This document shows positions 1 to 64,000 of a stretch of DNA of 64,000 bases, piece after piece. Position numbers and translations under genes: made by a program. The notes beneath the pieces are model-generated. The model was not told the origin of the DNA, searched no databases, and saw only the letters and a program-made list of their open reading frames with translations. This DNA is from an uncultured delta proteobacterium (lineage in GTDB: Bacteria; Desulfobacterota; Binatia; HRBIN30; BPIQ01), in assembly GCA_963761335.1 (NCBI GenBank), contig CAVXGR010000015.1, forward strand, positions 67,796 to 131,795, given 5' to 3'. Within the stretch, counting starts at the first letter, position 1; every line of letters begins with the position of its first letter.

Positions 1-30
1 GCCTTGCCGCGGCGTTGATGCTGCGCGTCA

Positions 31-1131
31 TTGCGCCGCTCTGCGTCAACTCCGGCGCATCTTTTTTCGCGGGAATCGCGAAAAGCTTGCTACAATGGGC
101 ACATGTCTCGATGGCGTCGCATACGCAGATGGCCGCGTCGGCGGATCATCTCGATGTGCACGCAATTGCTGACCAAACCGCTCAACTCCTACGAGCAGCG
201 GGTGCCCAACAATCTGGCGGCGTTGAAGAAGACGCTGCGCAAGGGCGACGTGCTGCTGGTGGAGGGCAATCAACGCGTCAGTCAAGTGATTCGCTATCTG
301 ACGCAGAGCTCCTGGTCGCACTCGACGGTCTACGTCGGCGACCACCTGCTCCACGGCGACCCGGCGATGGCCGCCGAGCTCCGGGAGCGCTTCGGGGAGG
401 ACGCCGAGCATCTGCTGATCGAGGCGGAGGTGGGCGCGGGCGTGATCGCCTCGCCTCTCAGCAAGTATGAGCGCCTGAACATTCGCATCTGCCGGCCGCA
501 GCAGATTCAGCGCGACGACGTCGAGCGCGTCATGGACTACGCCGTGGGCCACATGGGCACGCCGTACGACGTGCGCCATATCTGCGACCTCGGGCTGTAC
601 TTCTTTCCGGTAAGTTTGGTGCCGCGCCGCTGGCGTCGCGGCGCGCTGCAGCTGGGACGTGGATCCAGCCGCGCCGTCATCTGCTCGTGCATGATCGGCA
701 AGGCCTTCGCCCGCGTCGGCTATCCCATCCTCCCGGAGATGAGCAGAGTCGAGTCGGCGGTGTCCCCGGCGCGTCGCTGGCAGCGCCTGCTGCGGCGCAA
801 CGGCCGCCGCACCCTGGCGCGATTCCGCCAGCAGGACCTGGCGCTGATCACGCCGCGGGACTTCGACTTGTCTCCCTATTTCGAGATCGTCAAGTTCAAC
901 CACTTGGCCGATCCCAGCTTCAGCTATCGCGACATCGTATGGGAGGATGATCTCCCGGCAGAGCGCGGCGCCCCGGAGCTCCTACCACCGCCCCTAGCCG
1001 CGGCCGCCGCGGTCGAGGTGGTCGACGCCGTACCGCCGGCGTCCCCGAGCGCGCTTCAGCGGATTACGCGGATGTTCGGTTGGAGCGGCGAGTCGGCGGT
1101 GGCCAAGAACGTGCCGATCTCGACGCCCTGA
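31..1131 (+). CDS. YiiX/DUF830-like permuted papain-fold enzyme (hypothetical); start codon uncertain
   Basis: ORF-track translation contains ...GDVLLVEGNQRVSQVIRYLTQSSWSHSTVYVGD... plus a later conserved Cys, as remembered for the YiiX/C92 family. The end overlaps the convergent gene on the minus strand. Confidence 0.45.
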   Translation: MRRSASTPAHLFSRESRKACYNGHMSRWRRIRRWPRRRIISMCTQLLTKPLNSYEQRVPNNLAALKKTLRKGDVLLVEGNQRVSQVIRYLTQSSWSHSTVYVGDHLLHGDPAMAAELRERFGEDAEHLLIEAEVGAGVIASPLSKYERLNIRICRPQQIQRDDVERVMDYAVGHMGTPYDVRHICDLGLYFFPVSLVPRRWRRGALQLGRGSSRAVICSCMIGKAFARVGYPILPEMSRVESAVSPARRWQRLLRRNGRRTLARFRQQDLALITPRDFDLSPYFEIVKFNHLADPSFSYRDIVWEDDLPAERGAPELLPPPLAAAAAVEVVDAVPPASPSALQRITRMFGWSGESAVAKNVPISTP

Positions 1132-2354
1132 GGAAGAGCGTAGCTGGCGGACTCGAGCATGTGGTAGCCGCCCTCGACGCCTTCCCAGTGATCGAGGACG
1201 AAGCCGACTCCCGGGCAGACGCCCGGCACCGACTCTGGCGGATCGGCGAAATCGGGGCTCGATCGATACCAGAGGTGCTCGCGTACCGATGAGAGGCTCG
1301 GGCTCCGGCGGAGCCGCTGCACCAGCGTGAAGCGCGGGCCGCGCAGGGCGAACCACTCGCTGGAGATTCCATCCGGCGACGACTGCGGCGGCGGTTGCCG
1401 GCAATCGACGGGGATGGGGCGGGAAGCGCCGGGGACGAGCAGGTCCCATCGGCCCGGCAGGCCGCGAAAATCGAGGACGGCGCGCACCGAGATGTCGCTG
1501 AAGAAGTAGCGCGGCGGCACTCGCAGGCGCACGCTCACCGGCAGGTCGGCATAGTCGCGGTAGAAATACGTGTAGGAGCCGAAGCGGGGGGAGCGGATGC
1601 CGAAGCCGATGCGGATCGAGTGCTGCTGGCGGCGGATGACGCGGATCGGCCCGGCGCGCCAGGTTACCGGACCGCTGTCGAGGTCGCCCTCGTCGCGGCC
1701 GAAGCGCAGCAGTCCCCACAGCAGGGAAGCCCTGGCGCGGACCTTCAGGCGATCGAGCAGGTTGGCGCTGTGGTCGAAGGACAGGTGTTGTGGAACTGCG
1801 CCGCTGAATCCGAGACTGACGTCGGCGCCGCGGATACGGTCCGCGGCGGCATCGTACGACACGTAGGACATCGTCGATCGCGGCGGGCTCGAGGCGAAGC
1901 TGCCGAGGTAGACGCGCCGGGTCTCGAATCCCAGCGGGTCGCGTAGATCGACGGCGATCAGGTGTGCCGCCTCGAGCGGCTTCGCCGGGCTGTCGGCGGC
2001 GCCGGCATCCGCCGCCATGAACAGAAGAGTATCGTTGCGATCGAGCCGGCCGTCGCCGTCGGTCGGGTTGGGCTCCGCTCCGTGAGGCAGCACCCACTGT
2101 CCGGCGGCATTGCGCTCGTCAACCTGAAAGGGAATCGGCACGCAGTGGCTGCGGTCGCAGCGCAGCGCGCCGAGAGAATCGATCGGCTGTCGGAGCAGCG
2201 AACCGAGGGCGAAACCCTGGAGAGAAACGACTTCCCAGAAGCGCGGATCCGCGGCGCGCGCCGGCGTCGCCGCGACATGCAAGACGAGGGCGGCGAGAGC
2301 GGTGCAGAGCACCGCGCGACCGCCCCGGCGGCGGCGCTGGCGCGCGCGCCGCAT
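1056..2354 (-). CDS. secreted hypothetical protein (signal peptide MRRARQRRRRGGRAVLCTALAALVLHVAATPARA)
   Basis: Long minus-strand ORF. The internal Met at 2354 is followed by a basic n-region, a hydrophobic core and an AxA site, so the 1056-2546 ORF is trimmed to 2354. No recognisable domain. Confidence 0.4.
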   Translation of the reverse strand: MRRARQRRRRGGRAVLCTALAALVLHVAATPARAADPRFWEVVSLQGFALGSLLRQPIDSLGALRCDRSHCVPIPFQVDERNAAGQWVLPHGAEPNPTDGDGRLDRNDTLLFMAADAGAADSPAKPLEAAHLIAVDLRDPLGFETRRVYLGSFASSPPRSTMSYVSYDAAADRIRGADVSLGFSGAVPQHLSFDHSANLLDRLKVRARASLLWGLLRFGRDEGDLDSGPVTWRAGPIRVIRRQQHSIRIGFGIRSPRFGSYTYFYRDYADLPVSVRLRVPPRYFFSDISVRAVLDFRGLPGRWDLLVPGASRPIPVDCRQPPPQSSPDGISSEWFALRGPRFTLVQRLRRSPSLSSVREHLWYRSSPDFADPPESVPGVCPGVGFVLDHWEGVEGGYHMLESASYALPQGVEIGTFLATADSPLQPNIRVIR

Positions 2355-2487
2355 GCGTCTCAACTGGCTGCCGCACCAGCAGAAACAGCTTGACAATTGA
2401 CGGCGGCGTACAATATGGGTCGCGCCAGGGAGGGGCGGCCGACACAGTTCCACCCTGGTAACTGGCGAGCGAAGGAGGAGGATCCCT

Positions 2488-4422
2488 ATGATGCGGTTCG
2501 GGCTGAGGGCAGGGGGCATCGTCTGCGTCGCGGTCGTGTGCGTCACGATGATCGGGCTTTCGACGACGTCGGCGTACTATCTAGACAAAGAAGGGACGAT
2601 GAAGCTCGGCGTGAGGGCGTACGTCAACGCCCGCATCGGTACGGAGAAGACCGACAAGACCGTATTCAGGGACACGATTCAGAACCAGCTCATCGAGACG
2701 CTCCGCGCCTGGACCTTCCCCGAATCCGCCGCCGGTCATCTGCGCCAGAACCGCTTCTTCCTCGAGGTGGAGTTCAATCACGACCTCACTGATCTGATGC
2801 ACAAAAACTTCGGACCGCTGGCGCTGTTGAATGACCTGCCAATCAACATCCGCAAGATTGCTTACCACCTCAAGTACCGCGGCGAAGGGGAAGGCATTTA
2901 CGATTGGGGTCCTGGGGAGTTCCGTGATCGCGGTTCCTACCTCGAGCTCGGTACCAATCCCTCCGGCGTGTTCGATCCCCCCAGCACCTGCACCTTGGCC
3001 AGCTGCCCGCAAATCGACGGAACGCGCGCCATCCTGCATGACAAGGGGTCACACCGCAATCGCCTCTACGAGGCCTACGTCGAGGCGACGATCTCCAATC
3101 TGTTCCTGCGCTTCGGCCGCCAGGTGCTGGCCTGGGGCGAGACCGACGCCTTCCGCCTGATGGACAACATCAACCCGCTGGACTCGAGCTTCGGCGGCTT
3201 TCTCATCTCGCTCGACGAGCGCCGCGTGCCGATCGACATGCTGCGCGCCAGCTACTACCTCGGTGAGTTCGGCGACACCATATCCGAGGCGACCCTCGAA
3301 GGGTATGCCGCCCTCGACGACAAGGTGACCTACTATCCGGGGGCGCCCCACGGTTCCCCGTGGACGCTGCCCAACCTCGGCGACCCGAGCGGCACGACGG
3401 CCAACTACAGCTTCACCCCGCACCGCACCTTCAACGACATCCGCGGCGGCGCCCGGCTTCTGTGGAACGCTTACGACGTGACCTGGAGCGTCGCTCACTA
3501 CTACACCTATGCGGACAACCCGACGGTGCAGAGCTGCGTGGCTCCGGGCTTCCCGACGCAGCGCATCTCCAGCCAGCGCGGCGGCTCCGGCAACATCCCC
3601 GGCTGTCCGGTCGGCGCTATGGATCTGCCGCTCCAGCACCCGAGCGGCCTCAATCCGTTCACCAACCCGGTTGCTCCGCTGGCCTACACCATCCAGGCGC
3701 CGGCGAAGATGCAGATCAGCGGCGCCTCGGCGACTTTCACCATCCCGTCGAGGTTCTCCCGCCTGCTGGCTCTCAGCGGCGAGCCCGTGGTGCGCACCGA
3801 GCTGGCCTACTTCAAGGACGAGCCCGCCTTTACGCAGGCGTCGATCGACCCGTTCATCTACCATTTTCTCGAGCGCGAGCAGGGGACCTACCTGCGCAAC
3901 CTCAACACCGGCGGCATTCTGAAGAAGGATTCGATCAATTTCGTGGTGGGATTGGACCTCAATCAGTTCTTCCATTTCCTCAATCCGGTGAACAGCTTCT
4001 TCATCAGCACCCAATTCTTCTACAAGCACATCAAGAAGGCCAACGAGGACATCATCACTCCCACGGCGGCGCGTCCCACGCACCTGGTTCTGCCGGTGCC
4101 GGCCGCGAACGTCTCGCCGGCGGTGCAGCCGACCCTGGGCTCGGTGGAGCCGATTCTGGTGCGCAGCCAGGCCGACCAGTTCCTGCAGACCCTGCTGATC
4201 TCCACCTCCTATCGCAGCGGCACGGTGAACCCCAGCTTGACGCTGTTCTACGACTGGAGCGGCGCTATCGTGGTCATTCCAGCGGTCACCTTCGTCCACG
4301 ACCCCTTCCGCTTCAGCCTCGAGTACGACATCCTCGACGCCGCCAACCTGCTCGGCAACAGCGGCGTGAGCCTGCTGCGGGATCGCGACAACATCCTGTT
4401 TCAGCTGGAGTACGTCATATAG
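2488..4422 (+). CDS. DUF1302-like outer-membrane beta-barrel protein
   Basis: RBS aaggaggagga upstream of the ATG. N-terminal signal/TM segment (MMRFGLRAGGIVCVAVVCVTMIGLS) and a 644-aa protein rich in beta-strand-like repeats. First gene of a co-directional cluster with a BNR-like, an RND and a DUF1329-like gene, as seen in the conserved DUF1302/DUF1329 clusters. Confidence 0.55.
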   Translation: MMRFGLRAGGIVCVAVVCVTMIGLSTTSAYYLDKEGTMKLGVRAYVNARIGTEKTDKTVFRDTIQNQLIETLRAWTFPESAAGHLRQNRFFLEVEFNHDLTDLMHKNFGPLALLNDLPINIRKIAYHLKYRGEGEGIYDWGPGEFRDRGSYLELGTNPSGVFDPPSTCTLASCPQIDGTRAILHDKGSHRNRLYEAYVEATISNLFLRFGRQVLAWGETDAFRLMDNINPLDSSFGGFLISLDERRVPIDMLRASYYLGEFGDTISEATLEGYAALDDKVTYYPGAPHGSPWTLPNLGDPSGTTANYSFTPHRTFNDIRGGARLLWNAYDVTWSVAHYYTYADNPTVQSCVAPGFPTQRISSQRGGSGNIPGCPVGAMDLPLQHPSGLNPFTNPVAPLAYTIQAPAKMQISGASATFTIPSRFSRLLALSGEPVVRTELAYFKDEPAFTQASIDPFIYHFLEREQGTYLRNLNTGGILKKDSINFVVGLDLNQFFHFLNPVNSFFISTQFFYKHIKKANEDIITPTAARPTHLVLPVPAANVSPAVQPTLGSVEPILVRSQADQFLQTLLISTSYRSGTVNPSLTLFYDWSGAIVVIPAVTFVHDPFRFSLEYDILDAANLLGNSGVSLLRDRDNILFQLEYVI

Positions 4423-4582
4423 GGGTCAGAAACTTCTTGCAGTCTTCTGCGGCTCCATCCTAGACTGCGCGTCGCGGCGCTGCTGGGCGCCGTGTCGCGC
4501 CGGAACAAACCGGCCCCCGTCCGCGTTATTGTCCCGGACAGGGGCCATATGCTTACTTAGAGAAAGTACCCACGAAGAGAAG

Positions 4583-5605
4583 ATGAAAAGCACGCTCTTG
4601 GTCCGCGCGTCGTTCGCGGCGGCGGTGTTGATCGCGTCCGCCTCCGTTGGGCTCCGAGCCCAGCCCATTCCCGCCAATCGCCTTCGGCAGAACCTGTTCA
4701 GTGCCTGCTTCGTCTCCGACCAGGAAGGGTGGGCCGTGGGCGATCTGGGCCGCATTTTCCACACCACCGATGCCGCTCGCACCTGGGAGAGGCAGGAGGC
4801 GAACGTCAAGTATCCGTTCGCGGGGATCACCTGTCCCGACAAGGATCATATCTGGGTGGCGGGGCAGATGGGGCACATCTCCTTCTCCGCCGACGGCGGC
4901 AAGACTTGGACGGCGCAGGAATCCGGCACCGATCGCCAGCTGCTCGACATCAAGTTCGTGAATCCGCAGCTGGGTATGGCCGTCGGCGATCAGGGGCGCA
5001 TCATGCGCACGACGGATGGCGGCAAGACCTGGACGAGGATCGCGGTGCCGGAGCATGTCGCCCTGCCGCCCGACATCGCCGAGATCTACGCCCCCGGCGA
5101 CATGGTGCTGTATGCCCTATCCTTCGTCGACGAGCAGCACGCCTGGATCGGGGGCGAGTTCGGCGTCATCCTGCGCTCCGACGACGGTGGACTCACCTGG
5201 GAGTCCCCGGAGACGCCGGTCGACACCAGCCTCTTCGGCATCTACTTCGCCGATGCCGAGAACGGCTGGGCGGTGGGGATCGAGGCGACCATGCTGCACT
5301 CGACCGACGGCGGGCGGACCTGGACCAAGGAGAGCGTGCCGATCCCCAAGGAGTTCACTCTGTCGATCTACGACGTCTCGGTGCAGGGGCAGTACGGCTG
5401 GGCGGTAGGAGACAGCGGCTATCTGCTGAACTCGAAAGATGCGGGAGCGTCGTGGCAGCTGGTCGAAGAGCCCGTGCAGATGGGAAGTCACTGGTTCCGC
5501 GACGTGGTCTTGCGTCCGGACGACAGCGGCTTCATCCTCGGCTCCAGCGGGCTGGTCCTGGTCGCCAATCGCGATACCTACAAGGCACTGAAGGATAGAC
5601 TGTAG
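4583..5605 (+). CDS. Ycf48/photosystem-II-stability-factor-like BNR/sortilin-type beta-propeller protein
   Basis: Signal peptide MKSTLLVRASFAAAVLIASASVGLRA. Repeated motifs (GW/AVGDxGxIxxTxDGGKTW) occur about six times, typical of Ycf48-like BNR propellers. Internal Met 4583 chosen as start. Confidence 0.65.
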   Translation: MKSTLLVRASFAAAVLIASASVGLRAQPIPANRLRQNLFSACFVSDQEGWAVGDLGRIFHTTDAARTWERQEANVKYPFAGITCPDKDHIWVAGQMGHISFSADGGKTWTAQESGTDRQLLDIKFVNPQLGMAVGDQGRIMRTTDGGKTWTRIAVPEHVALPPDIAEIYAPGDMVLYALSFVDEQHAWIGGEFGVILRSDDGGLTWESPETPVDTSLFGIYFADAENGWAVGIEATMLHSTDGGRTWTKESVPIPKEFTLSIYDVSVQGQYGWAVGDSGYLLNSKDAGASWQLVEEPVQMGSHWFRDVVLRPDDSGFILGSSGLVLVANRDTYKALKDRL

Positions 5606-5629
5606 CAGCCCTCGAGGAGGTTTAGCCTT

Positions 5630-8152
5630 ATGATCCCCCGGCGGTGGATTGAAGCATATCTGCGATTTCTGCTCCGCTTCCGCGGCTCGGTCACGATTGC
5701 GGTCGCCCTGCTGACTCTGTTCTTCGGCATCGGTCTGAAGAACATCCGCCTGCATACCGACTTCTTCGACTTCTACCCGAGACACCATCCGTACATCCGG
5801 TTCTACAAGGAGTTTCGCCGGATGTTCGGCACCGCGAACATCATGAACGTCATCCTGGAGGTGAAGAACGGGGACATCTACAACCCCGAGACCCTCCAGA
5901 AGCTCGACCGCATCACCAAGTACATGGTGAACACCAAGGGGGTGGTCCCGTACCAGATCCTCTCGATTGCCCATCCGGCGGTGAACAGCGCCACGGTGCG
6001 TCAAGGGGCGATCCAGGTGCGGCCGGTATTCTACCCGGGGGTGCCGAAAACGCAGGAGGATGCCGAGCGCGTGCGATTCGCGGTGTACGCCAACCCCGCC
6101 ATCCGAGGCGTCTACGTCTCCAATGACGACACCGCGGCAGTGGTGAACGTGGGCTTCTGGGAGGAGGCCCTGGACTTTCGCTATCTGTACGCCCGGATGA
6201 AGGACCTGCAGAAGCAGGAAGACGACGCGAACCACAAGATCTACATCACCGGCTTCCCGTGGCTGTACACCTCGGTGCTGCAGTACACCAACGATCTCAT
6301 CGTCGTCTTCGGGCTGACCTTCGTCTCTCTCTCCTTTCTGCTGTACGTCTACTTCCGCACCTGGACCGGCATCTGGGTGCCGATGTTCTCCGGGGTTCTC
6401 TCGAGCATCTGGGGCCTGGGGATGGCCGCCTGGTTGGGATTCAATCTCGACCCGCTGGTGCTGGTGATTCCCATCTTTCTCACGGCTCGGGCCTTGAGCC
6501 ATTCGGTGCAGTCGATGGATCGCTACCACGAGGAGTACTATCGGCTGCACGACAAGAGCCAGGCGATCGTCGTTTCGTACTCGGCCCTTTTTCCGCCCGC
6601 CATCGCCTCGATCGTCACCGACGGCATCGGCCTTCTGGTGGTGGCCGTGGCCCCCATCCCGCTGATTCAGAAGGTGGCCATCTTCGCCAGCTTCTGGGTG
6701 GTCTCGATCTTCATCAGCGTGGTGACTCTGCACCCGATCATCCTCGGCTACATCAATCCGCCGCCGGAGCACTCCAGCACCGCGGGGCGGCAGCCGATGA
6801 GCATCCGCTGGGCGTCGCTGATCCTGGCGATGGGCGCCGGCGCCGCCGTGGCTCTCGATCAGCTCGGCATTCTGGACTCCCTTCTGGCTTTCTGCATCGT
6901 CTTTGCCCCGGTTTTTGCCTGGTACTGGCTGACCTACGCGGAAGACATCTATCCGTGGATCACCAACCTGGTGATCCAGGCCAGTGAAGGGTATCGGCGC
7001 TGGGTGGTGATCGGCCTCACCGTCTTCCTGTACGTCTTCCTGCCGTTCTACGGGTGGAGGTTGAAGGTCGGCGACATGACACCAGGAGCGGCGCTGCTGT
7101 TCCCCACCCACCCGTACAACGTCGCCTACAACCTCCTGAACACCAAGTTCCTCGGCGCCAGCCAGCTGATCGTCATTGCCGACACGCGGCGGCCGGACGG
7201 CGTGAAGGAGGTGGAGCCTCTCGAGGCGATAGAAGAGTTCGCCGACAACATGCTCGATGTCGAGGGCGCCAGCGGCTCGATCACCATCGTCGACATCGTC
7301 AAGCAGCTCAGCCGGCTGCAGCACGAGGGCGATCCGAAGTGGGGTGTGATCCCGGTGAACCCGAAGGAGATCGGGCAGATCATCTACACCTTCACCCAGA
7401 ACGCCACCGTCGGGTCGTTGAACTTCTTCATGGATCCGAGCGCGCGATACGGGTCGATCATCACCCTCTTCCACGAGCACTCGCACGACATCATCATGAA
7501 CGCCATCGCCAAGGCGAAGCAGTTCGGCGCCAAGTACGACGAATCGGGCCAGGTCCGTTTCCGGTATGCCGGCGGGCTGTTCGGCATCCTGGCGGCGGTC
7601 AACGAGGAGGTGGAGAACTCGTACTGGCGCCAGCTCATTCTCATCTACCTGATCGTCTACTTCTGCCTGTATCTCACCTACGGCTCGTTTTATGCCTCCG
7701 CCATCCTGATGATCCCGGTCATTCTCTCGCAGCTCGCTGCAGAGGCATTGATGTACTGGCTACATATCGATCTCAACGTGAACTCCTTACCCATTGCAGC
7801 GGCAGGTGCCGGGGTCGGAGTCGACTACGGCATCTACCACTTCAGTAGAATGTTCGATACGTACGATGAGATCGGCAAGCTCGACGAAGCGATCGACTAT
7901 GCCACCGCCACCACCGGCAAGGCGATCATCTTCACCGCCAGCACCATGGTGGCGGGCACCGTCTTCTGGTGGTTCTCTTCCCTGAAATTCCAGGCGGAGA
8001 TGGGGTTCCTGCTGGCCCTGCTGATGATCTTCAACACCTTCGGCGGTCTGGTGGTCGTGCCGGCGCTCGTCAAGGCGCTTCGACCGGGCTTCCTCGTGAA
8101 CCGCAAGCCCAAGAGGCTGAGCAGCCAGCCGCAGGCGGCTGTGGCCGGATGA
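5630..8152 (+). CDS. RND-superfamily (MMPL/HpnN-like) exporter
   Basis: 840 aa with two blocks of multi-TM segments and large periplasmic loops. RBS ggagg upstream. Sits between the BNR and DUF1329 genes. Confidence 0.75.
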   Translation: MIPRRWIEAYLRFLLRFRGSVTIAVALLTLFFGIGLKNIRLHTDFFDFYPRHHPYIRFYKEFRRMFGTANIMNVILEVKNGDIYNPETLQKLDRITKYMVNTKGVVPYQILSIAHPAVNSATVRQGAIQVRPVFYPGVPKTQEDAERVRFAVYANPAIRGVYVSNDDTAAVVNVGFWEEALDFRYLYARMKDLQKQEDDANHKIYITGFPWLYTSVLQYTNDLIVVFGLTFVSLSFLLYVYFRTWTGIWVPMFSGVLSSIWGLGMAAWLGFNLDPLVLVIPIFLTARALSHSVQSMDRYHEEYYRLHDKSQAIVVSYSALFPPAIASIVTDGIGLLVVAVAPIPLIQKVAIFASFWVVSIFISVVTLHPIILGYINPPPEHSSTAGRQPMSIRWASLILAMGAGAAVALDQLGILDSLLAFCIVFAPVFAWYWLTYAEDIYPWITNLVIQASEGYRRWVVIGLTVFLYVFLPFYGWRLKVGDMTPGAALLFPTHPYNVAYNLLNTKFLGASQLIVIADTRRPDGVKEVEPLEAIEEFADNMLDVEGASGSITIVDIVKQLSRLQHEGDPKWGVIPVNPKEIGQIIYTFTQNATVGSLNFFMDPSARYGSIITLFHEHSHDIIMNAIAKAKQFGAKYDESGQVRFRYAGGLFGILAAVNEEVENSYWRQLILIYLIVYFCLYLTYGSFYASAILMIPVILSQLAAEALMYWLHIDLNVNSLPIAAAGAGVGVDYGIYHFSRMFDTYDEIGKLDEAIDYATATTGKAIIFTASTMVAGTVFWWFSSLKFQAEMGFLLALLMIFNTFGGLVVVPALVKALRPGFLVNRKPKRLSSQPQAAVAG

Positions 8153-8211
8153 TCGCTCCATTGACAACGATTCTCTGAAGAGACAATTCTTCGAACGAGG
8201 AGGGAAAATTC

Positions 8212-9522
8212 ATGAAAATCAGCTCGCACGGGCGGCGCAACCTCCGCCGCGCGGTATGGGCGCTGACAATCGCCGCGATGTTTGCCACGCCGGCGATGGC
8301 CGAGGAGGATATGAAGCCCTGGATCCTCAACAGCAATAACTGGCAGCAAGCAAAGGATCTCCTTCCCGAGGTGGTTCTCAAGCGCGTGAAGGACGGCGAC
8401 TACTGGTTCAAGGTTCAACCCATCGACCCGGATAAGTTCAAGCAGAACTACTCGGAGAAGTTCTGGCAGGCGAGCGAGGCGAACGCGGGGAAGTACGACG
8501 TCGATCCGGCGACCTGCGGCCTGAAGGACGTGAAGACCGGGAAGATGCCGGACTTCTATTTCGGCTATCCGTTTCCGAAGATCGATCCGAAGGAGCCGAT
8601 GGCGGCGTGCAAGATGGCGTGGAACTTCGAGGCGGCGAACTCCATGGGCGAGGGCCAGGGGGCCACGTTCACGCTCAACGGCATCGACAGCAGCGGTGAG
8701 TTCAAGCGCATCAAGCTCTGGCTGCACACCAATTCCTACCTCGGCCGCACCGGCGGGCCGATTCCCAACCCCGAGAACCTGCGCGGTACCAGCATGACCA
8801 ACGTCCTCGAGCCGCAGGATGTCGACGGCGTCGCCGGACTGACCAAGCGGCTGAACGACTGGACGTCGCAGGACCAGTCCTGGTTCTTCGTTCCGTCCAC
8901 CCGTCGCGTCCGCAAGGTGAACGCGGCGACGCGTTCCGATCCGGTGGCCGGTCTCGACATCTTCGCCGACGACCTCAACTGCTACGGCGGAAAGATCGAG
9001 TACTACAAGTGGAAGCTGGTCGGCGAGGGGCAGATTCTGGCGCCGGTGCTGTCGCCGGGGACGCCGCTCAAGCAGCACTGGATCAACGACCATCGCGCCA
9101 CGGTCGACATCCCCTACTTCAAGGCGGTCTACGAGACGCCCGGAGCCAAAGGGATTCCCTGGCTGGTGGTCGAGAACTTGAGCATGATTCCGCGGCCGGT
9201 GTGGATTCTCGAGGGCGAGTCCGAAGACCCGTACTACAACTTCGGCAAGGTCATCATGTACATGGACAAGGACATGTACCGCATCTGGTGGAAGCTGGTG
9301 CACAACCGCTCGGGCGAGTACTTCTACAACGCGGCCTGCGCCTACCACTGGTCGAAGAACGACGACGGCACCTTCGCCACGGTCACGCCCAACATGGTGG
9401 TCGGCGTGAACGACAAGACCAACCGCGCCTGCCTGGCGGGTCGCTACAGCTCGCAGTTCATCGAGCGCAAGTATCCCGACGACTACTTCACGCTGCGGCA
9501 CCTGACCGTTATGTCCGACTGA
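8212..9522 (+). CDS. DUF1329-like periplasmic (LolA-fold-like) protein
   Basis: Signal peptide (MKISSHGRRNLRRAVWALTIAAMFATPAMA), 436 aa, and its position downstream of the RND gene. The family assignment is from memory of DUF1329 sequence features and the conserved DUF1302 gene neighbourhood. Confidence 0.55.
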   Translation: MKISSHGRRNLRRAVWALTIAAMFATPAMAEEDMKPWILNSNNWQQAKDLLPEVVLKRVKDGDYWFKVQPIDPDKFKQNYSEKFWQASEANAGKYDVDPATCGLKDVKTGKMPDFYFGYPFPKIDPKEPMAACKMAWNFEAANSMGEGQGATFTLNGIDSSGEFKRIKLWLHTNSYLGRTGGPIPNPENLRGTSMTNVLEPQDVDGVAGLTKRLNDWTSQDQSWFFVPSTRRVRKVNAATRSDPVAGLDIFADDLNCYGGKIEYYKWKLVGEGQILAPVLSPGTPLKQHWINDHRATVDIPYFKAVYETPGAKGIPWLVVENLSMIPRPVWILEGESEDPYYNFGKVIMYMDKDMYRIWWKLVHNRSGEYFYNAACAYHWSKNDDGTFATVTPNMVVGVNDKTNRACLAGRYSSQFIERKYPDDYFTLRHLTVMSD

Positions 9523-9545
9523 GGTCCGCCCGCGTCGGTGGCGGA

Positions 9546-9582
9546 AGGGGCGGGGGCAATTGCCCCCGCCCCTTTTCTTTTC
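9546..9582 (+). terminator. rho-independent terminator after the DUF1329 gene
   Basis: GC stem GGGGCGGGGGCAA/TTGCCCCCGCCCC followed by TTTTCTTTTC. Confidence 0.7.
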
Positions 9583-9769
9583 GGCCTCCGCCCCCGCCTC
9601 CCGACCCTTGACAACTCCCAAGGGTTCATAGTTTATCTCGCTGCGCATCAGGGCGGAGCGCAGAGGAGAGGGCAGTGAGGCGGGGTGCCGCGAGATGCCA
9701 GCGGATAGCCGAGCGCCTCGTGCCGCGGCGATCGTCACCGCGGTCGGGTCAAACGAAGGGAGGGGGGAA

Positions 9770-10477
9770 ATGAGATACTGGACAATTCTCGCTGGTTCGC
9801 TTCTGTCGCTCGCGGTCGCTGGGTGCAACGGCGGCAGCGGAAGCCCGTGCCCGAGCGCCACGGCTCCGGATGTCACCGGGACCTGGTGCCAGATGGGCGC
9901 CGCGACCACGGAGTCGACCTGTTCGGCCGGAACCAACTCTCTCAATCTGACCACCGCGAATGGCACCACCAGCGCCTGCTCCTTCACCGTCGGCCAGAGC
10001 GGCTCGGCGGTGGTCATCTCCAGCTGCAACCAGGACGTTGCCTTCACCGGCTGTGTGGATTCGGCAGGGGCCATCAGCGCCGACTACGGCCTCTTCCAGG
10101 CCGAGCCGGGCTGCACGGTGACGGCGCCAGTGACGCTGAAGGTCGAGCCCGGAGCCGAGACCGCGACGGCTTCCTACGACTTCCCGGTCTCCTACGACGG
10201 CCTGGCCTGCACGGCGGGCTCCATGAGCTGTCGGGGACAGATCGGGGCGCAGTGGCAGCGCTACGTGTGCGGTGACGGGGCGGCGACCGTCGCCTGCGAG
10301 GAGTGCGACGACGGCAACTCCGACAACAGCGACGACTGCAAGAACGACTGCACGCTCAACGTCTGCGGCGACGGTGTCCTGCATGTCGGCGTCGAGGAGT
10401 GCGACGACGGCAACAACCGCGATGGCGACGGCTGCTCGGCGGCCTGCAAGATCGAGATGCCTAGCGCCGCCTCCTGA
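9770..10477 (+). CDS. lipoprotein with C-terminal Myxococcus-type cysteine-rich repeats
   Basis: RBS gaaggggagggggg then ATG. Signal peptide plus lipobox (LLSLAVAGC). Two copies of the CGDG...EECDDGN..D.C motif at the C-terminus. Confidence 0.6.
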   Translation: MRYWTILAGSLLSLAVAGCNGGSGSPCPSATAPDVTGTWCQMGAATTESTCSAGTNSLNLTTANGTTSACSFTVGQSGSAVVISSCNQDVAFTGCVDSAGAISADYGLFQAEPGCTVTAPVTLKVEPGAETATASYDFPVSYDGLACTAGSMSCRGQIGAQWQRYVCGDGAATVACEECDDGNSDNSDDCKNDCTLNVCGDGVLHVGVEECDDGNNRDGDGCSAACKIEMPSAAS

Positions 10478-10507
10478 AGGGGCGGCGGCGCCCACTCGCA
10501 TCAGAAG

Positions 10508-10548
10508 GAAAGAAAAGGCCCAGGGGTGACCCTGGGCCTTTTTTCCTT
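10508..10548. terminator. bidirectional rho-independent terminator between convergent genes
   Basis: GAAAGAAAA GGCCCAGGG gtga CCCTGGGCC TTTTTTCC: a hairpin flanked by A-run and T-run. Confidence 0.7.
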
Positions 10549-10598
10549 CGGCGCCTCTGCCCGGCGCCTGCCTCAACGTCTCGCGGACGAGAAGGGGC

Positions 10599-10925
10599 TC
10601 AGTCGCGCTCTCCCCGGTACCAGCGCACCAGCCATCCCTCCTGCTCCCGTTCGGTGATCTCTTTGAGCTCGCCGGATTCGAGCCAAATCCCCTTGCACTC
10701 CGGGCACTCCTCGACGGTGACGCCGTGCAGGGATTTGTTGTGCAGGTGAGCGCCATCCTTGGGGCACCGCGACACGGCGATCTCGCGGAGAGTGGCCTCG
10801 GTGGCCGTGCTCACTTCCTCCTTCAGCTTCTTGAGCAACTCCCGATCGCGTTTGGCGAAGTACGCGTCCTCTCGGCCGCGCTCCGCCTCGCGGAGCTTCT
10901 CGCCCAGTCGATCCTTCTCTTCCAT
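10599..10925 (-). CDS. small zinc-ribbon protein (zf-TFIIB-like CPxC...CPECxGxWL...GEL)
   Basis: Internal Met chosen (MEEKDRLGEKLREAERG...). Motif CPKDGAHLHNKSLHGVTVEECPECKGIWLESGELKEI. The upstream part of the 10599-11069 ORF is judged untranslated. Confidence 0.5.
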   Translation of the reverse strand: MEEKDRLGEKLREAERGREDAYFAKRDRELLKKLKEEVSTATEATLREIAVSRCPKDGAHLHNKSLHGVTVEECPECKGIWLESGELKEITEREQEGWLVRWYRGERD

Positions 10926-11147
10926 CCGACTGCCTCGCTTTCTCTGGTGCGGGCGGGTCTCCCGCCGGCCGCGCTCGGCGACTGTTGTCGATGGCGTGCG
11001 CCGAGCACGATCGTACGGTAGCCGCCACCTCTCGGGTTTGTCAACGTCGTCACCGCGCACTGTCGTCACCGCGCACGCAGCTCCAGGGGTGTCGGACGGT
11101 TGCCATGGGCGGCTTCGTGGTTAAAACAACAACCCAGCGGAGGCTCA

Positions 11148-13738
<2,591 letters not shown>

Positions 13739-13763
<25 letters not shown>

Positions 13764-14620
13764 GTCGTTGCGGGTGGCCCGTCATTGAGGACGGGCCACT
13801 CGTTCGCCTGCATCTTGTAGCGCTCGTAGCGCTCCAGAATGCGGTCGACGTACGCTACCGTCGCCGTCCCCTGGGCGTAGCCGTTGTCGACGAAGCGGTA
13901 ATAGTCCGCGTTCTCGAGAAGCGGCAGCATCTGCGAGAGCGCGTCCCAGCGATTCGGGTCGAATCCGTAGTGCCGCGCCAGCACCTGGGCGTCGCGAACA
14001 TGCGCTGGCCCCATGTTGTACGCGGCGAGGACCAAAGCCAGCCGGTCGCGGCCGCGGACGTGGGGGAACAGGTGCTCGAGGTGCTTGAGGTAGCGGACCC
14101 CCGTGCGCACGTTGTCGTCCGGGGTCATGTAGCGGTCCGCCTGCACCTGTCGCGCCGCGATCGGCATGATCTGCATCAAGCCGAAGGCTCCGGCACTGCT
14201 GACGCTGTCGGGCCTGAAGCGCGACTCCTCGAAGACCAGAGCCGACACCAGACGCCAGTCCAGTCCCTCCGCCGCCGCGTGGCGGTGAATCAGTGTGTCG
14301 AAGCGCGAGATGTGGTTGCCGGCGATGGAGGGGGGCAGCGGATCGACAGCGGGTTCCTCGGCGTGCGTCTCCAGCGCATCGACGGATCGCGTCGATTGCT
14401 GCGGGCCCGGCACGCTGACGCCGTCGACCTGAATGATCCAGCCGTCGACGGCGACGGTCCAGGCGCGCTTCGAAGCCGGCACGACGCGCTCGCGCACCGG
14501 GTTCCCCGCCGGGAGTCGCGGCGATGCCGGAGGAGCCCAGTCGAACAGCCCCATGAGCGCCAGTGCCCCTGCGATGAGCAGCTTCCGCGCCGCCCCGGAG
14601 CCGGGAGAACTGCGAGACAT
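13739..14620 (-). CDS. lytic transglycosylase (SLT domain) with signal peptide
   Basis: [25 protein letters not shown] and AYNMGP motifs. Start trimmed to the Met before a hydrophobic leader ([26 protein letters not shown]). The 3' end overlaps clpB convergently by 25 nt. Confidence 0.8.
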
Positions 14621-14747
14621 GCGCTCGGACTGTGCCGAAGCTCGGGGAGCAAAGCAAGTTCCGAGGGAAGTCCCGAGGTCCAGAGCCATCCCTTGACGCA
14701 GGACCGCGCTTCGGAGCCAATGATCGGAGCGAAGGAGGGAACTCGGA

Positions 14748-15920
14748 ATGGGAGAGGCCTACATCGTTGGCGCGGTGCGCACCGCGACCGGTCGCCGCAA
14801 CGGCATGCTCAAGAGCTGGCACCCGATCGATCTGGGGGCCGTGGTCCTGCGGGCTCTGCTCGAACGCACCGGCGCGGACCCGAATGCCGTCGAGGACGTG
14901 ATTTTCGGCTGCGTCGACCAGGTGGGCGCGCAGGCGGCAAACATCGCCCGCAACGCCGTTCTCGCCGCCGGCCTGCCCGAGACCATCCCGGCGACGACCA
15001 TCGATCGGCAGTGCGGCTCGTCGCAGCAGGCCGTACACTTCGCGGCGCAGGCGGTGATGTCCGGCGTTCACGACGTCATCGTCGCCGGCGGTGTCGAGGT
15101 CATGAGCCTGGTGCCGATCGGGGGGAATGCCATTGCCGGTCACAAGCTCGGCTACGGTGCGCCCTATGGCGTCGGTCTCAAGCAGCGCTATCCGGGCATC
15201 AAGTTCAATCAGTTCGCCGGCGCCGAGATGATGGCGCGGAAGTGGGGCCTCGACCGCGGGAGGTTGGACGCCTTCGGTCTCTCCAGCCATCGCAAGGCGG
15301 CACGCGCCACCGAGGAGGGGCGCTTCGAGCGCGAGATCCTGCCGCTGGAAGTGAAGCGAGATGACGGCACTTCGGCCGAGCTTCGCCGCGACGAGGGGAT
15401 TCGCTACGACGCCAGCCTCGAGTCGATGGCGGCTCTGAAGGGTCTCAGCGAGGCCGGGTTGCTCACCGCCGGCACCTCGAGTCAAATCTCCGATGGTGCC
15501 GCTGCGCTGCTGGTGGCCAACGACGCCGGCCTGCGGCGTCTCGGCGCCCGGCCGCGGGCGCGCATCGCCGCCATGTCGCTCGCCGCCGACGATCCGGTGA
15601 TGATGCTCTCGGCACCGATTCCCGCTACCCGCAAGTTGCTGTCGAAGGCAGCGATCGGCGTCGGCGACATCGATCTCTACGAGGTCAACGAGGCGTTCGC
15701 CTCAGTGCCCCTCGCCTGGAGCATCGAGCTCGGCGCCGACCCCGACAAGCTCAACGTGAACGGCGGTGCCATCGCCCTGGGGCATCCGCTCGGCTGCACC
15801 GGCGCCAAGTTGATGACGACGCTGCTGCATGAGCTCGAGCGCCGCGGCGACCGCTATGGCCTGCAGACGATGTGCGAGGGCGGTGGGCAGGCCAACGGCA
15901 CGTTGATCGAGCGGCTCTGA
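14748..15920 (+). CDS. acetyl-CoA C-acetyltransferase (thiolase II)
   Basis: MGEAYIVGAVRTATGRRNG...; catalytic Cys region and C-terminal NVNGGAIALGHPLGCTGA, GG...CEGGGQA signatures. Confidence 0.9.
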   Translation: MGEAYIVGAVRTATGRRNGMLKSWHPIDLGAVVLRALLERTGADPNAVEDVIFGCVDQVGAQAANIARNAVLAAGLPETIPATTIDRQCGSSQQAVHFAAQAVMSGVHDVIVAGGVEVMSLVPIGGNAIAGHKLGYGAPYGVGLKQRYPGIKFNQFAGAEMMARKWGLDRGRLDAFGLSSHRKAARATEEGRFEREILPLEVKRDDGTSAELRRDEGIRYDASLESMAALKGLSEAGLLTAGTSSQISDGAAALLVANDAGLRRLGARPRARIAAMSLAADDPVMMLSAPIPATRKLLSKAAIGVGDIDLYEVNEAFASVPLAWSIELGADPDKLNVNGGAIALGHPLGCTGAKLMTTLLHELERRGDRYGLQTMCEGGGQANGTLIERL

Positions 15921-15954
15921 TCCGCCTCGGAGTGCCTGGGACGGCTCGTTCTGC

Positions 15955-16566
15955 TCAGCGCGGGATCATCGAGGCGACTCCGGCCGGCTGCCAGTTGAGA
16001 GCCACCACCTGCTGGCGCCGGCCGCGCGTCTGAACGATGCTCACCGAGCCCGGGCCAACGTGCAGCCGGCGATACTCCCCGAGGCCCATGCCCAGGAGTC
16101 TGGCGAGCAGAAGTCGGAGGGGATCGCCGTGGGAGACCAGAACCGTCGCGCCCTCGGCGGCGACCTCCGCAAATACCGGCGCGACCCTCTCCTGCACCGC
16201 CCGCGCCGACTCGATGGCGTCGGTCTCATGGGTGGCGTCATGGAAGTAGGCCCGCATGTCCGGGTCGTCGCGCAGCTCCGCGAACGTCTTCCCTTGCCAG
16301 GATCTGACCCAGACCTCGGCCAGTCGCTCGTCGGTTTCGATGTCGATCGCGTGCATCGCAGCGATCATTGCCGCGGTCTCCTGCACGCGTCGCTGCGGGC
16401 TGGCGAGGACGCGTCGAATCGGAAACGACCGCAGGGCATCGGCGACTGCGGCGGCCTGCTGGCGGCCGCGGTCGTTGAGGGGCGTGTCGCCGCGGCCCAG
16501 AACGCGTCCCTGCTCGTTCCAGTCGGTCAATCCGTGGCGTACGAGAAACACGGTGGAGTCGGGCAT
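15955..16566 (-). CDS. histidine phosphatase (phosphoglycerate-mutase family)
   Basis: MPDSTVFLVRHGLTDWNEQGRVLGRGDTPLNDRGRQQA... (RHG motif). Only the 3' 203 codons of the 487-aa listed ORF are used. Confidence 0.8.
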   Translation of the reverse strand: MPDSTVFLVRHGLTDWNEQGRVLGRGDTPLNDRGRQQAAAVADALRSFPIRRVLASPQRRVQETAAMIAAMHAIDIETDERLAEVWVRSWQGKTFAELRDDPDMRAYFHDATHETDAIESARAVQERVAPVFAEVAAEGATVLVSHGDPLRLLLARLLGMGLGEYRRLHVGPGSVSIVQTRGRRQQVVALNWQPAGVASMIPR

Positions 16567-16689
16567 GCGCGATGGTAGCCGCTGGCCGCGGGGGCGCCAA
16601 GACCGGTCCGACAGAACTGCCCCGCCGGTGTTTGCTCCGCGAGGCCGAGTTCGTCTATAAGCGGGCGCGCCTGCGGAGAGGGGGAACTG

Positions 16690-16839
16690 GTGTCCGGCAG
16701 AGGCCTGAGCGTTCTCGATGTGCTGATAGTGCTGGCGGTGGTGGCGATGCTCGTGGTGCTCTCCTTCTACGAGTTTCCGCGCTATCGGCAGGACGTCCTG
16801 CCGGTGGCGGTCAGCGCCACACCGACCCCCGCCCCCTAG
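16690..16839 (+). CDS. possible small membrane protein (49 aa, GTG start), not in ORF track
   Basis: agagggggaaCTGGTG then VSGRGLSVLDVLIVLAVVAMLVVLSFYEFPRYRQDVLPVAVSATPTPAP; a hydrophobic helix preceded by R-G, loosely prepilin-like. Speculative. Confidence 0.2.
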   Translation: MSGRGLSVLDVLIVLAVVAMLVVLSFYEFPRYRQDVLPVAVSATPTPAP

Positions 16840-17699
16840 CCTACGGCGACCGCGCGATTCTCCTCGATGAAGCGGCCCACCTCGGCCGCGACCTCTTCGC
16901 GGTCCCGATCCACCGTGATCACGTGAGCGCTGTGCTCGAGGATGTGGCAGCGGACCCGCGACGAGCCGATCTCGCGGCGCGCGATTTCGGCGTTCTCCAA
17001 GGGGCAGGTGTGGTCCAGACGGCCGTGCAGGATCAGCGCTGGCTGGCGGACACGCGGCAGCATCCGGCGGGCCGAGAGCTGTAGGGCGGCCAGCTCCACC
17101 ATGCCGCGGACGGGCATCGGAAACAGGGGTTGGTTGCGACGCGCCTCCGGATCGGCGACGTCGCTGTCGCGCTTGGGACGCAGCCGCCATTTCACCGGCA
17201 GCACCGGCAGCGCGGCGCGCAAGAGCGGGGCGTAGCGACGCAGCCGCCCGTCGGCGAGGAAGAGCGGCGGCGCCATCAGGACGATGGCGCGGATGCGTTC
17301 GCCGTATTCGCACGCCAGCTCGATGGTCAGCAGGGAGCCCATCGACAGGCCGGCCACGAAGACCGTCGGGCAGCGTGCCAACAGCATCTCCAGCCCCTGC
17401 CGCGCCGCCTGGATCCATTCGCGTCGACCGCTGCGCAGCAGCTCCGGGCCGAGGGTCGCGTGCCCGGGAAGGCGGATGGCCGAGACGGAGAGTCCGCGCT
17501 CCTGCAGGCGCTCCCCGAGAAAACGCATTTCGTGCGGCGTTCCGCTGAATCCGTGCAGCAGGAGACAGCCGCAGTCGCCTCCGGGCAGATCGAAGCCGGG
17601 GATGTCCGCGGGCTGCATCTCCGGCGCAACGCCGCTCACCAGAGTCGGCGAGGGATCTTGCCGCCCGTCCTCACTGATACGTGGTGCGTTCCTGGGCAT
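16836..17699 (-). CDS. alpha/beta-hydrolase carboxylesterase
   Basis: LLLHGFSGTPHEMR, nucleophile elbow GLSMGS, and C-terminal His region (HSAHVIT). Start may be internal (MQPAD... at 17618). Confidence 0.75.
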   Translation of the reverse strand: MPRNAPRISEDGRQDPSPTLVSGVAPEMQPADIPGFDLPGGDCGCLLLHGFSGTPHEMRFLGERLQERGLSVSAIRLPGHATLGPELLRSGRREWIQAARQGLEMLLARCPTVFVAGLSMGSLLTIELACEYGERIRAIVLMAPPLFLADGRLRRYAPLLRAALPVLPVKWRLRPKRDSDVADPEARRNQPLFPMPVRGMVELAALQLSARRMLPRVRQPALILHGRLDHTCPLENAEIARREIGSSRVRCHILEHSAHVITVDRDREEVAAEVGRFIEENRAVAVG

Positions 17700-19614
17700 C
17701 CATGCGCGCCAGGTATTCGGGCCGGATGTGCACGTTGTAGCGCGCCTTGAGCTCGTCGGCGAACTGCTGCAACACCATCCCTTTTCGCTGCGAGAGGATC
17801 TGCTTCTTGATCTCGTCCTTCTTCTCCGCGAACTTGCTCTCGTCGACGGGTACTCGCTTGTCCAGCATCGCGACGACGATCTTGTCGTCGCTCGCGTAGG
17901 TCTTGGGTGCCACGGGCTGCTCGGAGGTCAGCGAGAAGGCGTCCTTCTGGAGCTCCGGTTGGCTGCCGATGCCGGGGATGGAGGCGTCGTTGCGGCCGAA
18001 AGGTGCGGTCTCCTCTGGTGCCAAGCCGTGTGCCGCGGCGACCGCCTGTAGGTCCTTGCTCTTCTTCAGCTCGGCCAGCATGTCATCGGCCGCCTTGCGC
18101 GCCAGCTCTTTCGCCTTCTCCTTGTCGACGTCGGCGATCACCCGGTCGCGGATCTGCGCGAGCTCCGGCACGCGTGCTGGAATCTCCTCGGCGACGCGGA
18201 AGACGTAGCTCGCCTGCGGGGCGTCGACCTCGCCGACCTTGCCGACGTCCGTCGCAAACACCCTTGCGGAGAGCTGTGGCAAGCGGCCGACCCCCTGTAT
18301 CCCCTCACTGGCCGCGAAGGGCTGCGGATCGGCGACGGCGACGCCGCTCGCCTGAGCCAGGGCAGCGAGTTGCTGACCACCGGCGGCCTTCTCCATGTCG
18401 GCCTGGGCCTGCTGCCGCCGCGCTTCGTCGCCCTTTTGCTGGCGCACCTTGGGGACCACCTCGTCGCGCACCTCGGCGAGTGGCTTGGGACCGGCGGGCC
18501 GTTTTTCGTCCAGCTGGATGATCTCGAAGCCGAACTGCGTCTCGACGACGTCCGAAAGCTGGCCGGGCTGCTGCAGGGCGAAGGCGGCGTCCTCGAAGGG
18601 CTTCACCATCTGGTTGCGCCCGATGAGGCCGAGGTCGCCTCCTCGATCCTTGTTGGCATCGTCCTCCGAGTACTGCCGAGCCAGGGCCGAGAAGTCCTCG
18701 CCGCCGCGGGCCTTGTCGAGCACCTGCTGGGCCAGACCGCGCTTTGCCTGCTTCACCTCCTCGGTGGCGCCCTCGGGGACCTTCACGAGGATGTGGCGGA
18801 CGTGCACCTGCTCGGGGGACTGGAAATCGCTCTTGTGCGCCTCGTAGTACTTCTGCACGTCGGTGTCGTCGACCTTGGCCCGATCGGCGAACACCGCCAT
18901 CGGATACGCCGCCAGCTCGATGCGCCGGCGCGCCGGCTCCTTGTATGCGTCCTTGTGGGTTCCGTAGTACTTGCTGATCTCGTCGTCGCTCGGTGCCCCC
19001 TGTCCGGCGTACTTGGAATCGGACACTTCCAGATAGCGGAGGCTGATCTTCTCGTTCTGGTAGTCGTACTGCTGCCGGGCCTCCGCATCGCTGACGTAGA
19101 CGCCGGCCAGGAGCGCGTTCTGGAGCTTGTCGACGAGAATCTGCTCGCGCTGGGTGGCCTCGTACTCGGTCGGTGTCAGGCGATTGCCACGCAGCAGCTC
19201 CATGTAGCGGGTGCGGTCGAACTGACCGGCCCGCTGGAAGGCTTCCTGCTCCTCGATGGAGCGGCGCACCTCGTCGTCGGTGACCCCTAGGCCGAGCCGC
19301 TCCGCCTCCTGCTGCATCAGGTTGACGCGGATGAGCTCGTCGAGGGCGCGCTCGCGCAGGTGCAACGCCTTGAGCAGCTCCGGGCTGGCGTTCTTGGCAA
19401 ACATGTTGCGGTAGGCGTCGAGCAGGTTCTGATAGGCGCGGTCCACCTCGTCGGAGGTGATGGCGTGCTCGTTTACCTCGGCGACCATATCGCCGGGCTG
19501 CTGTCGGCGCGACAACATGCCGCCGACGCCCCAGAGGATGAAGACGACGACGATGATCAAAAAGGCCGCTTTGATCCAGACAGAGCTGGCATTCTTTCGC
19601 ATGAATTTGAGCAT
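17671..19614 (-). CDS. ppiD: periplasmic chaperone / peptidyl-prolyl isomerase PpiD
   Basis: N-terminal TM anchor (IKAAFLIIVVVFILWG), SurA-N-like region and a parvulin domain (VHVRHILVKV...GGDLG...). 647 aa. Confidence 0.8.
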   Translation of the reverse strand: MLKFMRKNASSVWIKAAFLIIVVVFILWGVGGMLSRRQQPGDMVAEVNEHAITSDEVDRAYQNLLDAYRNMFAKNASPELLKALHLRERALDELIRVNLMQQEAERLGLGVTDDEVRRSIEEQEAFQRAGQFDRTRYMELLRGNRLTPTEYEATQREQILVDKLQNALLAGVYVSDAEARQQYDYQNEKISLRYLEVSDSKYAGQGAPSDDEISKYYGTHKDAYKEPARRRIELAAYPMAVFADRAKVDDTDVQKYYEAHKSDFQSPEQVHVRHILVKVPEGATEEVKQAKRGLAQQVLDKARGGEDFSALARQYSEDDANKDRGGDLGLIGRNQMVKPFEDAAFALQQPGQLSDVVETQFGFEIIQLDEKRPAGPKPLAEVRDEVVPKVRQQKGDEARRQQAQADMEKAAGGQQLAALAQASGVAVADPQPFAASEGIQGVGRLPQLSARVFATDVGKVGEVDAPQASYVFRVAEEIPARVPELAQIRDRVIADVDKEKAKELARKAADDMLAELKKSKDLQAVAAAHGLAPEETAPFGRNDASIPGIGSQPELQKDAFSLTSEQPVAPKTYASDDKIVVAMLDKRVPVDESKFAEKKDEIKKQILSQRKGMVLQQFADELKARYNVHIRPEYLARMDAQERTTYQ

Positions 19615-19706
19615 TGCAGGAACGATAATTTAGGGCTGCGACGAAATCAACAGCGACCCGGGAGAGCCGGCGGGTTCACCTTGCCGACCTCGGGGAATTC
19701 TGGTAG

Positions 19707-20789
<1,083 letters not shown>

Positions 20790-20823
20790 GACGATGCCTG
20801 TGAGCCAGCCGTCCTGAACGCTC

Positions 20824-21663
20824 ATGTTGGAGTTCCTCCGGAGAAACCAGATCCTGCTGACCTCCGGATGCTTGCTGGTCATCGCCCTGGTGCTGGCGTC
20901 GTCGAACGCTCGTGACCGCTACCTGCAGGAGCCCTTCAACGACTTGCTCCTCGAGGGAATGAGGCCGGTGCAGAGCGGCATCACCAACGCCGTTCACTCG
21001 GTCACCCAGATCTGGCAGCGCTACATCGCCCTGGTCGGCTTGCAGCGCGAGAACGAGGCCCTGCGCCAGCGCCTCCTGGAGCTCGAGCAGGAAGCGGTGC
21101 GCCGCGCCGAGATCGAGCAGACGAACCGGCGCCTGAGCGAGCTGCTCGACTTTCGCGCCAGCCTCCGCGGCGAAGCGCGCGCCGCCGAGGTGATCGGCAA
21201 GGATCCGCAGCCGTGGTTCCGCTCCTTCGTAATCAACAAGGGCGAGGCGGACGGCATCCGCAAGGGCATGGCGGTGCTTTCGGCCTACGGCGTGGTCGGG
21301 CAGATTCACACCGCCAGTGCGCACGCCGCCCGCGTCCTGCTGATCACCGACCACAACAGCGGAATCGACGCCGTGGTCCAGCGCAGCCGGGCGCGCGGCA
21401 TCGTCGAGGGCGCCGTCTCCGAGGGCTGCGTGATGAAATACCTGCGGCAGGGCGAGGACGTCCAGGTCGGAGATCGCGTGGTGACATCGGGGCTCGACGG
21501 CATCTTCCCCAAGGGGATCGTCGTCGGCCGCATCACCGGTCTGTCGCGGCGCAGCCGCGGCCTCCTGCAGTCGGCGGTCGTCGAGCCGATGGTGCCTTTC
21601 GATCGCCTCGAGGAGGTTCTGGTGGTGGACTCGAACGCCGAGCTGCAGCGGGAATCTCCGTGA
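20824..21663 (+). CDS. mreC: rod-shape protein MreC
   Basis: Position after mreB. N-terminal TM, coiled coil (ENEALRQRLLELEQE) and a C-terminal beta domain. Confidence 0.85.
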   Translation: MLEFLRRNQILLTSGCLLVIALVLASSNARDRYLQEPFNDLLLEGMRPVQSGITNAVHSVTQIWQRYIALVGLQRENEALRQRLLELEQEAVRRAEIEQTNRRLSELLDFRASLRGEARAAEVIGKDPQPWFRSFVINKGEADGIRKGMAVLSAYGVVGQIHTASAHAARVLLITDHNSGIDAVVQRSRARGIVEGAVSEGCVMKYLRQGEDVQVGDRVVTSGLDGIFPKGIVVGRITGLSRRSRGLLQSAVVEPMVPFDRLEEVLVVDSNAELQRESP

Positions 21664-21664
21664 G

Positions 21665-22165
21665 ATGCGACGGGTCGCGGTGATCTTGCTGGTAGGGCTG
21701 GCGGCGGTGGTGGTGCAGAGCACGATCCTTCCCCTCCTGCCGCTCGGCCCGGCGCTTCCCGACCTCCTGCTGGTTCTCTGCGTCTACCTCGGTCTCTACA
21801 TCCATTCGCCGGCCGGCGCGCTCGGCGCCTTCGCCATCGGCTATATCGAAGACGCCTTCTCCGGGAGCCTTCCGGGAGTCAACGCCTTCGCCATGACCAT
21901 CGTCTTCCTGCTGGTCTACCTGACCTCGCGGCGGCTGTGGGTGGGCAATGCCCTGTCGCGCATCGTGCTGGTCTTCCTCGCGTCGCTGGTGAAGGCCGCG
22001 GCGATGATGTTGGTGATCGGCGCCTTTCTCTCCCTCGACGGCCTTTGGCAGACGGTGATGAAGTACATCCTCGCGGAGGCGGCTCTGGCCGCGGCCTTGA
22101 GCCCGCCGATCTTCGCGGTGCTGGGGCACATGCAACAGCTCGATGCGGAGCGGGTGTCGGCATGA
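21665..22165 (+). CDS. mreD: rod-shape protein MreD
   Basis: 166-aa polytopic membrane protein immediately after mreC. Overlaps the PBP2 start by 4 nt. Confidence 0.75.
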   Translation: MRRVAVILLVGLAAVVVQSTILPLLPLGPALPDLLLVLCVYLGLYIHSPAGALGAFAIGYIEDAFSGSLPGVNAFAMTIVFLLVYLTSRRLWVGNALSRIVLVFLASLVKAAAMMLVIGAFLSLDGLWQTVMKYILAEAALAAALSPPIFAVLGHMQQLDAERVSA

Positions 22166-24030
22166 TCCCGCTCACCCCGCGCGAGACCCCGGGGGCGCTC
22201 AAGCGGCGACTGGCGATCGGCATTGCCGTCTGTATCCTCGCCTTTGCGGCGCTCCTCGGCCGCCTGTGGCAGCTGCAGATCCTCGAGGGCCAGGAGCAGC
22301 GGATGCTGTCCGACAACAACCGCATTCGCCTGCACCGCGTGCAGGCGACGCGGGGGACGGTGCGTGATCGCGACGGCCGCACCCTTGTCGACAGCCGCCC
22401 GTCGTTCGACGCGGTGCTGGTCCCCGAGGACGCGACCGACCTGCCCACGGTGGTGGAGAATCTCTCGCAGTACCTGCGGCAGGGCAGCGCCGAAACGCAG
22501 GCTCTGCTGGTACAGGCAAAGGGACGGCCCGCGTTCCAGGAGATCGTCGTGAAACGCGACCTGACCTGGGACGAGGTGGTGGCCATCGAGACCCACCAGC
22601 TGGACGTCCCCGGAGTGAGCCTGCAAATCACCCCGCGGCGAAGCTACCCCTATGGGCCCATGCTCGCCCATCTCCTCGGTTACGTGGGGGAGGTCAACCG
22701 CCGCGAGATGGAGCGCGACGACCACTACCGCATGGGCGATCTGATCGGAAAGGCCGGCCTCGAGCGCCGCTGGGAGAAGCAGCTGCGCGGCATCGACGGC
22801 GGGCAGCAGGTCGAGGTCGACGCCGTCGGGCGAAGGCTGCAGGTGCTTCGCGAGGTTGAGGAGGTGCCGGGAAACACCCTGACGTTGACCATCGACCTGG
22901 ACCTGCAGGAGGCGGCGGAACAGGCACTCGGCGACCGCGAGGGGGCGTTGGTCGCCATCGACCCGCGCAACGGCGAAATTCTCGCCATGGTGAGCCATCC
23001 CTCCTTCGATCCCAACGAGTTCGCTCGGGGGATTCGACCCGCCGAGTGGCGGAGATTGATGACCGATCCGCTGCGCCCGATGAACAACCGGGCCATTCAG
23101 GGTCAGTACCCGCCGGGTTCGATCTACAAGATCATCATGGCGACCGCGGCCCTGGAAGAAGGCGTCATCAATCCCTTCAACCACATCCACTGCGGCGGCG
23201 GCATGCAGTTCGGAAATCGCTACTTCCATTGCTGGAAGAGGGGTGGGCACGGCAGCGTCGACTTGCACGAGGCGCTCGTCCAGTCGTGCGACACGTACTT
23301 CTATCAGGTCGGCCAGCGGCTCGGCATCGAATCGATCGCCGAGTGGTCGCGGATCTTCGGCCTGGGTACCCCCTCCGGCGTCGAGTTGGAGAACGAGAAG
23401 TCGGGTCTGGTTCCCGATCCCGAATGGAAGCGCAAACGCTTCAAGCAGCCGTGGTTCCCCGGGGAGACGATGTCGGTCTCCATCGGCCAGGGATACGTGA
23501 CCGTGACGCCGATCCAGATGGCCGACATGATTGCGGCCATCGCCACGGGGCGCCGCTACCGGCCTCACTTCGTCAAGTCGATCGAGGCGGTCGACGGCGG
23601 TCTGGTGATGGAGACCCGGTCGCAGGAAATCGGCGAGCTGCCGGTGCGCAAGAGCACGCTGACCCAGCTGCGGGCCGCCCTGCGCGACGTGGTGGAGAGC
23701 GATCACGGCACCGGCAAGAAGGCGCGCCTGCCCGGAATCGAGGTGGGGGGGAAGACGGGAACGGCGCAGGTGGTCAAGCTCGGGCGCAGCCATCTGAGCG
23801 GCGCCCAGGTGCCGCGCAAGCAACGCGACCACGCCTGGTTCGTCAGCTTCGCCCCGGTGGATGACCCGCAGATCGCGGTCGCGGCGCTGGTCGAGCACGC
23901 CGGCGGCGGCGGTGGCGCCGTGGCGGCGCCGACGGCGCGCGAAGTGCTGAGCGCCTTCTTCCACATCCAGGCTGCCAGAGAGGGAAACCGCTATGCTGAA
24001 GTTCGATCGGCGGCTGATTTCGCATTTTGA
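22162..24030 (+). CDS. mrdA: penicillin-binding protein 2 (elongasome transpeptidase)
   Basis: Internal Met MIPLTPRETPG... with a TM helix. Dimerisation and transpeptidase domains (SxxK: GSIYKI; SxN; KTGT). The 5' part of ORF 21937-24030 is rejected. Confidence 0.9.
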   Translation: MIPLTPRETPGALKRRLAIGIAVCILAFAALLGRLWQLQILEGQEQRMLSDNNRIRLHRVQATRGTVRDRDGRTLVDSRPSFDAVLVPEDATDLPTVVENLSQYLRQGSAETQALLVQAKGRPAFQEIVVKRDLTWDEVVAIETHQLDVPGVSLQITPRRSYPYGPMLAHLLGYVGEVNRREMERDDHYRMGDLIGKAGLERRWEKQLRGIDGGQQVEVDAVGRRLQVLREVEEVPGNTLTLTIDLDLQEAAEQALGDREGALVAIDPRNGEILAMVSHPSFDPNEFARGIRPAEWRRLMTDPLRPMNNRAIQGQYPPGSIYKIIMATAALEEGVINPFNHIHCGGGMQFGNRYFHCWKRGGHGSVDLHEALVQSCDTYFYQVGQRLGIESIAEWSRIFGLGTPSGVELENEKSGLVPDPEWKRKRFKQPWFPGETMSVSIGQGYVTVTPIQMADMIAAIATGRRYRPHFVKSIEAVDGGLVMETRSQEIGELPVRKSTLTQLRAALRDVVESDHGTGKKARLPGIEVGGKTGTAQVVKLGRSHLSGAQVPRKQRDHAWFVSFAPVDDPQIAVAALVEHAGGGGGAVAAPTAREVLSAFFHIQAAREGNRYAEVRSAADFAF

Positions 24031-25096
24031 CTGGGGCCTGCTGATCCTGACGACGTGCCTCATCGCCGCTGGTCTGGCGACGGTGCTGAGCGCTACCTAC
24101 GTCGATGGCCGCATCCTCAGCCCGCTCGCCCTGCGACAGCTGATCTGGGCGCTGATCGGCTTCGGCGGGCTGTTCGCGGCGGTCAGCTTCGATTACCGGC
24201 AGCTCGAACGCCACGCTTACCTGATCTACGGACTGGCGCTGTGCCTATTGATCCTGGTGCCGGTGGCCGGGTCGATCAGTGGCGGCTCTCGCCGCTGGAT
24301 CTCGCTGGGGCCGGTGTCACTGCAACCCTCCGAGCTCGCCAAGCTGGCGCTGGTGATCGCCCTGGCTCGCTACCTCCACCCGCGGCTCGGAGAGCAGTCG
24401 CTGCCGTTGCGGGCGGCGTTGATCCCGGCAGTTCTGGTCGCCGTGCCCGCCGTTCTCGTTCTCGCTCAGCCGGATCTGGGTACGGCGCTTCTGCTCGGCT
24501 TCTGCTTCGTGGCGCTGTTGCTGATCGCCGGCATGCGGCTGCGCTGGTTCCTGCTGGGCATCGCCCTGGTGGCACCGCTGGTGCCGCCGATCTGGGGTCA
24601 TCTCAAGCCCTACCAGCAGCAGCGCATCCTCACCTTTGTCGACCCACAGGCCGACCCTCTGGGCGCCGGCTATCACGTCATCCAGTCGCAGATCGCCATC
24701 GGCTCGGGAATGGGGGCCGGCAAGGGATACCTGCAGGGTACGCAGAATCACCTCAATTTTCTCCCGGAGCAGCACACCGACTTCATCTTCTCGGTGTTTG
24801 CGGAGGAATGGGGCTTCGCCGGAGGTTGCGTCCTGCTGTCGATCTACGCCGGCCTGGTGATCCGCTGCTTCTTGGTGGCGCTGCGCGCCAAGGACACCTT
24901 CGGCCTGCTGCTCGCCTTCGGCCTGGGGACCATGCTGTGCATCCAAGCGGTGATCAACATCGGCATGGCCAGCGGCGTCCTGCCGGTGGTTGGTGTGACC
25001 CTGCCCCTGTTCAGCTATGGAGGATCTTCGCTGCTCACGATGATGATCGGCCTGGGCCTGGTGATCAACGTGAGCATGCGGCGCTTCACGTTCTAG
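23993..25096 (+). CDS. rodA: RodA (SEDS family glycosyltransferase)
   Basis: Ten-TM FtsW/RodA-like protein after mrdA. Its stop overlaps the convergent trxA stop. Confidence 0.9.
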   Translation: MLKFDRRLISHFDWGLLILTTCLIAAGLATVLSATYVDGRILSPLALRQLIWALIGFGGLFAAVSFDYRQLERHAYLIYGLALCLLILVPVAGSISGGSRRWISLGPVSLQPSELAKLALVIALARYLHPRLGEQSLPLRAALIPAVLVAVPAVLVLAQPDLGTALLLGFCFVALLLIAGMRLRWFLLGIALVAPLVPPIWGHLKPYQQQRILTFVDPQADPLGAGYHVIQSQIAIGSGMGAGKGYLQGTQNHLNFLPEQHTDFIFSVFAEEWGFAGGCVLLSIYAGLVIRCFLVALRAKDTFGLLLAFGLGTMLCIQAVINIGMASGVLPVVGVTLPLFSYGGSSLLTMMIGLGLVINVSMRRFTF

Positions 25097-25416
25097 ACGA
25101 CCTGATCGATCGCTTTCATCAGATGCGCCTTGGGGACCGCCCCGACGATCTGGTCCTTGACGTCGCTCCCCTTGAAGAGGATCAGGTTGGGGATCCCGCG
25201 TACGCCGTAGCGGCCCGGAGTCGCCGGATTATCGTCGACATTCATCTTGACGACCTTCAGCCGGCCCTCGTACTGCTGCGCCAGCTCCTCGACGACCGGG
25301 GAGATGGCCTTGCACGGGCCACACCAGGGAGCCCAGAAGTCGATGAGGACCGGAAGGTCCGACTTCAGTACCTCCTGCTCGAAGGTGGAATCGCTGACTT
25401 CTTTTACGGCACCCAC
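25093..25416 (-). CDS. trxA: thioredoxin
   Basis: WAPWCGPCK active site. GTG start preceded by GGAGG 7 nt upstream gives a canonical 107-aa product. The longer ATG ORF (to 25473) is rejected. Confidence 0.85.
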   Translation of the reverse strand: MGAVKEVSDSTFEQEVLKSDLPVLIDFWAPWCGPCKAISPVVEELAQQYEGRLKVVKMNVDDNPATPGRYGVRGIPNLILFKGSDVKDQIVGAVPKAHLMKAIDQVV

Positions 25417-25534
25417 TGTCGGACCTCCTCTGTTGGTCCTGTCGAGAGTAACTGCCGGCCCTGGTCGATTCAAGCGATGGCTCTCGAGGGGCGTCTATCT
25501 GTGCATTCGCAAGCGGAGTGGCTAGGATACGGAA

Positions 25535-26227
25535 ATGCCCGCTCCGCGCCTACGGAAGGCCGCCGCCGTCGGTCCCCTGTTCAAGCGCCTCGACGAGGCC
25601 TATCCACAGGCGCGACTGGCGCTCGACTTCGGCTCGCCACTCGAGCTGCTGGTGGCGCTGATTTTGGCGGCGCAGTGCACGGATCAGAAGGTCAACGAGG
25701 TCACCGCCGGGCTGTTTCGCAAATACCGCTCTGCCAGGGACTACGCTTCGGCGCCCCGCGAAGTGCTCGAGGCCGACATCCGCCCCACGGGATTCTTCCG
25801 CAACAAAGCGCGGGCGTTACAGGGATGCTGCCAGCGCCTGGAGGACGATTTCGGTGGCGAGGTTCCCAAGCGGCTGGAGGACCTTTTGAGCCTCCCCGGG
25901 GTGGGGCGCAAGACCGCGAATATTCTGCTCGGCAACGCCTTCGGCATCCCGGGTATCGGGGTCGATACGCACGTCCTGCGCCTGTCGCAGAGACTCGGGC
26001 TCACCCGCGAGAAGGACCCGGACAAGGTGGAAGCCGACCTCACCGCTGTGGTGCCCCGGCGGCAGCAGATCCGCTTCTGTCATCTCCTGCAGGCGCACGG
26101 CCGGGCGACGTGCCATGCCCGCAAGCCCGACTGCCCGGCGTGCGTCGTCGCCGACCTCTGCCCATACCCCGACAAGACGCCCGCGGCACCACCGCCGCGA
26201 CCCGCGTTCGGCCGCCGGGTCCGCTGA
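25535..26227 (+). CDS. nth: endonuclease III (HhH-GPD DNA glycosylase with [4Fe-4S] cluster)
   Basis: LVALILAAQCTDQKVN, LPGVGRKTANILL (HhH), and C-terminal CHARKPDCPACVVADLC. Confidence 0.9.
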   Translation: MPAPRLRKAAAVGPLFKRLDEAYPQARLALDFGSPLELLVALILAAQCTDQKVNEVTAGLFRKYRSARDYASAPREVLEADIRPTGFFRNKARALQGCCQRLEDDFGGEVPKRLEDLLSLPGVGRKTANILLGNAFGIPGIGVDTHVLRLSQRLGLTREKDPDKVEADLTAVVPRRQQIRFCHLLQAHGRATCHARKPDCPACVVADLCPYPDKTPAAPPPRPAFGRRVR

Positions 26228-26483
26228 GCCGCGCCGCGGCCGCGAAAGCCACCGATGCAGTCGCCGGCGTCAGTTTCTTCGCAAATTGCGCCGCATTGAC
26301 TAACCGCTGACGCGGCTGCAGCTGCCGCGGATCTGCTGCCGGTGTCCCCGCTTCACGTCTATCCTGCGGGAAAGTTGACGGAATTCCACCGTTTCTCGGC
26401 AGGCATGCAGGCCTTCGGGCGGGGCGGACGGAGCGGCCGGACCCGGTATGGAGCGTGCTCAGGCTTGGCGCGTGGAGAAGGGA

Positions 26484-27815
26484 ATGCGAGATTCGAAGGC
26501 CCCGGCGCTGAGCAAGGCGGAAGCGGTGATCTTGCTGCGCTGGGTGCTGATCATCGCTACCTCGTATTTGGTTCTCTTCAGCCGTCCGCTCGCCCAGACG
26601 TCCGCCGCCGTCGGCATCTTCGTTGCGGCCTACCTCACCTCCAATCTGCTGCTCACCATCTTCCTGCCGCGGATTCGCTCACAGCGGGCCTTCGACGTGG
26701 GTGTCGTGCTGGTCGACACGGTTGCCGTTTCCATCGGCCTGGCGCTGACCGACAATGCCTCGAGCGATTTCTTCCTCCTCTACTTCGTGGTCATCTTCCT
26801 CGGAGCCCTCTCGGGGCGGCTGGGGCTGGTCGTCGGGGCCGCGGTGTTGATCAGCGGCCTGCACCTCTACACCATGGCGCGTTTCGTCGGCTTCGATCAC
26901 TTGCTGCGCGACGGCTACATCCTCCGCATCCCTTTCCTCTTCGTGGTGTCGCTCTTCTTCGGCTACCTGGTGGAGCAGGCCCGCAGCAGCGAGCGCGGCG
27001 CTGAAGAGGCGCGGGTGCGGGAACGCATGCGCGCCGACTTCCTCTCCATGGTGACGCACGATCTGAAGAACCCGCTCGGGCTGGTGCAGAGCATGGCGGA
27101 GCTTCTCCTGGACGGAGATGCGGGGCCGATGAACCAGCAGCAGACGAATCTGATTCGGCGCATTCACGCCAACATTCGCCGCGTGATCTCTCTCTCCCTC
27201 AACCTCCTCGACGCGGCGCGCATCGAGGCCGGGCGAGTGAACCTGCAGCGCACCCCGGTGAATCTCGCCGACATCGTCGACGACGCCATGTCGCTGGCGC
27301 GCAGCGCGGGCGAGCTCAAGGGCGTCAACCTGCGCTTCGCACACGAGCCCGAGCTGCCCTCGGTCGATCTGGATTTCATGCAGATGGAGCGCGTGATCTC
27401 CAATCTTCTCGACAATGCCATCAAGTATACACCTGTCGGCGGCATGGTGACGGTGCTGATCAGCTGCACCGGGGATCAGTTGATTCTCACGGTGCGCGAC
27501 AACGGGCCCGGCATTCCCGGCGCTGAGCTACCCGGTCTGTTCGACAAGTACCGTCGGCGGGCGGAGAGCGGGCGCACCCAAGGCACCGGGCTCGGTCTGT
27601 TCATCGTTCGCGCCATCGTCGAGGCCCACGGCGGTACGGTGCACGCCGAGAGTGTCGTCGGCAAGGGGACGAGCATGACGGTGTGCCTGCCGCTGCCGCA
27701 GGAGCCGCGAGTCAACGGTGCGGCTGGCAAGGTGTCGTCGTGGTCGCGCCCCGCCCTCGCCCCCGCCCTCGCGCCGCCGCCTCCGGCGGCCGCCCCCAGT
27801 GCCAGCGGGACATAG
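26484..27815 (+). CDS. membrane sensor histidine kinase (paralog 1)
   Basis: About 5 TM helices directly fused to HisKA (MVTHDLKNPLG) and HATPase (GTGLGLFIVRAIVEAHGG). RBS ggagaaggga upstream of MRDSKAP. Confidence 0.8.
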   Translation: MRDSKAPALSKAEAVILLRWVLIIATSYLVLFSRPLAQTSAAVGIFVAAYLTSNLLLTIFLPRIRSQRAFDVGVVLVDTVAVSIGLALTDNASSDFFLLYFVVIFLGALSGRLGLVVGAAVLISGLHLYTMARFVGFDHLLRDGYILRIPFLFVVSLFFGYLVEQARSSERGAEEARVRERMRADFLSMVTHDLKNPLGLVQSMAELLLDGDAGPMNQQQTNLIRRIHANIRRVISLSLNLLDAARIEAGRVNLQRTPVNLADIVDDAMSLARSAGELKGVNLRFAHEPELPSVDLDFMQMERVISNLLDNAIKYTPVGGMVTVLISCTGDQLILTVRDNGPGIPGAELPGLFDKYRRRAESGRTQGTGLGLFIVRAIVEAHGGTVHAESVVGKGTSMTVCLPLPQEPRVNGAAGKVSSWSRPALAPALAPPPPAAAPSASGT

Positions 27816-28191
27816 GGGAGCGATTGCCTCCGTGGCAGGTCGCCGAGAAGGATTGCGATGCTGACCGCGCCATGCCGCTCCTGGCCGCGATTTGCCCCCA
27901 TGAACGGCAATGAATTGACTCTGGTGGCCCTATTCCCCCCTTCGGATTGGCGCCCAATGGCTGGCATTTCTCCTGCTGTCGCATGGAATCAGCAATAGCG
28001 GCGCGATCCGGATGCTACTGGGGGGCCGGTGAGGCATTCCGAGTCGCGCGTGAGAATCAAATGGAACGACCGGCCTCGCAACTCAGCTCGCACAACACGC
28101 GGAACAACGCCGCCCCAGGATGGCATATCAGGCGATGGGCGCTTGCCGGCCAGCGAAGGCGGAGCGGATGAGAGGTGGAGGGGAGGATGTC

Positions 28192-29466
28192 ATGAGAGAC
28201 GCTTCGCAAGATTCGCTCGAGGAACGGCACATGCAGGTGATCGTCCTGCTGCGCTGGGTCCTGATCATTGCCACGTCGTACCTGGTTCTCTTCAGCAGCG
28301 CAGCCCGGCAGACGTCGCCGACGGAGGCGCTGTTCGTCGTCGGTTACTTCGCCTCCAACATTGCCTTGCCGCCGCTGTGGCGCCGCGTCTCCTCGCGGCA
28401 CGCGATGCGCAGCGCCGTGGTTCTCTTCGACACCATGGCGGCGTCCCTCGGCCTAGTGCTGACCAACAACGTCTCCAGCGACTTCTTCTTGCTCTTCTTC
28501 CTGGTCCTCTTCCTGGGAGCCCTGACGAACCGCCTGGGGCTGGTGGCTGGAGCCGCCGTGCTCAGCTGCGTCATTCACCTGGTCACCGTCTCGCAATACA
28601 TCGACCTCGCTGAGATGGCGCGGCAGGGGTATCTGCTGCGGGTGCCGTTCCTCCTGGTCGTCGCCTTGTTCTTCGGACATCTGGTCGGCGAGGAAAGCCG
28701 CAGCCGCGAGCGTCGCCGGCTGGATTTCGTGACCGGTGTCAGCCACGACCTCAAGAATCCCCTTGGCGTCATCCATTCGATGTCCGAGTTCCTTCTCGAC
28801 GGCAGTGCCGGGCCGCTCACCGCCGATCAGCAACAGCTGGTGCAGCGCATTCACGACAGTGCTCGCGGGATCATCTCCCTGTCCCGCAATCTCCTCGACG
28901 TGGCCCGGATCGGCGAGGGGCGGCTACTGCTGCAGTTCGCTCCGAGCAACCTGGCCGACGTGGTTTCCCGTGCCGTGGCGCTGGCGCAGCCCACGGCCGA
29001 GGCCAGATGCGTGACGCTGCGTTGCTCGTTGGCCGCCGGCCTGCCGGCGATCTCTCTGGATCCCGCGCAGATGGAGAGAGTGGTCGGCAACCTCGTCGAC
29101 AATGCCGTCAAGTACACGTCTACGGGCGGCGTTGTGGACATCTCGCTGCGCGCCGAGCTCGAGGAGGTGGTGCTGGCGGTCCACGACGACGGGCCGGGAA
29201 TTCCAGCGCATCAGCTCGAGGCGATCTTCGACAAGTACCGCCGCTTCACCAGCACCCGAGCCATTCAGGGCACGGGTCTGGGGCTCTTTATCGTCAGGTC
29301 GATCGCCGAGGCGCATGGCGGTCGGGTCGCCGGCGAGAGCGCCGTAGGCCAAGGCACGACGATCCGCGTGCGCCTGCCGTTGCGCCGCGAGAGCCCGCCC
29401 CCGTCGCGATGGCTCGCGGCGTGGCGCTGGCTGCCGCGGCTCGGCTTGCCGCGGGTGGCCAGCTGA
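28192..29466 (+). CDS. membrane sensor histidine kinase (paralog 2)
   Basis: Same architecture and highly similar sequence (VIVLLRWVLIIATSYLVLFS; GVSHDLKNPLG; GTGLGLFIVRSIAEAHGG). RBS ggaggggagga upstream of MRDASQD. Confidence 0.8.
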   Translation: MRDASQDSLEERHMQVIVLLRWVLIIATSYLVLFSSAARQTSPTEALFVVGYFASNIALPPLWRRVSSRHAMRSAVVLFDTMAASLGLVLTNNVSSDFFLLFFLVLFLGALTNRLGLVAGAAVLSCVIHLVTVSQYIDLAEMARQGYLLRVPFLLVVALFFGHLVGEESRSRERRRLDFVTGVSHDLKNPLGVIHSMSEFLLDGSAGPLTADQQQLVQRIHDSARGIISLSRNLLDVARIGEGRLLLQFAPSNLADVVSRAVALAQPTAEARCVTLRCSLAAGLPAISLDPAQMERVVGNLVDNAVKYTSTGGVVDISLRAELEEVVLAVHDDGPGIPAHQLEAIFDKYRRFTSTRAIQGTGLGLFIVRSIAEAHGGRVAGESAVGQGTTIRVRLPLRRESPPPSRWLAAWRWLPRLGLPRVAS

Positions 29467-29472
29467 CGGCGA

Positions 29473-30216
29473 TCAGCCGGCGAACCGCTGCATCTTGCGC
29501 ATGATGCGATTGGCCTCGGCCACCAGGGCGCGTCGCAGAGTCGGCTTGGTGGTACGAGCGCACCAGTCGCGCAGTGACTGCAAGTCCCGCCCGAGCGATT
29601 CCATGACCGCCAGCCGGGCCCGGCGGCGGGGATCGCGGCGCGCCGCCTCGAGGCGCTGGTTCCACCTGCTCAGCTGGGCATCGAGCGCGTTGACCGCCAC
29701 CTCGATCTTTTCCTGATCCGGCGGTGCCCCCGGCTGCATCGCGGGCGCTGCGCCCTTTGCCCGCGGTGGCTGCCGCGCGAACCCGTACTTGCGCAGCACG
29801 CCCGCGACGATGCCGCGGACACGGACGTGCTCGCCGCGGATCACCAGCGGCAGCATCTCCGGATTTGCCGGTTGCAGGCGTACCTCGCCGTCGGGACCGA
29901 TATAGAACTTCTTCACGGTGACGCAGCCGTCGACCTCCGCGACCACCGTTTGTCCGTTGGCGGCGGTCTCGCGAGGCTCGACGATCAGGTAATCGCCATC
30001 GTGGATGCCCTCGTCGATCATCGAGTTGCCCTTCACCCGCAGGGCGAAGACGCCATTGGTGTCCCACAGACCCTCCGGTACGGACAGTGTCTCGTCGATC
30101 TCGAAGGCGCGGTACGGCTGCCCGGCGGCCACCACTCCCAGCAGCGGGATCTCGACGGTCGCCTCCGGCGTCCAGCTCTCTGCAGCCCAAGACGTTGCTC
30201 CACTTCGCATCTTCAC
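29473..30216 (-). CDS. S24 (LexA/UmuD-type) serine peptidase with inverted architecture: N-terminal S24 domain and a basic C-terminal extension
   Basis: GNSMIDEGIHDGDYLIV (Ser nucleophile) and VTVKKF (Lys) lie in the N-terminal 130 aa. No N-terminal HTH. About 115 aa of Arg-rich helical tail follow. Confidence 0.65.
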   Translation of the reverse strand: MKMRSGATSWAAESWTPEATVEIPLLGVVAAGQPYRAFEIDETLSVPEGLWDTNGVFALRVKGNSMIDEGIHDGDYLIVEPRETAANGQTVVAEVDGCVTVKKFYIGPDGEVRLQPANPEMLPLVIRGEHVRVRGIVAGVLRKYGFARQPPRAKGAAPAMQPGAPPDQEKIEVAVNALDAQLSRWNQRLEAARRDPRRRARLAVMESLGRDLQSLRDWCARTTKPTLRRALVAEANRIMRKMQRFAG

Positions 30217-30365
30217 CTCCTCTTCGCCTGAACTATACGAATAAAGAGCGAAAGTAAAGTCGTCGAGGTTTGCCCGCAGGATCGCGTCCCCTCTTGGGGC
30301 TGAGGATCTGTCTCGAAACCAAAGTCGAAGCGCCGTCCCGGCGCTTCGAAGCGGCGGGACGGGCC

Positions 30366-31130
30366 CTAGCCCCGCGCCTTCCCGGGTTCCTGGGCGCTGC
30401 GCCGGAACCCGGGATAATAGCGCTCCAGCTCCCGACGCAGCTCGGCGACCGGCATCTGTCCGGGGGCGCTGGCGGCGCGGTGGAAGCCGAAGGTGATGCG
30501 CGACCCGGCCAGCGGGAAGAAGACGCGGGAGATGGTGCCGAGCTCGCCGACGGCCATGGTGACCAGCGGCTGGCGGCGGTGGCGCAGGGTGAACTCCAGC
30601 AGGTGGAGGAGGTCCTCGCGGTGCCGCGGTGCCGCGGCGACCTTGACGATGTCGGCGCCGGCGTCGCGAGCGGCGTCGTGGATCGCGTCGAGCGCGGCGG
30701 CGCCGGGGGTGGCGGCGAAGTCGTGATGCGAGACGATCGCCAAGCGGGCTGCGCTGTGAGCCGCGGCGATCACTTGGTCGCGCAGAGAGGCGCGCAGCTC
30801 GATGTCGACGGCATCGACGGACGGCATCACGGCGCCATAGAGGGCGAGGCGCTCCGCATCCGGCAGCTCCTTCTGGCCGCCTTCCTCGGCGGCGCGCACG
30901 GTGGCGATGATCGGGGTCTCCGGGCTGGCGCCGCGCACCGCCTCGACGACGCCGCGGACGTGCTCGATGTCCAGGCTCGAGAAGGCGTCGATGCGCAGCT
31001 CGACGATGTCGGCGAGGCGCGCCACGGCGCGCATGTCGCCGCCCGGGTCGTCGTCGGTGAGGGGGACGGCGATACGCGGTACATCGCCGAGCTCGAGCGA
31101 GCCGATGCGGATGGCGCGCATGCTCCTCAC
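30366..31130 (-). CDS. aroD: type I 3-dehydroquinate dehydratase-like protein
   Basis: IVSHHDFAATP, ADIVKVAAAP (Schiff-base Lys region), PLVTMAVGELGTISRV; matches the AroD type I pattern. The start overlaps the upstream gene by 4 nt. Confidence 0.75.
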   Translation of the reverse strand: MRSMRAIRIGSLELGDVPRIAVPLTDDDPGGDMRAVARLADIVELRIDAFSSLDIEHVRGVVEAVRGASPETPIIATVRAAEEGGQKELPDAERLALYGAVMPSVDAVDIELRASLRDQVIAAAHSAARLAIVSHHDFAATPGAAALDAIHDAARDAGADIVKVAAAPRHREDLLHLLEFTLRHRRQPLVTMAVGELGTISRVFFPLAGSRITFGFHRAASAPGQMPVAELRRELERYYPGFRRSAQEPGKARG

Positions 31131-32731
31131 CGCTCGAGAACGATCACGCAGGCGTTGGCGCCACGCCCGACGGTGTGCGCCATCGCGGTGCGGGCGCCGC
31201 TCACCTGCCGCCCCTCCGCCTCACCGCGCAGCTGCCAGACGAGCTCGATCACCTGCCCGAGCCCGGAGGCGCCGAGAGGTTCGCCCTTCGACAGGAGCCC
31301 GCCGCTCGGATTGACGGGCAGCCGGCCGCCGATCTCCGTATGGCCCTCCTCGATCCACTCGCCGCTCTCGCCGTGGCCGCACAAGCCGAGCTCCTCGTAT
31401 GACAGCAGCTCGCGGCCGGAGTCGGTGTCCTGCACCTCCACCACGTCCAGGTCGGCCGGACCGATGCCGGCGGCGCCAAAGGCGTCGCGCGCCGCCAGCT
31501 CTGTCGGGCTCGGGGGGTCGGTGTCGAGCCCGGAGAGCGGCGTGTGCTCGCCGAGGACGCTGCCGGGAAGGTGGGAACGCAGCGCCGCCGCGGCGATCCG
31601 CACCGGTCCGGGCGTGCTTCCGGAGGCGCGCAGCACGACGGCCGCGGCTCCCTCGTTGGGGGCGCACAGCATGAAGGTGGTCAGCGGATCGCAGACCATC
31701 GGCGATGCGAGCACCTGCTCGCGGGAGAGCTCCTTGCGGTACATGGCGTAGGGGTTGTGCACGCCGTTGCGGTGGTTCTTGACCGACACCTGCGCCAGCT
31801 GCGCGCCGGTCACGCCGCTCTCGCGCATGAGTCGCTGCGCCCGCAGCGCGAAGTAGGCGGGGTTGACCGCCAGCCCTGCCTCCTCGCGCCAGGGCTCGAA
31901 GAAGGACGAGCGGATGACCCCGCGCGGCATCTTCTCCATGCCGAACACCAGCACGCAGTCGCAGCGCCCGGAGCGGATTGCCTCGATGCCGAAGATCAGG
32001 GCAGCGCCACCGCTGGCGCAACCGGCCTCGATGTTGGCGATGGGCACGCCGGTGAGACCGAGGGCGGTGAGCACCTTGTGACCGGCGGCGACGCCGCTGT
32101 ACACGGTGCCGCAATAGGCCGCCTGAAATCCGCCGCGCTCGACACCGGCGTGGCGCAGCGCCTGGCGCACCGCGGCCACCCCCATGTCGACGGCGCTCTG
32201 GTCGGCGAAGCGCCCGAAGGGGTGAATTCCGAGACCGGCGATCTCCACCGGACGCCCACCGCCGGCGAGGGCCGCGGGAAGCCGCCACGGCGGCGGCTGC
32301 GGGCGCGCCGCCTGTGGCGGGGGCGCGGCGCCGGTGTCGGCGGCGAAGGCATAGGTGACGACCTCTTCGCCGTCGTCGTCGCGATGGAGCGGCTCGGCCA
32401 CCAGTCGCATCGGCGTTCCCGCCGGCAGCTGGGCCGCGTCGGCGTCGGCGATCCGGGTCACGACGCGCAGCCCCGCCGCCAGCTCGACGATGCCGAAGCC
32501 GAAGGGAAGAGCGCCGCGATAGCCGGGCGGACGGTTGACGACGGAGGTGGAGAGATAGAGCCGCGCCGCGCTATCGGTCAGCGCCTCGGTGTCGGCGTCG
32601 CCGCCGCAGTACGGGCAGAAGGAGGCGGCGGGGAAATGCAGCCGGGCGCAATCCCGGCAGCGGCCGGCGAGCAGCTGCGGCGCGCCATCGTCGACGCACC
32701 GGAACAGGCCTGCCGTGATGGCGCGTCCCAT
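31127..32731 (-). CDS. fusion protein: N-terminal DUF35-like OB-fold/zinc-ribbon domain plus C-terminal SCP-x-type thiolase-like domain
   Basis: N-terminus CRDCARLHFPAASFCPYCGG (DUF35-like Zn ribbon) then an OB-fold region. The C-terminal ~390 aa carry thiolase-like motifs (AGCASGGAAL..., NPSGGLLSKGEPLGASG). Confidence 0.7.
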   Translation of the reverse strand: MGRAITAGLFRCVDDGAPQLLAGRCRDCARLHFPAASFCPYCGGDADTEALTDSAARLYLSTSVVNRPPGYRGALPFGFGIVELAAGLRVVTRIADADAAQLPAGTPMRLVAEPLHRDDDGEEVVTYAFAADTGAAPPPQAARPQPPPWRLPAALAGGGRPVEIAGLGIHPFGRFADQSAVDMGVAAVRQALRHAGVERGGFQAAYCGTVYSGVAAGHKVLTALGLTGVPIANIEAGCASGGAALIFGIEAIRSGRCDCVLVFGMEKMPRGVIRSSFFEPWREEAGLAVNPAYFALRAQRLMRESGVTGAQLAQVSVKNHRNGVHNPYAMYRKELSREQVLASPMVCDPLTTFMLCAPNEGAAAVVLRASGSTPGPVRIAAAALRSHLPGSVLGEHTPLSGLDTDPPSPTELAARDAFGAAGIGPADLDVVEVQDTDSGRELLSYEELGLCGHGESGEWIEEGHTEIGGRLPVNPSGGLLSKGEPLGASGLGQVIELVWQLRGEAEGRQVSGARTAMAHTVGRGANACVIVLER

Positions 32732-32770
32732 GGCCGCTCCATAGCACGCCCGCCCGGGGCATCAGCAAAC

Positions 32771-32862
32771 CGAGCCACCGAGCCACTGAGCCACCGAGCC
32801 ACTGAGCCACCGAGCCACTGAGCCACCGAGCCACTGATCCACCGAGCCACTGATCCACTGAT
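32771..32862. repeat. tandem octamer repeat (YGAKCCAC) x12 in the asnS-thiolase intergenic region
   Basis: cgagccac cgagccac tgagccac ... tgatccac tgatctac read directly. Ends at the asnS stop codon; about 40 nt upstream of the next ATG. Confidence 0.9.
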
Positions 32863-34158
32863 CTACGGCTCCAGTCGCTCCATCATTCGCGGGAATGGAA
32901 TCGTCTCGCGTACGTGGTGGAGCCCGCAGACCCAGGCGACCATGCGCTCGATTCCCATGCCGAAGCCGGCGTGGGGCACCGAGCCGTAGCGGCGCAGGTC
33001 GAGGTACCACTCGAAGGCGGAGCGCGGCAGCTGGTGAGCCTCGATCTTGCGCACCAGGACCTCGTAGTCGTCCTCGCGCTGCCCGCCGCCGATGATCTCG
33101 CCATAGCCCTCCGGCGCCAGCACGTCGACGCAGAGAGCCAGGCGCGGATCCTCCGGATCGGCCTTCATGTAGAACGCCTTGCACTGCGCCGGATAGCGGT
33201 GAACCATGACCGGGCGATCGAAGGTGCTGGAGAGGGCCGTCTCCTCGTCGCCGCCGAAGTCCTCCCCCCAGTCGATCGCCGCGCCGCCGCGGCGCAGCTG
33301 CTCGACGGCTTCGCCGTAAGCGATGCGGGGAAACGGCTTGCGCACCTTCTCCAGGGCCGTCAGGTCGCGCTCCAGGCTCTCCAGCTCGCCGCGGCGGCTG
33401 CTGAGTGTCCGTTGCACGACGTACTCGACGAAGTCCTCGGCGAGGTCCATGTCGCCGGCCAGGTCCATGAACGCCACCTCCGGCTCGACCATCCAGAACT
33501 CGGTGAGATGGCGCCGCGTCTTCGACTTCTCGGCGCGGAAGGTGGGGCCGAAGCAGTACACCTTCCCGAAGGCCATGGCGGCGGCCTCGGCGTAGAGCTG
33601 GCCGCTCTGTGTGAGATAGGCCTTGCGCTCGAAGTAGTCGGTCTCGAAGAGGGTGGTGGTGCCCTCGCACGCCGCCGGCGTGAAGATCGGCGCATCGATC
33701 AGGGTGAAGCCGCGACCGTCGAAGTAGTCCCGGCAGGCGCGGATGATCTCGGCGCGCACGCGCATGATGGCGTGCTGGCGCGCCGAGCGCAGCCACAGGT
33801 GACGGTGGTCGAGCAGGAAGGCGACGCCGTGCTCCTTCGGGGTGATCGGGTACTCGGAGGCGCGGTGCAGGAGCTCGAGGTGGCGAACGCTCAGCTCGTA
33901 GCCGATTCGGGCGCGCCGGTCGGCGCGCACCGTTCCGCTGACGCGGACCGAGGACTCCTGGGTGAGGTGATCGGCGAGCGCGAACTCCTCGGCGGAGACG
34001 TCGCCCTTGAAGATGACGCACTGGATGGTTCCGGTGCCGTCGCGCACTTGCAGGAAGTGCAGCTTGCCGCTCGAGCGCTTGTTGTACAGCCATCCCTGGA
34101 TGGCGACCTCCTGTCCCTCGTGTGCGGCGATGTCCTCGACGTAGACGGTGGCGGCCAT
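32863..34158 (-). CDS. asnS: asparaginyl-tRNA synthetase (class IIb)
   Basis: N-terminal anticodon-binding OB fold. Class II motifs (FRAE; [10 protein letters not shown]). 431 aa. Confidence 0.85.
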
Positions 34159-34201
34159 GAATGGGCCCAGTGTCTCACTTCGGCTGCGGAGGTTCCAGCG
34201 G

Positions 34202-35014
34202 TCACCGGCGCCGAGCGCGCGTGCCGAGGATCTGGGCGGCGCGCCGGAACACCGCCTCGAAGGCGGACCACTTCAGCTTGCCGGTGAAGGTATTCTGCTG
34301 GCTCGGGTGATAGGAGGCGATGAGGACGAGGTCGCCGAGGTCGATCTCGGCGCCGTGAGCAAAGCGCGGTCGCGGGCGCGGCACCTCGCCGCCGGCGTCC
34401 TGGCGCGCCGCCAGGTAGGAGTCGAAGGCGATCTTGCCGAGGGCGACGATGACCTGCAGGTGGTCGAGGGTCTCGAGCTCGCGCAGGAGGTAGGGGCGGC
34501 AGTGGAGGACCTCCTCCCGGGTCGGCTTGTTGGCCGGCGGGGCGCAGCGCACGGCGGCGCTGACGTAGGCGCGCTGCAGGGCGAGGCCGTCGTCGCGGGC
34601 GCTGGAGGTGGCCTGGCTGGCAAAGCCCGTGGCGTGCAGGGCGCGGTAGAGCCACTCCCCCGAGCGGTCTCCGGTGAACATGCGGCCGGTGCGGTTGGCA
34701 CCGTGCGCCGCCGGGGCCAGGCCGACGATCAGCAGGCGCGCCGCGGGATCGCCGAAGCCGGGCACCGGCCGTCCCCAGTACACCCAGTCGCGGAACTGTC
34801 GCCGCTTGTCGCGGGCGACGGCTTCACGATGAGCGACCAGCCGCGGACAGCGGCGACAGGCGGCGATTTCCGCGGCGAGAGCGGCGATGGCTGCGGTCGG
34901 CGCTTGCCGGCCGCGTTCGCCACGAGCTCCGGGCACTTCAGTGAGTGGTAACCGTGCCGCCCTCGCTGACTCCGAACATCTGGCCGACCGCGTCGTAGGC
35001 GGGTCCGAGAACAC
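34202..35014 (-). CDS. uracil-DNA glycosylase, family 4 ([4Fe-4S] UDG); start uncertain
   Basis: CRRCPRL..., [37 protein letters not shown]. The annotated ATG overlaps the upstream small ORF; a GTG at 34936 is an alternative start. Confidence 0.75.
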
Positions 35015-35198
35015 CGTCCAGGGTGTCCGTCAGCAGCTGCTCGATGTCGGAGATGTCGTCGACCGACAGAGCGCTCATGTCCTGGTGCATGCCGTGTAGG
35101 GCCCAGATCGCGGTGCGCATTCTGCCGCGCACCTCGTCGAGCATCCGCAGGACTTCCTGAGGATCCAGTTGGACGGCTTGATCGCCATCTTTCGCCAT
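34938..35198 (-). CDS. small hypothetical protein (86 aa)
   Basis: Strong RBS (GAAAGGAGAG) 8 nt before the [89 protein letters not shown]. The stop TGA abuts the candidate UDG GTG start. The longer listed ORF (to 35768) is antisense to the MMPL gene and rejected. Confidence 0.4.
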   Translation of the reverse strand: MAKDGDQAVQLDPQEVLRMLDEVRGRMRTAIWALHGMHQDMSALSVDDISDIEQLLTDTLDGVLGPAYDAVGQMFGVSEGGTVTTH

Positions 35199-35426
35199 TG
35201 TTGGTGCTCTCCTTTCGGCGGACAGCCAAGCAGAGTCTGCCCAGTCCGGTGCGGGAGCGCAAGAGACTCGGCGGCGCGGCACATCGCCTTGTCCCCCAAG
35301 GAGGTGCGTACTATATGCCCGACTTGGGGATATGACTTGCCGCGGTGACTCCGACCCGGTGGAGCCGGCACGGGAAGGCCGGTCGCCACGAATCCGGCCG
35401 CGGCGAGCCGCGAGCGGGGCTCCTGC

Positions 35427-37811
35427 ATGTCGTTGATGGAACGCTACGTTCGCTTCATCGTGCGCCACCCTCGCCCGGTGGTCTTGGCGATCCTCGTCGT
35501 CACCGCCCTCCTCGCCACCCAGCTCCGCCACGTGCACATGGAGATCCGCCGCCGCGCGAATCTTCCGGAGGATCATCCCTACGTACAGATTCAAGATCGC
35601 ATTGCGGACCTGTTCGGCGGTGAGACGACGCTGATTGTCGGCGTGATCCCGCGACACGGCGACATCTTTTCTCCTTCGACCCTCGAGAAGATCATCCGCA
35701 TTACGCGCAAGTTCGAGGATCTCCGCGGGGTTGTCGAGAGCAATCTGCTCAGCATCGCGGCCCGGCACGTGAAGGCGATCCGTCCCACCGCGGACGGTAT
35801 GGACGTGCGGCCTCTGCTCGAGTCAGTGCCGAAGACTGCGGAGGGGCTGGAACGTCTCAAGCAACAGATTCTGTCTTATGAGATCTACGCCGGCACACTG
35901 GTGGCGCGCGACGGACGGGCTGCCGCCATCGTCGTCGACTTCGATGACGAGCTGACCGACGCGCAGATCGACGACGCCGCGGAGAAGATTCTCGCGCCCG
36001 AGCGCGACGACACCGTCCGCTTCGCTCTGGGCGGGGCTCCACTGGTTCGGGCCTACGTCGGTAGGTACACGCGGGAGATGGGATTCCTGTTCCCGATCGC
36101 GGTGCTGGTCATCGCCCTGGTCCATTACGAAGCGTTTCGTACCGTACAGGCGATGGTCCTGCCGCTGGCGACGGCGCTGCTCAGCGTTCTCTGGGCCGTC
36201 AGCTTCATGGGCTTCACCGGCCAGCCGATGGACACTTGGAGCGCCATCACTCCCGTCGTGATCCTGGCGGTGGCGGCAGGGCACGCCGTTCAGATCCTGA
36301 AGCGGTACTACGAGGAGTACGCGATCGTCGGTGACAGTCGGGAAGCCGTGGTGCGGTCGGTCACCGCGGTCGGACCGGTGATGCTGACCGCCGGGTTCAT
36401 CGCGTCGGCCGGATTCGCTTCTCTCCTCACTTTCGGCGTGAGCAGCGTCCGGGCCTTCGGCCTCCTGCTGTCGGTCGGCATCCTCAGTGCCCTGTTGATC
36501 GAGATGACCTTCATCCCGGCGTGCCGAGCGATGCTGCCCGCCCCGCGCGGAGCGGAGGCCTCGCGCGAGCGGGGCGGTCGTGTGCTCTCCGCAATGCTGG
36601 AGTGGTTGTCGACGCTGATCATGGGGAATCCGCGGCTCTTGCTGGCCGCCGTCGTCGCCGTCGTCGCCGTTGCCGCGATCGGTATTCCGCGGCTCCGCGT
36701 CGACAACAGCTTTCGCGGATGGTTTCCGGCGGATTCCGCAATTCGGCAGGATGACGATCTTCTCAATCGGCGACTGGCGGGCGCAACGACCCTGTATATT
36801 CTCCTGGAGGGCAAGGAGGACGGAGATCTGGAGCGGCCGGAGGTGCTGCGCGCCGTTGACGATCTCGAGAACTGGCTCAGAAGGCAGCCCAACGTCGGCG
36901 CGACCCTATCTCTGGCGGACTTCATCAAGCGGATGCACGGAGTGATGTCGTCCGGAACCGATCGCGCTGCCGCAGAGATTCCGAACAACAAGCGCCTGAT
37001 CGCCCAGTACCTGCTGCTGTACTCGTTGTCCGGCCCCGACGACTTCAACTCCGTCGTTGACCCGGCGCACCGCCTGGGGGTGGTGCGCGCCTACGTCAAG
37101 ACCGACGAAGCGGAGTTCGGGGATGAGCTGTTCCGTCAGCTGACGACGTATGCGCGTGGGCGATTCCATGGCCTGCCGGTGACCCCGGAGATCGCTGGCG
37201 GTGCTCTCGGGGTGCAGACGGCGCTGAATCAGGTCATCGTCCACGAGAAGGCCGTCAACGTCCTGCAGATCTGCCTCATCATCTTCGTTCTCTCGAGCCT
37301 GGCACTGAGATCTCTGGTGGCAGGCCTTCTGGTACTGGCGCCGCTGGTCCTGGCGGTGGTGTTCAATCTCGGAGTGATGGGTCTCACGGGGACTTGGCTG
37401 AGTATCGGAACCGCCACCATCACCGCGATGGCGATCAGTATCGGTGCCGATTTCGCCATCTACCTGATCTTCCGTATTCGAGAGGAGCTGGGTCGCTCGG
37501 GCGGCGACGTCGCCGAGGCGATGCGAACCAGCCTGCTCACCTCGGGCAAAGCGATCTTTTTCGTGTCCTCGGCGGTGGTGCTGGGATATCTCGTCTTGGC
37601 CCTGTCCGGGTTCAAGCTCTGGATCCACCTGGGGGTACTCACGGCGCTGATGATGGCCGTCAGTGCTCTTGCGGCGCTGATCGTGATCCCTGCCGTCGCT
37701 CTGGTGATCCGTCCGCGGTTCCTCTGGCGCCGCATCTCCGCGGGCGAGTCCGGAGGAATGATGGCGCGGCCGGAGAGCGCCGATGAGAAGATCGGTGGGC
37801 AGGTGCGCTGA
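35427..37811 (+). CDS. RND-superfamily MMPL/HpnN-like exporter
   Basis: 794 aa with 12 TM helices in two 6-TM bundles and two periplasmic loops. Similar in layout to the 5630-8152 product. Confidence 0.75.
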   Translation: MSLMERYVRFIVRHPRPVVLAILVVTALLATQLRHVHMEIRRRANLPEDHPYVQIQDRIADLFGGETTLIVGVIPRHGDIFSPSTLEKIIRITRKFEDLRGVVESNLLSIAARHVKAIRPTADGMDVRPLLESVPKTAEGLERLKQQILSYEIYAGTLVARDGRAAAIVVDFDDELTDAQIDDAAEKILAPERDDTVRFALGGAPLVRAYVGRYTREMGFLFPIAVLVIALVHYEAFRTVQAMVLPLATALLSVLWAVSFMGFTGQPMDTWSAITPVVILAVAAGHAVQILKRYYEEYAIVGDSREAVVRSVTAVGPVMLTAGFIASAGFASLLTFGVSSVRAFGLLLSVGILSALLIEMTFIPACRAMLPAPRGAEASRERGGRVLSAMLEWLSTLIMGNPRLLLAAVVAVVAVAAIGIPRLRVDNSFRGWFPADSAIRQDDDLLNRRLAGATTLYILLEGKEDGDLERPEVLRAVDDLENWLRRQPNVGATLSLADFIKRMHGVMSSGTDRAAAEIPNNKRLIAQYLLLYSLSGPDDFNSVVDPAHRLGVVRAYVKTDEAEFGDELFRQLTTYARGRFHGLPVTPEIAGGALGVQTALNQVIVHEKAVNVLQICLIIFVLSSLALRSLVAGLLVLAPLVLAVVFNLGVMGLTGTWLSIGTATITAMAISIGADFAIYLIFRIREELGRSGGDVAEAMRTSLLTSGKAIFFVSSAVVLGYLVLALSGFKLWIHLGVLTALMMAVSALAALIVIPAVALVIRPRFLWRRISAGESGGMMARPESADEKIGGQVR

Positions 37812-39056
37812 TCAGCTGTTCGGACGTCGGAGGAGGGCGTACGCGTTGATCCCTCCGAATCCGTAGCTGCAGACCAGAACGCGCCTCAGGGACGCTGGGC
37901 GGGCGGTTCCCGGGACGAAATCGAGATCGCATTCCGGGTCGGGATCCTCCAGGTGATGTGTGGGGGGGATCAGCCCGTTGGCGATGGCGAGCGCCGCCGC
38001 CGAGATCTGAAAGGCGCCGGCCGCACCGAAAGGGTGCCCGAGAATGCCTTTGATGGAGCTCACGGGCAGGCGAGCTGCGACCTCTCCGAGAGCGTGCTTG
38101 AGCACGCGGGTATCCTTGCGGTCGAAATGGGGAGAGGAGTTCCCGTTGGCGCACACGTAGTCGAGCTCGGCAGGAGTGACCTGTCCGCGGGAGAGGCAGG
38201 CGCGGATTCCCTCTGCCCCGGCGACGGCCGACTGATCGACGCGGAATGGGTCGGTGGCATCGACTGAGGAGGAATGGGCGACCAGCTCCGCGTAGATGGG
38301 GACGCCGCGTCGGCGCGCCCCTTCGCTCGACTCGAGCACCAGGACGGCGCTGCCCTCGCTCAACACGAATCCCTCGTGCCTCCGGTCGAATGGGCGGGAG
38401 GCATGAGCGGGATCATCGTTCTCGCAGCAGAGCTCCCGCGTGCGCGTCATCCCCGCAACCACGAGCGGCGAAATGGGGGCCTCGGTTCCCCCAGCCAAGC
38501 AGCACTCGAGCTCGCCGCTGGCGATCAGATCCGACGCGTACCCCACGGCCTGGGTGCCGGCGCAGCATCCGGTGGAGAGGGTTGCATGGGTTCCGCGGGC
38601 GTTGAGGGCGATCGCCACTTCCATTGCCGGGGCGTAGTTCGGAGCGCTGCTGAGGGCGAAAGGGTTGACCCGATTGGCTCCCTTTTCCAGGAGGATGGCG
38701 AACTGCTGCTGCGCTTCGTGCCAGCCGCCCAGTGAGGTTCCGAGCACCACGCCGCGTGCGCCGGGCTCGTACTGCTCCAGGTCAATCCCGGCATCGCGCA
38801 GAGCCAGCTCGGCGGCGGCCAGTGCGAACTGGCTGCACAGGGGTGCGTTGCGGAGCTTGGCGGGACTGACGAGGTCTCGGAACGTCAGGTCGCGCACCTC
38901 CCCGGCGATGCGGCAGGAGTACCCGGCTGTGTCGAAGCGTGAGATCGCGCCGATCGCCGGAATTCCCTCGATGATGCTCCTCCAGAAGGACGCCCTGCCG
39001 ATCCCCGTCGGCCCGACGATTCCGATGCCGGTGATCGCGACACTGCGGCGCTGCAT
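37812..39056 (-). CDS. beta-ketoacyl-ACP synthase (KAS I/II, FabF-like)
   Basis: MQRRSVAITGIGIVGPTGIG...; active-site Cys region (ATLSTGCCAG), His-His region (HSSSVD...GHPFGAAG). 414 aa. Internal Met used; the extended N-terminus is rejected. Confidence 0.9.
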   Translation of the reverse strand: MQRRSVAITGIGIVGPTGIGRASFWRSIIEGIPAIGAISRFDTAGYSCRIAGEVRDLTFRDLVSPAKLRNAPLCSQFALAAAELALRDAGIDLEQYEPGARGVVLGTSLGGWHEAQQQFAILLEKGANRVNPFALSSAPNYAPAMEVAIALNARGTHATLSTGCCAGTQAVGYASDLIASGELECCLAGGTEAPISPLVVAGMTRTRELCCENDDPAHASRPFDRRHEGFVLSEGSAVLVLESSEGARRRGVPIYAELVAHSSSVDATDPFRVDQSAVAGAEGIRACLSRGQVTPAELDYVCANGNSSPHFDRKDTRVLKHALGEVAARLPVSSIKGILGHPFGAAGAFQISAAALAIANGLIPPTHHLEDPDPECDLDFVPGTARPASLRRVLVCSYGFGGINAYALLRRPNS

Positions 39057-39060
39057 CGCT

Positions 39061-39070
39061 CCCCCCCCCC
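39061..39070. repeat. C10 (G10 on coding strand) homopolymer between the ACP stop and the KAS start
   Basis: cccccccccc read directly. On the minus strand GGGGGGGGGGAGCG precedes the KAS ATG, so it also serves as an SD-like element. Confidence 0.9.
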
Positions 39071-39084
39071 GCGTCGCGGCCGGA

Positions 39085-39432
39085 CTATCTTGGCGCGTGC
39101 TTTTCGGCGGCGGCAACTGCCGCGTCGCCCGGGAACGGATGTGAAGCGTTGGTCGCCAAATCGTGGATATACCCCACGATCTTGCCAAAGGTGTTCAGCC
39201 GCAGGACCTCGAGGAAGTCGATACTGACGTCGTACTCCTGTTCGATCGCCACCTGGAGCTGGACCATCTGCACCGATTCCATCTCGAGCTCCCCGTCGAT
39301 GGTCGCCTCTTCCCTGATGGCGCTGCCGGGGATCTCGCACACTTCCTGCAGAAGAGTCGCCAAAAAATCTCGAACTTGCGCTCGGCTGATTCCGGTGTCT
39401 CTCTCTGGCTCAACTGGTTTAGTGCCCGACAT
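39085..39432 (-). CDS. acyl carrier protein (dedicated/atypical ACP)
   Basis: MSGTKPVEPERDTGISRAQVRDFLATLLQEV...IDGELEMESVQMVQLQVAIEQEY; four-helix pattern with a Ser in an ACP-like DxxxxSxx context. Immediately upstream of the KAS gene on the same strand. Confidence 0.65.
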   Translation of the reverse strand: MSGTKPVEPERDTGISRAQVRDFLATLLQEVCEIPGSAIREEATIDGELEMESVQMVQLQVAIEQEYDVSIDFLEVLRLNTFGKIVGYIHDLATNASHPFPGDAAVAAAEKHAPR

Positions 39433-39599
39433 GGTGTCTAGACGACTACGCGACACATCACTTCTAAAGTCAAGACAATTGACAGCGTCCGAAATTCGAC
39501 ATCCCATTGTCTTTATAGCTTCGAAACCGCAGGATAAGCCCCATTATTCCAGGCATTTCTTGCGCGTAGGCGTGAGGACAAGCTGCCGGGGGGTGCGGC

Positions 39600-40307
39600 A
39601 TGTCTCTTGCTATGCAGCAGGTAATGGGGTACACGCAGATACTGCAGTCGGCGTGGGCCTTGAGTCAGGGGGAGATCGATGCGATGGGGAGAGGAGAGCT
39701 GAAGGCACCCCTTCTGGATTTTCGCTGTGAAGTCGCGACGGGCGCGGCGATCGACCAGGTGATGGAGATCCGCCGCAAGGTGTACATCGAGGAATTCGGG
39801 TTTCGCCTGGCCGATGGAAGCCCGCGCGATCCTCTCGACGAGCGGTCGTATCAGCTTCTCGCGACCTCGGCGTCAGGAGAAGGAGTGGGCTCTCTTCGAT
39901 TGACCGATGCTCCGGCGCGCCCGTTCGAAATCGAAGCCTTTCTCGATCTCACCCCTTTTGTGTCGCCGGATCGACACCCGGCGGAGATCACCCGCCTTTG
40001 CATTCTGCCGCCTTACCGCCGGATCTCTCGAGCGGCGTTCGTGCATCTCGCCATTCTCGATCGTGTCTTGCGGTTGGCTCGCCAATTGGGCGCGACCGAC
40101 TTCATCGCCTCGACGCGCTCCGATTTGAGCGCCTTCTACGAATATCTGCTCTTCGAGACATACCCGGGTGCGGTCTACCAGCATCCGGAGATCGGCGGGG
40201 CGGAGCACACCCTCATGCGGCTGGATCTCACGACCGTGGTCGAGCGGTACAGGCGATTTCGCCCGACGCTCTATCCGGTCGTCGAGGCGGCATGGGAGCC
40301 CTGCTGA
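39600..40307 (+). CDS. GNAT-superfamily N-acyl amino acid synthase / LuxI-like acyltransferase (resembles the family annotated as PEP-CTERM/exosortase-system-associated acyltransferase)
   Basis: EIRRKVYIEEFGF...EITRLCILPPYRR (E-x-T/S-R-L/F-C/A-I/V core as in LuxI and FeeM-like synthases). 235 aa. Divergent from the ACP-KAS operon; its stop overlaps the kinase start by 16 nt. Confidence 0.55.
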   Translation: MSLAMQQVMGYTQILQSAWALSQGEIDAMGRGELKAPLLDFRCEVATGAAIDQVMEIRRKVYIEEFGFRLADGSPRDPLDERSYQLLATSASGEGVGSLRLTDAPARPFEIEAFLDLTPFVSPDRHPAEITRLCILPPYRRISRAAFVHLAILDRVLRLARQLGATDFIASTRSDLSAFYEYLLFETYPGAVYQHPEIGGAEHTLMRLDLTTVVERYRRFRPTLYPVVEAAWEPC

Positions 40308-42493
40308 CCCACGAGGGCCAATCGGCGGCGAACCTTGGCATGACTTACCACTGGCTCGTGCCGCTGATCGCGGCGGTTCTGAACGGCGCCCTCGGAGCGG
40401 TGGTGCTCCGCTACAACCCGCGGCATCCACTCAACCGCCTCTTTGCTCTCCTGAGCCTGACCCTGGTTTTCTGGCACCTGGACATCTTTGTCCTGTACTA
40501 CGTGCACGACGCCCAGTCGGCGTTGTACTGGAGCGACGTGTTCCGCGTCGGAACGCTGATGGCGCCCGCCGTCGCGGCGCACATGCTCTTGGTGTTCAGC
40601 GAATCGCGTTCACGGCCGTTGTGGATACTGCTCGGGATCGCCTATGCGCTCGCTATTTTCCTCGTCTTGGCGAACGCCGCGGGTCTCTTGGTCGAGGATC
40701 TCCGGACGTACAGCTGGGGGTACTACCCGATCGGGACGGACCTGTATCGACTGATCTTCGTGTCGACAGCGTTCGATTTGTCGCTGTTGATGTGGATCCT
40801 GATCGACGTCGTTCGGACGAGTGAATCGCCGCGCAAGCGTCAGCAGGCCAAGCTGTGGATTGTCGGCTCCGGCATTGCCATTCCGCTGGGGATGACGAAT
40901 CTCATCGCCACCTCGGGCATCCCGTTTTACCCCCTCGGCAACCTCGCCAACGTTGTCTACGCCGGGGTGGTTGCCTACGGGATGCTTCGCTACCGGCTGA
41001 TGGACATCGACATCGTCATCCGCAAGAGCGGTGCGTATTCGCTGGTCACCCTGCTGCTGATCGTCCCGGCCTTCGCGGTCGCGGTCTGGATGCAGGCACG
41101 GGCTTTCGGCAGAGTCGACGTCGATTTTTCCGCCGGGCTCGGCCTGCTCCTCGTTCTTGTCGCCGTCCTCTTTCCCATGCTGAGGACGCAGACCGAGTCG
41201 CGTCTCGAGGAGTCTCTCTTTCGCGAGAAGCACGAGTACCGGGGGATTCTACAAGAATTCACTCGCTCCATCGTGCGCATTCTCGACCGAGAGAAGCTGA
41301 TCCGCCAGCTGACTTCGACCCTCCTGGAGACCCTACAGCTCGACCGCGTGGCCATTGCCCTGCGCGACGACGTCAAGAACAGCCTGTCGGTGGACTACAC
41401 TCTCGGTGTCGCGGCGGCGTTGGCGGAGTTTCCCCTCCAGCATGGACTGGTCCGCGCCCTGGAAGGGCACCAGGAGGCAGTGCTTCGAGACGAGCTGGAG
41501 GTCAGTCCCAATGCCTGGGAGAGAACCGAGGCGGCGGATGCCTGTCGCATCAACGGCTGGGAGGTGTGTATCCCCCTCTTTGCAGGCGGCAAGCTGATCG
41601 GTTTCATGAGCCTGGGGCGCAAGCGCAGCATGGACGCCTTTTTTGCTGAAGACCTCGAGCTACTCGCCATGCTGGCGGCGGAAGCTTCAGTCGCCCTGGA
41701 GAATGCTCGCCTGTATGAGGAGCTCAAGAAGTCGCAGGACATCATCAGGCGCGCCGATCGCCTGTCGGCGCTGGGCACGCTCGCGGCCGGCATCGCCCAC
41801 GAGATCCGCAATCCGCTGGTATCAATCCAGACGTTCTTCCAGCTGGCGCCGCAGCGTTTGAACGATCACGAGTTTCTGACGGAATTTCTCCGCCTCACCT
41901 CCGGGGAGGTGAAGCGAATCACGGATCTGATCACCGAGCTGTTGTCGTTCGCCAAGTCGCCGAGCCCGAGCATGAGCGAGGTCTCCGTGAACGACGTGCT
42001 CGAGGGTGTGGCGCGGCTCGTCGAGCCGCAGGTGCGCAAGTCTCAGATCCAAATCATCAGAGAGCTCTCCGCCGACCTGCCGCTCGTGAGGGCAGATCAG
42101 GACCAATTGAAGCAGGTCTTTCTCAATGTTCTGCTCAACGCCGCTCAGGCCATGCAGGGTCCGGGTCGGATCATCGTGGCGACGCGGGAGATCAGTCATC
42201 ACGGCGAGCAATTTTGTCAGGTTCGGGTCACTGATTCGGGCCAGGGAATTCCCGGCGAGCTACAGGAGCACATCTTCGATCCGTTCTTCAGCACCAAGGA
42301 GAAGGGAACCGGGTTGGGCCTCGCCATTGCGCACCAGATCGTCACCGAGCACGGCGGCTTCATCGTCGTTGACAGTGAAGTCGGGACAGGGACGACATTC
42401 TGCATCCATCTTCGTCCGGCGGAAGCGAAGACGGGAGGATTGTTCGAGGATCCCCCTCTGCTGGCTGCAGGCGGGCGCCTGAAGCACTGGTGA
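40292..42493 (+). CDS. multi-TM (7TM-type) - GAF - HisKA - HATPase sensor histidine kinase, PrsK-like
   Basis: About 350 aa of TM helices, a GAF-like region (GWEVCIPLFAGGKLIGFMSLGRK), HisKA (IAHEIRNPLVSI) and HATPase (GTGLGLAIAHQIVTEHGG). The 5' end of the listed ORF is rejected. Confidence 0.8.
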   Translation: MGALLTHEGQSAANLGMTYHWLVPLIAAVLNGALGAVVLRYNPRHPLNRLFALLSLTLVFWHLDIFVLYYVHDAQSALYWSDVFRVGTLMAPAVAAHMLLVFSESRSRPLWILLGIAYALAIFLVLANAAGLLVEDLRTYSWGYYPIGTDLYRLIFVSTAFDLSLLMWILIDVVRTSESPRKRQQAKLWIVGSGIAIPLGMTNLIATSGIPFYPLGNLANVVYAGVVAYGMLRYRLMDIDIVIRKSGAYSLVTLLLIVPAFAVAVWMQARAFGRVDVDFSAGLGLLLVLVAVLFPMLRTQTESRLEESLFREKHEYRGILQEFTRSIVRILDREKLIRQLTSTLLETLQLDRVAIALRDDVKNSLSVDYTLGVAAALAEFPLQHGLVRALEGHQEAVLRDELEVSPNAWERTEAADACRINGWEVCIPLFAGGKLIGFMSLGRKRSMDAFFAEDLELLAMLAAEASVALENARLYEELKKSQDIIRRADRLSALGTLAAGIAHEIRNPLVSIQTFFQLAPQRLNDHEFLTEFLRLTSGEVKRITDLITELLSFAKSPSPSMSEVSVNDVLEGVARLVEPQVRKSQIQIIRELSADLPLVRADQDQLKQVFLNVLLNAAQAMQGPGRIIVATREISHHGEQFCQVRVTDSGQGIPGELQEHIFDPFFSTKEKGTGLGLAIAHQIVTEHGGFIVVDSEVGTGTTFCIHLRPAEAKTGGLFEDPPLLAAGGRLKHW

Positions 42494-42547
42494 GACGCTG
42501 ATATTGCTCGCGGCGCGAATCGCGCCGTGAGGAGCCGCGCGCGGCTC

Positions 42548-43924
42548 TCAACCCCCCGCGGCCGGATGAGCCGCCGGAGCCGCAAGCGGCAGCATCGTCA
42601 GCTTGGGCGTGACGTGGTCGTGGAGCCAGTGCGGATCCCACCACTCGACGGGATCGACGTGGGTGCCGTACAGCATCACGGAGAAGTGCAGGTGGTCGCC
42701 GCCCGCGAGACCGGTCTCCCCGGTCTGGCCGAGCGTCTGTGCGGTCTTGACGAAGTCTCCCGGCTTGACGGCGAGGCTGCTGAGGTGTCCGTACAGGGAG
42801 AAGATACCGAGGCCGTGATCGATGATCACGGCGTTTCCGTAGATGCCGAGATTGCCGGCATGCACCACGTAACCGTTCTGCGCCGCCTCGACATCGGCGC
42901 GCTTCAGCGAGGCGAGGTCGTAGCCGAGGTGCGTCTGATGGTCGATGACGGCACCCTTGTAGGTGTAGGTGCGGCGGTCGGCGAAGGAGCTCAGCGGCGC
43001 CGCGTTCGACTGGCGGTGGAAGGCGCCGTCCCAGAGGGGCTGCGGGCGCGAGTGCGCGGTGATCTCGTGGATCTGCTCCTCGTTGCGCTTGCGCAGCTCG
43101 CCGTTGATGAAGACGTAGCCCTGCACCAGATCGGGAGTGGCGGGGAGCTGGTTCACCCGCTGCATCTCGGGGACGACTCGCGCCACAAAGGCATCGCTGA
43201 TGTCGAGAGTGCGCTCGGCGAAGTGCCGCGGCTTGATGCGCACCGGCAGGTCCACCTCGACCTCGTTGCCGGCGGCGTCCCGCGCCACCACGTGCGGCTG
43301 CGCGTCGATGTCGAGATCCTGGGGGATGGCGAAGAACGCCAGGGCGACGTTGCCGTCGGCAAAGTGGCCGGTGGTCGCGGGAAAGTAGTAGTGGTCGACC
43401 TGGATGCCGCTGGCCACCGTATCCGGCGACTGGCGAAAGACGGCCAGCTCGACGCCGCCCAGACGCACGTTGTGCTGAGTGGTCAGCAGCTCGAGTCGGG
43501 GCGGTGTGACGTCCACGGTCACCGGGACCGAGGCGATCTGGCGCGGTGGCTGAGGCCAGAGATGCCAGGACCAGGTGTCGGCGAGCACCTGCAGGGCCGC
43601 CGGACCTTCCGCCACCTTCAGCGCGCTCAGGTCGGGCTCGACATGGAGCCGCACCGCGGTGATGCCACTACCGCGCCAGGTGACCTTCGGGTAATCCTGC
43701 CGCAGCAGCTCGTACGAGACGCCGCCGGCCTCCAAGCGAACGCTGACCGTTCGCAGCCCGGTCGCTCCTGCACTCACCTCGAAATCGACCGGAGTACGCC
43801 TTCCGAGCACCTGCACCGGAGAGGCCATGGTCGCCTGCGGCAGGCGGTGCTCGAACTTCAACCACCAGGCGCCGACCGCAACGACCACTGCAATGAGGAA
43901 GAGGAAGAAGGTGGCGCGCATCAC
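42548..43924 (-). CDS. M23 (LytM-type) metallopeptidase with N-terminal TM anchor
   Basis: HLGYDLA ... NGYVVHAGNLGIYGNAVIIDHGLGIFSLYGHL ... GDHLHFSV (HxxxD / HxH zinc ligands). Confidence 0.8.
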   Translation of the reverse strand: MMRATFFLFLIAVVVAVGAWWLKFEHRLPQATMASPVQVLGRRTPVDFEVSAGATGLRTVSVRLEAGGVSYELLRQDYPKVTWRGSGITAVRLHVEPDLSALKVAEGPAALQVLADTWSWHLWPQPPRQIASVPVTVDVTPPRLELLTTQHNVRLGGVELAVFRQSPDTVASGIQVDHYYFPATTGHFADGNVALAFFAIPQDLDIDAQPHVVARDAAGNEVEVDLPVRIKPRHFAERTLDISDAFVARVVPEMQRVNQLPATPDLVQGYVFINGELRKRNEEQIHEITAHSRPQPLWDGAFHRQSNAAPLSSFADRRTYTYKGAVIDHQTHLGYDLASLKRADVEAAQNGYVVHAGNLGIYGNAVIIDHGLGIFSLYGHLSSLAVKPGDFVKTAQTLGQTGETGLAGGDHLHFSVMLYGTHVDPVEWWDPHWLHDHVTPKLTMLPLAAPAAHPAAGG

Positions 43925-44297
43925 CGGAACCCGAACACGTGACGCATGCAGTCGTTGTGATGTGCGCTGGCGGTGAAGTCAACTCGCGGGCGCCGGAAGG
44001 GGCGCTTGGGGTCGACCCCGAGCAGGGTTGTACTCATTCGGTAGACTTCCGGATCGATGCGGGCGGGCGCATGGTGCCCACGCCTTCTGCCGGTGCACGC
44101 GGAGGTGGGCTCCGGCGGCTGGCATCGGAGCTGCATTACCTTTCTGCTCGTCAGCGTGGTCACCTCCCCTGAGGCGGTGGGCGAGGCCAGGGACGGCCGA
44201 GAGTTCGCGACGGCCTGCGCAGGACGAGCGGGTAGGACGGCGCACCGCCGAGGGGGAGACCACGCTGACTTCGCCGGCGAGCTCGCCCCTCGCCGGC

Positions 44298-45332
44298 TCA
44301 GCGCGGGGCGTCTCCAGCGCGGGCGAGGTGTGTGGTGCAGGTGTGCAGCGGTCCGCCCTCGAGGCGGGTGGCGACGGTGGGATCGCGCCGCAGGAGGTCG
44401 GACACGGTCACAGCCTGCCAGCCGCTCTCCTCGATGATGCGCAAGATCGTCGGCAGGGCCTCGGCGGTCACCCAGCGGTTGGTGTGCAGCAGGATGACGG
44501 CGCCGGGCCCGAGGTTTCGCTGTACCTGCGCCACCACCTCCTTGGCGTCGTGCGTGCGGCTGAGGGCGTCCTGCCCCGAGGCGGTCCATCCGGCGAGCTG
44601 GTAGCCGTAGCGCTCCGCCAGCTGCGCCGCCGGCTCGTCGATGCAGCCGTATGGCGGCCGGAAGAGTGGCGCGATCGGCGTGCCGGTCTCGCGCAGGACG
44701 ATGTCCGCCACTTCGTGGAGCTCGTCGCGGAGCTCGCGCGGCGAGCGATTCTCGAAGGGCGCGTGCGTCAGTGAGTGATTCGCCACCTCGTGCCCGGCCT
44801 CGACCATGCGCCGCAGCGGCTCGGGGTTGGCGCGCGCCCACGAGCCGACGACAAAGAAGGTCGAGTGGACCTGGTAGTCGCGCAGAATGCGAAGAACGGC
44901 ATCGAGCGTGCGGTGGGCCTCCCTGCCGTTGGGAATCTCGGTGTCGAAGGTGACGGCGATATATGGCGGATGGGTGACCCTGCCGAAGTGCGACGGCGGC
45001 TGCTGGTAGCGCGGTGGCCGGGCGTACGCCAGCTCGGCTGTGTCTGCGGCCGGCGCCGATTCCGCCAGCGCTACGCCCGGGCGCGGGACGTAGCTCGCCT
45101 CGACCTGCAGGAGAGTGTGACTCGTCGGGTGAGGCCGATAGCGCGTCTCGATCTCCAGGGCAAAGCCGTGGTGGTCGAGAGGGCGGCTCGCCCCTGGCAG
45201 CGACGCTGCGAACGGCTCCGCACCCGGGAACTCGACGTGCCGTGCCGCCAAGCTCGCGGCTGCCGCGAGCAGCAAGAGGGCACAGCCCGCCCACATGCTA
45301 TGGCGCGGCCGCGCGCTCAGTCGCCTCCGCAT
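44298..45332 (-). CDS. polysaccharide deacetylase (NodB-homology domain), secreted
   Basis: STFFVVGSWA...GHEVANHSLTH...RPPYG...ILLHTN motif series. Signal peptide after an internal Met. Confidence 0.75.
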   Translation of the reverse strand: MRRRLSARPRHSMWAGCALLLLAAAASLAARHVEFPGAEPFAASLPGASRPLDHHGFALEIETRYRPHPTSHTLLQVEASYVPRPGVALAESAPAADTAELAYARPPRYQQPPSHFGRVTHPPYIAVTFDTEIPNGREAHRTLDAVLRILRDYQVHSTFFVVGSWARANPEPLRRMVEAGHEVANHSLTHAPFENRSPRELRDELHEVADIVLRETGTPIAPLFRPPYGCIDEPAAQLAERYGYQLAGWTASGQDALSRTHDAKEVVAQVQRNLGPGAVILLHTNRWVTAEALPTILRIIEESGWQAVTVSDLLRRDPTVATRLEGGPLHTCTTHLARAGDAPR

Positions 45333-45591
45333 CCTCGCCTTCCACACAACCACCCCGCGTCCTCATAACTGACCCGGGCGTCGGTTTGCAAGGGCTCGGC
45401 TGCGGCCAGCGCCTCCGTCCCTCGGTGATCCACAGCTCGGCCTGCGGCGCGGGACGCGGCGGAACGGGCATTTACGCGAGCCACCGTTCCAGATATGAGC
45501 TATTCGGGCGCCGTTGGGAACCGCGAATTTTCGCGTGGCGGTCTTGCCGCGGCGGCGCCGGAGACCCTGAGGCCAGGGAAGGAGCGGGGAC

Positions 45592-46737
45592 ATGTCACAG
45601 GCGCGGGATACCGCGTGGGGACCGTGGCTGGCGTTGCGCATGGTGCGCGGCGTCGGCAGTGTCGTCTACCGCTCACTGCTGCGCGAGCTCGGCGACCCGG
45701 CCGCGGTGCTGGCGGCCGGAGCGCGGCGTCTCGAGGCGGTCGGGGTGCGTCCGGAGGTTGCCCGGGCGATTGCCGCCTTCGACGGCTGGGAGGCTGTGGA
45801 GAGTCAGCTGCGCCGCCTCGAGCGCAGTCGCGCGCGGCTGCTCACGTGGGTGGATGAGAGCTATCCCGCCAGTCTCCAGGAAATTCACGACCCGCCACCT
45901 TTCTTGTTTCTTTTCGGCGACTTACTGCCTGAAGACCAGGTGGCGGTGGCGGTCGTCGGCTCGCGCTCGCCGAGCCCTTACGGCCGCCAGATGACGCGGG
46001 CGCTGTGCGCCGGCCTGGCGCGATTGGGGATCACCGTGGTCTCCGGCCTGGCGCGCGGAATCGATGCCGAAGCGCACCAGGCGACGCTGCGCGGCGGGGG
46101 CCGCACCATCGCCATTCTGGGCTCGGGGATTGACGTGGTGTACCCCGGTGAGCATCATGGACTGTTCCGAGCCATCGCACAGAACGGGGCAGTCATGACG
46201 GAGTACCTGATGGGGGTTACGCCCGAAGCCGAGAACTTTCCGAGCCGCAATCGCATCATCAGCGGTCTGTCCCTGGGGACACTGGTGGTCGAGGCCACCG
46301 AGCGCAGCGGCTCGCTGATCACCGCCCAATACGCCCTCGAGCAGGGGCGGGAGGTGTTTGCCGTCCCCGGCCCGGTGGGGGCCCGCAGCCGCGGGCCGCA
46401 CCAGCTCATCAAGCAGGGGGCCAAGCTGAGCGAGCGCGTCGAGGACGTCGTCGAGGAGATCGCGCCGCAGCTGCTGCCGCGAGTGCGGCGGGCCGACCTG
46501 CCCCTGGCCGAGCCGACCGAGCTCGAGCGCCAGGTGCTCGAGCAGCTGAGCGAAGAGCCCACGCACGTGGATTCGATCATCGGGCGCAGCGGTCTGGCGG
46601 CGCCGCAGATCCTCGGGGCGCTGTCCTCGCTCGAGGTGAAGGGCTGGGTGCGGCAGCAGCCCGGTAAGCTCTTCGCTGCCGTCGAGCTGCCGCGCGACCG
46701 CCCATCGGCCCTGCGCCAAGCCCCGGAGGTGCGCTGA
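45592..46737 (+). CDS. dprA: DNA-processing protein DprA (Smf)
   Basis: Rossmann-like DprA core (VVSGLARGIDAEAHQA...ILGSGID...PSRNRIISGLS). RBS ggaaggagcgggg upstream. Confidence 0.9.
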   Translation: MSQARDTAWGPWLALRMVRGVGSVVYRSLLRELGDPAAVLAAGARRLEAVGVRPEVARAIAAFDGWEAVESQLRRLERSRARLLTWVDESYPASLQEIHDPPPFLFLFGDLLPEDQVAVAVVGSRSPSPYGRQMTRALCAGLARLGITVVSGLARGIDAEAHQATLRGGGRTIAILGSGIDVVYPGEHHGLFRAIAQNGAVMTEYLMGVTPEAENFPSRNRIISGLSLGTLVVEATERSGSLITAQYALEQGREVFAVPGPVGARSRGPHQLIKQGAKLSERVEDVVEEIAPQLLPRVRRADLPLAEPTELERQVLEQLSEEPTHVDSIIGRSGLAAPQILGALSSLEVKGWVRQQPGKLFAAVELPRDRPSALRQAPEVR

Positions 46738-46738
46738 G

Positions 46739-49054
46739 ATGGCAAAGAATCTGGTGATCGTCGAGTCGCCGGCAAAGGCGAAGACGCTGCAGAAATACCT
46801 GGGGCGGGACTATCAGGTGAAAGCTTCGGTGGGTCACATCCTGGATCTGCCGAAGAGCAAGCTGGGGGTGGAGATCGAGAACGACTTCCGACCCGAGTAC
46901 ACAGTGATCCACGGCAAGAAGAAGATCATCGACGAGCTCCGCGAGGCGGCGAAAGGCAAGGAGAACATCTTTCTGGCGCCCGATCCGGATCGCGAGGGCG
47001 AGGCCATCGCCTGGCACATCGCCGAGAAGATCGGCGGCCGCGGCAAGGGCAAGAAAAGCAACATCCACCGCGTGCTGTTCAATGAGATCACCAAGAACGC
47101 GGTGCAGAAAGCGATCAAGGAGCCGCGCGAGCTCGACCGCGACCTGTACGAGGCGCAACAGACCCGCCGTATTCTCGACCGCCTGGTCGGCTACCAGATC
47201 TCGCCGCTGCTGTGGAAGAAGGTGCGCCGCGGGCTCTCCGCCGGACGGGTGCAGTCGGTGGCGGTTCGCCTCATCTGTGAACGGGAGAACGAGATCCGCG
47301 CCTTTCAGCCGGTCGAGTACTGGTCGATCACGGCGCGGCTCGAGGGGCAGAACCCGCCGCCCTTCGAGGCTCGCCTGCTGCGCATCGGCGACCAGCGCCT
47401 CGACCCGGAGAAGTTCCGCGTCGAGAACGAGGCCGCGGCCGCCGAGCTGGTGTCGCGGCTGCGCTCCGAGCCGTGGACGGTCACCAAGATCGAGCGCAAG
47501 GAGCGGCGGCGCAACCCGGCGCCGCCGTTCATCACCTCGCGCCTGCAGCAGGAGGCGTCGCGCAAGCTCGGCTTCTCGCCGAGCCGCACCATGCGCGCCG
47601 CCCAGCACCTGTACGAGGGGATCGAGCTCGGCTCCGAGGGTGCGGTCGGATTGATCACCTACATGCGCACCGATTCGACGCGCGTTTCCCCGGAGGCGAT
47701 CGGCGCGGTGCGCGGTCTGATCGGCGAGCGCTACGGAAAGGAGTATCTGCCGGAGAATCCGGTGACCTACTCCACCAAGAAAGGGGCGCAGGACGCCCAC
47801 GAGGCCATCCGGCCGACCTCGATGGAGTACCCGCCCGAGCGGCTCTCCGGCTCTCTCGGCAAGGACGAGATGGCGCTCTACAATCTCGTCTGGAACCGCT
47901 TCGTCGCCAGCCAGATGATGCCCGCCGTATTCGATCACACCGCCGTGGACATCGAGGCCGACGGGACGACGTTTCGCGCCACCGGTCAGGTGATGAAGTT
48001 CGACGGCTTCATCCGCGTGTACACCGAAGGTCGCGACGACGAGAAGAAGGGGGAGGACGACGAGGAGAACGAGGCGGAGCGCCGACTGCCGCTGCTGCAG
48101 GAGGGCGAGAAGCTGCGCCTCCACGAGCTGCTTCCGGAGCAGCACTTCACGCAGCCGCCGCCGCGCTTCACCCAGGCGGCGCTGATCAAGGAGCTCGAGG
48201 AGAAGGGCATCGGTCGGCCGTCGACCTACGCCAGCATCGTCTCCACCATTCTCAACAAGGAGTATGTCAGTGAGGACAAGCAGCGGCGCCTGCGCCCGAC
48301 CGAGCTCGGCTTCTTGGTGACCGAGCTGCTGGTCGACGCCTTTCCCGACGTGCTCAACGTCGAGTTCACCGCCGGCATGGAGAGCACTCTCGACGAGATC
48401 GAGGAGGGACGGCAGAAGTGGGTCGAGGCGATGCGGCGCTTCTACGAGCCGTTCTCGCGCGACCTGGCCTCGGCGGACGAACGCATGCGCAACGTCAAGG
48501 CCGAGGGCCAGCCGACGGAGATCGCCTGTGCGCAGTGCGGCTCGAAGATGGTGATCAAGTGGGGCCGCTCCGGTGAGTTCCTCGCCTGCCCGCGCTACCC
48601 GGAGTGCAAGAACACCAGCAACTTCGTGCGCGACGAGGAGGGCAACCTCAAGGTTGCCGAGGAGGAGGTCACCAACGAGGTGTGCGAGAACTGCGGCCGG
48701 CCGATGCAGGTGCGCTTCGGGCGCTACGGCAAGTTTCTCGGCTGCTCGGGTTATCCGGAATGCAAGACGGTGCGCTCGCTGACGCGGCCGGTGCCGACCG
48801 GGGTGGCCTGCCCGGAGTGCAAGCAGGGTGAGGTCATGGAGAAGCGCTCGCGCCGCGGCAAGGTGTTCTACAGCTGCAATCGCTTTCCCAACTGCCGCTT
48901 TGCCACCTGGGACCGGCCGATTCCCGAGGCCTGTCCGCAGTGCAGCGCGCCGTTCCTGGTCGAGAAGACCACCAAGCGCGCCGGCACCGTGCGGCGTTGC
49001 CTGAGTGAGGGCTGCGACTACCAGGAAACGGTTGCCGAGGCGGAGGCGGTGTGA
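46739..49054 (+). CDS. topA: DNA topoisomerase I with C-terminal zinc ribbons
   Basis: Toprim ([12 protein letters not shown]), catalytic Tyr region and multiple C4 ribbons (CAQCGSKM...CPRYPEC; CENCGRP...CSGYPEC). Confidence 0.95.
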
Positions 49055-50385
49055 GCGCGGTCACCGTCATCGGCGGCGGCCTGGCGGGATGCGAGGCCGC
49101 CTGGCAGCTGTCGCGGCGGGGCGTGGCGGTGCGCCTCTACGAAATGCGGCCGCAGTGTCCGACGGCGGCGCACCGCAGCGACAAGCTCGCCGAGCTGGTG
49201 TGCTCGAATTCCTTCCGCAGTGATTCGCTGGAGGCGGCGGTCGGCGTGCTCAAGGTCGAGATGCGTCGTCTCGGCTCGCTGATCATGCAGGTGTCGGAGA
49301 GCTGTCGGGTGCCGGCGGGCTCGGCGCTGGCGGTGGATCGCGACCTGTTCGCCGCCGGGGTCACCGAGGCGATCGCCGCTGCCCCCGGGGTGCAGGTCGT
49401 CCGCGAGGAGCTGCCGCGGATTCCCGACGGGCCCTGCATCATCGCCACCGGCCCGCTCACCTCGCCGGCCCTGTCGGCGCATCTGCAGCAGTTGCTGGGG
49501 GAGGAGTATCTCTACTTCTACGACGCCATCGCCCCCATCGTCACCGCGGAGTCGATCGATCCCGAGATCACCTTCCGCGCCTCCCGCTACGACAAGGGCG
49601 GCGACGACTACATCAACTGCCCGATGAGTCGCGATCAGTACTACGCCTTCGTCGATGCCCTGCTGGCGGCGGAGAAGGTGCCGACGCGCGAGTTCGAGCG
49701 CTGTGTGTACTTCGAGGGCTGCATGCCGATCGAGGAGATGGCGCGCCGCGGCCGCGATTCGCTCGCCTTCGGGCCGATGCGTCCGGTGGGCCTGGTCGAC
49801 TCGCGCCGGCCGGAGCGCCCGTTTGCGGTGGTGCAGCTGCGCCAGGACGACTGCAACGCCACCCTCTACAACATGGTCGGCTTCCAGACGAAGATGAAGT
49901 ACCCCGAGCAGCGGCGCGTCTTCCGCATGATTCCCGGCCTGGAGAAGGCCGAGTTCGTCCGCCTCGGCAGCCTGCACCGCAACACCTTCATCAACTCGCC
50001 CCAGGCGCTGCTGCCGACGCTGCAGCTGATCGGACGTCCCGATACCTTTCTCGCCGGGCAGCTGATCGGCGTCGAGGGATATGTCGAGTCGGCCGCCGCC
50101 GGCATGCTGGCGGGCATCAACGCCGCCCGCCGCCTGCGTGGCCAGCCTTTGCTGGTGCCGCCGGCGACCACGGCCACGGGCTCCTTGCTCGCCTACGTCA
50201 CCGACCGCGGCCGGCGGGATTTCCAGCCGATGAACGCCAACTACGGGCTCTTCCCGCCCATCGCCGGCCGCGAACGCGGCCGCGAGAAGCGCCGCCGGCT
50301 CGCCGAGCGCGCCGTCGGCGATTTCGACGCCTGGGCGGCGGACCATTCTCTGGCGCCGCTGGCGTCGGCCTCGGCCGCGGGTTGA
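49051..50385 (+). CDS. trmFO: methylenetetrahydrofolate-tRNA-(uracil54-C5)-methyltransferase TrmFO (Gid)
   Basis: [18 protein letters not shown] motif and [10 protein letters not shown]. Conserved dprA-topA-trmFO order; 4-nt overlap with topA. Confidence 0.9.
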
Positions 50386-50443
50386 CGCCGGCGTCGCTTT
50401 GCGCCACACGGGGCGCTCTGGGCAGAAGGGAGCGCGGCGAACC

Positions 50444-51361
50444 GTGGAGAAGAGCGAGCAGATCTGGCTGGACGGCCGCTTCGTGCCGTGGGCCGAGGCG
50501 CAGGTGCACGTCCTCACCCACACGCTGCACTACGGCCTCGGCGTCTTCGAGGGCATCCGCTGCTACGAGGGGCACGACGGCAAGCCGGGAATTTTTCGTC
50601 TCGCCGAGCACGTGGAGCGCTTCTTCGCCTCGGCGCACATCCTCGGCATGAAGCTCCCCTGCGGGCGCGAGGAGCTGCTGCAGGCCTGCATCGACACGGT
50701 GCGCGTCAACCGCCTCAAGTCGTGCTACATCCGCCCGCTGGGCTTCATGTCCGACGGCGAGATGGGTCTGGCCGCCGACAACCCGGTGCGCGTCGCGGTG
50801 GCCGCGTGGCCCTGGGGCGCCTATCTCGGCGACGACGGCGTGGCCCGCGGGATCCGCCTCAAGACCTCGTCTTTTCAGCGCTTTCACCCAAACACCTTTA
50901 TGACCAAGGCAAAGGTGGTGGGCCATTACGTGAACTCGATCCTGGCGAGCCGGGAGGTGCGGGCCGAAGGCTACGACGAGGCCCTGCTGCTCGATACCGA
51001 AGGGTATGTCGCCGAAGGTAGCGGCGAGAACATCTTCGTGGTCCGCGGCGGTGCCGTGAAGACCCCGGCGCTCACCTCGGCGCTGCCGGGCATCACCCGC
51101 GACACCGCCATCGTCCTCTTGGCGGAGATCGGCCTGCCGCTGCGGGAGGCGCCGGTCACCCGCGACGAGATGTACATCGCCGACGAGGTGTTCATGACCG
51201 GCACCGCCGCCGAGATCACCCCCATCCGCGAGTACGACGACCGCCTGATCGGCCCGGGCCGTCCCGGGCCGGTGACCCAACGCCTCCAGACCCTCTACCG
51301 CGAGGCCACCAGCCGCCGCTGGGGGGCGGAGCGCGGTTGGGTCACCCCCGTGCCCGAGTAG
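50444..51361 (+). CDS. ilvE: branched-chain amino acid aminotransferase
   Basis: IWLDGRFVPWAEAQVHVLTHTLHYGLGVFEGIRCY... GTE. GTG start with GAAGGGAG 11 nt upstream preferred over the upstream ATG. Confidence 0.85.
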   Translation: MEKSEQIWLDGRFVPWAEAQVHVLTHTLHYGLGVFEGIRCYEGHDGKPGIFRLAEHVERFFASAHILGMKLPCGREELLQACIDTVRVNRLKSCYIRPLGFMSDGEMGLAADNPVRVAVAAWPWGAYLGDDGVARGIRLKTSSFQRFHPNTFMTKAKVVGHYVNSILASREVRAEGYDEALLLDTEGYVAEGSGENIFVVRGGAVKTPALTSALPGITRDTAIVLLAEIGLPLREAPVTRDEMYIADEVFMTGTAAEITPIREYDDRLIGPGRPGPVTQRLQTLYREATSRRWGAERGWVTPVPE

Positions 51362-51396
51362 CGAGACATTCAATTTTCTCCTGTGTTGCCTTTTAC

Positions 51397-51425
51397 TTGA
51401 CAGCCGCCGGTCGCCAAACTATAAG
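51397..51425 (+). promoter_or_regulatory. sigma70-like promoter TTGACA-N17-TATAAG for paralog pair 1
   Basis: Read directly; about 100 nt upstream of the 51524 ATG. Confidence 0.55.
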
Positions 51426-51523
51426 GCGTCCCTCGGTGTTTCGGCCGGGCCGGCGAGGGTTTTCAGAGGAGACACCTGGGAGTGCGGGGAGTTAGCGGTT
51501 CCCCGGCGGAAGGAGACTCGGGA

Positions 51524-52750
51524 ATGGGATGGACGCGCGGACACTTCATGCGCCTTGGGCTTGTGGGGCTCGCCGCCAGCTGGCTCCTCGCGGCATCGGC
51601 TGGTGCTGTGGTCACCACCGAGCGCACGGCCTCGATCCTGATCTTCCCCAAGATCCTCTCCAACGGTACCTACGACACCATCGTGCAGATGACCAATCGG
51701 TCGAATAACGTCGTCTACGCGCACTGCTTCTACGTCGATGCCTCACTGACCGACCCCTCGCAGCCCGAAAGCCCGCTCAACACCCGGCAGTGGCAGGAAG
51801 TCGATTTCGACATCGTGCTGACCAAGCAGCAGCCGACCCACTGGGTGGTTTCTTTGGGCCGCGCCACCAATCCCTTCGATTCATCGTGCACCCGCCAGGG
51901 CGTCTGCATCGGCGGCACTGCTCCGGCGGACACCGCCTGCGGAACCGGGCTGCCGGCCTGCCCCGGTGCCGGCGGCCGCTGCTCGAACACCGACTGCAGC
52001 GATGCCGGCTTCGATCCGGGCCGCATCCCGCCGGTCTCTCCTGGGTTCGAGGGTGAGCTCAAGTGCATCGAGGTCGATCAGTCGGGAGCGCCCCTCAACG
52101 GCAACAACCTGAAGGGCGAGGCGACGCTGCTATCGGTGGCCGAGGTTCCGGGTAAGTCGAAGATCGGAGATGCGAGCAAGTACAACGCCATCGGCGTGGT
52201 CGGGCTGAACGACAATGACGGCGACACGGTGCTCTGCCTGGGGGGCGGGGCCAGCAGCAGCTGTCCCTTCGGCGCCGAGTACGACGGATGCCCAAACGAG
52301 GTACGCTTCAACCACTTCGCCGAGGGGGCAACCGATCCGGTGGTCGAGGCCTTCGGCAACGGCGACCCGAACAATGCGCCGTCGAGCGTCTACACCGAGC
52401 TCACCATCGTTCCCTGCACCGAGGACTTCGAGCAGCAGCGCCCGACCACGGTGCGCATCAACATCAACAGCTACAACGAGTTCGAGAGCGTCTTCTCCTC
52501 CAGTACCCAGGTCGATTGTTGGGGCAACTTCACGCTCGAGTCGATCCGCCCGGTGTTTGACGTCGGCCCCATCGGCACTCGTTTCGTGCAGACGATCCTG
52601 CGACCGGCCCCCGGAGACTCGGGCTTCGTCGGCGTGATGGAGGAGTTCCACACCCAGGAAGGCGCCGGAACCGCGCGCGACGCGATGAACTTGCACGTCA
52701 TCGGCGAGCGCACCGTCTCCGACCTGATCTCCATTCCGGAGGGGCCGTGA
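51524..52750 (+). CDS. secreted cysteine-rich protein, type A (pair 1) of an uncharacterised paralogous family
   Basis: RBS AGGAGA 7 nt upstream. Signal peptide, then TTERTASILIFPKI...TNRSN...HCFYVDA...LTKQQPTHWVVS...GELKCIEVD...KGEATL...KYNAIG...EYDGCP...LTIVPCTED...YNEFE...DCW. Has an extra Cys-rich insertion. Confidence 0.8.
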   Translation: MGWTRGHFMRLGLVGLAASWLLAASAGAVVTTERTASILIFPKILSNGTYDTIVQMTNRSNNVVYAHCFYVDASLTDPSQPESPLNTRQWQEVDFDIVLTKQQPTHWVVSLGRATNPFDSSCTRQGVCIGGTAPADTACGTGLPACPGAGGRCSNTDCSDAGFDPGRIPPVSPGFEGELKCIEVDQSGAPLNGNNLKGEATLLSVAEVPGKSKIGDASKYNAIGVVGLNDNDGDTVLCLGGGASSSCPFGAEYDGCPNEVRFNHFAEGATDPVVEAFGNGDPNNAPSSVYTELTIVPCTEDFEQQRPTTVRININSYNEFESVFSSSTQVDCWGNFTLESIRPVFDVGPIGTRFVQTILRPAPGDSGFVGVMEEFHTQEGAGTARDAMNLHVIGERTVSDLISIPEGP

Positions 52751-52785
52751 GCACGCTGGGTCTGGGGAAGGGAAAGGAGAAGTCC

Positions 52786-54015
52786 ATGCGGGGCTGGCAC
52801 GGCATCTGGTCGACCCTTTCGCTGTCGCTGGCGGCACTGGCGGTTCTCGCGGGCGCGGCGGTGGTCCGAGCCGACGTGCAGTCGGATCAGCCGGCGGCGA
52901 TTCTGGTCTTTCCGAAGCTGCTCGTCGACGTCAGCAGCGACGGCGTCACCCCGGCGCGCGTCGACACGCTGGTGCGCATCACCAACGCCTCGAACACTCC
53001 GGTGACTCTGCAGTGCTTCTACGTGAACGCCACGCCGAGCTGCACCACCGGCCCAGGCAATTGCATCACCAGCCAGCGCTTCGGACCGATCACCTGCAGC
53101 GGCGGCATCACCGCCTGCAAGCCGCAGTGGCAGGAGACTGATTTCCACGTCGTTCTCACCGAGAACCAGCCGGTTGCCTGGCTGGTCTCCAACGGCGCCG
53201 TGGACTGCCAGTCGACGCCCAACGGCAAAAACATCGATCCCGACGACAACGATCCGTGCTTCCCGCTCGACGGCATCTTCCGCACCGGGCCGCACGGCAA
53301 CAACAACGGCAACAGCCGCATTCCGCCGGTGAGCGAGCTACCCTTCATCGGCGAGCTCAAGTGCATCACCGTCGACGACGTCTCCAATGATCAGCCGGTG
53401 GCGCGCAACGACGTGTTCGGCTCGGTGCAGATCATCGAGTCGACGCCCGAGGGGAAGATCGACATCTCGGGATACAACGCCATCGGCATTCAGGCACTGC
53501 CCGACAACGACGGCAACAAGACACTCGTCCTCGGGCGTCCGGGCACCCCGGGCGTCGAGTACAACGGCTGCCCGAACATTCTCATCCTCGACCACTTCTT
53601 CGATCTGGCGACCGATCCGGTGACCCTCGAGCCGGTCACCACCGACCTCACCCTGGTGCCCTGCTCGGAGGACTTTCTGCGGCAGACACAGGAGACGATC
53701 ACGGCGCAGTTCATCGTGTTCAACGAGTTCGAGCAGCGCCTGTCGACGAGTATCCCGGTGACCTGCTTTCGCGAGGTGCAGCTGTCGAACATCGACACGC
53801 TGGTGAACAACCGCTCGATCTTCAGCGCGCCGGTCATGGGGACGCTGACGGGACAGACGCGCATCCGCGGTGTCGCCGACGACCGCACGGATATCGGTCG
53901 CGCCCTGCTGGGAGTGGCCGAAGAGTATCGACCCAGTGGCACGGCGGCATTCAACATTCACGAGCAGGGCGTGCGTGAGCAGAACGATTTTATATACCTG
54001 CCGGGCCTGCAATAG
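52786..54015 (+). CDS. secreted cysteine-rich protein, type B (pair 1)
   Basis: RBS AAGGAGA. Signal peptide ...VRA|DVQSDQPAAILVFPKL...TNASN...QCFYVNA...GELKCITVD...GYNAIGIQ...EYNGCP...LTLVPCSED...FNEFEQR...TGQTRIRG. Starts 35 nt after the type-A stop. Confidence 0.8.
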   Translation: MRGWHGIWSTLSLSLAALAVLAGAAVVRADVQSDQPAAILVFPKLLVDVSSDGVTPARVDTLVRITNASNTPVTLQCFYVNATPSCTTGPGNCITSQRFGPITCSGGITACKPQWQETDFHVVLTENQPVAWLVSNGAVDCQSTPNGKNIDPDDNDPCFPLDGIFRTGPHGNNNGNSRIPPVSELPFIGELKCITVDDVSNDQPVARNDVFGSVQIIESTPEGKIDISGYNAIGIQALPDNDGNKTLVLGRPGTPGVEYNGCPNILILDHFFDLATDPVTLEPVTTDLTLVPCSEDFLRQTQETITAQFIVFNEFEQRLSTSIPVTCFREVQLSNIDTLVNNRSIFSAPVMGTLTGQTRIRGVADDRTDIGRALLGVAEEYRPSGTAAFNIHEQGVREQNDFIYLPGLQ

Positions 54016-54032
54016 GCGAAACGCATTTCATC

Positions 54033-54062
54033 TTGACAGGTATGCGAATTAGCGGTTATAAG
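54033..54062 (+). promoter_or_regulatory. sigma70-like promoter TTGACA-N18-TATAAG for paralog pair 2
   Basis: Read directly, 17 nt after the pair-1 B stop. Same hexamers as the pair-1 promoter. Confidence 0.55.
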
Positions 54063-54142
54063 GCCGCGACTTACGGTCACGGGAATCGTCCGCACCGCAA
54101 GCTCGTAGTCTGTTGGGACGGTGATCGAAAGGAGGAGGGCAA

Positions 54143-55327
54143 ATGCTGAGGCAGCATGGGCGAGTTGGGCTACTGGTGATTGTCGTGGCGAGCCTGGCGC
54201 TAGCCGGGGTGGCGACGGCCGACGTGAGCACGGAGCGGAGCGGTTCGATTCTGGTCTTTCCGAAGATCATTGCCAACGCCTCGCGCGACACCATCATCCA
54301 GATCACGAACACGTCGAACTCGCTGGTGCGGGCCCACTGTTTCTACGTGAACGCCGCGCCATCCGACGTGCCGCCATTCGATCCGCTGTGGATCGAGGTG
54401 GACTTCAACATCACGCTCACCCGGCAGCAGCCGACCCACTGGGTGGTGAGCACCGGGCGGCGGGTGAACCCGTTCGACGCGGTGTGCGACTCGTCGGGGG
54501 TGACGAACTGCAACGACGCCGGCTTCGACCCGGGGCTGATCCCGCCGGTGGTGCCGGACTTCATCGGTGAGCTGAAGTGCGTCGAGGTGGACGACAGCGG
54601 CGCGCCGCTGTCGGGCAACCACCTGAAGGGTGAGGCGACGCTGGTGACCCGGGCCAACGGGGACGTGTCGAAGTACAACGCCATCGCCGTGCTCGGCAAC
54701 GAGAACAACGGCGACGGACTGCTGGTGCTCGGCGGCGGCCAGTGCGTGGGCGACGGTGGGGCGCAGGGAGCGGTGTGCAGCTCGGACGACGACTGCGGCG
54801 ACGCGGCCCCGTGCGCACCGGAGTACAACGGCTGCCCGCAGACGTGGATATTGAACCACCTGGCGTCGGGAGCGCCGGATCCGGCGATCGAGAATCTGGG
54901 CGGCGGACCGTCGAGCGTGGAGACGGAGCTGACGGTGGTGCCGTGCACGCAGAACTACGAGACCCAGGAGCCCACCGAGGTGCGGCTGCAGATGCTGACC
55001 TACAACGAGTTCGAGAACGTGTTCTCGTTCTCCTTTGCGGTGAAGTGCTGGGCGAACGTGGACCTGGGGAGCCTGGGATCGACGCCGCTGACCTTCCTGG
55101 GGCAGCTGGCGGGGCAGTCGCCGTCGAGCTTTCCGCTGGGGACGATGTTCCTGCAGACGCGCTTCCGCTCGGTGCCGAACACGCCGTACGGCGTGATGAT
55201 GGTGGCCGAGGAGTTCCACACCGATGAGGCTGGACAGACGGCGTCGGCGGCGGTGAACCTGCACATCGAAGGGGAGCGCACGACTCCCGACGTCATCACC
55301 ATCCCGGGTGAGCAGATCGCGCCGTGA
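54143..55327 (+). CDS. secreted cysteine-rich protein, type A (pair 2)
   Basis: RBS GGAGGAGGG. ADVSTERSGSILVFPKII...HCFYVNAAP...LTRQQPTHWVVS...GELKCVEVDDSGAPLSGNHLKGEATL...C-terminal DVITIPGEQIAP. Confidence 0.8.
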   Translation: MLRQHGRVGLLVIVVASLALAGVATADVSTERSGSILVFPKIIANASRDTIIQITNTSNSLVRAHCFYVNAAPSDVPPFDPLWIEVDFNITLTRQQPTHWVVSTGRRVNPFDAVCDSSGVTNCNDAGFDPGLIPPVVPDFIGELKCVEVDDSGAPLSGNHLKGEATLVTRANGDVSKYNAIAVLGNENNGDGLLVLGGGQCVGDGGAQGAVCSSDDDCGDAAPCAPEYNGCPQTWILNHLASGAPDPAIENLGGGPSSVETELTVVPCTQNYETQEPTEVRLQMLTYNEFENVFSFSFAVKCWANVDLGSLGSTPLTFLGQLAGQSPSSFPLGTMFLQTRFRSVPNTPYGVMMVAEEFHTDEAGQTASAAVNLHIEGERTTPDVITIPGEQIAP

Positions 55328-55368
55328 AGCGGACAAGACCTGGCTGGCGGACGAAAGGAGATAGGAAG

Positions 55369-56544
55369 ATGAGAACCCGGAAGTGGGCGGTGATGACTGC
55401 GATGCTGGGTACGGCCTTGGTGCTGCACTCGGTGACCCCCGCAACGGCGGATATCGCCTCCGACCGCGCTGCCGCGATCTTGGTGTTTCCCAAGATCGTG
55501 ACCGACACCTCGGAAGGCACGGACACGTTGATTCAGATCACCAACACCTCCAACGATCCCGCCCTTCTGCACTGCTTCTACATCAATGCGAACAATCACT
55601 GCACGATCTCCGGCACCGTGTGCGATCTCGACGCCGGCATCGGCCGGCGATGCCCGTTGGCGGGCGATGTCTGCCTGCCGAGCTGGGTGGAGACGGACTT
55701 CCGCGTCCTGTTGACCATGCAGCAGCCCATTGCCTGGACCGCCTCCGAGGGCCTCGCCAACGGCGACGTCCCGATCGACGGCTTCTTCCGCGTCTCACCC
55801 TCCGGACAGACCAACGTGGGCACGCGCGTGCCGCCGGTTCCGGCGGAAGCGTTGAGCACCGAGACAGACCCGGACCTCTCCTTCACTGGCGAGCTCAAGT
55901 GCATCGTCGTCGACGGCCAGGAACGAGCCATCCCCAGCAACGTCGTCAAGGGAGAGGCGACGATCGTGACCCGTCAGGGTGAGATCCTCCTGGACGCCGA
56001 GAAGTACAACGCCGTCGGCATCCAGGCCATCGAGGGCGATTCCAACGGCGACAACATCCTTGAGCTCGGCGGCGACAGCAACGAGTACAACGGCTGCGCC
56101 AGCGTGCTGATCGTCGACCATTTCTTCGACTACGCCATCAACCCGGTGACCAGCACGCCGGTGTTCTCCGACCTGACGCTGGTGCCCTGCAATGAGGATC
56201 TCCTCAATCAGGTACCCGGCGGGGGCACGGCGCAGTACCTCGTCTACAACGAGTTCGAGCAGCGCTTTTCCACCAGTACTCCCATCCAGTGTTTCTACGA
56301 GACGCAAATGTCTCGAATCGACACGCGCAACACCACGCGGTCGATCTTCAGCGCCTTCGTCGCCGGGACGCTGACCGGACAGACGCGCATCCGCGGCGTC
56401 AATACCGGCTTCATCGGCTTGCTGCGCGAGCGCACCGGCGCCGATTTCCGCGATGAGATCCCGCGCTATATGGGCCGCAGCGCCGCGGTGAATGTCGACA
56501 TGCAGGGCGAGCGGCCCGTTTCGGATCAGATCGTCCTGCCCTAG
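55369..56544 (+). CDS. secreted cysteine-rich protein, type B (pair 2)
   Basis: RBS AAAGGAGA. ADIASDRAAAILVFPKIV...HCFYINA...GELKCIVVD...KYNAVGIQ...EYNGCA...LTLVPCNED...YNEFEQRFSTSTPIQCF...TGQTRIRG. Confidence 0.8.
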   Translation: MRTRKWAVMTAMLGTALVLHSVTPATADIASDRAAAILVFPKIVTDTSEGTDTLIQITNTSNDPALLHCFYINANNHCTISGTVCDLDAGIGRRCPLAGDVCLPSWVETDFRVLLTMQQPIAWTASEGLANGDVPIDGFFRVSPSGQTNVGTRVPPVPAEALSTETDPDLSFTGELKCIVVDGQERAIPSNVVKGEATIVTRQGEILLDAEKYNAVGIQAIEGDSNGDNILELGGDSNEYNGCASVLIVDHFFDYAINPVTSTPVFSDLTLVPCNEDLLNQVPGGGTAQYLVYNEFEQRFSTSTPIQCFYETQMSRIDTRNTTRSIFSAFVAGTLTGQTRIRGVNTGFIGLLRERTGADFRDEIPRYMGRSAAVNVDMQGERPVSDQIVLP

Positions 56545-56582
56545 CGGCCCCGATCTGAGGGTCCGCAGCCTGCGGAATCGAG

Positions 56583-56613
56583 CGGGGAAGGGAAACCTTC
56601 CCCGCTTTTTTTA
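56583..56613 (+). terminator. rho-independent terminator after pair 2
   Basis: GCGGGGAAGG gaaa CCTTCCCCGC TTTTTTT. The T-run overlaps the stop codon of the convergent DUF385 gene. Confidence 0.8.
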
Positions 56614-57009
56614 CCTCCCCAGGTCCAGGCGGATCACCACCGGCTTGCCGCGGCCGAGAGGCAGGCCGACCCAGGGTGCCAGCCGCGCCAGCCAGTACTT
56701 GCGGCGGAAGAGCGCCAGCAGGCGCCTGGCCTCGGCGGCATCCGTCACCGGAGCGGCCCGCCCGGAGAAGGGACGTCCCGCGATGTGGATGGTGACCTCG
56801 GGGCGGTGCAACAGATTGGCGTACCAGCCCTTCTCGGCTTTTGGGCCCGCCTGCACCACGACAGCGTCGCCCTCGGCAACGAACCAGATCTCGGCGCTGC
56901 GTTCCTTTCCGCTGCGCCGCCCGACGGTTTTCAGCTGCGCCGTTCGCGTGCCCCTCAGTGCGTGCAAGAGACCGCACCCATCTCCGTCACCAACGTCTCC
57001 GATGCTCAT
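56611..57009 (-). CDS. DUF385-like small oxidoreductase (deazaflavin/nitroreductase-family split-barrel)
   Basis: MSIGDVG...VGRRSGKERSAEIWFVAEGDAVVVQAGPKAEKGWYANLLHRPEVTIHIAG...ARRLLALFRRKY...; 132 aa. Only the 3' end of listed ORF 56611-58467 is used. Confidence 0.55.
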   Translation of the reverse strand: MSIGDVGDGDGCGLLHALRGTRTAQLKTVGRRSGKERSAEIWFVAEGDAVVVQAGPKAEKGWYANLLHRPEVTIHIAGRPFSGRAAPVTDAAEARRLLALFRRKYWLARLAPWVGLPLGRGKPVVIRLDLGR

Positions 57010-57087
57010 TTCGAGGCCCCACTGTAGTCGCTGCGGAGATTCAGGCAAGGCCGGCGGGGGGATAAGGCAAAACCCCGCAACCGGCCG

Positions 57088-57116
57088 TTGCGGAAGGGGC
57101 GGGCAGCAGGTATAAC
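57088..57116 (+). promoter_or_regulatory. sigma70-like promoter TTGCGG-N17-TATAAC for paralog pair 3
   Basis: Read directly, ~77 nt upstream of the 57193 ATG. Confidence 0.45.
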
Positions 57117-57192
57117 CCCCCCGCCTAATCGCCAAGGGGTCGACTGGCGGCGCGCCGGACTCCCCGGGGCGGGGAGCGAAAGGAGGGTGGAA

Positions 57193-58452
57193 ATGGGCAG
57201 GCAACTGGTGCGCGTCGCGCTTCTGGTGGCGGTCGCTGCAGCGCTGGCAGGTCAGGTGGCGCTGGCCGAGGTCAGCACCGAGCGCAGCGCGTCGATCGTC
57301 GTCTTTCCCAAGGTGATCGCCGACGGTACGCGCGATACCATCATTCAGCTCGGCAACACCTCGAACTCCCTGGTCCGCGCGCACTGCTTCTACGTGAATG
57401 CGGCGCCCCGCGATTCGTCGCGCGACCCCGACCCGATCGTCAATCCGCCGCTGTGGCAGGAGATCGACTTCGACATCTTGCTCACCCGCCAGCAGCCGAC
57501 GCACTGGGTGGTGAGCCGGGGTCGCCGGGTCAACCCACTGGACCAGGCCTGCAGCGCCGACAACCTCGACTGTGACAATGCCGGCTTCGATCCCGGCCTG
57601 ATTCCGCCGGTGCTCCCTGACTTCGTGGGCGAGCTCAAATGCGTCGAGGTGGATGACGGCGGCTCGCCCCTCAGCGGCAATCACTTGAAAGGGGAGGCGA
57701 CGCTGATCGCGCAGCGGCCCACGGTGGTGGCTCCCTACGGCACTCCGGCCGTGCTCCTGCCGGGCGATCCGTCGAAGTACAACGCCATCGGCATCCAGGG
57801 TGTCGAGAACAACGGCGACGGGACGCTCGTCCTCGGCGGTGGCCAGTGCGTCGGGGCGGGCGATGCCAGCGGGGCCGTCTGTACCGGCGATGCCGACTGC
57901 GGTGACGCCGGACCGTGTGCCCCCGAGTACGACGGCTGCCCGGACACCTGGATTCTGAACCACACCACGGAAGGGGCCCCGGATCTGGTGCTCGAGGAGG
58001 CCGGGGCCATGGGAACCAGCGCCGTCGACACCGAGCTGACCGTGGTGCCGTGCACCCAGAACTTCGAGACACAGGAGTTCAAGCCATCGAAAGTCACCCT
58101 GCAGTTCCGCACCACCAACGAGTTCGAGTCCACCTTTTCGATGTCGACCACCGTGCAGTGCTGGGGCAACTTCAGCATTGATGAGATCGGCGGCTCCTTC
58201 GGCCTGACGCTGAATGGAACCCCGATCCTGGATCCGCAGGGTACGATGTTCCTGGAGACCCGCATCCGTTCGGCGGGCGACAATGCCGGCGGCGTGCTCA
58301 TGGTCGGTGAGGAGTTTCACACCGGCCGGCTGGGTACGATCGGCACCACCCCCGTGCGTCTGGCGTCGCCTGCTGCCTCCAACTTGCACGTCGAGGGGCA
58401 GGCAGCGGGGCCGGACGTGATCACCATTCCCGCTGAGCAGATCGCTCCGTGA
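57193..58452 (+). CDS. secreted cysteine-rich protein, type A (pair 3)
   Basis: RBS AAAGGAGGG. AEVSTERSASIVVFPKVI...HCFYVNAAP...LTRQQPTHWVVS...GELKCVEVDDGGSPLSGNHLKGEATL...C-terminal DVITIPAEQIAP. Closest to the pair-2 A protein. Confidence 0.8.
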   Translation: MGRQLVRVALLVAVAAALAGQVALAEVSTERSASIVVFPKVIADGTRDTIIQLGNTSNSLVRAHCFYVNAAPRDSSRDPDPIVNPPLWQEIDFDILLTRQQPTHWVVSRGRRVNPLDQACSADNLDCDNAGFDPGLIPPVLPDFVGELKCVEVDDGGSPLSGNHLKGEATLIAQRPTVVAPYGTPAVLLPGDPSKYNAIGIQGVENNGDGTLVLGGGQCVGAGDASGAVCTGDADCGDAGPCAPEYDGCPDTWILNHTTEGAPDLVLEEAGAMGTSAVDTELTVVPCTQNFETQEFKPSKVTLQFRTTNEFESTFSMSTTVQCWGNFSIDEIGGSFGLTLNGTPILDPQGTMFLETRIRSAGDNAGGVLMVGEEFHTGRLGTIGTTPVRLASPAASNLHVEGQAAGPDVITIPAEQIAP

Positions 58453-58489
58453 TCCTGGTGCAGCCATGAGCGCGAAAGGAGAAGGTCCG

Positions 58490-59827
58490 ATGAAGATGTG
58501 GATTGGGCTCGCCGTGACTGCCGCTCTGGGATTGGGGGCCCTGCTCTGCGCAGCTCCGGCCCGAGCGGATGTCGCTTCCGATCAACCCGCGGCCATCCTG
58601 GTTTTTCCAAAGGTCGTCACCGGCGACGTCACCATCGGCAGTGGCGTTTTCAGCGCCGTTCTAAAATCCGATACCATCATTCAGATCAGCAATACCTCGA
58701 GCGACCCGGTGACCCTGCAGTGCTTCTACGTGAACGCCAACAGCCATTGCAGCACCAGTGGCCTCGTCTGCAACCCGCTGGTGACACCGGCGTGCCCTGC
58801 GCCGGAGGACGTCTGTCTTCCCGGCTGGGTGGAGACGGACTTCCGCGTCGTGCTCACGCCGTTCCAGCCACTCGGGTGGACGGTCTCGTCCGGGCTCGCC
58901 TCGGAAGACCTGCCACTCGATGGGGTTTTGCAGCGCGGACCTACCGGGCAGAGCAACGTCGGAACCCGCGTTCCGCCGCTGCGCGCCGAGCCGGCCAGCG
59001 TCGGCGTTCTCGGTCAGATCGATGACGGCCGTTCCGTCAAGGGCGAGCTGAAGTGCGTCGTCGTCGACGATCAGGGAAACGCCGTGGCCCGCAACGTGGT
59101 GAAGGGAGAGGCGACGATCATCTCCAGTCTCTCCGTGCTGACCAGCATCGGTGCGGGTGCCGACGTGCAGATCCCCAACGCCGAAAGGTATAACGCCGTC
59201 GGCATCCAGGCGTCCGGGGGAGATGCCAACGGCGACAAGGTTCTCGATCTCGGCGGGACCGCGGGAGAGTACAACGGCTGCGCCAACGTGCTGATCATGG
59301 ACCATTTCTTCGACTATTCCCCCAATCCGGTGGCGAATACGCAGGTCTTCTCCGACCTCACCCTGGTGCCGTGCAGCGAGAACCTGCGCACCCAGGTTCC
59401 CCAGCAGGTGGTGGCGCAGTATCTGGTATTCAACGAGTTCGAGCAGCGCTTCTCGACCAGCACGCCGTTTCAGTGCTACTTCGACCGGCCCCTGTCGCGC
59501 ATCGACACCTCGAACGCGGCGCGCTCGGTCTTCAGCGTTTTCGTCTCCGGCACGCTCACCGGGCAGACGCGCATTCGCGGCATCGGCTCCGGATTGGTCG
59601 GGGTGTTGCGCGAGCGCCAGGTCGGCATTCCCGATGAGGCCGACTCCGTGCTCACCGAGACCACATCGGCGGCCGACGCAGTGGCGTCCTTCGACGGCAC
59701 GTTGCTGGACATGGAACGCGACGTTCCCGGTTTCGGCTCCGTTTTCAATGCGGCCTTCCGTTCCTCGATGATCAACTTGCACATCCAGGGCGATCGGCCC
59801 GAGGCCGATCATCTGGTCCTGCCCTAA
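58490..59827 (+). CDS. secreted cysteine-rich protein, type B (pair 3)
   Basis: RBS AAAGGAGAAGG. ADVASDQPAAILVFPKVV...QCFYVNA...GELKCVVVDDQG...RYNAVGIQ...EYNGCA...LTLVPCSEN...FNEFEQRFSTSTPFQCY...TGQTRIRG. Confidence 0.8.
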   Translation: MKMWIGLAVTAALGLGALLCAAPARADVASDQPAAILVFPKVVTGDVTIGSGVFSAVLKSDTIIQISNTSSDPVTLQCFYVNANSHCSTSGLVCNPLVTPACPAPEDVCLPGWVETDFRVVLTPFQPLGWTVSSGLASEDLPLDGVLQRGPTGQSNVGTRVPPLRAEPASVGVLGQIDDGRSVKGELKCVVVDDQGNAVARNVVKGEATIISSLSVLTSIGAGADVQIPNAERYNAVGIQASGGDANGDKVLDLGGTAGEYNGCANVLIMDHFFDYSPNPVANTQVFSDLTLVPCSENLRTQVPQQVVAQYLVFNEFEQRFSTSTPFQCYFDRPLSRIDTSNAARSVFSVFVSGTLTGQTRIRGIGSGLVGVLRERQVGIPDEADSVLTETTSAADAVASFDGTLLDMERDVPGFGSVFNAAFRSSMINLHIQGDRPEADHLVLP

Positions 59828-59833
59828 GTTCCC

Positions 59834-59880
59834 CCGGGAGGCGGAAGCCGTCGCTTCCGCCTCCCCGGGCGCTTCTTTCA
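59834..59880 (+). terminator. terminator-like GC hairpin after pair 3
   Basis: CCCGGGAGGCGGAAGC cgtc GCTTCCGCCTCCCCGGG followed by a weak T tract (gcttctttc). Confidence 0.55.
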
Positions 59881-59983
59881 CTGCACCCCAATGCCTATCG
59901 AGCCGAGTGACCGACGCCGGGGGCGTTGTTGAAGATCGGACTGGACCCTGAGAGAATCGCGCCGAGGCCGCAGGGCCGGCCAA

Positions 59984-61414
59984 ATGGGGGAGAAAGAGCT
60001 GATTCCCGATGTCCTCGCCGATCGCTATGCGAGCGAGGCGATGACGGCGATCTGGTCGCCGGCCGGCAAGGTGCGCCTCGAGCGCGAGCTTTGGATCGCG
60101 GTCATGCGGGCGCAGCGCGCCCTCGGCGTCGACATTCCCGAGGAGGCGATCGCCGCCTACGAGCGGGTCAAGGACCAGGTTGACCTCGCCGGCATCCGGC
60201 AACGCGAGCGCAAGCTGCGCCACGACGTCAAGGCGCGCATCGAGGAGCTCTGCGATCTGGCCGGCTACCAGCACATCCACAAGGGTCTGACCAGCCGCGA
60301 CCTCACGGAGAACGTCGAGCAGCTCCAAGTGCTGCGCTCGCTCCAGCTCCTGCGCGTCAAGTACGCCGCCGCCCTCCTGCGCCTGGCGGAGCGTGCCGAG
60401 GAGTTTCGCGCTCTCGTGCTGACGGCGCGGACGCACAACGTTCCCGCGCAGGCGACCACCCTGGGCAAGCGCCTGGCGATGTTCGGCGAGGAGATGCGCC
60501 TTGCCTTGGTGCGCCTCGAGAACCTCATCGACCGGTATCCACTTCGCGGCATCAAGGGCGCCGTTGGCACCCAGCTCGACCAGATCACCCTGCTCGGCGA
60601 CGCCGAGCGGGCACGGCACCTCGAAGAGGACGTGGTTCGCAACCTCGGCTTCCACGAGGCGCTTGGCGCCGTCGGCCAGGTGTATCCCCGCAGTCTGGAC
60701 CTCGAGGTGCTCTCGGCGCTGCTGCAGCTCGCTGCCGGTCCCAGCAGCTTTGCCAAGACGCTGCGGCTGATGACCGGATTCGAGCTCGCCTCGGAGGGTT
60801 TTCAGGAGGGCCAGGTAGGCTCGTCGGCGATGCCCCACAAGCGCAACGCCCGCAGCTGCGAGCGCATCAACGGTTTCACCGTCGTGCTCTCCGGATTTCT
60901 ACAGATGGGTGCGGGCCTTGCGGGTGATCAGTGGAACGAGGGAGACGTGTCCTGCTCGGTGGTCCGACGCGTGGCGCTGCCCGGGGCCATGTTCGCGATC
61001 GACGGCCTGCTCGACACGTTTCTCACCGTGGTGCGCGAGATGGAGGTCTATCCGGCGATGATCGACGCCGAGCGACAGCGCTACCTGCCCTTTCTGGCGA
61101 CCACCACGGTGCTCATGGCCGCGGTCAAGAAGGGGGCGGGGCGCGAGGCCGCTCATCAGGCCATTCAGCAGCACGCCGTGGCAGTGGCGGCACGCCTGCG
61201 CGAGGGCGGGCGCGAGGAGGCCGATCTCGTCGGTCGTCTGGCTGCGGACGCGCGCATCGGCCTGTCGCGGGCGGAGATCGAGGCGCTGTTCGCCGCCGAC
61301 GGTGAGCTGGTGGGCGCTGCCGTCGCCCAGACGGATGCTTTCGTGCAGGCGGCGAGGGCGCTGGCAGCGCGTATCCCCGATGCGGCTTCCTATCAGCCGC
61401 CGCCGCTCCTCTAG
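59984..61414 (+). CDS. purB: adenylosuccinate lyase (Bacillus-type PurB)
   Basis: DRYASEAMTAIWSPAGKV..., fumarate-lyase signature GSSAMPHKRN. 476 aa with a C-terminal extension. Confidence 0.8.
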   Translation: MGEKELIPDVLADRYASEAMTAIWSPAGKVRLERELWIAVMRAQRALGVDIPEEAIAAYERVKDQVDLAGIRQRERKLRHDVKARIEELCDLAGYQHIHKGLTSRDLTENVEQLQVLRSLQLLRVKYAAALLRLAERAEEFRALVLTARTHNVPAQATTLGKRLAMFGEEMRLALVRLENLIDRYPLRGIKGAVGTQLDQITLLGDAERARHLEEDVVRNLGFHEALGAVGQVYPRSLDLEVLSALLQLAAGPSSFAKTLRLMTGFELASEGFQEGQVGSSAMPHKRNARSCERINGFTVVLSGFLQMGAGLAGDQWNEGDVSCSVVRRVALPGAMFAIDGLLDTFLTVVREMEVYPAMIDAERQRYLPFLATTTVLMAAVKKGAGREAAHQAIQQHAVAVAARLREGGREEADLVGRLAADARIGLSRAEIEALFAADGELVGAAVAQTDAFVQAARALAARIPDAASYQPPPLL

Positions 61415-61469
61415 GAATGCCGTTCGCATCGGTTGCGGTGGCGCCGCGGATCGGTCAAAACCGTGGCCG

Positions 61470-62468
61470 ATGCGCTCGCGTACGCTGCTGAACGTTCTGC
61501 TGAGCCTGATCATCGGCGGCGGCTTCCTCTACCTCGCCTTTCACAATGTCTCCTTCGACCAACTCGGCGAAGCGTTTGCTCGCTTCGACGGCTGGTGGTT
61601 GATCCCGGCGGTAGTCGTCAGCCTGTTGCTGCAGATCTGTCGCACCTGGCGCTGGCAGCTGGAGCTGCGGCCGCTCGAGCGCCTCGGCTTCGGCCGCCTA
61701 TGGATCGTCACCAGCATTGCCTACATGGCGATCAATCTGCTCCCGGTTCGCCTGGGAGAGGTGGTGCGTCCGTGGTTGTTGTCGCGCCGTTCCTCGCTGA
61801 CCTTCTCGAACGTGGTTGGCAATTTGCTGTTCGAGAAGACGATGGATTCCTTCGTCATCGTTTTCTATATTCTCGTCGGCCTGCTCACCACCAGCAATCT
61901 GCCGCTCTGGGTGCGCCGCGGCGCCGTGGTGCCGGCCGTCGCCGCTCTCGTGCTTGCCGTGCTGGTGGTCCTGCTGTGGACCCGAGGTGAGTCGTTCTTC
62001 GATCGCTGGATTATCGGCTGGCTGCCGCATCGCTTCGGCCAGGGCCTGATGCGCATACTGCGCGCCCTCATCGAAGGTCTGAAGATCCTGCCGAACGGCA
62101 AGCTGGTGGCAGGGGTATTCGGGGCCTCGCTGCTCCTCTGGTTCCTGCCGATCCTCTCGAGCTACATTCTCATCTGCGCCTTCGACTTCGCCGTGCCGTT
62201 CAATGCGGCGGTGATCGTCTTCATCTTCATCGGCTTCGGAACGGCGCTGCCGCAGGCCCCGGGGATGATCGGAACCTATCAGTACGCCTGCATTCTCGCC
62301 CTTGGCCTATTTGGCGTCTCGCAGCCGGATGCCCTCGCTTACGGCCTGGTGCTCAACGCCATTCAGATCGTCACGCTCGTCGCCCAGGGTCTGGTCGCTC
62401 TGGCGCTGTCTGGCATCTCCATCGAGGAGATCGCCCGGGCGCAGCGCGAGGCGCCGCAGGTCGGCTGA
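61470..62468 (+). CDS. polytopic membrane protein, lysylphosphatidylglycerol-synthase-TM-region/flippase-like (UPF0104-like)
   Basis: About 8 TM helices, RxxxW...W pattern near the first loop (RTWRWQL). Internal Met used. Confidence 0.5.
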   Translation: MRSRTLLNVLLSLIIGGGFLYLAFHNVSFDQLGEAFARFDGWWLIPAVVVSLLLQICRTWRWQLELRPLERLGFGRLWIVTSIAYMAINLLPVRLGEVVRPWLLSRRSSLTFSNVVGNLLFEKTMDSFVIVFYILVGLLTTSNLPLWVRRGAVVPAVAALVLAVLVVLLWTRGESFFDRWIIGWLPHRFGQGLMRILRALIEGLKILPNGKLVAGVFGASLLLWFLPILSSYILICAFDFAVPFNAAVIVFIFIGFGTALPQAPGMIGTYQYACILALGLFGVSQPDALAYGLVLNAIQIVTLVAQGLVALALSGISIEEIARAQREAPQVG

Positions 62469-62486
62469 CGCGGGGGAGCGCTACCT

Positions 62487-63329
62487 TCAGCGACCGATGT
62501 GGGCGCCGCGCGGCAACAGGCGCGCGGCGATCCCGACCAGTGCTGGCACCAAGCGCGGGCGCAGCAGGCGGTTGTCGTAACCCCCGAGACGGCGTTCGTT
62601 CTCGCGCAGGCAGGTGTCGAGGAAAACGCGCGGCGAGAAATCGCCGAAGGATCCGTGGCTCTTCATGGCGAAGTTGTCCTGGCTCTCCGCACTGCCGACG
62701 TCGAGCGCCGTGCGGATGCGGCTGAGGATCTGCAGCCAGACCGCCAGGCCGCGGCGGAAGGCGTACTGCGGCTGCCCGAGGATCGGCACATGCACCTGCC
62801 GGTAGGCGATCCAGTTGGCGAAGAAGAGGATGTGGCGCGCCTCTTCCTGCATGATCGGATCGAAGATCTCGACCAGCGAGGGAGGAAAAAAGCCCGAGTC
62901 GCGTGCCAGAGCAAAGAGGCCAAAGGCGAAGAAGGAGTCGAAGCACTCGCCGTACCCCATGCGCATGAACGCCCATTCGGCATCGTGGGGCGAGGGGGGA
63001 TTCGGCCGCGGCTCGACGGCGATTCCGTAGTGCTGCGTCAGCAAGCGGAGGAGGATCGAGTGCCGCCCTTCCTCATATCCCTGCAGCGCGATCGCCTGGC
63101 GCAGCACCGGGTCGGACTCGACCACGGCCAGCGACTGTACCTTGACGGCCACATCCTGCTCCGTGTGTACCGCCTCGTTCCACACCGGAAGCGCGCTCAG
63201 CCTCTCCACTGTCTCTCCGTCCAGCGCCGGCCAGGTGACGGCGCCTGGGTCGTACGGATCGTGTGACTCGACGAAGGCCGTGCAGAAGGCAAGCTTGTGC
63301 TCTTCCGAACCCGGTCTGAGGGCTCCCAT
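62487..63329 (-). CDS. ferritin-like di-iron carboxylate protein (AurF/N-oxygenase- or desaturase-like)
   Basis: Two E-E-x-R-H motifs (QGYEEGRHS; MQEEARHILFF) spaced about 95 aa apart. Confidence 0.45.
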   Translation of the reverse strand: MGALRPGSEEHKLAFCTAFVESHDPYDPGAVTWPALDGETVERLSALPVWNEAVHTEQDVAVKVQSLAVVESDPVLRQAIALQGYEEGRHSILLRLLTQHYGIAVEPRPNPPSPHDAEWAFMRMGYGECFDSFFAFGLFALARDSGFFPPSLVEIFDPIMQEEARHILFFANWIAYRQVHVPILGQPQYAFRRGLAVWLQILSRIRTALDVGSAESQDNFAMKSHGSFGDFSPRVFLDTCLRENERRLGGYDNRLLRPRLVPALVGIAARLLPRGAHIGR

Positions 63330-63476
63330 GGCTCTCCCCCTCCTCGTTACCGCCGGCCGCCGTACCGGCGAGGCGCGCCTTGCTCCTCTCCGGTGCGCTC
63401 TGCCGACTTGGACGCGACGAAATGCTAGACAGCTGACGCCCCGAGGTCAACTGCTGCACTCGCTTGACGCGAGGCT

Positions 63477-63998
63477 TCAGCCCGAGGCGTCGGAGTTGCC
63501 GCGCGCCCGCTCCAGCTCCTCGCGCATGGCCCGCGGCAGGCGTACGACGCTGTCCACCATGCGGATCTCCGGAATCAGCTCCGCGAGGTTTGGAGGTGTC
63601 TGCGGCGCCTCTCGCATGCCGCGAAGACGCCGGAAGGCGGCGAGCAGCGGCGGTGCCATCGGTGCGACGCTGGTGCCGCGCATGGCCAGGATGCGGTGGC
63701 AGGGCGCCGCCAGGGAGAGATAAGCGGCGCCGTAGGCGCCGCCGCCGAGGACGCAGAGAAGAGGGTGACCGAGGAGGCGAGCGGCGACCAGGCTCTCGAG
63801 ACAGCGAGCCAGGGCGACGTGCAGCCCGTTGCGCTCTTCCTGGATCTGACTCGAGTGCCCCTGGCAGAAGAGGAAGATCAGAATGGGCGCGGTATCCGGC
63901 TGACGGACGGCGAAGTCCACCACCGCCGAGATGGCATGCGCCTCCTCGATGCCGATGCCGGTTCCGCCGGGTGGGTCGGGGCCGACCACGACGCTCAT
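63477..63998 (-). CDS. MdcE-like (malonate decarboxylase gamma / carboxyltransferase-like) protein, possibly 5'-truncated by the window end
   Basis: ILIFLFCQGHSSQIQEERNGLHVALARCLE...LCVLGGGAYGAAYLSLAAPCHRILAMRGTSVAPMAP resembles the MdcE pattern. The ORF reaches the window edge. Confidence 0.45.
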   Translation of the reverse strand: MSVVVGPDPPGGTGIGIEEAHAISAVVDFAVRQPDTAPILIFLFCQGHSSQIQEERNGLHVALARCLESLVAARLLGHPLLCVLGGGAYGAAYLSLAAPCHRILAMRGTSVAPMAPPLLAAFRRLRGMREAPQTPPNLAELIPEIRMVDSVVRLPRAMREELERARGNSDASG

Positions 63999-64000
63999 TG

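Follow-up and report, generated by a model that had tools for sequence, protein, structure and literature searches.

Paired Binatia genes for exported, cysteine-rich proteins with an ASRAH-like fold: candidates for a disulfide-linked heterodimer

Introduction

[quoted passage not shown] Sugars or small molecules are the predicted ligands of the ASRAH domain. [quoted passage not shown]

Other systems invite comparison on single points. The Ena proteins of Bacillus endospore appendages (Ena1A/Ena1B, DUF3992) are paralogous jellyroll subunits encoded by adjacent genes and joined by covalent intermolecular disulfides, as is proposed below for a pair of Binatia subunits that we call A and B. Bacterial FG-GAP/VCBS (integrin-alpha-like) surface proteins are linked to the same family through fusions, the family domain being joined to the FG-GAP propeller C-terminus in three relatives (P0130, P0144 and P0148), whereas the six proteins described here lack FG-GAP repeats and no FG-GAP gene adjoins their array. 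Carbohydrate-binding modules and lectins differ from A-B in that there is no sequence match between them and no catalytic partner domain in A-B. Here, we describe six A and B genes from the window, the whole 64-kb stretch of Binatia DNA that was analysed, and follow their relatives through other genomes.

Six paralogs in three gene pairs

The six genes (A1, B1, A2, B2, A3 and B3) were delimited as open reading frames with starts refined from ribosome-binding sites (Table 1), and the window holds no further member of the family. BLASTP identities are higher within A (43-60%) and within B (43-51%) than between the two (29-35%), so the subtypes strictly alternate, and open reading frames, alignment and identities together bear out the A-B, A-B, A-B arrangement proposed in the first-pass annotation. 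The six-way alignment has 74 invariant columns, among which the scaffold motifs listed in that annotation recur (FPK, TN.S, CFY, W.E.DF, LT..QP..W, PP, GELKC, YNA, EY.GC, VPC, NEFE and C[WFY]). Every B gene is preceded by an AAGGAG ribosome-binding site and begins 35, 41 and 37 nt after its A gene in pairs 1, 2 and 3, in agreement with the spacing first reported (35-41 nt). The array is not contiguous, as a minus-strand PF04075 gene lies between pairs 2 and 3, and the GC3 of the six genes (0.81-0.91) is like that of the neighbouring housekeeping genes. A DVITIP.EQIAP tail, once given as common to subtype A, is found in A2 and A3 but not in A1, which ends in DLISIPEGP; the C-termini noted across the array are IP.EQIAP or VLP.

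Table 1. Features of the array, in window coordinates
Feature	Position	Strand	Details
Pair 1 promoter	51397..51425	+	TTGACA-N17-TATAAG; at least 10/12 sigma-70 consensus matches
A1 ribosome-binding site			AAGGAG 8 nt 5' of ATG
A1	51524..52750	+	408 aa; signal peptide AGA/VV; 13 Cys
A1 Cys332 (fifth universal Cys)	52517-52519	+	codon
B1	52786..54015	+	409 aa; signal peptide VRA/DV; 11 Cys; start 35 nt past A1 stop
B1 Cys327 (fifth universal Cys)	53764-53766	+	codon; B1 has AAGGAG ribosome-binding site
Pair 2 promoter	54033..54062	+	TTGACA-N18-TATAAG; at least 10/12 sigma-70 consensus matches
A2	54143..55327	+	394 aa; signal peptide ATA/DV; 11 Cys
A2 Cys302 (fifth universal Cys)	55046-55048	+	codon
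B2	55369..56544	+	391 aa; signal peptide ATA/DI; 9 Cys
B2 Cys308 (fifth universal Cys)	56290-56292	+	codon
Strong hairpin terminator	56580..56607		12-bp stem then T-run; between convergent B2 and minus-strand gene
Interrupting non-family gene	56611..57009	-	132 aa; F420H2-dependent quinone reductase / PNPOx-like; PF04075 E=1.6e-12
Pair 3 weak promoter-like site	57088..57116	+	TTGCGG-N17-TATAAC; 9/12 matches
A3	57193..58452	+	419 aa; signal peptide ALA/EV; 11 Cys; 60% identity to A2
A3 Cys323 (fifth universal Cys)	58159-58161	+	codon
B3	58490..59827	+	445 aa; signal peptide ARA/DV; 9 Cys in mature part; 51% identity to B2
B3 Cys329 (fifth universal Cys)	59474-59476	+	codon
Hairpin 3' of B3	59836..59865	+	perfect 13-bp stem, GGGAGGCGGAAGC-cgtc-GCTTCCGCCTCCC; T tail poor

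On inspection, all six N-termini show a positive n-region, a hydrophobic h-region and small residues at -3 and -1, with AxA-type cleavage sites (Table 1), and the AlphaFold models begin with a low-confidence helix followed by a disordered cleavage region. The absence of a lipobox or sorting signal, also claimed at first pass, stands: NCBIfam recognises no sorting domain in the six proteins and none has a Cys at +1 of the cleavage site. Among relatives, B-type proteins carry a Pro/Thr-rich linker that leads into a Cys, a hydrophobic helix and an Arg tail; this ending is present in P0124 and P0152, and NCBIfam does not recognise it. Other relatives are fused to FG-GAP, CARDB, EF-hand and PD40 elements or Vgb-lyase-like propellers. 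These features place the proteins, by inference, in the periplasm or at the cell surface.

Expression signals, distribution and duplication history

Across both strands of the 64-kb window, only the promoters of pairs 1 and 2 match the sigma-70 consensus at 10 or more of 12 positions, the cut-off of the scan, for which shuffled sequence gives 0.7. The site ahead of pair 3 falls below this threshold and is not significant alone, so the near-consensus promoter originally assigned to each pair is strong for pairs 1 and 2 but weak for pair 3. The hairpins described after pairs 2 and 3 are both present, the latter with a poor T tail. In other genomes, TTGACA-N17-TATAAG lies 5' of 67 of 88 A genes (76%), of none of 86 B genes and in 2% of random windows, and an extended Shine-Dalgarno sequence, GAAAGGAGGAGG, is invariant. 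Each pair would form an operon of promoter, A gene and B gene, three in all, and the conserved near-consensus promoter together with the invariant leader implies that expression of this envelope or surface component would be very high and constitutive; the family probably ranks among the most highly expressed exported proteins of Binatia.

Clustering at 50% identity divides the family into about 1,700 clusters, nearly all of them from Binatia-like genomes, and no database searched has a name for it. No sequence match was returned from Pfam, NCBIfam or PHROG, the six proteins having no Pfam hit at E<=1 and 64 members none at E<=10, and the family profile matched no PDB sequence at E<=10. Other genomes supplied 74 distinct loci, in all of which a B gene on the same strand comes directly after each A gene, so the two subtypes are indeed conserved as neighbours elsewhere, with hardly an exception. 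Each genome holds several pairs, and the arrays have a fixed place in the core genome: in 32 loci they follow ilvE, and at 14 secondary loci the pair lies between a divergent FG-GAP gene and LptD. Housekeeping genes flank them and offer no clue to function.

Within the window, A2/A3 (60%) and B2/B3 (51%) are mutually closest paralogs, with pair 1 as outgroup to both, so the pair was duplicated as a unit; a two-gene unit was multiplied rather than a single gene, as had been argued. In other genomes too, the first pair of the array is of the A1/B1 type. The duplications had been called old, which is true of the ancient split between pair 1 and pairs 2/3, but the duplication that gave rise to pairs 2 and 3 is younger and lineage-specific.

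Such predicted abundance can be read in another way, namely that A and B are building blocks of a lattice or fibre in the envelope or at the surface, akin to an S-layer or a disulfide-cross-linked coat, for which ligand binding is not the purpose. The strength and conservation of promoter and Shine-Dalgarno sequence, the fixed core-genome positions (both those after ilvE and those at FG-GAP/LptD), the presence of several pairs per genome and the surface-anchor-like tails of some relatives all speak for a coat of this kind, which we regard as possible though unlikely.

An ASRAH-like sandwich with a candidate ligand cleft

AlphaFold models both A2 and B2 with confidence, and the only strong structural match to either model is the TM1070/ASRT beta-sandwich: Foldseek returns 1nc7 only, both models superpose on 1NC7 and 2II7 at 1.7-2.1 A over 105-109 of 116 residues, and all other structural matches score at most 7.4. 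Scores against CBM32/F5-8 type C, CBM35, CBM4 and fucolectins reflect generic sandwich similarity. The first-pass view that the family could be assigned to no characterised domain thus holds for sequence searches, which came back empty, but not for the fold.

Several traits of the ASRAH superfamily are shared beyond the eight-stranded sandwich, namely conserved polar residues on strand 2, an invariant Asn at the end of that strand before a tight turn, and the existence of extracellular versions. The similarity is, however, structural only, with no relationship detectable at the sequence level; the Trp of strand 1 is missing, its strand being (S/A)ILVFPK with a conserved Phe-Pro-Lys; the A-B sandwich bears long inserts knotted by disulfides and is coupled to a second one, of about 200 residues, that lacks a close structural match; and no sugar-metabolism genes are linked to the array. 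We picture each subunit as a Sec-exported, disulfide-rich, all-beta protein that most likely has two domains, an ASRAH-type sandwich, probably N-terminal, with variable cysteine-knotted loops, and the beta-sandwich of about 200 residues.

A candidate ligand cleft would be lined by the near-invariant polar residues of strand 2 (D49, Q53 and N56 in A2), of which D49 and Q53 align by motif with H25 and C29 of TM1070, and would be bounded by the subunit interface, as in ASRAH dyads and tetrads. By analogy with that superfamily, its ligand would be a sugar or another small molecule, and the variable loops would tune specificity in each paralog pair.

Cysteine parity and a natural fusion point to an A-B heterodimer

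Cysteine counts in the mature A and B proteins are mostly odd (76 of 90 for A, 74 of 82 for B, 150 of 172 in total; binomial p about 1e-24). Five positions are universal, and the subtype-specific cysteines always come in even numbers. Among 213 domains, the pattern at the universal positions is CCCCC in 197, CCCCx in 15 and CCxxC in one, and these patterns of loss imply that C231-C268 and C66-C146 are disulfide-paired and that the fifth universal Cys, C302, is unpaired. Of the 104 adjacent pairs whose sequences span the site, 102 have the fifth Cys in both partners. It is absent from both in L077, L079, P0152 and the fusion P0153, a co-loss with a Fisher p of 1.3e-5 when phylogeny is ignored; the A subunits of these four cases are 31-38% identical to one another, and the cases may represent one or a few ancient events. 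The fusion P0153 is a natural A-B protein, a single polypeptide with a single signal peptide and its halves in gene order, the first half favouring the A model (168 bits, versus 55 for B) and the second the B model (204, versus 65 for A).

The proposal that A and B work together gains support from duplication as a unit, the fusion, odd cysteine parity and co-loss of the fifth Cys. We infer that A and B would assemble 1:1 as a heterodimer, locked in Binatia by an intermolecular disulfide between the unpaired fifth cysteines (Cys302 of A2 and Cys308 of B2), which would bring two ASRAH-like sandwiches together in trans. The dyad would then consist of two paralogous polypeptides plus a disulfide, as opposed to the tandem repeats or homotetramer of known ASRAH proteins. 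We favour, with moderate confidence, abundant exported disulfide-linked A-B heterodimers in which a putative interface would bring the two cysteines close together and an ASRAH-like cleft would bind a sugar or small ligand.

A and B could instead be independent co-transcribed paralogs or homodimers, the fifth Cys serving as a buried free thiol or an A-A or B-B link, and one-sided losses of this residue (from A in L044, from B in L076 and P0124) as well as A-B-B and B-A-B arrangements (L002, L016 and L082) are in keeping with that idea. It is nonetheless improbable given that A and B keep their adjacency and order almost everywhere, even at only 30-40% sequence identity, that a fusion in gene order exists and that both partners lack the fifth Cys in four pairs. 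An exported hydrolase, lyase or oxidoreductase, with an active site at E85, D87, E143, K145, E227, Y228, E289 and E291 or at the odd Cys, would account for the many charged residues invariant across both subtypes and for the fusion of relatives to Vgb-lyase-like and PD40 propellers; about 7% of domains, however, have Gly, Ala, Asn, Phe, His or Pro in place of the fifth Cys, which rules this residue out as an essential nucleophile, and the fold matches no catalytic domain, only non-catalytic ligand-binding sandwiches and carbohydrate-binding modules, which makes an enzyme a poor prospect. A two-component secreted toxin like PirA/PirB or BinA/BinB is very improbable, as the family has largely been seen to occupy the same genomic position across nearly all Binatia genomes, and neither fold similarity to a toxin subunit nor a mobile or accessory context was found for A-B.

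Implications for Binatia

Binatia are abundant and globally distributed. To our knowledge none has been cultured, and we know of no earlier work on their cell envelope. Judged from genome sequences, the A-B family is a hallmark of this uncultured class, and its standing is underlined by promoters of pairs 1 and 2 that are the strongest in the region and by the number of clusters and pairs, held at fixed positions. The conserved promoter and leader provide a defined expression signal for the class. That A and B form a disulfide-linked heterodimer with a binding cleft of the ASRAH type is a concrete, testable hypothesis and, if true, extends a little-studied sugar-binding superfamily to a two-polypeptide form. 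More speculatively, the heterodimers might be a lineage-defining, highly expressed envelope or surface component, a new surface lectin or coat built as an ASRAH dyad in trans and held by one disulfide. Two ancient pair types with lineage-specific duplicates would then equip Binatia with a range of binding specificities, directed for instance at their own envelope glycans or at environmental polymers.

Organization of the A-B gene array

The six related plus-strand genes that the first-pass annotation placed at 51.4-59.9 kb are borne out by ORF listing, alignment and BLASTP, with start codons placed behind AAGGAG or GGAGG ribosome-binding sites. Their products share 74 invariant columns in a six-way alignment of A1 to B3, in which the motifs listed earlier are all present, and because BLASTP identity within a subtype (A versus A 43-60%; B versus B 43-51%) exceeds that between A and B (29-35%), the two subtypes alternate strictly, with A-to-B gaps of 35, 41 and 37 nt in pairs 1, 2 and 3. 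By inspection, all six proteins start with a signal peptide whose basic n-region leads into a hydrophobic stretch and then a small-x-small site (AGA, ATA, ALA, VRA, ATA and ARA). The genes have a GC3 of 0.81-0.91, like that of the surrounding housekeeping genes, and no seventh copy of the family was found in the 64-kb window; A2 and B2 have unnamed entries in NCBI/ENA.

While three pairs are indeed present, the array is not uninterrupted, as a minus-strand gene overlooked in the first-pass annotation, encoding a 132-aa F420H2-dependent quinone reductase/PNPOx-like protein, lies between pairs 2 and 3. It converges on B2, the hairpin 3' of B2 sitting between both stop codons, and may mark the junction of a recent duplication of pair 3. 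The hairpins reported to follow pairs 2 and 3 were both located. Elsewhere in the window are a four-gene cluster encoding DUF1302, a BNR/Ycf48-like propeller, an MMPL (RND-type) transporter and a DUF1329/LolA-like protein, and, upstream of the dprA-topA region, a second MMPL-family transporter with a 7TM-GAF-HisKA-HATPase sensor kinase. A DUF1302 gene also adjoins a distant A-B pair at L079, a locus from another genome.

Features of the array, other genes of the window, and third paralogs at loci (L0xx) from other genomes
Feature	Position	Strand	Remarks
Pair 1 promoter	51397-51425	+	TTGACA-N17-TATAAG; at least 10/12 versus sigma-70 consensus
A1	51524-52750	+	start codon set from junction reading
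B1	52786-54015	+	start codon set from junction reading
Pair 2 promoter	54033-54062	+	TTGACA-N18-TATAAG; at least 10/12 versus sigma-70 consensus
A2	54143-55327	+	start codon set from junction reading
B2	55369-56544	+	start codon set from junction reading
Hairpin 3' of B2	56580-56607		strong, with T-run
Interrupting gene	56611-57009	-	PF04075, E=1.6e-12
Pair 3 promoter-like site	57088-57116	+	TTGCGG-N17-TATAAC; 9/12
A3	57193-58452	+	start codon set from junction reading
B3	58490-59827	+	start codon set from junction reading
Hairpin 3' of B3	59836-59865		perfect, 13 bp
Four-gene cluster	2401-9519	+	
Second MMPL transporter and sensor kinase	35349-37808, 39731-42490	+	
Third paralog	L049:8635-9786		
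Third paralog	L051:12433-13512		
Third paralog	L058:8297-9352		
Third paralog	L059:12591-13646		
Third paralog	L069:12478-13497		

Conserved promoters and leaders

A near-consensus sigma-70 promoter had been proposed before each pair. This stands for pairs 1 and 2, whose sites are the only matches of at least 10/12 on either strand of the 64-kb window (shuffles give 0.7), but not for pair 3, whose weaker site carries no weight alone. In other genomes, 67 of 88 A genes are preceded by a match of at least 10/12, nearly always the exact TTGACA-N17-TATAAG, as against 0 of 86 B genes, and random windows contain one in 2% of cases; across the fetched loci and the window there are 71 such promoter sites (e.g. 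L004:7376, L020:9831 and L035:9891). Sigma-70 promoters normally need T at the last -10 position; here that position is a conserved G (TATAAG) in nearly all genomes, and a scan demanding T misses the promoters of pairs 1 and 2. Downstream of the promoter comes a leader of ~70-90 nt that is conserved in part and ends at its 3' side in an extended Shine-Dalgarno sequence, GAAAGGAGGAGG, which is invariant. Rfam recognizes neither a riboswitch nor any other family in 51300-60000, and 26 leaders compared with RNAalifold share no conserved or consensus RNA structure. From the conservation of promoter and leader, each A-B pair therefore makes up one transcription unit that is itself conserved and probably geared to strong expression.

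A-B pairing across genomes

With A2 as query, at least 1,713 proteins match at E<=0.001 among 8,000 candidates scored, none with a Pfam domain, the sole name being 'hypothetical protein' and the sole organism named Candidatus Binatia, and when 1.84 billion representatives are searched exhaustively with a profile, 1,702 clusters match at E<=1e-3, of which 582 also reach E<=1e-30. Scanning one genome per species yielded 74 distinct loci, often several per genome, from genomes that are nearly all metagenome-assembled Binatia or bins labelled Deltaproteobacteria or Myxococcales. When every ORF in the fetched loci was sorted by A and B profiles, A was directly followed by B on the same strand in every locus, so that the adjacency seen in the window recurs elsewhere; a few loci have an additional B or an ambiguous third paralog.

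The site of the array is itself conserved, running dprA-topA-trmFO-ilvE and then A-B pairs, with ilvE immediately upstream in 32 loci. A second type of locus (n=14; L048, L049, L051, L052, L054, L056-L059, L063, L069, L071, L073 and L074) consists of a divergent FG-GAP gene 80-300 bp upstream, the A-B pair, a convergent LptD gene and a Mur ligase gene, with an MsbA-like ABC exporter nearby on the upstream side, and is an envelope-biogenesis neighbourhood. In some of these FG-GAP-linked loci, A-B is followed by a shorter third paralog whose scores with the A profile and with the B profile are much the same, and which may be a distinct C subtype.

The duplications, originally all taken to be old, are of two ages. 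By orthology scores, arrays in other genomes begin with a pair of A1/B1 type and continue with pairs of A2/A3-B2/B3 type, and hence pair 1 diverged from pairs 2 and 3 in ancient times, whereas the duplication that gave A2 and A3 (60% identity) is specific to the window's lineage. As A2/A3 and B2/B3 are mutual closest paralogs, the pair was duplicated as a unit. The family protein P0153 is a genuine fusion, in which a single signal peptide leads an A-type half that runs on into a B-type half.

Fold and comparison with ASRAH domains

Sequence comparison places the family in no described group: Pfam, NCBIfam and PHROGs give no meaningful match to the six window proteins, nor does Pfam at E<=10 to 64 family members, a family profile has zero matches at E<=10 among PDB sequences, and the literature searched on Binatia and metaproteomics does not mention the family. 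A weak match of B2 to the methylamine-dehydrogenase small subunit was rejected (NCBIfam E=0.005, 16.6 bits where the cut-off is 197; Pfam E=0.15), falling as it does within the Cys-rich insert. The family is without name or characterization, yet its fold and probable logic are of a known kind.

AlphaFold2 models of A2 (pLDDT 87.3, pTM 0.85) and B2 (pLDDT 88.4, pTM 0.86) are confident and predict almost wholly beta strands. The sole Foldseek match at E<1e-3 is TM1070 (PDB 1NC7), a beta-sandwich protein of the ASRAH superfamily; weaker structural matches are to generic sandwiches, mostly carbohydrate-binding modules. In the A2 model, the eight predicted strands of the N-terminal part (~110 residues, in 36-101 and 140-183) surround an insert of low confidence (102-139), and we tentatively place the TM1070-like domain here because this layout fits the aligned length and the ~160-column Foldseek alignment. 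The C-terminal ~200 residues are modelled as a second sandwich without a close structural match, and hhalign of the N- against the C-terminal half gives a probability of 0.2%, i.e. no internal repeat.

The ASRAH domain is an eight-stranded sandwich and predicted binder of sugars or small molecules, with intracellular and secreted branches, marked by a Trp opening strand 1 and a near-invariant Asn closing strand 2 (De Souza, Iyer and Aravind, PMC2739507). In TM1070, H25 and C29 of strand 2 touch the bound ligand; the walls of the ASRAH cleft come partly from the dimer interface, and outside the ASRT-like family the domains always occur as dyads or tetrads (PMC2739507). In the A-B family, strand 2 reads (R)DTIIQITN and is likewise closed by Asn (N56, invariant in A; N59 equivalent in B), and the near-invariant D49 and Q53 would, by motif register, match the two ligand-contact positions of TM1070. 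However, the strand-1 Trp is missing and no sequence profile connects the family to the ASRAH superfamily, and for these reasons we read it as working like an ASRAH dyad rather than as a demonstrated member.

A putatively unpaired cysteine shared by both subunits

Mature proteins of both subtypes mostly have an odd number of Cys residues (A 76/90; B 74/82; binomial p about 1e-24), the six window proteins having 13, 11, 11, 9, 11 and 9. Both subtypes share five universal Cys columns (A2 C66, C146, C231, C268 and C302); of the subtype-specific Cys residues, those of B occur in groups of four and those of A in twos. In a set of 213 domains that takes in distant relatives, the universal columns show the patterns CCCCC (197), CCCCx (15) and CCxxC (1). 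C231 and C268, being lost jointly, would form a disulfide pair, leaving C66-C146 as the remaining pair, and C302, which can be lost alone, would be the unpaired one. A cupredoxin-like or catalytic role for this odd Cys was rejected, as it is replaced by Gly and others in ~7% of domains and a nearby His/Met ligand pattern is absent.

This fifth Cys is kept by both partners in 102 of the 104 adjacent A-B pairs covering the relevant columns. It is absent from both A and the adjacent B in L077 and L079, from both family domains of the family protein P0152, and from both domains of the P0153 fusion, where the covalent peptide link would replace the need for a disulfide. Speaking against joint loss, one-sided losses affect A in L044 and B in L076 and P0124, and L082 has an extra third B without the fifth Cys beside an A-B pair that retains it. 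The co-loss is significant with phylogeny ignored (Fisher p 1.3e-5) and is suggestive rather than conclusive, since all of these losses may go back to a single ancient event or to a few.

Localization

Relatives are fused to FG-GAP propellers, CARDB, EF-hand/dockerin-like segments, and PD40 and Vgb-lyase-like propellers, partners typical of extracytoplasmic proteins. Binatia genomes encode LptD and so have an outer membrane, making the periplasm the default location; export beyond it is possible. The absence of a sorting tail and lipobox holds for the six window proteins. In the B-type relatives P0124 (residues ~390-500) and P0152 (~340-470), a Pro/Thr-rich linker, Gly/Ser-Cys motif, hydrophobic helix and Arg cluster resemble, in layout, a C-terminal sorting signal of exosortase or rhombosortase type, and NCBIfam recognizes no known sorting domain in either tail. 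The predicted ORFs of P0124 and P0152 also swallow the gene that follows, an A bearing a signal peptide of its own.

A model for A-B function

The proposal that A and B are paired subunits working as a secreted heterodimer is supported by the co-conserved pairs, duplication as a unit, the fusion, the odd Cys and its co-loss. On balance, we favour a disulfide-linked, ligand-binding A-B heterodimer, in which A and B would be exported in abundance and joined by a disulfide, uniting two ASRAH-like sandwiches that, by analogy, would bind a sugar or small ligand, with variable cysteine-knotted loops differing from pair to pair. A purely structural coat is unlikely. Rather less probable still are paralogs acting independently or as homodimers, set against the nearly universal A-B order, the fusion and the co-loss of the fifth Cys. 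We think it very improbable that the proteins are enzymes, and a binary toxin, also a two-component arrangement, is scarcely credible. The A-B family overturns nothing known, and offers a solid lead, open to testing, on how the cell envelope works in a class with no cultured member.
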